This document shows positions 1 to 41,287 of a stretch of DNA of 41,287 nt, one piece after another. The first letter of the stretch is position 1. Every line of letters begins with the position of its first letter. The stretch is taken from the NCBI GenBank assembly GCA_032718475.1, contig JAUCBJ010000600.1, positions 1 through 41,287 of the forward strand. Direction: 5' to 3'. Under the pieces are notes generated by a model. It was not told where the DNA came from and searched no databases. It worked only from the letters and a program-made list of their open reading frames with translations. The DNA is from Nemertoderma westbladi (Eukaryota > Animalia > Xenacoelomorpha). Position numbers and translations under genes: made by a program.

Positions 1-2606
1 TGGACTGCTGGACTCTTCTGCGCCCCCCTGCGACATGTCTGGTTATACCAGAAAGCGGCTATTTCAGGTGTCTTCCCGGTGCGCGCAGCCCACTTTTTTA
101 CAGTGCGGTGGACCCTTTCAACTAGATTGCCAGTTGGGCGGTAAGCGCAAACTGGAATGTGGTCAATCTCCCATAAGTTGAGTAAATCTTTAAACGTCTC
201 GCTTCTAAAAGCTGGACCTTGATCCGATAATACTTCATCCGGTGGACCAAATTCAGTGAATACTTGTTGCATTTCTCTAACCACTGAGTAGGCTTGCATG
301 TTCGGAACTCTTCGGAACATTGTATAATTAGTTGCGCAGTCTATTATACTTAGATAATGACGGTTTCCATATTCAGTGAAGTCCGTTGAAATTCTACGCC
401 ATGCCTCAGTTACTTTTGTCGTCCCAGGTTTCCATTGTATTGGGTTCGGATCTATGCTGTTGCATAGTGTGCATTCAATGCACACCTCACGGATAATATG
501 CCTGGGCACAGGTTCTTTTATAATTCGATCATTTTTGCACAACTCCATTGTCCTCTCGACTCCTTGATGTGCGATTGAATGTAGTTTCTTCACTCTACTC
601 CGCAGAAGTTCTTCTTCCATCCCCACGGCCGCAACGGGTTTCTCTGCATCTTCATGGATACCATCCTTCTGTATTAACTTCAACCAAGGCTTCGGTATCC
701 GGGTCAGTGGGTCAGCGATGTTCTTTTCTGTGGCAACTAACCGCGGAGTTACTTTTAGGTTGTATTGTTCTATGGTATTGGCCAATATATCGAGTCTCCT
801 GGCTATCAGTTTTCGAGACTGGCCCTTTGTTTTAATCCGATGGGAGTCGTTGATTACAGCATGGATCCAACTAAATGCAGTCGCCGAGTCTACGACCAAA
901 TCGAACTCTTTCAACCCCCAGTCAATTGCGAGGTTCACTCCTTCCACTGCGGCATCCAATTCCGCCACGTTGATATGGCTTGTATCTTTTAGTTTGCGGA
1001 GACACGCCATATCTTCTGCTATAACACCGCCCACTTTCAGAACGACTCCTTTAGCGATCGAACTTGAATCTGTCCACACTTCACCCTTGTCGGTTTTAGG
1101 AACCAGCCACTCCCCTGCCGCTGGGTCGTCCGTTTGGATTCGTGTTAAAGTCTCTTGCAGGCGCGCTTTCACTCCATCGCTCACTGGAATGTCCCACCCT
1201 ATTCCAGAGCTGCATCGCTGCAGCCAGGCGCACGCGGGACGCAACCAACCGGCGACCGGGTAGTGCCCCCTGAGTTTTCCACAAATCGCGTGTAGCTGTC
1301 GTCGCGTTAACACATTTGGTATATCGTCTGTGATTGGAGTGTCTCTGGTCCAGTGCAACTTGTTCCAATCCCCTTTATCCATCCGAATACCCAGAACACG
1401 GCTGCCAGCCACGACTGGTTCTGCATCCTTCGTCAGTAAACCATATTTTAGCATGTGTTCCCGGACTGATTCCGTCGTCACGTTGTCAGTATCAACATAA
1501 ATATCGTCTCTGAAATTATCACATGAATCCTTTATCCTATCATCTTGGGCCAGAGAGTGCTCTACAATCTTATCCATAATCTTTGGCGCGACTCCCAACC
1601 CAAAGCCCATTTTCGTTACTACATATCTAATCCCTTTATAGATGACTGTTTGATATGACTGGAGTGATTCTACAATCCCAACCTGCATGTAGGCCCATTT
1701 CAAGTCGATAACCGCGGTGTTATGACCCATTCGCCTCCATTTACGAAGTTTATCGCCACAGACTGCGGCTTCCAGCCCAGGGGAGTTTTCAATATGCGTG
1801 TTGAGTTCTCTATAGTCTAATATCGGCCTCACTCTATTCTTTTTGGGTTCAAACTTTCCCATTAATGGAATAGTTCCCTGTACTTTACCGTGAACTCTTA
1901 CATCGTAAGGTACAATCCATCTCTTCTTTTTCCAATCTTCCATTGCTGTGTCGAACATTTCCTGATGTTCCTCCTTAATTTTATACTGGGAAACATTGTT
2001 ATTAAGTTTGGGGCTTTGCCCGTTCTTCCATTTCCAATTCGCGACCCAGTGATCACCATCATATTCTGCTCGGAAGTCTGATTCTTCTATGACTATTTTT
2101 CCACTGCCTGGCTTCGCTCCCGTGACTCGTACCCGAGCGCTGAACTCCTCAGAAGTCGGTGTGTTTATTTTCTCTGCTCTACCCCCAGCGCCAAATACCG
2201 CCTGGGCTAATGTTGGAGCCCCAACTCGTTTTATTAAGTCATGGCCCATAATCAAGCTTCCAGATTCCCCTAGAAGATTTTCGACGACTAAGAACGACCA
2301 CTCAATATCGTGTTTCCTCCCGGCAATCTCGATCAGTGCTAAATGCACCGTCCCCACAACCCGGCTTTGCGTTTTTCCATCCAACATAGTAATCATAGTT
2401 TGCTGTCCACTCCGGTTTACGCAAATTTTGTTCCTTACGCACCAATCGATTGCCACTAAGCTTCGACTACATCCTGTGTCCACTATAATCTCGGCACCGA
2501 TACTTCCCTGTTTGCCCTTAACGTATATACTAACACTAGGTATTAATTTCGTGGGGAGACGCCCGTGGGCTGCGACAACGTCTCCCCCTGGTAGTTTTCC
2601 GACTGG
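1..2606 (-). CDS. pol: Ty3/Gypsy-type Pol (protease-RT-RNase H-integrase), truncated by the window edge
   Basis: Manual translation of one minus frame gives protease IIVDTGCS (~2480), RT RPILDYRELN (~1820), MGFGLGVAP and FRDD (~1505), RNase H WTDSS, HINVAELDA and NIADPLTR, integrase H..HQG..C..C, TDF, SDQGPAF (~225) and VERVHRTVK. The PR, RT and IN motifs share a frame. The ORF track misses it because no stop lies in the window. PR-RT-RH-IN order fits Gypsy. Confidence 0.93.
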
Positions 2607-3406
2607 TCAGAAAACCCCACAGCTCCGCCTTCTATTCTTCCACCTCTGCAACCTCGAGCAATATGGCCAATCTGGCCGCACTTGTAACACGTCATACTGC
2701 TACCTTCCGACCCGGTTCTCGATCCTCCTTCCGACCCGGTTCTCGATCCTCCTCCGCCCCTTGAACTCTGACTCATACAGTCCCGTGCGAAGTGCCCCGT
2801 CTTCCTGCACCGGTAGCACTCGACCAACTGTTGTCCCGCCCTTCCTCCAGATTCGCGTCGGCTGGGCACCCCGGCTGCTCCGTACCATTTCTCACCTGAA
2901 CTTCTTTCAACCAGCATTCTTCGCGCCTGTTCCAGTAACTCCTCTACTCTAACCTTACCCGCCATGGCCTTCACTTCCATTCGTATGCAATCCGGCAATC
3001 CGTTTGCGAACTGCACTGCCAGCAAATCCCTCGCACACTGACTTCCGGAATCTATAGTTACTAGCGACAGCAATCGGCGCAGATCTGCCAGGAAGGAATC
3101 GGCGGGTTCATCGCCCAAAATTCTTGATTTGAACTTATCGAAAGCCGCATATGGGGTATCAGCAAATGCAGCGATAAGTTTGCTTTTTATCGCCTCGTAA
3201 TCTCCTTTCTCCGCGTCCGATAACTGCGCAACAACGTCCTGAGCGGCCCCCTTCAACGACAGTCGAAGGTACGTTGCTCGGCTTCCTTCATTGAGTTTCG
3301 CCTCTACCTTAAGGATGTCAAATGTATCTTCAAATGTTGTGAGCCAAGCGCAGGGGTCCCCCGTCCCGTCATAGTTTCGCACATAGTCCGATAATTTCGG
3401 AGCCAT
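2543..3406 (-). CDS. gag: Gypsy Gag with two CCHC zinc knuckles
   Basis: 287-aa ORF: N-terminal YDGTGDPCAWL capsid-like motif, CYRCRKTGHFARDC and CYKCGQIGHIARGC; 24-bp tandem duplication (GSRTGSEG x2) between the knuckles; overlaps pol in the -1 frame. Confidence 0.92.
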   Translation of the reverse strand: MAPKLSDYVRNYDGTGDPCAWLTTFEDTFDILKVEAKLNEGSRATYLRLSLKGAAQDVVAQLSDAEKGDYEAIKSKLIAAFADTPYAAFDKFKSRILGDEPADSFLADLRRLLSLVTIDSGSQCARDLLAVQFANGLPDCIRMEVKAMAGKVRVEELLEQARRMLVERSSGEKWYGAAGVPSRRESGGRAGQQLVECYRCRKTGHFARDCMSQSSRGGGGSRTGSEGGSRTGSEGSSMTCYKCGQIGHIARGCRGGRIEGGAVGFSDQSENYQGETLSQPTGVSPRN

Positions 3407-4129
3407 GGTAGTATACTATTATCAAATGTCAAATATCAAACAGATAGGCCCGGTTAACTTTCGGCGATAATATAACGGTAAAAACCAAGTGCAAAATATA
3501 TATCTGTCTGTATGTATATTAATAGGCCAGTACCGGTACTTCGGTCTGCCTAACTGTCTGCACCAGGTAAAAACAACCACCAACTCACAACCGACTCACA
3601 GACTCTCTCATTCCGGTAGGTCCCCCTGATTCCCCTGTAATAATCCCTACTATCGGCCATTACGCCATAGTATGTATGTTGTTTTGGTGAAATCAAATTT
3701 TGAAAATATAATACAATATTAAAATCACATATATTTTACTTAATAAAAGCAATCACAATTACAGTAGACACGAAATAATAATAATAATAATGCCACAAAT
3801 TATTATAAGATTATAATATATTATAATAAGATTATAAGATTATTAGATAATATAAGATTATAAGATTATTAAATACAAAGAGTTAATTGTTATTTATTAA
3901 TCAAGCACTTTAAGTAAAAACCTTACCGGTAGGCATGTCAGTGCCAAAGTATGTAAAAAACTAAAAAGCAACAAGACCTATACGTTGCATGCAATCAGTG
4001 ATCAGCTGACGGCAGCCAGTTGATCGGTAGGTTTCGCCCCGCAACTGGAGGCATTCTCAGGGGGCCAAGCAAGGAAATGTAGAGAGAGATTCCCAAAGGG
4101 GGGACGGAACATGTAACGAAATGGAGATT

Positions 4130-4415
4130 AGAAGACGACATGAAGATAAGAAGGGGGAATATGTTGGACACACCATCCAACACTTGTTTGAACGCGTTAG
4201 ACAGCACCAGGATGGGACAGCCAATGATAGGAGCGAACAGGGTAAGACTGTGCACAACCACATTATTGTTTGAACATTTCACTGTAATTGCTAGACACCC
4301 ATTGCGGCCAGTCTTGCAAAAGCTTGAAATGTATTACATTGAAACACGCAAGCCGGTTCTCAACAAGCAGAAACGTGATTGGCGCAAGTTCACGGTGCTG
4401 CTTCCCAGTGGTTAG
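4130..4415 (+). pseudogene. GIY-YIG endonuclease C-terminal fragment (Penelope-like), frameshifted
   Basis: One frame gives EYVGHTIQHLFERVRQH (cf. YIGxTxRxLxxRxxEH). After a frameshift: FEHFTVIARH...LQKLEMYYIETRKPVLNKQ (cf. LExxxIxxxxPxLN). Confidence 0.75.
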
Positions 4416-4619
4416 TTACAGTACAGACATATCTTCATTTCGTTACCTGTTCCATCCCCCCTTGGGAATCTCTCTCTACATTTCCTGGCTTGGCCCCCTG
4501 AGAATGCCTCCAGTTGCGGGGCGAAACCTACCGATCAGCTGGCTGCCGTCAGATGATCACTGATTGCATGCAACGTCTAGGTCTTGTTGCTTTTTAGTTT
4601 TTTACATACTTTGGCTCTG

Positions 4620-4863
4620 TGTTTTGGATTCACTCATTCAATTGCGGACAATATAATATGAAATAATAATATGCCGATATGACATTACTGCATTATGTAT
4701 TCCAGTATTCTTGATACTCATTTTGTCTGACAATTTCAGTTGCTAACTATAAAAAAGACACTACTGACTGGTCCGTCTAACACTACTGCACTACCGGTAA
4801 CACATACTGACTAACACTACTGCTTACAATAATTGGGACTTAGGTCATATAAATGTCAAGACA
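4620..4863. mobile_element. Solo LTR (244 bp)
   Basis: Starts TGTTTTG and ends CAAGACA (TG...CA, imperfect terminal inverted repeat). Flanked by 5-bp direct repeat CTCTG (4615-4619, 4864-4868). Absent from the opposite arm of the inverted repeat. Confidence 0.85.
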
Positions 4864-5139
4864 CTCTGACATACCTACCGGTAAGGTTTTTACTTAACGT
4901 GCTTGATTAATAAATAAAATACAATTAACTCTTTATTATAGGATTTTCAAGTTTCAACTTCAATTATTAAATATAATATTATCTAATCAAAAACATTTTT
5001 TTATTTTAATTTTGATAATTGATATACAGTATCAATTTATTATTAATAAAAATTGTGAACTAAAATACTTAATAATAATATCTACAATATATATAATACA
5101 ATATATATACAATAATATCTACAATATTTAGAATCATTG

Positions 5140-5760
5140 TCTAGTCTACATAGCAACAGTTGTCATGGTAACTGTGGCCAGAAACCAAGTTCAATAAACC
5201 CACTATGCACTATGTACGATAAAGCGGAGGTATGTTAAAACAGTAAAATCATATAGTCATAGAATGCTTTGGTAGCTGGTTTCTACAGTATGATATACTA
5301 CAGTAGTTACCGTAGCAACGGTTGTCATAATAACTGTAACACGAATTGTCGAATACAAGTTAAGTATGCGATATACTAAGGGAATATGTTGATACTGAGG
5401 TCGCATAATGGTTAAGTTGGTTTTTGCTATGGCGTGAACCGAAGATTACTGCCCCTAGCAACGGTTACCAGGGTAACAGTGGTTTGAAAATAAGCTCATC
5501 GAATTCGCAATCATTGGTTTAGTCAAGTTTGGGGTAAATCCTGTAACCATTGTGTGTTTAAAACATGGCAGTTGCAGATAAACACCCCGGTAACCATGAT
5601 GGTAACACGATTTATGAGAAATGCTCAAGGTTGTAGGGGCGACACCCTCCTAAATATTGTTCAGCAGGGTCTAATGAGTACAAAACCGATAAAACATTTT
5701 ATGGGTAGAAAAAAACACGGTTCACCAAAATTTGTGCTATTTCCTGCCGGACTATTACGT
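5140..5760. repeat. Probable non-autonomous repeat with repeated RFX X-box-like motifs
   Basis: Three similar motifs: catagcaacagttgtcatggtaac (~5149), cgtagcaacggttgtcataataac (~5311), cctagcaacggttaccagggtaac (~5454); a related motif in reverse orientation near 40363. Boundaries uncertain. Confidence 0.4.
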
Positions 5761-5779
5761 TTATATTGGTTTTAGGTTA

Positions 5780-5957
5780 GCGTAGTGTAATATTGTATTT
5801 GTAACCAAGTAACATAAAGGACCCCCTTGGAAATAAGCTGCAAAGCTTTAGGGGTAATCCTATATGTTATGTTGGACAATACCTTTATACCGGTACATTG
5901 TTTGGTGTATTTTTTATTGTTTTTACATAATGTATAAATAAATCTATCTATCTATCT
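5780..5957 (+). mobile_element. LINE (CR1/L2-like) 3' end with (TCTA)n tail
   Basis: Stem-loop-like ggacccc...ggggtaatcc followed by aataaa and tctatctatctatct. Confidence 0.45.
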
Positions 5958-7001
5958 GCTTACAAAGCAGTCTAGTCAGGCTTCATATCAGGCCAGTTTG
6001 TTTGTAAATCAAAACACCAAAATTCTAACTAAATTTGGATTCCCACCTTCTGCCCAATAACGTTCAGCAAGAGAAGGCAATTCACCTGGAATCGACCCGA
6101 CCTACTGACCTACAGATCGGGCTTATCTATACTTTGTTCAAGAATAAGGAAGGACCTGCATTTGTGCAGGTTCTAACTGTATCGTTTTCTATATATTTTT
6201 TGTAGCTTAAAGGGGATTGATAGCCCTTTTGGTTATTCTGTATTTAAATTTATCATTTAGAACAGATCATAAAAAAGATTTTTAGCAGGACATTTATATC
6301 CTAAAAGCCATTGTTTTAAATAATGCGGGTAAATTGTCGAAATTAAAAAGGAAGTTATAGTAGTTGTAGTAATCTATTAACAGTAACACAGATGGTCTTC
6401 TAATTGTGATTGTGTGAAACCGCAGCCCCCTGATTAAAATTGCTCAAAATTGTCACTTTTTAAAAAACGATAATTTAGTAATTTAGATGCATAAATCGAA
6501 GACGTTTACTTTCTATTAATTTTCTATACTTTTTTTCTTTAAATTTTTCTTCTTAAATTAATCTAATCGCTGCACAGCTATTATACTTGAAGCCATATGA
6601 ATGATGAGGTAATAATTATGATATGAACTGATTGTAGTATACCGGTACTTCATTCTGGCACAGCGGATATGTGACCCCCCACAGCTGAAATTGCTAGGAT
6701 AGTCAAAATCGCTACTGCCTTTTCCCTTTCAGAGGTTTCCAATTAAAATGGCCCTGGAGGCTATATCATAAGTTACTTTCATTTACGCTCGCTAAACAAT
6801 TTAGCAATTGTAAATACCGTAGCCATTGGAATTTGCATGCAAATATATGGAGAAAATAGCTATCAATTGACAATCTGCCGTTTACAAGTGACATTTTTGT
6901 CAATTGCTTTACTTGTCACTTGGGTTACTTATCGAGATTGTTATGAACCATGTTGGCTGATATACCTTCTTGGGGATCATGAACCCCTTTATGAGCTCAC
7001 C

Positions 7002-7409
7002 GGTATGCAGCAAACTTCAGAAAGCTTCGCCCGCGTCCAATCTTCACCCGGAGCAAACTTCACCCTCAAATTGAACAACTATCGCCCGGTAGAAACCTTC
7101 GCCTGCAGGCAATCTTCAGCCACGAACAACCTTCGCCCACTAAACAGTTATTGTTTTGGTTATTAAAAGCCGATGTGTAACCTGCTCCTTTCCCTCAATT
7201 GGTAACAACATCGTTTATTGTTTTGGTTAGAAAAAGCTGTCTCTGTAACCTGCTCCTTTCCCTCAATTGGTAACTAAAATGGTTACTAACACAAATCTTA
7301 TTGGGCGATGGTTGCTTACGGGCGAAGGTTGCCTTGCGGGTCAAGGTTTCTCCCGGGCGAAGGTTGAACGCGGGCGAAGGTAGTATGCGGGAGAAGGTTG
7401 CACCAAACC
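7002..7409. mobile_element. MITE/foldback element with inverted arrays of an aaccttcgccc motif
   Basis: Left half has repeated cttcgccc/cttcaccc, right half repeated gggcgaagg. Termini GGT...ACC. Near-perfect 8-bp TSD agctcacc (6994-7001) / agctcaac (7410-7417). Internal ~30-bp direct repeat tgtaacctgctcctttccctcaattggtaac. Confidence 0.7.
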
Positions 7410-7989
7410 AGCTCAACCCAGCCCATGGTCAAAATGCGGGTAGACTAATCAACTAGACATGAATTCCATCTAAGAATCATGCTATCAGTCGCTATCTGTT
7501 ACTATTTGCTCTTGCTTCTTCAATCCTGTTAGGTGAGAAGATCATCTATCACAGGCCGGCCATTCGAGGGAAATAATATACCTGTAATTTACCGTTACAC
7601 CTACTGTACTGTGCCCTACACCTAGGGAAAGGAACATTATATAGAGTGGAATGGATTTGTAGATTATCCCACAGGCACAGAGACAACCTCTTGTGGTGTG
7701 GGCCATTCTATGGCCATTTGTGTTGTAGGCCGATCTATGGCCCCTTGTGGTGTATGCCGATCTACGTATGTGAATTTAAGTTAAAAATGATAATAAAAAT
7801 GAATTTAATTAAAAAAGTGGGATGTTCTTGAATATTACCGTTCAGATCTGCTTTTCTAGTGCATACTTATTATGTGCTTTGAGAGCAAATTAGCTCTTCC
7901 TATACATTATATTTTAAATCGAATACCTACATTCCTACATGTTTTTATTCATCTCGTAATTAATTTAATGTACTTTAACCAAGGGGTAT

Positions 7990-9725
7990 CAGGATATTAT
8001 TAGGATTCAAACTCACATTGGAGGTGTCTCATTGATTCCCCCAAGGTTGACACTAGGACAAAGCCGCCTCCGCTTTGAATGACGTTGTTTTCGCGTGAGG
8101 ACCAGCCTGTGCACAATCTTGTGCTTTGGCAGCCCCCATGGCGAAAATAAGCATGGTGGACAGCCCATGTCTTTCGTGAGATGCCTCATAAAGGACACTG
8201 GCCTTGAAGATTCGGATAATCTCACGAAAGTCATTGGGGATATTTCATTTAATTTCATTTGTTTATTTCTCATTTAAAATGATATTGTTTAAAATACAGG
8301 CACAGATAAAGTAAAAAAAGGCTGAAGGAGCCTGAACAATTTATAACGAGTTTGAGTTCATGGAACCTTAAAGAATTAAGTGATACGCCTATGTTTGGTA
8401 GTGAAACCTGATTGACTTGAGTCATAACAACCTCTAATAAAGTCCGCATTGATTTTGTCCGTAGTAGTTGGATGGCCATGCGATATTACATTTCTTAGGG
8501 TCCGTCAGTCATACCTGTGTCCGAGGAGGGAAATTATGGAAGGCAGGGGTTGGTCCATGGCAGCTCGTCTGTAAGTATTTCCCAACCCTACATAATTTTT
8601 CTTCCCATTGTTCCATATTAGCCCAAGCTGTTGCAATGAATAGTGTGAGCAGGCAGTAGCTCAAATTATACAGTTAGTAATATCGCGAAAGCCTTCCATT
8701 ACGATGTCGGTTGTTCCTGTCAGCAGCCACAATGTTGCATTGTTTACATACCCTCCAACGTAGAAGGCCACGGATGATTTTCCGATGGTAGGTGCTCAAT
8801 AATAATATCGTTGACACAGCGATTCCATCCCATGCTTTAAAGAGAGTGTCGACTTTATACCACCTCACTGCCCATCCATTGTTATGGAAGGCGTTGGATA
8901 TTGCAGCTATATAATTTGTATAATTTCGGAGTAAGCACTCATTGGGTTACTGTGAAATGTGTGACCCAGAAATTTTTTTAGTGAGTGGGCTTCTGGAATG
9001 AGGCTCCCGTCTGATTACATGTATAGTGGTCGATACACAGTACGATTTGCGCAACTAAGATCCAGTTACACTTGGTAGGTTCCATTTTTAGGTTTACTTT
9101 GTCCATTTCTGCTTTGAATATAGCTATTAATTTTATTACTTCTTCTTTGCAGCATCCAAGAAAGAGTACTTTATCCGGTAGCTGATAACACCCATCCATA
9201 TGGAGTATAACCTGCACCCTAGTTTGCTTGTTTCTAGTTTCCCAATTGCATCTTTGAGGTATAGGTTGAAGAATATGGGTGAGAGCAGAGACCCTTGTTT
9301 AACTCCAAGTGTGGTATGAATGCCTTTTTCCATGACCGAGTCACCAAATTTCAAAAAGTAACATACTCGTACTGTAATAGTGAATTAATGTGAGGCAGAT
9401 GAAGGGAGGAATTGATGCGGATAGTTTCCTAAATAGAACACGGAGGCAAACGTTGTCAAAAGCACCGGCAATATCCAGTTGGTACATAAATACTGATTGA
9501 CGTGATTGCCTATTAATCTCCAGGCACTCCATCACCATGGCAACCACAAGGTCTTAGGAGTTGTAGAGGTGCAACTTTGTTGATAAGCTGGAATAGCATT
9601 CTTAATACACGCTGCATAGGGCTTGCCAATTGTGGATTGCATTGTGGTCGCCAAATACTTATGTAAAGCCAGTATAGCATCCCGATGTGTAGTTGCAATG
9701 CAATGGACCGATTATAGTAGTAGTA
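7990..9725 (+). mobile_element. RTE-like LINE 3' fragment split by another LINE insertion (pieces ~7990-8241 and ~9556-9725)
   Basis: Homologous to 13265-13600 and 30250-30600 (cgtgaggaccagcctgtgcacaatctt; aaggacactggccttgaagat; gcattcttaat; gttgcaatgc; (TAG)n tail). Homology stops at ~8241 and resumes at ~9556. Confidence 0.75.
8243..9555 (-). mobile_element. 5'-truncated LINE (L2/CR1-group-like RT) with (TGAAA)-like tail
   Basis: Broken ORFs with RT motifs QLDIAGAFDNV, GVKQGSLLSPIFFNLYL, LKMEPTKC; minus-strand tail aaataaacaaatgaaattaaatgaaa at ~8243-8270. Confidence 0.8.
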
Positions 9726-10906
9726 TCAATAAATTTGAAAGAACCTTATATACACTGTTTGCGCTTGCTTGACCTAGTAGTAGTAAAAGTAAATTTTCTC
9801 AGGCCAATTAAGTCAGGGATTACGCACAAAGTCTGTCTTATTTCCAGTGCTGTCTCCCCAGAACTATCATCTCTGGATGAAACTCCAATACTCATTTATC
9901 TACCCTTTTAGGATGCAAAGCAGAGATGCGCTCTGGCTATTGCACTCATGCCGAAACGTAAAATATCCTGCCTGCCCCCTGCGGGGATTGCACCCACGAC
10001 CTCCGAGAGATGTGAATTCAATGCAACCACTACATCAAGGTGCGACCTTTCAACAATCACTGATTTTTCTTTTTGCTTTGATATAATTATCTCCACAATC
10101 AGCTGTTTAACGAGAGGGAAATTTGAATCACAATTAACTTTTCATTTTGATATTGCTGTTTTACTAAGCTGCTGTAAACTTGCCTGCACAGGCCAACTCT
10201 CTGTAAACTTGATACCGGTACAGGTGCAATAGCATAGAGATAGCATACAATTTTATTTATTTGTCTGGAATTAATTTCGCACTACAAAATCTCCAGGGCG
10301 ACATATTTTCCAACTTCCTATCGAAGTGCGACATTATTTTGCAGTATGTCCCTATGCTATACATTTAAATATGCATTTCCATTATGTCACGTGTCATTCT
10401 AAATTGATCTAGTTGATCCCAAAGATCAACTGAACTTCAGAACGGTTTCTCATGAAAAAACAAATTTCAAACAGAATGTTGTACCTCGTTCATTCTGCTA
10501 AATTAAATTCGACACTCGTATTGTGGAGGCCGACTAAAACAGAAAAATACAATATTTGTTTGCAGTGACTTATATTATTCCTACAACATGCTTGATACTT
10601 GAAATAAATACAATGTACTCCGTTTATTAGCAACTGGGGTTGGATGAAAACAACTCAAATAAGCAATCAGTTTCCAATTCAATAATGTGCATCACGTTTG
10701 ATTAACAATGTGATCCGTTAAATCACACAACTTATACCAAACAACTTTAATTAGCAATTGGAGATTCCCGCTTGAGTAATTATAACAGTAGCTATCAGTA
10801 CATCAGATTTTAGGAACCGACTCGTGGCCAACTGACAGACTTACTGACTTATCTCCAGCCCAAACTACGATTTCGATGAAACTTACATAGCGGCTGGCAG
10901 TCCGGA

Positions 10907-11217
10907 ACTTCTATTGACCCCACAGACTCACTTAGACTCATTGGAACCGCAATCATTGATTTAGTTGGGGTAGGAACCTCTAGAAAAGGAGTAGAGCAGT
11001 TAGTTCTCGAGAAATTGTACAAAAGGTGTACATAGAGTTGTGTGTAGGCCTACATCAGGCGCATAGTGAGCCTAAGCACACATTTTGTACAATATCACGA
11101 GAACTAAGTGCTCTTCTCCTTCTCTTATTCTGAAGGTTTCTCCCCAACTAAATGATGATGCCGATCGATGATTGCCGTTCAAATGATCCTAAGTTTGAGT
11201 TTGTGGGGTCAAGAAGT
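10907..11217. mobile_element. MITE with long imperfect terminal inverted repeats
   Basis: ttgaccccacagactc...atttagttgggg...gagcagttagttctcg...ttgtacaaaa mirrored by ttttgtacaa...cgagaactaagtgctc...ccccaactaaat...gagtttgtggggtcaa. Confidence 0.7.
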
Positions 11218-11431
11218 ATTATTTTTAGAGAAATTGCCAATTATTACTCTTCGGTTTGCACTCTACATATTGCAATATGATGCCATGTAATTATTGTTTA
11301 TTGAAGGCCTGTAGCGCGATAAAATATGTTGGTTCACACTAAATTTAAACTAAAATATCATGCAGACTGCTAAGAAATCGATGCAAAGAAATCGATTGTA
11401 TGGGTAATTTTTTAAAGTTCTATAATATTTG

Positions 11432-12472
11432 TAGCTTGCCTCCCGTGTTGGTTCGGGGGCCTCGGTGTACCATATGTTATGCTGACAGCCCCAGGTGCTT
11501 ACCTCGCCTTAGTACACCACTACCACGAACTAACCTCTGTTATCACTGGAAACTTGGATGAACCTATGTTCCTTCAAGCTGCCACCGAGTTATGGGAATG
11601 CTACTTACCTTCCTTTGATATTCCTGAGATATCAAGCAATCAAAGATCTTGGCAGGACCCAGTATCCAAATCCCAACTGGCATCACTAATTTCATCTAGT
11701 TATAATAACTCTGTATCCCGCCTTAAGGGCTTCCAAGCACCTGGCTCTGGTGATTGGTTAAGTGCCATCCCTTCTGCTACCCTTGGCCCCCGCCTTGCCG
11801 ATGAACAGTTCGGTATGGCTGTTGCTCTCCGTCTTGGCGCGTCTTGGCTGTTGCTCTCCGTCTTGTGTGTGTGGCGCCGTCGTTGATGCTTCAGCCAGCC
11901 ATGCCTTAGTCTGCAAGTTTGCCAAGAGCAGACATGCACGACACCACCTGTGCAATAATACCATCTACCATGCTCTCCAATCCGCTGAGGTACCCGCAAC
12001 CCTTGAACCAGTCGGGCTCAGCAACAACAACGACCTGAAGCACCCCGATGGAGCCACTCAGCTCCCCTGGTCAAACGGCAAAGCCCTCGTGTGGGACTTT
12101 ACCTGCACCCATCGCCTTTCCGCCTCATACTCAAATGCCGCATGCTTAGATGGCTCAACAGTCGCTGAATTGGCAGAAGGGCGGAAGCTTGCTAAGTATT
12201 CGAACTTTGCCAAAGACTACTTAGTCCAGCCTGTCGCTGTGGAGACGCTTGGTGGCATAGTTCCTTTATCCTTGTCATTCCTTCGGCAGTTAGGCCACCT
12301 CTTGGAGAAGGTCAGCGGCAACAAGAGGTCTACGCAATTCCTGCGTCAACGTCTTAGGATTGCAATCCAAGCCAGGAATGCCTCCTGCATAAAGGAGTCA
12401 TTCAACCTCCCCGAGAACCGCTTCTACCGGGAGACCCTCCCTCCCGCCCTCCCTCCCTATAACTATAACTAG
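11432..12472 (+). pseudogene. CRE-like non-LTR retrotransposon 3' part (post-RT region, zinc finger, restriction-like endonuclease), frameshifted
   Basis: GGLG-like motif at ~11450; APGSGDWLSAIPSATLG..L..EQF.MAVALRLG; CVCG...HALVC; RHARH; EPVGL; HPDG...PWSNGKALVWDFT; K.AKY; PVAVETLG; FLRQRL.IAIQ..NA. Confidence 0.85.
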
Positions 12473-12997
12473 TGCATGTGGTTGATATGAAAAAAAACTT
12501 GGGGTGGGTATTTTTTTTCGACTAAAAGTCGTTTTAAACGCACTGTATTATATCTTACCAAAAACTAGGCTGTCTAATCTAAGTCATTTATTTACCAAAG
12601 CTGAAGTTCCATCTGTAAAATGATGTCCCATCATAATATTTAGGCTGCATAGAATAACGTCTTCCTCCATCAAATCCAAACAAAAATTAGCATATTTTGC
12701 CAATGGACTTCGAATACATGGGAAATCTCTTTGGCATTATAATATGGCCGCCCATTTGTCCTCAGATGGATATGCAAATAATTCCGTATGGTTCCTGTGT
12801 ATACACAATCCAGACATTATAAATATGGGATTTATATATGTAAATATCAAACTCATATGTGAGGATTAGTAATTTGGGTGCATGGAAGTAAGATTGAGAT
12901 ATAGTATAATTTCAGATAATTGTCTGATGTTAATAATTCTCATTATTAAGTTCTACTACTAAGATATTCATTCCCACTGCCTCTCTATCACCTTCGG

Positions 12998-13610
12998 AGG
13001 TCAGGTGAAGACTTTCCAATACGCAAGGGGAAAACATGGGCCGCTTTGAGTGGGCTGTCCAGGATTTGGAAGACACAGAAAGTTAAGGTTCAACTATTTA
13101 GAGCAGCAGTAGAACCAGTACTCCCCTATGGGAGTCCATGCTGGGCTCTAACTGCTGAGGACATCAAATTTCTGCATTGCACATTCACAAGAATGCTATG
13201 CCGGGTTCATTGTGTCAAGTACAATTAGTACAGTCAGTCAAGTACATATTTCCAACCAACTATATCATATTGGCTTGGGGGTGTCCAATTGGTCCCCCAA
13301 TGCATGACACTAGAACAAAGCCGTCTCCACATTGCTTTCGTCGTGAGGACCAGCCTGTGCACAATCTTGTGCTTTGAAAGCCTATGAAGAAAATTTGCAA
13401 TAAGGCTGACAGCCCATGACTTTTTTTTAAGACGCCTCTTAAAAGGACATTGGGCGGGCTTGAATATGCGAATGATCTCGCGAAAGTCGTGGGCGAAAGG
13501 GAGTTGTGGCAATGCAATTTTGTCATCCGGCATAGCATTCTTAATGCACGCTGCATCTCAGCATCTCAATGTACAGTTGCAATGCTGCAGGTCGATTATA
13601 GATAGATATA
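12998..13610 (+). mobile_element. RTE-like LINE 3' fragment
   Basis: LSRIWK..KVQLFRAAVEPVLPYGSPCWALT; HCFRREDQPVHNLVL; 3' UTR shared with the copies at ~9570-9725 and ~30500-30600. Confidence 0.8.
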
Positions 13611-14559
13611 GAACTTCAAAAATTATGTTTATATTCTAAAGACACACACATCCCAACTGTATTAATATGTTTTTACAATAACTGTTAAGCCTTGTGTTTT
13701 CTAAGTGACTCAGTGCCCAAGTTAGGAGCACTGTCTACGATTAATTAACACTTTCCCAAGTTACTGGCACCATCTCAGAGAGAATAATACAGATTTAGCT
13801 GTTTTGTAGGTACTGATCATCGAAAACTCCATTTATATCCTAAAAACACAACTTTCCCATTTATAACCATATGTAGCATTTATTAGGGAGATTCTGCTTC
13901 GACGGTGCATGCAGGGCATAATGCCACATCTGTTCACGTACAGTGGTATGGTCACCTCATCCAACCACAGCATGCATGTTTGTATATGAATGAAGTGGCA
14001 ATCAATTAATCGTTACATCTTAGTTAGTGGTGCATATCATTACGTCTAAAAAACGCTATTCAATGAGGCATTACTTATTAGCAGTTGCCACGCTACCTAG
14101 CATATTAATGAGGGTGCATACAGGATGTAAAAGTTGCAATCCCTCAAACCATGTGTCTGGCCAAGTCCAGCTTTTAGGAGATCATTATAAATTGTACTAT
14201 AGCTGCTAATTAATAACATTGACTTGCTGATACGGCTGCACAATGTTGTATACCCTAGTCCCCTAGCCTTGCAATTGAAATTAAATTGAACAAACAGGAA
14301 TTTATGGACCGGATTAGATTATACCGATAAAATATAAATTATGCATATTAATAGAAAAAAATTTATAATGACATGTATGCCAACGAATTACGGATCTGAT
14401 TACCAGTTCTACAGATCAATGTATTAATTTAACTTTCTGCTCTTGGATAATGTATGTGGAGTAAAATATAAACAGTTTCAATTTTCACCTTCAGTTTTTA
14501 GTTATGTTCAGCGTTTTGATTTCCTTGAGATAAAAACTCGATTGGCTGTTTTCGGCTGG

Positions 14560-14774
14560 AACTCCGAACTGGAACCCAGCTCAAGAAGCGAACTGAAAAG
14601 CTATGGACTCATACTGGACCCAATGGCCACAAGTCCCAGATAGACCACATTCTGTTTCGTAGGAAATACAGGAGCTCTGTAAAAGACTGTAGTGCATTTA
14701 CAATTCGACCTTTCTCCAGTGAACACTGCCTTATTGTTTGTGACTAAGGTGAGACTTTTAAGAGTCTGCGCTAG
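14560..14774 (+). pseudogene. AP-endonuclease end of an RTE-like LINE (left piece, interrupted by the BEL element)
   Basis: Translates KKRTEKLWTHTGPNGHKSQIDHILFRRKYRSSVKDCSAF...SSEHCLIV, matching the APE C-terminal WT..IDHIL..SDH motifs. Confidence 0.8.
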
Positions 14775-15368
14775 TGTTAGCGTATTCAATTCCGCTAACC
14801 ACCCCACACAAAGTTGGCCAAGCAGGAGCTTTAAGCAATATTGGGAGTACGAGGTTGATTGCCAATCAACCTCGTATCACCCCAATAAACGGGGCGACAA
14901 ACCCCAAAGGGAGACACAAACAGAGGGGGTCAGAGGTTACACCTCCGGGAGGGAGAGAGTGACAGCAGCGCCAGGGGAAACACTCCCAGAGAGATGGGAG
15001 GGCAAGAATTGGGTTATTAGCCAATGGGGGGCAGGCATCCACTGAGTAATGTAATACGGCCAACCAGTGCAATATATTACCAGTTATTGTTCCTCATTTA
15101 TTTCACTTTAGTTAGTCAGTTTAGTTAGGGCAGAACGGGAACTCTTATCACCGTCCGCTGCCGCCATCATCATTTTGTGTATTACCGGTACTTATTCATT
15201 CCAACTTCCATTTCAACTGTGCTTATACTCTATCTTATATATATATTTATACATACGGAGCAACAATAGTCAGAGTTATTCAATAACATCAGAACTCTTT
15301 TCACACACACGGCAGGGACGCGTAGACAAGATAACCGGGATAAATCGGGATTCTCGGATCCCGTCACA
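14775..15368 (+). repeat. 5' LTR (594 bp)
   Basis: TGTTAGCG...CCGTCACA; differs from the 3' LTR by about 10 substitutions and 2 small indels (manual comparison). Confidence 0.96.
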
Positions 15369-15437
15369 GTGATAAGGACCAGCAGCTGCCCGATACCGCG
15401 ATACGATAAGACACCCGAAACAAACTGACTGCCAACC

Positions 15438-18400
15438 ATGAGTCGAGAAGGAGAGACGACACCGCCGCAGACCCCGGACGGCGATCTAACGATCCGTGAG
15501 GCCGCGACACGACGGTACCGACCCACGACGCCGGATCCGTCGACCATAGACAATCCGGCAATCCAAGAGGTGGGGGGCCGCCTACAATGAGAGGATGAGT
15601 CGAGAGAGGAGAGAGACGAGTCGACACACGACGGCGGTCGACGTGCCGATGTCACCGGCCAGCCACAGGCCGAGGGCGACGGACGGCCCACCAGAACGGC
15701 GACGGTGGGGCCGCCGGTACGATGCCGGACATGGAGGGATAAAGGGGACATCGGCGATGAGGACGTCGGGGTCAGCGACCGGCTCCGACGAGCCTACACC
15801 GCGACCCGGAGGTAACTAAGAGAAGCCAAAGGAGGGGCCAAGATAGACCAGGTGAAGCTAGAGAAGCGGCTAGGTGAGTCGAATAAATATTTTGATTACT
15901 TAGTGCGCTTTGGGCAGGGAGAACTAGCCGATGAGAGAGCGAGAGGGGTCGCCACCGAACTGTTTGAACTGTGGGAATGTAGGGGTATGGAACCTAGCGT
16001 AGTGTATGTAGGGCCATACTTAGTCGATGCCCGGGGAATTAAGTTGGTGGGTTGGAGAGGGCCGCAGGAGGGCGAATCCGAGGTTAACTCCGAGGATTCG
16101 GTCTCATCGGTCGGCGAAAGTTCCAGGAAGTGGGGGAAAGTTAGTAGGATGGGAAGGCGACGGGAGTCCGTCGCGACCGATAAGTCTGCTACATCCTCCG
16201 CGAAAGTAAGACGGGTGATGGAAATAGATCTGGCGTGCCAGCTCGATCTGGCGGCGCTAGACCAGAGAGAATTAGAGAGACAGTTGGAAGAAGGGAGTGC
16301 GTTATTAGAGAAGGAGAAAGAACTGGCTAGAGAGAACAGAGAGAGAGCCGAAAAGGTCGCGAGAAGTTTTAAGGAGTGTGAGGATATAGGGAGGATGGAA
16401 AGGAAGGAGCAAGAAGAGAGCGAGGCGGCGAGTGAGGCGAGAGAGCAGAGTGAACGTAAATAGCGTGAGGCGAGTGAGCAGAATAGACGTGAAGAACGTG
16501 AGGCGAGAGAGCAGAGTGAGCGAAAAGAGCGCGAGGCGAGACGACTGGAGAGAGTTGTGAGAGAGGCGGAGTTAGCCGATCAGAGTTCACGAGAGGATAG
16601 AGAGAGAGAAATAATGGGAATGCGTGTGCGGGATGATTTGCATGCCTGCCTAAGGGGGCTTATTCTGTATCAAGCCAAACAGAAGCGCTGACTAGAACTG
16701 GCGCAGATGGGGCTGTCAGAGAGCGAGGCTGGCTCGAGTAGTATTTATGAGGAGCCAGGAGTTAGGGAAACATTTAGTAATACCCCACTTACAGGGACCG
16801 GACGACAGACCCAAGACTGGTGTGACCGTACGGGCGGGAGGGGTAATAATAATAATAATACAGTAGAGAACGCTAATATTAATAGTACCGTAGTGGATAA
16901 TTCTAACCAAACTTTCATTGCAGGAAATAATATTTTGCCCGACAGTAGTAATTTAAATCCGAACGATTCTAATATAAATGTACAAAGTAGTCCGAATAAT
17001 TTAATAATAGTCTAAACCCGAATATAAAAAATAATTCAAATAATATAATTACGCAAAATAATTCAAATAATTTAAATTTAAATACACAAAATAATTTAAA
17101 TAATAATCCCGTTTCAAATTCTAATAATTCTGACAATTTAATTGATTTAGAAGATTTAATTGATTTAACAGATAATATTGGGAATGGTGCTATTAATATG
17201 AACGTGGCGGATGTGCATAGCCCGGCAAATGAAGGCCTGGTAGGCCACGTAGTCAGTAGGCAGGAGGTGGCGGGGGTGAGAAACCCCAATGAGGGCCTGG
17301 TAGGCCACGTAGTTAGTAGGCAGGAAGTGGCGGGGTTGAGTCAACCCGAGGGGGGACTGGTAGGCCACGTAGTTAGTAGGCAGGAAGTGGTGGGGTTGAG
17401 TCAACCCGAGGAGGGCCTGGTAGGCCACACAGTAGTAGAGGGAGAGGCGGGGGTGAATAGACCCAGCCGCAGTAGGGTTAGTGTGTCGACTAGAGAGGGG
17501 TGTAGAAGTGAAGTAAGAGGTAGTGAAGTGATAGGTGGCGAGTGGGGGGGGGGGGGGGGGGGGGGGCTACAGGAGCCCCACAACGAGAGATTAGCAGCGA
17601 GAGGGGGGGGGGGGGGGCAGTGAGTGCCCCACAGGCGTCGGCGGATCAATGCGCGGGGCGAATTAGGTGAACCGCAGCACCCGGCGATGGAGAATAGTAG
17701 GGGGGTTGCGAGTATCCCCAGCGGCGTGCGACCGAGCAGAGAGAGAGCGAGGTTGACGTCGCGAGAGGGCGAGCGACGAGACGTCGAGCCCAGTCAGAAG
17801 AGGGAAGAAGAACAGTGGAGTTTAACCGGGAGGTCGACGAGAGATCTCACGACCGGGGATACTGCACTACAGAGAGAAGAAGGGAAGAGGAGTAGAAGAA
17901 GTGTCGTCGCGAACGACAGGAGAGCGAGGACGGACAGCGAGCCGTCGGTAGTAGAGATGGAGACCGAGAGTCAGTGGGGTCGAACTCCGGGAGATTGCCG
18001 TCGCCCCGGGGAGACGCGACCTGACGAGGCGTACTACGCGCAGAGAGAGGGGTACAGGATGTACCGGTACGAGGACGAGAGCAGTAGAGGGGGTCGAAGA
18101 GAAACTTCCCGACGGGATCTGCCTAGCCGATCGAGAGTACGGTAGCCGCGGGGAGGATTATTCGAGAAGGTTAAACTTTGATCCCGAGCGACACATACAG
18201 ACTGCAGGACATACTGTAGGCCTTACTGCACATACCATAGGCCATGCTGGGAGAGATAATGTAGGCGATAGGATAGCGCGGACGACGGGATTAAACCCGG
18301 AAGTTGCAGGAGTACATACCGGCAGGTAGGCCAGAAGTAGATAGGCCTATACCGGTACCAGCACAGCAGTATGACTACAGCATGCAGGGACATAACATAT

Positions 18401-21400
18401 ATCCAGGGGAGGGGAGAGTTATTGCGGATAGGTGCATGGGCCCCAATATATTAACATCAACCCCAGTATTAAACATACCGGTGGGGGGGGGGGGGGGGGG
18501 ACAGGGTGACATTCCCCCATCACAATATCAACAATATATCCCAGTAGGAATAAGATCATCGAACCCCTTGGACGAGAATAGATCGTGCGACACCGAAATA
18601 TGGAAGGGGCCGCTACCCCCAATGATATATCCAAGTCAAAGGAAAGCGGCAGACAGGACGAACGGACCGCACCCAATGGGAGAATCTATACAGCATCCAT
18701 TGAACCCATTGGAAGCACAAGCAATGTGAATGGCTACACTAATCGATGCATTAAGAACTAGGATCGAGTTACCACCCGTGGAACCGTTCAAATTCGATGG
18801 AAGTAGGCCGGAAGAATACCTGCAGTTTCGGCGCATGTATAGCAATGAAATATTAACGAAGAATTTGACACAAGCGGAGTGCCTAAAGTATCTGCAAGTA
18901 TATACAGGAGGCCCAGCATACGACATCGTGAGGCAATAACAGGGCATTGAGGGTGGCTTCACGACAGCATGGCGGGCACTAGACAGGGAGTATGGGCACC
19001 CGGCCAAGATCATCCGGCAGACCCTGAGAGGTATAACATCGGGTGGCCTACAGGATAACCCCGTTAGCATAAAGACATTCGCTAACAAAGTTGAGAAGGC
19101 GCTAATCGTGCTAAAGACACTGGACGCACCATACGAACTCAACGCATCCAATAACATCACCACGATAGCGCAGGCACTGCCGATGTGGTTGCGCAACAAG
19201 TGGAGGAAGATTGCTTTCTCCACTCGAGGCAGAAAGGGTGCGGAACCGGGTTTAGAAGAAATGTCGAGCTTCTTAAACTATGAAGCCGAACTAATAACGG
19301 ACCCAGTCTATAGCGAGGATAGCCTGGGAAAGGGACCAAAGACCGATTACCACAGGCCGAAACCAGAACACAATGCGTCGAACGCATTGCCAAAGCTCAG
19401 ACAGTCACTGCCGTACGCGGCGATGCAGGGGACTGCTAGTCCACAAGTAGCCGGGGGTAAGACCACATCATGGAGCGGACAGGGGAAAAATAACAACACA
19501 AATAAACATAACCCCAGCACGCCCAGTAGGCCGAACCCAAGCAATAAGAACAATAGGGACTTTGGTACGAACGCAAGTGCAATACGCAGCGCACTGTATA
19601 AGGACGGCTACAACCCAAAGAACAAATGCCAATTACATACAAATGCACTTCATCAGACCATGAACTGCAGGTATTGGCAAGCGCTACCCAGGGAAGATCA
19701 GGTAGAATATGCGAGGAGAAATGAAATCTGTTCGCGATGTGTGATGAGTGGACATAGAGCTAACCAATGCAAGGAAGCGCCAATTAAATTCGGTCAAAGT
19801 AAAGGTCAGACAATGGCAACGAGCACCGTAGGGGCAAAGAAGAGAGGAACGGTACTACTTGGGGTAGTACCAGTGCGAGTGATTGGGGAAGGCAATCGAT
19901 CAGTGACCACACTGATGCTGGTCGACAGTGGAGCAGCCTTCACGCTGGTTGAGGATTGGGTGGCCAAAGAGATAGGATTGAGAACGAGGCCAAGTAGAAT
20001 GGTGGTAACAACCATTTCCAGCAAAGATGAGGTCCTGGAGATGAGGACCGGACGGTGCGCGATAGCAGCGATAGCACCGGGATGCGACTATGGGGCGACC
20101 ATCGACCCCAGAGGTGATAGAGTCGATAGATATCAACGCCAGGTGGCCAACCAACATCGAGGTCGAACAATACAAGTTCCTGGACAGTATCGACTTCTCA
20201 ATCCCAGAGGTGGACGTTAGGAAGGTATCCATTATAGTAGGAATGGACTGCCCGACGGCCCACGAGAGAATGCGAACGGTCTTTGGCGAAGACAGGCAGT
20301 GTGACCCGGTGGTGATTTTAACACCATTCGGGTGGACGCTGAGCGGCTCAATCAGGAGCAAAATACCGTTTAGGATGTCGGAGACATCAGGATGCATGTT
20401 CGCGGGAACTATGCGAGAAATGGGAGATGAGGGAGCGGAGGAGCAGCTCAGGAGACTGCTCAGGCAGGATTTTGAGGGATTGAAAGAGACCGGGGTCGGG
20501 ACCTCGGTAGAAGACAAACAGGCTTTACAAAGTGTGGAGGAATCGATGACATGCGGTATACCATAGGGATGGTATGGAAGCTACCGAAGCTACCGCTACC
20601 CGACAATAAAGGAATGGTACTCAGGAGGCTTCGTAAGTTGAAGCAGACGCTAAAACGGAGCCCCGAGAAGAATGAGTACATTCACAAGACGATTAAGAAG
20701 TATGTCGAGAAAGGATGGGCCATAGAGTTACCGGTCGACGAACCAAACACGGACAGGACCTATTACCTGCCACTCCACGTGGCTCTAGACCCGAAGAAAG
20801 GTAAACTGCGGATGGTAGTTGACGCATCGGCTAAGACCAACGGCAAATGCCTAAATGATTATCTGCTGGAGGGTCCCAACATCTACAACTCAGGGATCGA
20901 GGTCCTACTCAGATTCAGGAATGGGAAACACGCTTTCACCTGCGACATCGAAGGCATGTTCAACCAAGTCCGTGTAACGGAAGAGGATAGCGACAGCCAG
21001 CGCTTCCTATGGTACAACTGCGACGAGGAACCGTCGACCATACCGATGTATAAGATGATAGTACAGAATATGGGAGCCAAGTCGTCTTCATTTACGACGA
21101 CTGTGGCCGTAAGAGACACGGTAAAAGGGAAGGAAGATAAATATAGCGCCAAAGCCGTCGATATGATTCGACGCGGCTTCTATGTAGACGACGGGATGGA
21201 GTCTGGAAATACGGTTAAGGAACTACTGGATACCGGGCGCGAGGTTCGCGACATCCTAAAAGGATCCGGGTTTAACCTAACCAAGTTCCAATCCAGCTGC
21301 AAGAGTTCATGAAAGCCATAGAGGACAGGAGGCCAGAGTCGACCATGGATAATCCCACGACAGCCAAGGGACAGGACATGGCGAACAAGAGAGTAGAGTC

Positions 21401-23827
21401 CCAACAGAAGGCACTAGGGATCGTGTGGAACCGAGAGACAGACGAGTTGAAATACCAGTTGAGTCAGGAGGGCGCAGACATCCACACAAAGAGGGGCTAT
21501 GTGTCGTACATAGCAAGGATATACGATCCCCTAGGCCTAGCATCCCCATTACTAGTCACGGGGAAGCAGATACTCAAGAAGGGTATACAAGCTGAAGGAG
21601 GATTGGGACACAGAGGTCCCGGAAGAGATCAGCAAGCAATGGTGCAAGTGGACAGAGAGTTTAGAGCAGATGGGCACATACAGCATGCCACGCGTATATT
21701 TCCCGGATGGGGACATGACGAATCTGGATCTGCACATGTTCTCTGATGCGTCATTAGAGGCATACGGAGCGGCACTCTACTTAGTACAATGAGAGGGGAC
21801 TCACAAGCCCAGACTCGCATTCAGCAAGGCGAAGTCGACACCGCCAGATTCAGCATCAGTTCCGAAACTCGAGTTGACAGCTGCGAGGTTAGGAGTTAGG
21901 GCCACAGCCTACTTGATGGACGCCATTCCCAACATAGTGGAGACACACTACTGGACGGACTCCATGGTAGTGCTTGGTTGGCTATATAACGAAAGGACGA
22001 GATACCCTATATTTGTCGCAAACAGGGTGGACGAGATAAGGGCAACGACAGAATTAGAAAGGTGGCACTACTGCCCAACGGACGAGAACCCAGCGGACTT
22101 GTTATCGAGGGGCGTAGCACGCCACACTTTCTTAAAAAAGGAAGTATTGTGGCAGCACGGGCCGCAATTTCTGAATGATAGAACAGCCTGGCCGCCGATG
22201 AAGAAGGTGGACCCGGGCTCAGGGGAAATAACATTAGAGGAAGAGGGAGGAGATTCAGAAGGTGAGGAGATATACAGCCAGATGGTGAGGGAGATAAGGG
22301 AGGTGCAACCGAAATCAGAAGAACTGTGCGATAACCCGACGGACAAACTCCTTAGCTACAGCTCAAGTTGGTACAAGACCAAGAAGTTAGTGGTGTACTG
22401 CAGAGCCTTCGGGGACTTCCTTAAGGGAATCGGTAAAGACACAAAAGGTAAAACAACCATCGATCAGGGGGGGGGCGGCCAAGGCCGTCATCCGCTACGA
22501 ACAGAGGAAGAATTACGGCGACGAGGTGGAACGCTTCGGTAAACAACAGCATCTCTGACGGAACAGTGAGCTGATTGCGCTGTCGCCACAACTCAATGCT
22601 GATGGAATCTTAGTAATGAACTCTAGGGTGTTGAACAACAACAGTATCATCATTCCGCCAAAGCCCATCATCATCCCTAATGGATCGCCGATAGTCCATC
22701 AGATCATCTGGGACTCCCATAAGTCGATATTGCACGGGGGCACCAACCGAACCTTCACGGAGATACGAAGGACCTTTTGGGTCAAACAGTTAAGAAAGAA
22801 GGTAAAGGCGGTAGTAGGGCAGTGCCAGACCTGCCGACGAACGAAGAAGGAGCGAGCCATACAGGAGATGGCGCCACTACCGGCCAGCAGGGTGAGACAG
22901 CACGACCCGCCATTCACGCACTGCGGTATGGATATGTTTGGGCCGATAAAGATTAAGGTGATGCAGCACACGGAGAAGCGCTACGGCATTATCTTCGTAT
23001 GTAACAACACGCGGGCGGTAGGGATAGAACTCGCCCAAGATGCTACAGCATCGGCATTCATTAATGCCCTAGAAAGGTTCAGAGACCGCAAAGGTGGGAC
23101 GATCGCAGTAATATACTCCGACAACGGAACCAACTTTGTGGGGGCAGAGAACGAGATGGCAGATGCCTTGGATATCCTGGAAGGGGAGGAAGTCAGGGCA
23201 GCCATGAGAAGACGACAGGTGAAGTGGGAGAGGAGGACGCCGTATGCTCCGCATACTCTAGGATGCGTCGAGAGACTCGTGGGTAGTTCCAAGCATCTGA
23301 TGACGAAGTTGATGAACACCCACATGGTAACAGAGGACGTACTGAGGACGGTACTAGCAAAGTGTGAGGGTATCATTAATAGCAGACCGCTATATCCAAA
23401 AAATGATGACCCAGAGTCATTAGATGTGCTGATGCCCAGTCACTTTCTAATGGAGAGGCCGGCGACCATCGACATGCGGAGTGTAGACCCTGACGATATA
23501 CACTCCCGACAGAGTTGGAAAGTCGCCAAGGCGATAAGCGCAGAGTACTGGGGGAGGTGGGTCGAGGAATATCTACCCACGCTCCATAGGAGAAGCAAGT
23601 GGAGGAATGCGAATAGGGAGTTAAAGGAGGGTGATCTGGTAATCGTCACGGACTATACCATCATCAACAACCAGTGGCGATTGGCGAGAGTTGTGGGCAC
23701 TTACTCTGATGAGGACGGAAGAGTCTGATCAGTAGAAGTGCGGATAGGTGGCATAATAGGAGCGAAAGATAGAAAGACCTATAGGAGGGCTGTAGGTAAG
23801 TGCTGCCTTCTGGAGGGAGCACCATAG
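15438..23827 (+). pseudogene. BEL/Pao gag-pol polyprotein with several stops and frameshifts
   Basis: Long low-complexity N-terminus; gag PFKFDGSRPEEYLQF (~18785); Cys/His knuckles CQLH...H...C and CSRCVMSGHRANQC; protease LVDSGA (~19920); TPFGWTLSG; RT YYLPLHV, KLRMVVDASA, LNDYLLEGP, DIEGMFNQV, FYVDD (~21180); RNase H LHMFSDAS, PKLELTAA, WTDSMVVLGW, NPADLLSRG; integrase H...HGG, C..C, DMFGP, SDNGTNFVGA, ERLV; C-terminal WGRWVEEYLPTL. Confidence 0.93.
17227..17430 (+). repeat. 60-bp coding tandem repeat in gag (about 3.5 copies)
   Basis: ctggtaggccacgtagttagtaggcaggaagtgg recurs every 60 bp; peptide EGLVGHVVSRQEVAG. Confidence 0.9.
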
Positions 23828-23977
23828 TGTTTAGTCGTCCAAGTTTTGGACTGAGGGGGGTGGGATTGAGGGCGATACGCCCTTCCCACACACAAAAAAA
23901 AAATAAAATAAAATAAAATAAAAGAAAGAGAAAGTAATAGTACATAATAGGTACGCAGCAAGTAGGCAGATAGAAGT

Positions 23978-24540
23978 AGTAAGAGGGTACGTAGTACCGT
24001 TAGTTAGTTAGTAGTAAGAGGGTATGTAGTACCGTTAGTTAGATAGTTAGTTAGTAGTAAGAGGGTACATAGTACCGTTAGTTAGATAGTTAGCTAGTAG
24101 TAAGAGGGTACGTAGTACCGTTAGTTGAGAGAGAGTTAGAGGTTAGTAAGAGGGTACGTAGTACCGGTTAGTAGGAGTTAGTTAGAGGTTAGTAAGAGGA
24201 TACATAGTACCGTTAGTTGAGAGAGAGTTAGAGGCTAGTAAGAGGGTACGTAGTACCGGCTAGTAGGAGTTAGTTAGAGGTTAGTAAGAGGGTACGTAGT
24301 ACCGGTTAGTAGAAGTTAGTTAGAGGTTAGTAAGAGGGTACGTAGTACCGGCTAGTAGGAGTTGGTTAGAGGTTAGTAAGAGGGTATGTAGTACCGGTTA
24401 GTAGAAGTTAGTTAGAGGTTAGTAAGAGGGTACATGGTACCGGTTAGTAAGAGTTAGTAGAAGTTAGTTAGAAGTTAGTAAGAGGGTACGTAGTACCAGT
24501 TAGTAGAAGTTAGTTAGAAGTTAGTGGTAGAAGGGTATGT
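23978..24540 (+). repeat. Array of 12 (+1 partial) hairpin-core repeats between pol and the extra ORF
   Basis: Core agtaagagGGTAC-gta-GTACCg at ~23978, 24013, 24056, 24099, 24145, 24191, 24237, 24283, 24329, 24375, 24421, 24477. Period mostly 46 bp; spacers built from TTAG/AGTT/AG units. Confidence 0.92.
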
Positions 24541-25002
24541 ATGATATATATATTAGTTAGTAGTGAGTAGCGAGAGGGGGGCACGTGAGTACAGCTGGAT
24601 AAATTGTGTAGGCCACGCGACGCATACTGTTGTAATGCACAAGCCCACAGAGTAGGCCAGAATGTGGATTATGAAATAGAGTAATCCATCGGCAATAATA
24701 AGTAGTAGCACAGTAGTAGGATTGAATTAAATTAAAAATAAAAATAAAAGGTAGAAATTAAACAAATTATGGTAACAGTAGGAGAAAAATTCTGAAACAT
24801 AATTAAAGTAATGGACAAAATTACAATTTAAAGTACAATTTAACAGTTTTAAGAAATTAAGTAGGAAAATTAGGCTATAACTTAGAATTCTGCGAGAAGT
24901 AGGCCATTATCGAATTGAATAAACCATCCTAACCTTATCACTCATCTGTACTGCGCCTTGGCAAGGCACCACCTTACAGGTGAGCGAGTGAGAGAGTTCG
25001 AA

Positions 25003-27417
25003 ATGGCGGAGAAACTGGTCAGGAAGAGAAAGGCGGAGTTAGGAGGAAAGGAGATACTGGTGGATTTCACCGAGAGGCATCCGGAAGAGAAGACGAGGGG
25101 ATACTACGAGCGGTTAGAGAGAGGTCACAAAGCGAGAGTGCTACAGGACCATTTCAGGGAGGTGCACGAACAGCGGCTGGTCGGGACCTACGGGACGCCG
25201 TCGCTGGACAACGCGATCTTCGAGCATTTCCACTACGTGGTGAAAGGAGACGAAGCGAAGTTTGGGATTCCGAAGTACGCAAGAGAGCCACCAAGAAAGG
25301 ATTGGAAGAGGTTCGTAGAGTCCATCAGCAGAGGAGGATACATGGTCCTAGATGATGAGGAGACCGTAGAAGACGAGGAGGGTTCGAGGAGAGGATCGGC
25401 GGGGTCGGCCAGAACCATACTCCTACATTTGGCTGCGCCAAATGGGGATATTTTCCTATTCGACCTGGGAATGTATGGGAAGAAGGATGGGCCGAAGTTG
25501 AACCGGTTGCCGAAGGCGGTGCAAAAACTAGTGAGAGAGAAGTCGACGACGAAAGTGGGATCGGCAATTCGCGACGATGCGGAGAGAATCATCGGTCCGG
25601 ACACCCCCAACCTTCTGGATATGCAGACGGTCTACATGGCTATGACAGCACCAGACGGGTTGGGACTAGTGGAGAACTCAAGCCATTGTGGAGCGGTGGC
25701 GATGGGCCAGCTAATGGGGCTCATGTGTCACAAACCAATGGACTGGAGTAAGTTCAGAGAGGAGTACAGAGCGGAATTGGTGAACTCGCTGAAGTGGGGA
25801 GCGAGACCAGGAATACAAGAGGTGTATCAATTCCGGAGAGGAGCGATAAAGGTATATCAGAAGCGATATATCCTGCAGGAAGACTGGATAATGATGGGTT
25901 TGCTTAACCTATTCATGACCGTCGTCATTGAGAAAGAACCAACGGCATTCCTATTATCGGGATCACCCCTAAGCTACAGAAGAGCCTTCAAGACGGCTTT
26001 CGAGGGTCTGGTAGACCACCCGGGGCTGAAGGGCGAGTCGGTGTACTATAACTGCCGACATCTGGTAGACGGGGAGGTAGATACGCCATATCAGAGATGG
26101 GAGCAGCTAGAGGCGGATAGACGAGAAGTGAAGCGATTGGAAGAAATCGCTAGACAGGAGAGGCGAGAAGCAGAAGAAAGGGAGGAGAAAGCTAGGGCAC
26201 AGAGCTACGGCTTCGAGGAACAGGCGGCCTTAGATGAACTTCGTTGGACGTCATCAGGGAGTTCGGGGGAGTCTCTAGGGCGAGAATTAGGGTGGACGGT
26301 GGGATCACCGAAACAGTCGACATCGGGATTGCAGACCACGCCCATACCAGCGGGCGCCGAGGGCAATCAGCCGCTAAGGAGGCTAGGGGAGCTGGAAGGA
26401 TGGAAAGTTACGGGCGAGAGCCAAGGTGGAAAGGGACACAGTGGGTCCACCGGGATACCGGGGTTGGAGCCACTCCCAGAGGAGGACGAGGATGACGACG
26501 AGTTCAGAGAGATGCCGCCCATCGGGAGGATCGGCCACTCGGACACGGACTGGGTTGGCGGGAGGGTGGTGACAGCCAGTGGTGCGAGGGCCTTCTGGGA
26601 GAGACCCGGCAAGCGGGCCTGGGTGCATGAGGAGCCGGCGATGGATTTCGCGGGGAGCACCATCAGGTTGGGCGAGCAACCGGGAACGGCACCACGGGTA
26701 GTATTCGGGGAGACGATGCCCGGGAGGGGCGAGGAGATCGACGTGGACAGGGACGCTAACGTCCAGAAGTTCGCTTACCAGCGACTCCACAGACCGCGGA
26801 GATCGCTTGGGATGAAAGACGACGTGGGGTGGGAGACATTGGTGCTCGGCTATGATTACTGTGGGAGGCAAACCCACCAGGAAAGGAGCTGTTTGTACCG
26901 GTTCCAGAAAGGGACTAGTTGTCTCTACTGCCGCGAGTCGAGCCACAGGATGGGGGCGTGTCCACGGCTGCACAACCGGTGTTAGAAGTGCAGCTTCCGG
27001 GGGCACTACGGACGCCAGTGCGACTGGATGGACGACAAAGAGAAGTTTAGGATCTTCGAGGAGTGGGCCGACGTCGGGGCCATGACTCGGCAACGTATGA
27101 AGGCCCAGGAGTTTCGGTGGGGCTTCTTTAATATCAACCAGGAGGCCCACTTGGAGATTATCAAACAGAGACTTCCGTTTACCTACCAGGAGGTAGCGAC
27201 GGCGGCGTCGTATGCCGGGGTGATAAATACGCAGAGGTATTTGGACAGGTGGATGCCACAGAACAGAGGGGAGTTCAGAGATTTCTTGGCGGAGCATGTG
27301 CCGCGGGCGATGAAAGTGATCCTATGGGACGCCACCAGGGTGAGACAACAGGGCCACTCGGAGGGGCCACCCGCGAAGCGATACCGGGAGCTAATAACAC
27401 CAGCGCCCAAGGAGTAG
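25003..27417 (+). CDS. Extra ORF of the BEL element: WRN/Mut-7-like DEDDy 3'-5' exonuclease domain + coiled coil + CCHC knuckles (one in-frame TAG at 26983)
   Basis: ORFs 24958-26985 and 27028-27417 share a frame. Exonuclease-like motifs in order: VLDDE, LLHLAAPNGDIFLFDL, LPKAVQKLVREKSTTKVGSAIRDDAERI, LLDMQ, YQKRYILQED. Knuckles CLYCRESSHRMGAC, C*KCSFRGHYGRQC and degenerate YDYCGRQTHQERSC. First ATG at 25003. Confidence 0.72.
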
Positions 27418-28263
27418 ACAACCGGGATTAGTAGAGAGGTGACGGCGAGGGTCAGGAGCCTGAAGGGAGATAAGACCAAGGGAGCGGCAGTGACCAGGAA
27501 ACGACCAAGAGAAGAGGATGACAGAGGGAAGGACTTGAGATGGTTCCCAAAATCAGGTGGAACGAACTAAGACTTCGATGTGGCACGCCTGGAAGGCACC
27601 ACGTGAGACGTGCGAACTCCTAAGTACAAATTCAAATAATTGAAATAATTGAAAAGTGCAATTAGTATGTACGTACGTAACAATCATTAGTTTAGCAAGA
27701 AAATACAATCAAAGTAAATACTATAGTCATATAACCTTTTCCAATTAGCTACTGGGACTGGGGACCAATTGACTATGACAAACGAGACGCTGGACGACTT
27801 CACACTTCTTGAGTGCGACGGCCCAGGGAGGGGGGTGAGACTCGTCCGGAGTAAACGGGCTGAGATGAGGGTTGAGTGATAGCGTGAAGAGAGTGCGGGT
27901 GCAATTCAAGCGTGGGGGGGGGGGGGGGGGGAGGAGTAAGAGGCAGAGTGAGGGACAGGGAGGTCCAAGAGTTAGAATGGAAGTGAAGAGAAGTAGAGGA
28001 GAATCAGGGTGAGAGTGGAGGAGTTAGAGTGGAGTTAGAGTGGCGAAAGTGTTGGGGAAACAAAAATCGTGTGAGAGGAATTCACGATCGGCCCGACACG
28101 GGACGCCAGGAGAACGGGGTAGCGATATCATACCCATAGGGAGCGGCCTGGAAAGCCAGCTCCGGAGAAAATAATTCCACCCCACACCCGATAGTAGATC
28201 GGGATCCAGCGGAATTTTAGCGCACTAGAGGTGGATGCTATCTTCTCACAGGGAAGATAACAT

Positions 28264-28272
28264 GGGGGGGAG
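28264..28272 (+). other. Polypurine tract
   Basis: GGGGGGGAG immediately before the 3' LTR. Confidence 0.85.
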
Positions 28273-28863
28273 TGTTAGCGTATTCAATTCCGCTAACCAC
28301 CCCACACAAAGTTGGCCAAGCAGGAGCTTTAAGCAATATTGGGAGTACAAGGTTGATTGCCAATCAACCTCGTATCACCCCAATAAACAGGGCGACAAAC
28401 CCCAAAGGGAGACACACACAGCGGGGGTCAGAGGTTACACCTCCGGGAGGGAGAGAGTGACAGCAGCCAGGGGAAACACTCCCAGAGAGATGTGAGGGCG
28501 AGAATTGGGTTATTAGCCAATGGGGGGCAGGCATCCACTGAGTAATGTAATACGGCCAACCAGTGCAATATATTACCAGTTATTGTTCCTCATTTATTTC
28601 ACTTTAGTTAGTCAGTTTAGTTAGGGCAGAACGGGAACTCTTATCACCGTCCACTGCCGCCATCATCATTCAGTGTATTACCGGTACTTATTCATTCCAA
28701 CTTCCATTTCAACTGTGCTTATACTCTATCTTATATATATATTTATACATACGGAGCAACAATAGTCAGATTATTCAATAACATCAGAACTCTTTTCACA
28801 CACACGGCGGGGACGCGTAGACAAGATAACCGGGATAAATCGGGATTCTCGGATCCCGTCACA
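28273..28863 (+). repeat. 3' LTR (591 bp)
   Basis: Direct repeat of 14775-15368, followed by TSD GCTAG. Confidence 0.96.
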
Positions 28864-30602
28864 GCTAGCATACTTACGAAATCTGCAATGGCATGACTGG
28901 TCCTCTCTGTTGCAACAGCTCAGTGTGAGATCCAGCATCACACTAAAGCTGAGCAACAGTAACGAGGTTCTCGCCTCTGTGGCAACAGATCTCTGCGAGG
29001 GCTATACTGCCTTCACAGAAGCAGTTAAGGTAGCAGCTGCAGAAAAGTTCCTGTATAACCCTGAAACAGGAAAAAGGCCACCTGGACTGACCACAGAATT
29101 CGGAAGTGCCGAAATGTCCTCTCTAAGGCGCAGAATGAGTGCCGACTCTGGCACACGAGAACAGCCAAGGATGAAGTTAAGCTGCATCTAGGTCCCTTAA
29201 CAGGCAGTACTCTGATATTCTGATGGAGCTTATCAATAAGCAGGTTGATGCCATTAACAATGCTGATGATAGTAGGCAATAAGCCCAGGATGGCAATCAA
29301 TAAACCTGCTCACTGGGAGGAAAAGCCAACCAACCACCAAGATTAAGGCTGAATCTCCAGCTGAACGCCTCAAAGGTTGGAAGGACCACTTTGAGAAGCT
29401 TCTAAACAATGACAGTGTATTGCCTAATAAAGTTGAGGTACATCATGTATCTGAATCTGTGCTCACAGATATCCCTATTGGTGGCATCCTCTTTGCTGAA
29501 ATCAAAACTGCAGCTGGGAGTCTCAAGACCAATCGTGCCAGTGGAGTAGATGGCGCGCCCCCTGAAGTCCACAAAATTCCTGAGTGTTTGGAGCTCATTC
29601 ACCCAATTTTTGTGGACATGTACCTCTTTTGTGGACCTCAAGAACTGAAAACAAATAAGTATGTCCAGCCCCTAAGAAGAGCAACCTAACAACCAATGGA
29701 TCTTTTCGTGGAATCTCGTTTATTTCGATTGCTGCAAAGGTATACCACAGAATTCAACCTACTGGCACAAGAAGTAGAGGAAATCCAGCAAAGTATCTTA
29801 CTGATCAAGACTTTGCTGATGACTTAGGGGTACTGTCAGAATCACTAGAGGGAGCTCAAAGACTCATTTGCTCATTGGAGCAGGTTGCTTATAGTGTTGG
29901 TTTTTTGTAAATTCCAAGAAGTCCAAAATCATGACAATGTTCCTAGACAGCCATCAAGAAATGTCTGATCGTAAGGGCACAAGCTCTAGGGACAGCTTGT
30001 TTGAGCATGTGGATGACTTTTGCTACTTGGGATCATGGATCAGAAAGTCAGGTGAAGTCCTTCCGATACGTAAGTCATCGTTAAATAGTCTGCCCAGGCT
30101 TTGGAAGTCCCATAGAATAAAACGCAACCTTAAGGTTCAATTATTTATGGCAGTAGTAGTACCAGTCTGGATGGCACTTTCACAAGAATGCTGCGCCGGG
30201 TTCATTGTGTCAAGTACAATGAACACATCTTCAATCAGACTCTATACAACATTGGAGGTGTTCCATTAATCTCTATGTAGCTTGGCACTTTAACGGAACC
30301 GCCTCCGCTTTGCAGCACATTGCTTCTGCCGTGAGGACCAGCCAGTGCATAATCTTCTGCTTTACGGCCCTTAGGGAGCTTATAAGCATGGTGGACAGCC
30401 CATGACTTTCGCCCATGACAGCCCATGAGACGCATCTTAAAGGACACTGGCCTTGAAGATGCGGATGATCTAGCAAATGTCGTGGGTGATGGGGATTTGT
30501 GGCGGCGCAATTTTGTCGACAAGCCGGCACAGCATTCTTAATATATATGTAAAATATATATAATGCAGCTGCAATGCAGCACGCCGCTCGTAGTAGTAGT
30601 AG
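28864..30602 (+). mobile_element. RTE-like LINE, right piece (degenerate RT and 3' end with (TAG)n tail)
   Basis: WKDHFEKLLN; LKTNRASGVDGAPPEV; FRGISFISIAAKVY; DFADDL (~29810); VDDFCYLGSWI; RLRFAAHC; ends tagtagtagtag. Confidence 0.88.
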
Positions 30603-30789
30603 AAGCTTTGTTACAGTTTCTTTTCAGTCCATCTTTTCACAGTTTTCACTTTTCGCAGTTTTCAACGCAATGTTTTTACGTGCTTGGTACACTAGCAAAC
30701 AAAAAAAAGTCCTTCCTGCAACAGTTATCGGGGGATTACAATAATGGACTCTTTAGGTAAAACTGGATAATTCGTTATTATCATCAAGA

Positions 30790-31525
30790 GGGAGACGGTC
30801 TTGAACAAATTTTTACCTTACATATTATGTTAATTAATGTTGCCGTAGATCTGAAGGAAAGATTATTTATTATTTTTGTGGATTATTCCAAGGCATACAA
30901 TCGTGTTCCAAGAAAATGTTTTTTTAATTATTTACAGGAGATTGAATGCGGAAGAGTGGTGAATAAAGCATTGATGCTATCATATAGGTGTACAAAATCT
31001 ATTTTGGCACGGCAATTTATATAATTTCAACCATAGGTGTTAGGCGGGGGGGGGGGGGGGGGCTAACATGCTGCTTATTATTAGGGATATTATATATACC
31101 TGGACAAGATGGTTATGATTTGATGTGCATATTGGTGCGATGGTTTCCTAGGGGGTGTTACTAATACTACTTCTTATGAAAGTTATTGTCATATTTTCTA
31201 CAAATCGGAATGCGGTTGAAATTAAATTACGAATTTTAATGGATCACTGTAAGATATCCGCTATGCAAATTAACAGTAAAAAGTTTTTTGATATTAACGG
31301 TAGCGATACAGACAGACGTGATTTTGTTTTTCAGTCAGTTACTGTGTCACAATATTTGAATTATATTTACCTGGGTTCCCCATTCACAGAGAAGATGGTA
31401 AATTTTCATCTGTGTTTTAGTTGCAATTAGAAAGATGTGAAGATGCCAGTAATACATTTTGTATATTTTGTGCTAATAACTCTTCGATGCCTTTTGCATT
31501 AAAGAGGCAGGTATTTGAGTAGCGT
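30790..31525 (+). pseudogene. Degenerate LINE RT fragment
   Basis: LFIIFVDYSKAYNRVPR; TIGVRxG; AMQINSKK; YIYLGSPFTE. Confidence 0.75.
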
Positions 31526-31530
31526 ATTAT

Positions 31531-34500
31531 AGCTCGCTCACTGTCCGAGCTTGCTCACTGTCCGAGCTCGCTCACTGTCCGAGCTCGCTCACTGTCCGAG
31601 CTCGCTCACTGTCCGAGCTCGCTCACTGTCCGAGCTAGCTCACTGTCCGAGCTCGCTCACTGTCCGAGCTTGCTCACTGTCCGAGCTGGCTCACTGTCCG
31701 AGCTCGCTCACTGTCTGAGCTCAGTCACTGTCCGAGCTCGCTCACTGTCCGAGCTTGCTCACTGTCCGAGCTCGCTCAATGTCCGAGCTCACTCACTGAC
31801 CGAGCTCGCTCACTGTCCGAGCTCGCTCACTGTCCGAGCTTGCTCACTGTCCGAGCTCGCTCACTGTCCGAGCTCGCTCACTGTCCGAGCTCGCTCACTG
31901 TCCAAGCTCGCTCACTGTCCAGACTCGCTCACTGTCCGAGCTCGCTCACTGTCCGAGCTCGCTCACTGTCCGAGCTCGCTCACTGTGCGAGCTCGCTCAC
32001 TGTCCGAGCTCGCGCACTGTCCAGACTCGCTCACTGTCCGAGCTCGCGCACTGTCCAGACTCGCTCACTGTCCGAGCTCGCTCACTGTCCGAGCTCGCTC
32101 ACTGTCCGAGCTCGCTCACTGTCCGTGCTCGCTCACTGTCCGAGCTCGCTCACTGTCCGAGCTCGCTCACTGTCTGAACTCGCTCACTGTCCGAGCTCGC
32201 TCACTGTCCGAGCTCGCTCACTGTCCGAGCTCGCTCACTATCCGAGCTCGCTCACTGTCCAGACTCGCTTACTGTCCGAGCTCGCTCACTGTCCGAGCTC
32301 GCTCACTTTCCGAGCTCGCTCACTGTCCGAGCTCGCTCACTGTCCGAGCTTGCTCACTGTCCGAGCTCGCTCACTGTCCGAGCTCGCTCACTGTCCGAGC
32401 TCGCTCACTGTCCGAGCTCGCTCACTGTCCGAGCTAGCTCACTGTCCGAGCTCGCTCACTGTCCGAGCTCGCTCACTGTCCGAGCTCGCGCGCTGTCCAG
32501 ACTCGCTCACTGTCCGAGCTCGCTCACTGTCCGAGCTCGCTCACTGTCCGAGCTCGCTCACTGTCCGAGCTCGCGCACTGTCCGAGCTCGCGCACTGTCC
32601 AGACTCGCTCACTGTCCGAGCTCGCTCACTGTCCGAGCTCGCTCACTGTCCGAGCTCGCTTACTGTCCGAGCTCGCGCACTGTCCAGACTCGCTCACTGT
32701 CCGAGCTCGCGCACTGTCCAGACTCGCTCACTGTCCGAGCTCGCGCACTGTCCAGACTCGCTCACTGTCCGAGCTCGCTCACTGTCCGAGCTCGCTCACT
32801 GTCCGAGCTCGCTTACTGTCCGAGCTCGCGCACTGTCCAGACTCGCTCACTGTCCGAGCTCGCGCACTGTCCAGACTCGCTCACTGTCCGAGCTCGCTCA
32901 CTGTCCGAGCTCGCTCACTGTCCGAGCTCGCGCACTGTCCAGACTCGCTCACTGTCCGAGCTCGCTCACTGTCCGAGCTCGCTCACTGTCCGAGCTCGCT
33001 CACTGTCCGAGCTCGCACACTGTCCGAGCTCGCTCACTGTCCGAGCTCGCACACTGTCCGAGCTCGCTCACTGTCCGAGCTCGCTCACTGTCCGAGCTCG
33101 CTCACTGTCCGAGCTCGCTCACTGTCCGAGCTCGCACACTGTCCGAGCTCGCTCACTGTCCGAGCTCGCTCACTGTCCGAGCTCGCTCACTGTCCGAGCT
33201 CGCTCACTGTCCGAGCTCGCACACTGTCCGAGCTCGCTTACTGTCCGAGCTCGCTCACTGTCCGAGCTCGCGCACTGTCCAGACTCGCTCACTGTCCGAG
33301 CTCGCTCACTGTCCGAGCTCGCTCACTGTCCGAGCTCGCTTACTGTCCGAGCTCGCGCACTGTCCAGACTCGCTCACTGTCCGAGCTCGCGCACTGTCCA
33401 GACTCGCTCACTGTCCGAGCTCGCGCACTGTCCAGACTCGCTCACTGTCCGAGCTCGCTCACTGTCCGAGCTCGCTCACTGTCCGAGCTCGCGCACTGTC
33501 CAGACTCGCTCACTGTCCGAGCTCGCTCACTGTCCGAGCACGCTCACTGTCCGAGCTCGCTCACTGTCCGAGCTCGCTCACTGTCCGAGCTCGCTCACTG
33601 TCCGAGCTCGCTCACTGTCCGAGCTCGCTCATTGTCCGAGCTCGCTCACTGTCCGAGCTCGCTCACTGTCCGAGCTCGCTCACTGTCCGAGCTCGCTCAC
33701 TGTCCGAGCTCGCTCACTGTCCGAGCTCGCTCACTGTCCGAGGTCGCTCACTGTCCGAGCTCGCTCACTGTCCAAGCTCGCTCACTGTCCAGAGCTCGCT
33801 CACTGTCCGAGCTCGCTCACTGTCCGAGCTCGCTCACTGTCCGAGCTTGCTCACTGTCCGAGCTCGCTCACTGTCCGAGCTCGCTCACTGTCCGAGCTCG
33901 CTCACTGTCCGAGCTCGCTCACTGTCCGAGCTCGCTCACTGTCCGAGCTCGCACACTGTCCGAGCTCGCTCACTGTCCGAGCTCGCACACTGTCCGAGCT
34001 CGCTCACTGTCCGAGCTCGCTCACTGTCCGAGCTCGCTCACTGTCCGAGCTCGCTCACTGTCCGAGCTCGCGCACTGTCCAGACTCGCTCACTGTCCGAG
34101 CTCGCTCACTGTCCGAGCTCGCTTACTGTCCGAGCTCGCGCACTGTCCAGACTAGCTCACTGTCCGAGCTCGCGCACTGTCCAGACTCGCTCACTGTCCG
34201 AGCTCGCTCACTGTCCGAGCTCGCTCACTGTCCGAGCTCGCGCACTGTCCAGACTCGCTCACTGTCCGAGCTCGCTCACTGTCCAAGCTCGCTCACTGTC
34301 CGAGCTCGCTCACTGTCCGAGCTCGCGCACTGTCCAGACTCGCTCACTGTCCGAGCTCGCTCACTGTCCGAGCTCGCTCACTGTCCGAGCTCGCTCACTG
34401 TCCGAGCTCGCTCACTGTCCGAGCTCGCTCACTGTCCGAGCTCGCTCACTGTCCGAGCTCGCTCACTGTCCGAGCTCGCTCACTGTCCGAGCTCGCTCAT

Positions 34501-34701
34501 TGTCCGAGCTCGCTCACTGTCCGAGCTCGCTTACTGTCCGAGCTCGCTCACTGTCCGAGCTCGCTCACTGTCCGAGCTCGCTCACTGTCCGAGCTCGCTC
34601 ACTGTCCGAGCTCGCTCACTGTCCGAGCTCGCTCACTGTCCGAGCTCGCTCACTGTCCGAGCTCGCTCACTGTCCGAGCTCGCTCACTGTCCGAGCTCGC
34701 T
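31531..34701. repeat. 17-bp tandem satellite (GCTCGCTCACTGTCCGA)n, about 186 copies
   Basis: Continuous, highly homogeneous array; recurring variant unit CTCGCGCACTGTCCAGA. Confidence 0.98.
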
Positions 34702-35093
34702 CGATCTAGTAATAGTATCAGTTACATTTTGTCGATTCCAATGATATTTTTCCACCAAAATATTAGCATCAAAAAAATTAGATGGTCGAATTTATTTAGA
34801 TACATTTTGAATGATTTCTTATATTTTGTCCAATATTTCTTACATTTCTCTCATTAACTACAGGATGCAAAAATTGTGATTAAATGGGTTTGGCTACAAT
34901 ATTGTACAACACATAATACTTTAATGATTAATGTCACGTGCAATGCTTGACAGTTGATACAAAAGGAGGTAAATTTAATTAAATTATCATTCAAAACCTG
35001 ACAAATTGCAAACGGCACCTTGAATAGACACGTCATCGTCACCTACGTTAAATATTTAATAAATAATAAATATTTAACACGAAGCAGCTTTAA

Positions 35094-36384
35094 CCCTTAC
35101 AAGCCCAAGCTTTACAAGCCCAAGCCATTTTCTACTCCTGAAACGCCCAGGGGGGGGGGGGGGGGGGGGTGGGTGGGTGGATTCCACCCTCTCCCCCCCC
35201 CCCCACTCCCCCCCTACTGATCTCGACTATTTGTAAATTGATTTTTTGGAAATTTGGTGGAAACCTACACATGCATATTACAAATTCCAAACAATTTTTT
35301 TTTTGAAAATCACAGTAGTGACACCGTGTTGTCACTTTTCGCACAGGGTACCAAAAACAATTTGTACCATGCTTAATGCGACTCTATATGTTTGAATGTT
35401 TTTTGAAAATTTGTCAGACCGTACACAAACATATTACAAAAATGGATCTGAAGAAAAATCCTGAAAAACTTGTCGAATTGACACTAATTAGCACAGTTTG
35501 TGGTGCTAAAAAATTTCATTGCATATTTTTCGAATATTTTTCGAAAAATTTAAGTATATACATCCAAATACACTTTTTATACAATACAACCACGCTGATT
35601 CCAAATTCGTTGTCTATTTTTTCACTGCAATTTAAGTTTTTCCGCTGATCCTCTTCAAAATTTGAATTTTCAAGCTACTTGCAGTTTTCGTGCTATTGTG
35701 GTGCTTCTTTAAAATTCCGAATTTTGACATAGAATTATACACAATCTTGTTATAAATGGGTTCAGCGTTCAAAATAACCTAATATCGCCGATATATACGG
35801 AATTGGATATATGTTAATTGAAACAAGTAGTTTATTTGAAAATTAAATATTTAAAAAGTTCTAGTAAGGGATCTTTTCATTTTCGAGCCATTTTGGGTAA
35901 CTACAGCGTCTTATAATTGTCACCAATGAAATCAGCACATACGAAAACCTCAGTATGGGTGAGGATATTGACGTTGTATCCTATTTCAAAATTTGAAATA
36001 TCACACTTCTTGCACTTTTGGTGCTCTTGTGGTACAAATTTCCAAATTTCAACACGACATTTTACCCATAATCGTTTTCAATGGGTTCGGTGTTCAAAAT
36101 AACAGAATTTTGACGATCATAATTTATTTCACCATAGAGTGAAGTTACCCCAAAGAAACTGAAATGTGAAATTTCAGTGCTGAAAAGTGCTGATGTAGGT
36201 GTCACAGCGTCCTTATATCTCGAATACTACAGGTCGTGTGAACTTCTAGTTTTTTTCATAATGATTTCTGATAAATTTGAGGAATTTACATGGATTTGGA
36301 GTTCCCTTGATCGATCATCTCTATAGAATCTAAAAAAAAAACAACAGAGAGGGTGGATTCCAACCCCCCTTGGGCTGTTCAGGG
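35094..36384. mobile_element. piggyBac-like non-autonomous DNA element
   Basis: TTAA at 35090-35093 and 36385-36388; termini CCCT...AGGG; imperfect inverted ends (gcccaag/cttgggc plus a G-run and gtggattccaccc motif at both ends); no transposase. Confidence 0.7.
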
Positions 36385-38325
36385 TTAAATAAAAATAAAT
36401 AAAATATTTCATAAATATTTATATATAAAGAAACTGTAGGCCTATGTAATGTATAGCGGTTATATTAATTTTTGCCGTAGTGATGTAAGATACTTTATCA
36501 TTAGGTATTTAAATTACCGAAAACAACTTTTGTAAAGTCCAGTAGTATACCGCCTACCGGATCCTAGTAACGAAGTACCTTACTGTAGAATCCGGCAGTG
36601 TACACGGGTTCGTACAGTATCTGACAAGAAATCCCAGTCCAGGGTGTCTAAATAAACAGATACCAAGTACACAAACTACTACTGGCGAGGAACGGAGAAT
36701 GATGTCTTTTCTAATATGTGGGCGATATCGGGGCTAACTAGACATACAGGATGCCCGGCCTCTAACCAGTGAGGCAGATGTACAGTCTACAGATACAGAT
36801 CAAACTCACGGGAAAACAATCCCCGCGTAGCGAATCCTAACTATCGCTAATGGACCTGAATACTGTTAACTTGCCGCGGTGTGATTTATATGGGTATAAT
36901 ACGAGCTAGCGGGTCAACAATACTAGCGTAAGAAACAATACTGCCGACAGGAAAAGGCAGTCAAAAAGGGCCCTGGTGCCTGAATAAACAAATACCAAAT
37001 ACCTCTACAAATAATAATAACCTATCTGTAAATCATTAGATCTCAAGACGGGTGTGTGTGATAAGATAAAACAATTTTGGTGTATCGCTGTTATACTAGG
37101 TTTTGGTGATTTTAACAAAATAACAATACCGGGCGCTAGCTACTCGAATAAGCTAGTCGCAAGCTGTAGGCGCAATACTTACAAACTGACGTCAAAAGGG
37201 CTCTCTCCTCCTATATTCACAACTCAGTCGGGCAATTTTCAGTATTAGTAACTACGCCCGTGATCGGCACTGATACCAGAGTCTGATTGTGAGATAAGGA
37301 AATAGGTGTTAATTTACTACTGTACGTCTAGCTGATCTGGTATGTAATTTGATTCTAGAATTTTGTTACCGCGGTGGGCTGCAGTAAATACCTATCAGTA
37401 CGTGGCAAGGGCGCGGTAGATTGTTAGTAAACCTCCCTCAGCCAAAATGCGTGCCGGTAGCAGAAAGCTGCCTCTTTCCTGATCAAATACTTTGGACTCA
37501 GACAGGTCAGTCAAACTGCAAGCCCTACAGAGCTAACCGGTACTGTACCGCTAGTACGGCAAATCACCAAATTATAGAGCGTGCTATTTGCACATAGTGT
37601 ACTTGCGCGTAAAGACAAATAGCAACAGCTCGCACCTGTAGGAGATACAGGTTGACCCAGGTTTTTCCCTGTCTGAATCCGAGATATTTGGTCCTAAATT
37701 TTACGGCGTCCCAGGATGGCGTCACGCTTCACCCTAATCTAAGGAACTTACAGCGGGCAAAGGCGTCGAACAAAGTCTTACCTCCTCTGACGTAGGCGTT
37801 TTCAGGCAATAAGGCATGCTTCAAATGGGCGTGGGCGAAGATAGTGTGGGCTCCTTTATGCGTCGTGGACATCCCTTCCCCTTGCATTGCTGTGGCCTAA
37901 AGGTTTAGGCCGCCATTCCCCGAAGCGTTTGGCTGTTCAAAATAGATACGCTAAAAGCTACATGTTCTGAGTTTGCAGTATATTTTAATGTAAATGACAA
38001 AAGATTTATCGAATTTAGACTAAACTTTACAAATCAGAATAAGATAACACGTTGACAAAATGATAACATTAGAGAGAATGTTAAGTGAACAAGCAAGTTA
38101 GTAAGTGTGTAAGTGATAACCAAAGGGCAAATGGCACCTTATATAGCAAATCCTAAGCATGGAATCTACTAAAATATTCTACCATATTCTATGAGCTCAC
38201 TTTGGACCAATAAATCATCAAACGCCCTACAATTGGCCCAACTAATCTGTCCCTGTGTTGTGCGCACTCCATTGGCTTATCTAACTTGATGAAACCGAAA
38301 ATAAATAGCGCAAAACACAAATTTT

Positions 38326-38395
38326 ACTGACTCAGATTCGAACTCTTAACCTACATAGGATGTAACCTGCGGATTAACCTACTGGGCTACTGCGC
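38326..38395 (-). other. Degenerate tRNA-like / SINE-head Pol III promoter
   Basis: Minus strand gTAGCCCAGTAGGtta...gaGTTCGAATCt resembles A and B boxes at tRNA spacing; no convincing acceptor stem. Confidence 0.4.
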
Positions 38396-39984
38396 CAATA
38401 AAAACCCATGACAAATTATAACTAGAGTAGGTGATATGCAAAATATAACAAACTAGAAATCAAGGCAAATACGTCGGATTTTTGAAAGTTTTTTACGTAG
38501 TACTAATTACAAATAGCTACCGGTACGTAATAGTGAAATAATCCCACAACTTTAGTTCCATTCTTTACTCTATTAGTAATATTAATCAGCAGTTCTGTTG
38601 TTTAATAGAATCGCAAAGCAAATGTGATGTTCTGAAAAGGTAAAGAGAGGGGAAATGTAAATAGAGTTAAGTTCCAAGGAGAGATATAGAGATGATAATG
38701 TTAATACTTGTAGATGTAAGTTAATAGAATCTTGCAAGTGTTACTAGAAACTTGTACAAATTAGTTGTGTGTTTGATTGTCAAAATGATGTAAGTAATGC
38801 CTTCTAAAATCGATTGCCTATCGGGTACCGGTAAACCATAAGTATGCATTGCAGACTGCCTCTGCCATGCAACACGTCCACAGTATGCTATGTAAATCTA
38901 CAATCCATCTATGCATTATCAAGACCAGTACAGTGTTAATGGCTGGTCGCAAGGTTTCCTCACTCCAATAGGGGGAAGCGCTCACTGGCTTTCCAGCTAT
39001 TAGCTACACTCTACAATTCTTTCATAACTAATTACAGTATGATTTATCCAAGTGTTCTAGTATTATATTATTGTATATGTTGTGCGATGTCTTTTAGGTG
39101 TTTATTTGTATAAAGAATTTAAATTCAAATCTGAAATCCTCTCGTCTGTCGGCTACCACAGAGATAGAACTGTTAGCTGCTCAATTCTACGATACCAGTA
39201 GTGCACGGCAAGACTCATCAGATCGTGCCTGCAGAGTGATGCAAGGTTTGGGTAAAAGACTTAACAAGTGCTGTTCACAAGCGCAGCACGACAGTGCTGT
39301 TCAACTAGTTAAGTTGTCATTTGTATTTATTTTTATTACCTGCACCGGGGCCCCAAACCAATTTTGCTTTTTACCATACATTACTATTAATTACCGGTTT
39401 CTGTTTTACCCTTTTGTACTGTGCAATATATATATATATGTTATATTATCGGTTTTTATTGGCTGCATCTTTAGAGCCTGGATTGAAGTAATAAATAAAA
39501 AATAAAAAAAAATTGATGTTATTTAGTTAAAAGTGGTTTTATTTAACTTGTCACTACGAATTTAGTTAGTTAACGGGGTTTAATAAAAAAATAGTTGACT
39601 TTCAACTAAAATATAACTATATTCCGAAAGCTGATGTGTGTTGTTTGTTGGATTGATTGACGGGTTTTCTATGTCCCCTCTGTTCTTGAAGCTTGGACTG
39701 CTCTGAACCATCTCGTCGAGAGTCTCGACTGAATGCTCTCTAAACAATAACAAGTGGGCCTTCAGCAATAACACCCTTAAGTTACAATGTGTTGGCAAGC
39801 TGTATTTTTCGAGGTGTTTGTTATTATACATTTTATTAGGAAGGGATTTAGTTTATTTGTATTTATAATAACAAACACCTCGAAAAATACAGCTTGCCAA
39901 CACATTGTTACTATCAATAATCAAAAATCAGGGGCTAATTATTGAAATGGCAGCTGGCTTTGAAATTAATACTCCATATCTCAA

Positions 39985-40050
39985 GAACCTGTGGCCTAGT
40001 GGTTGAAGTCTCGGCTTCCACCTCGAGGTCCCAGGTTCGAATCCGACACC
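39985..40050 (+). promoter_or_regulatory. tRNA-derived Pol III internal promoter (A and B boxes)
   Basis: A box TGGCCTAGTGG 39992-40002; B box GGTTCGAATCC 40034-40044; anticodon-arm-like ctcgg-cttccac-ctcgag between them. Confidence 0.8.
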
Positions 40051-40090
40051 ACGCTGATGAGACCCAGTAAGGTCGAAACGCGTACGTGGT
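40048..40090 (+). ncRNA. Minimal type I hammerhead ribozyme
   Basis: Stem I ACCACG/CGUGGU; core CUGAUGA (40054-40060); stem II GACC-cagtaa-GGUC; GAAA (40075-40078); palindromic mini stem III ACGCGU; GUA cleavage triplet ending at 40084. Confidence 0.9.
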
Positions 40091-40430
40091 TTGGAGAGAT
40101 ATGAGATATTAATTTCAATAAAAATTACGCGATTCCTAAATTTGTACAATACCCGGTTAAAAGGTACGCATGTGCTGGGATTAGTCCTACAATTGCGCCA
40201 ATAAAAGATAAGTTATTTTCGGTAAAATAAACTTATCGATCGAGGTTAAGACCCCTAAATCCCTTCCTAATAAAATGTATAAGACCCTTAAGTTAACATA
40301 GTGCTAATAATATGAAAAGCCATACTCAATATTGTTAGTGAGGTGTTGCGAAACGGTAATAACAACCGTTGCTATGGTTACCTGAAAGTTTCAAAATTTT
40401 GTTATTTAGTTATGTTTTAGTTAAATTTTC

Positions 40431-40523
40431 AACTAAACACCTCAAAATTTAACTAAACCACCAATTTAACTAAACACCTCAAAATTTAACTAAACCACCA
40501 ATTTAACTAAACACCTCAAAATT
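40431..40523. repeat. 37-bp tandem repeat (2.5 copies)
   Basis: aactaaacacctcaaaatttaactaaaccaccaattt at 40431 and 40468, partial copy at 40505. Confidence 0.85.
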
Positions 40524-41287
40524 AGTTGAAATAACTAGTTGACTTATATTTATTTATTTGGGTTTAGTTAATTTTGTCGCCCAGACAACGTGTTCTTGGG
40601 TTACCGCACAATAGAGAGAGATACAAAATATAAAAAAACAAGTTATATTTCTACCCCACCACTCCATTCAGAGCACATTGTTCCCCCTTATTCAATTTTG
40701 TGAATTGTTCCACAAACAATTTTTTCGCGCACCAACCCTATTCAAACCTTCCCGATATTTTAGATAATGCAATTTTTCTTTGTTCAACAATAACTTTGTT
40801 AAAAGTGAATGAAATTCAATAAAAATTTTCATCCTTTCTAAAAATATAACTAATGAGACGATTTTTTAGCAATTTTATTCATAACTGAACCGTGAGAGCC
40901 TATTTTTTTTTTTTATTGAATTATTTAATTATCATCCAAACATTCGGATAAATAAGATGAAATATGCATGTTGAATATACTGTTGGTAGCGCACAAACTA
41001 GGTAGGTTGTTAAGAGGTGGTTTACTAAATTATTAAAATAAATAAAGTTATTAAAATTATTATTATTATTGCATATTATTATTAAAAGAATTAGAGTTCC
41101 AGGGTCATTAAAAATATTGCTTTCCGTAACGATGTGGTGTTTGGTGGGATCCCTCGCAGATTGTATAATGTAAGTTCGTATCCGCAGCGCGGTGACACAG
41201 TTTGCATATGCAGGTATCAGTCGGTCGCCAGCATTTTGGCTGAATTTTTGAATTTTTTTTTTATGAAAAGGGCCTTATTTAATTGTA

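Follow-up and report, generated by a model that had tools for sequence, protein, structure and literature searches.

DEDDy exonuclease genes have been captured repeatedly by retroelements, as set out in the text of Rodriguez, Kenefick and Arkhipova (2017, PMC5408684), which reports a DEDDy ORF3 in the Juno and Vesta LTR retrotransposons and in the Athena/Terminon elements of bdelloid rotifers; reviews repeat the finding in passing (PMC6431247, PMC5718144, PMC6338049). According to the same account, third genes of LTR elements are typically read from a message of their own, and the activity of retroelement-carried exonucleases was at that time yet to be shown. A DEDDy domain is also described for DNA transposons of the Dada type, found in Laccaria and Ectocarpus (PMC3706591), and, among cellular enzymes, Trypanosoma brucei RND (TbRND) is described as having CCHC fingers that raise RNA binding and cleavage (PMC7797062; PDB 7C42/7C45). 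The Belpaoviridae mostly have gag and pol only (PMC8742986), and the third genes known in BEL/Pao elements are env-like, as in roo and in mosquito elements with a chuvirus glycoprotein (PMC8742986; PMC3118150, PMC13524379); no word that starts with 'nuclease' occurs in PMC3118150 or PMC13524379, and none that starts with 'exonuclease' in PMC13524379.

The locus described here lies in a window of 41,287 nucleotides (the whole stretch of DNA analysed) from Nemertoderma westbladi: a BEL/Pao element has a third reading frame, ORF3, with a predicted DEDDy 3'-5' exonuclease domain and CCHC zinc knuckles. As Juno and Vesta are described, ORF3 shares with them its place as a separate post-pol ORF in the env position, an RNase D-like DEDDy domain, and the replacement of one acid by Glu. 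The differences, again from the text of PMC5408684, concern the carrier (in rotifers Juno, Vesta, TelKA and Mag, four clades there; BEL/Pao here), the acid that has changed (DEED in rotifers, DEDE through a change in ExoIII here) and the accessory parts: the rotifer ORFs are reported to be without coiled-coil or membrane domains, whereas ORF3 combines a charged helix with a long linker and knuckles, and knuckles are mentioned there in gag and pol only, a comparison made by description. The Dada elements, as described, likewise have a transposon-borne DEDDy domain, and their transposases also have a CCHC finger; unlike in ORF3, however, the domain sits as an insertion within a DNA transposon's DDE transposase, and none of its four acids has changed. 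TbRND resembles ORF3 in that CCHC fingers follow a DEDDy exonuclease, but it is reported as a cellular enzyme trimming guide RNAs, whose four fingers follow the Exo domain at a distance of 28 residues, as against two or three knuckles ~300 residues away in ORF3. Since the two have no sequence match (phmmer in the PDB at E up to 10), the shared design is probably convergent; in structure they match through the circular model described below only. Env-bearing Belpaoviridae likewise have LTRs, a polypurine tract, this gag-pol domain order and a third gene after the integrase, but theirs encodes a membrane protein. EXD2, WRN, Nibbler/Mut-7, EXD1, Egalitarian, RICE1, Rrp6 and RNase D share the predicted fold and motif order with ORF3, at 10-18% identity for the cellular DEDDy enzymes.

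What appears to be new is the BEL/Pao carrier, the architecture, and the ExoIII variant; the kind as such is known from rotifers. An earlier note on this DNA, made from the sequence alone, had named the rotifer precedent, which the text of PMC5408684 bears out, and had treated the combination of exonuclease and knuckles as one not known in a BEL/Pao element: no BEL/Pao exonuclease was found in the literature searched (Repbase, GyDB, Dfam and subscription journals lie outside this scope, and a database annotation may exist), but the pairing is known in the cellular TbRND, as described in PMC7797062.

The element and its third reading frame

Self-comparison of the window gave one long direct repeat, the LTR pair of a 14.1-kb BEL/Pao element with ORF3 inside it (Table 1). 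The LTRs are 98% alike (10 mismatches and 3 gap columns in 594), and in each there is a 29-bp near-perfect palindrome (14848-14876 and 28346-28374). The domain order between them is that of BEL/Pao, PR-RT-RH-IN, by Pfam; Peptidase_A17 (in two pieces) and DUF5641 passed the Pfam cut-offs, as the class assigned in the earlier note would have it, while DUF1759, RVT_1 and rve scored below them. Among the relatives of the integrase region, all 120 of the 120 matches listed carry PF05380 and PF18701, the best at 38% identity, and those that are named come from many animal phyla. Judged by its sequence, the element is a divergent BEL/Pao lineage. Its 14.1 kb stands against the 4.2-10 kb given for BEL/Pao elements in the ICTV profile (PMC8742986), and is due in part to the broken stretch of ~3.1 kb at 15438-18570. 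It precedes the recognisable gag and shows coiled-coil-like segments, charged helices and a run rich in Asn, besides repeats of 33 and 60 bp.

Table 1. Features of the BEL/Pao element, in coordinates of the window
Feature	Position	Strand	Remarks
Target-site duplication (TSD)	left 14770..14774, right 28864-28868		5 bp, identical flanks
5' LTR	14775..15368	+	594 bp, TG..CA
Primer-binding-site position	15369..15388	+	without TGG start
Presumed N-terminal part of gag	15438..18570	+	long, broken; presumably coding; no credible family match
Broken gag-pol	18571..23827	+	DUF1759, knuckles, protease, RT, Peptidase_A17/RNase H, integrase, DUF5641
46-bp tandem array	24012..24525	+	11 copies, in the 1.17 kb that separate ORF3 from pol
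Candidate splice acceptor for ORF3, weak	24920..24980	+	pyrimidine tract, branch-point-like pentamer, CAG/G
ORF3	25003..27417	+	ATG at 25003, 804 codons, final stop 27415-27417
Predicted DEDDy 3'-5' exonuclease domain	25285..25950	+	residues 95-316
ExoI	D117 (25351), E119 (25357)		in register
ExoII	D192 (25576)		in register
ExoIII	Y289 (25867), E293 (25879)		D294 adjoining; Y-x3-E versus the usual Y-x3-D
Charged helix, probably coiled-coil	26098..26217	+	residues 366-405, 58% K/R/D/E; coiled coil suggested by composition
G/S/P-rich, acidic linker	26218..26772	+	residues 406-590; probably largely disordered, from composition
Knuckle cluster	26851..27021	+	degenerate at 617; intact CCHC 640-653; CCHC with stop 660-673
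C-terminal region	27043..27414	+	124 residues without family match; basic cluster at end
Polypurine tract (PPT), G-rich	28264..28272	+	abuts 3' LTR
3' LTR	28273..28863	+	591 bp, TG..CA

ORF3 starts 1.17 kb after pol, beyond the 46-bp array, and thus answers to the ORF of about 800 codons that had been claimed between the integrase and the PPT of a TSD-bounded element. It has a single in-frame stop, codon 661 (26983-26985), and the 660 codons before it compare with a longest stop-free run of 246 in 1000 base shuffles. As read from the assembly, this ORF3 copy is truncated at codon 661; the predicted exonuclease domain lies wholly before the stop, so that the domain should be assayable as it stands. 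Homologue tiling of 18570-23820 placed five frame changes and several stops in gag-pol, which in this copy is, by its lesions, dead. The earlier note's count of one stop in ORF3 against many lesions in gag-pol is therefore true, though the difference does not reach significance (binomial p 0.08-0.16, with two lesion counts).

An env identity for ORF3, denied already in the earlier note, was rejected because the protein has no hydrophobic segment: the highest 19-residue hydropathy is 1.32, the N-terminus is charged, and there is no membrane segment. The exact pattern C-x2-C-x4-H-x4-C occurs twice (residues 640 and 660, the second containing the stop), and a third knuckle-like pattern at residue 617 is without its first Cys, in keeping with the two to three knuckles counted earlier; Pfam scored none of the ORF3 knuckles. 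Basic clusters lie near both ends of the frame (25021-25032 and 27367-27387), and we take them to resemble nuclear localisation signals. Upstream, within 24920-24980, pyrimidine content is higher than in any other 40-base window of 23800-27500, and a CAG/G lies 24 bases ahead of the ATG; as a candidate acceptor the site failed the acceptor filter applied here.

The predicted exonuclease domain

The reference set was made up of 36 bacterial PF01612 proteins, retained from 40 fetched regions (three dropped for wrong frame, one as DEDDh). Their combined profile scored ORF3 at 17.5 bits with a domain E of 1.4e-7, a score reached in none of 500 shuffles (best 9.4), and the HMM alignment spans ExoI to ExoII only; hand-corrected for 24,736 families and 5 profiles, the E-value comes near 0.02. 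With hhalign, the same profile gave a probability of 67% and a score of 35, versus a maximum of 22 among 60 shuffles. A profile of just the EXD2-like subset gave 6.1 bits (0/500 shuffles), and the other subfamily profiles were not significant, with 72 (RND), 32 (NrnC) and 24 (PolA) of 500 shuffles scoring as high. BLASTP of ORF3 against E. coli RNase D reached only E 0.01.

Ungapped motif blocks were placed separately. ExoI places best at residues 105-119 (42/1000 shuffles), ExoII at 174-194 (0/1000), and ExoIII at 282-299 (4/2000, using EXD2-like blocks and a search in residues 207-365), each in the correct order. The ExoIII placement was equalled in 26/2000 shuffles when the EXD2-like blocks were searched over the whole ORF, and in 39 and 103/2000 with all 32 blocks, the latter over the whole ORF; RND and NrnC blocks together placed ExoIII elsewhere. 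The acids of the predicted site are D117-E119-D192-Y289-E293. In the MAFFT alignment, invariant columns are occupied by D117, E119, D192, Q286 and Y289, while E293 takes the column of the ExoIII Asp, in a register that is not discriminating (38/200 shuffles match as many conserved columns). All of the exonuclease motifs named in the earlier note are at their places and in the order given, and its description of ExoIII as divergent is borne out by Y289-x3-E293 with D294 next to it.

A further signal comes from the ESM Atlas, in which 24 of the 30 matches listed for residues 95-345 fall in PF01612 clusters (best 0.93, with the family on 34% of members), the other six listed being unnamed, with scores up to 0.95; shuffled proteins score 0.9 in 4-10 of 100 controls. 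The three best clusters (0.94-0.95) consist of unnamed proteins 213-214 residues long, most often from Basidiomycota where the phylum is known, and may represent an unnamed DEDDy-like family.

From the profile, the block order and the Atlas, we regard it as very probable that residues 95-316 form a DEDDy-type 3'-5' exonuclease fold. The fold proposed in the earlier note is thus supported, whereas its WRN/EXD2/Mut-7 naming is not, since no subfamily can be named, and two of the checks it proposed came out negative: ORF3 has no Pfam match at E up to 1, to PF01612 or otherwise, and the single-sequence AlphaFold model, whose pLDDT is 36, finds nothing in Foldseek at E 0.001. An EXD2 match at rank 24 (E 6) was given no weight, coming as it did from the pLDDT 36 model. 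A model guided by a DEDD alignment reached pLDDT 73 and matches only DEDD nucleases, with top VIA-align Z scores of 14.0-12.0 and rmsd 3.5-4.3 against DEDDy structures and no subfamily standing out; being circular, it speaks for compatibility rather than proof.

No match to ORF3 was found in Pfam, NCBIfam, PHROGs or PDB sequences, and phmmer against 1.84 billion representatives gave two matches, both TPR repeats and neither a true relative. Homologue searches with residues 1-370 and 585-790, restricted to near lengths, found no true relative, and no relatives were found in viral contigs, genome contigs, phages or plasmids. Two matches of ~30 residues to K/E-rich proteins in metagenome contigs were judged spurious. 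This want of any curated-library match could mean that the exonuclease likeness is due to chance and that ORF3, though a genuine gene, has another fold, the more so as the family tested was chosen beforehand, unaided folding failed and Atlas shuffles can reach 0.9; against this stand the profile score, which survives correction, the three Exo blocks in order and the independent Atlas signal, and we hold a chance likeness to be very improbable, the least probable of the readings considered here.

We lean slightly towards catalytic activity of the predicted domain despite the Glu at ExoIII. The alternative is a catalytically weak or dead adaptor that binds RNA, in the manner of EXD1 or Egalitarian, and would localise the element's RNA, shield it, or serve as a decoy in the piRNA pathway: Glu replaces the ExoIII Asp, an unusual Asp lies between the ExoI acids, ORF3 is extremely diverged from all databases searched, its coiled coil and long linker would suit a scaffold, and the text of PMC5408684 mentions DEDD derivatives that have a part in piRNA biogenesis and are inactive. 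Such an adaptor is improbable in our view: the four acid positions and the Tyr position are all filled by acids and Tyr, codon 293 varies only synonymously in the rows listed (below), and the rotifer DEED ORFs are read in the same text as possibly active.

Sister sequences and the possible role of ORF3

Contigs from all four public runs (three samples, three studies) cover the element in 30 of 30 bins. In the largest run, 45,188 pieces aligned to the element, most of them 90-99% identical, a contig depth that is not copy number; the best-covered run may be the window's own source. Seven of the 32 pieces listed (of about 95,800 aligned) fall in ORF3, with 325 differences and 3 gap letters in 2416 bases; so few gaps in diverged pieces fit a kept reading frame, in small numbers; diverged sister sequences cover ORF3, mostly without gaps. 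Twelve variant places are listed for ORF3: the two of intermediate share both fall at third codon positions, and codon 293 has a single listed variant, which is synonymous. Among the 32 listed pieces none bridges pol and ORF3, the linkage being seen for this copy only, and some contigs skip parts of ORF3.

Such deletion forms, the stop in this copy and the non-significant lesion contrast with gag-pol would suit a passive fragment of a host gene, useless to the element. This is very unlikely, marginally less so than a chance likeness: no host-like relative was found, although a conserved nuclease, if captured recently, should still be recognisable, and the ORF3 pieces listed keep frame at 9-21% divergence. 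On the evidence of these sister sequences, ORF3 is a real, family-borne gene, and an accessory one, because among the 120 related BEL polyproteins listed there is no match to ORF3 or to the DEDD profile, and because gag and pol are all that most BEL/Pao elements have.

One role for such a gene would be as a replication helper, in which knuckles carry an active exonuclease into the particle to trim the primer or an RNA 3' end, or to clean cDNA ends. The ORF3 knuckles resemble nucleocapsid fingers, and 3'-end processing has been suggested for the rotifer DEDDy ORFs in the text of PMC5408684. The primer position bears on this as well: the criterion for the Belpaoviridae is a primer site complementary to tRNA-Arg or tRNA-Gly; in this copy the position is without a TGG start. 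Its first 8 bases are complementary, in exact register, to LTR bases 15144-15151 (8 Watson-Crick pairs, reached by 6/300 shuffles), and a self-primer would need a 3' end to be made; the complement is short, however, and not significant once G-U is allowed (9 pairs, equalled by 76/300 shuffles). The first 9 bases are also complementary to the pyrimidine tract before ORF3, at 24933-24941 (4/40 shuffles). Self-priming of the element is possible, the complementarity giving only a hint, or the pairing stretches may merely share a GATA-like word. Against a helper role stand the gag-and-pol-only constitution of most BEL/Pao elements (PMC8742986) and the domain's absence from the related polyproteins listed; we think it unlikely, though less so than a dead adaptor.

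Our preferred reading, held tentatively and at somewhat less than even confidence, is that the third, non-env gene encodes a predicted knuckle-tethered DEDDy exonuclease, likely trimming or destroying host silencing RNAs. The ORF3 product would be made from a separate, probably spliced message; its CCHC knuckles would hold single-stranded RNA and pass its 3' end into a two-metal site, in the manner of trypanosome RND; the exonuclease would shorten that end; and with host silencing RNAs as the substrate, the benefit would be counter-silencing. We favour counter-silencing because the cargo is lineage-specific, fast-diverging and repeatedly captured, which fits host conflict. Rodriguez et al., in the text of PMC5408684, point out that silencing would be promoted by a role like that of Mut-7, and report that copy number is not clearly linked to ORF3. 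A bolder form of counter-silencing, a deep BEL/Pao lineage with an independently acquired, active DEDE-type exoribonuclease that bears nucleocapsid-like knuckles and destroys piRNAs, siRNAs or their precursors, we consider doubtful, though a little less so than the replication helper.

The BEL/Pao case with knuckles suggests repeated, independent capture of exonucleases across LTR superfamilies, and repeated capture points to a general advantage, for example in counter-silencing or priming. Should the predicted exonuclease act against small RNAs, it would be a counter-defence enzyme that an animal transposon itself encodes; and were the reading as an active, anti-silencing DEDE enzyme true, ORF3 would be the first third gene of the Belpaoviridae to specify an enzyme and a rare case, in an animal, of an element that encodes a suppressor of RNA silencing.

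Other features of the window

A second LTR-type element lies on the minus strand at 3-3415, with a gag-like frame that includes two CCHC patterns (2600-3415) and a pol frame open over 868 codons, with matches to protease, DUF7047, RNase H and integrase. Nested inverted repeats at 3877-4934 (164-bp arms at 96%, outer arms of 52 bp) look like a foldback or miniature element. A frame at 11762-12469, within 11416-12469, resembles the C-terminal part of non-LTR elements, and dispersed repeats of 68-73% (8015-8241, 13171-13545 and 30166-30542) lie among decayed RT-like fragments. The long spurious ORFs at 31531-34702 are due to a 17-bp satellite, present there in 186.5 copies with 93% matches.
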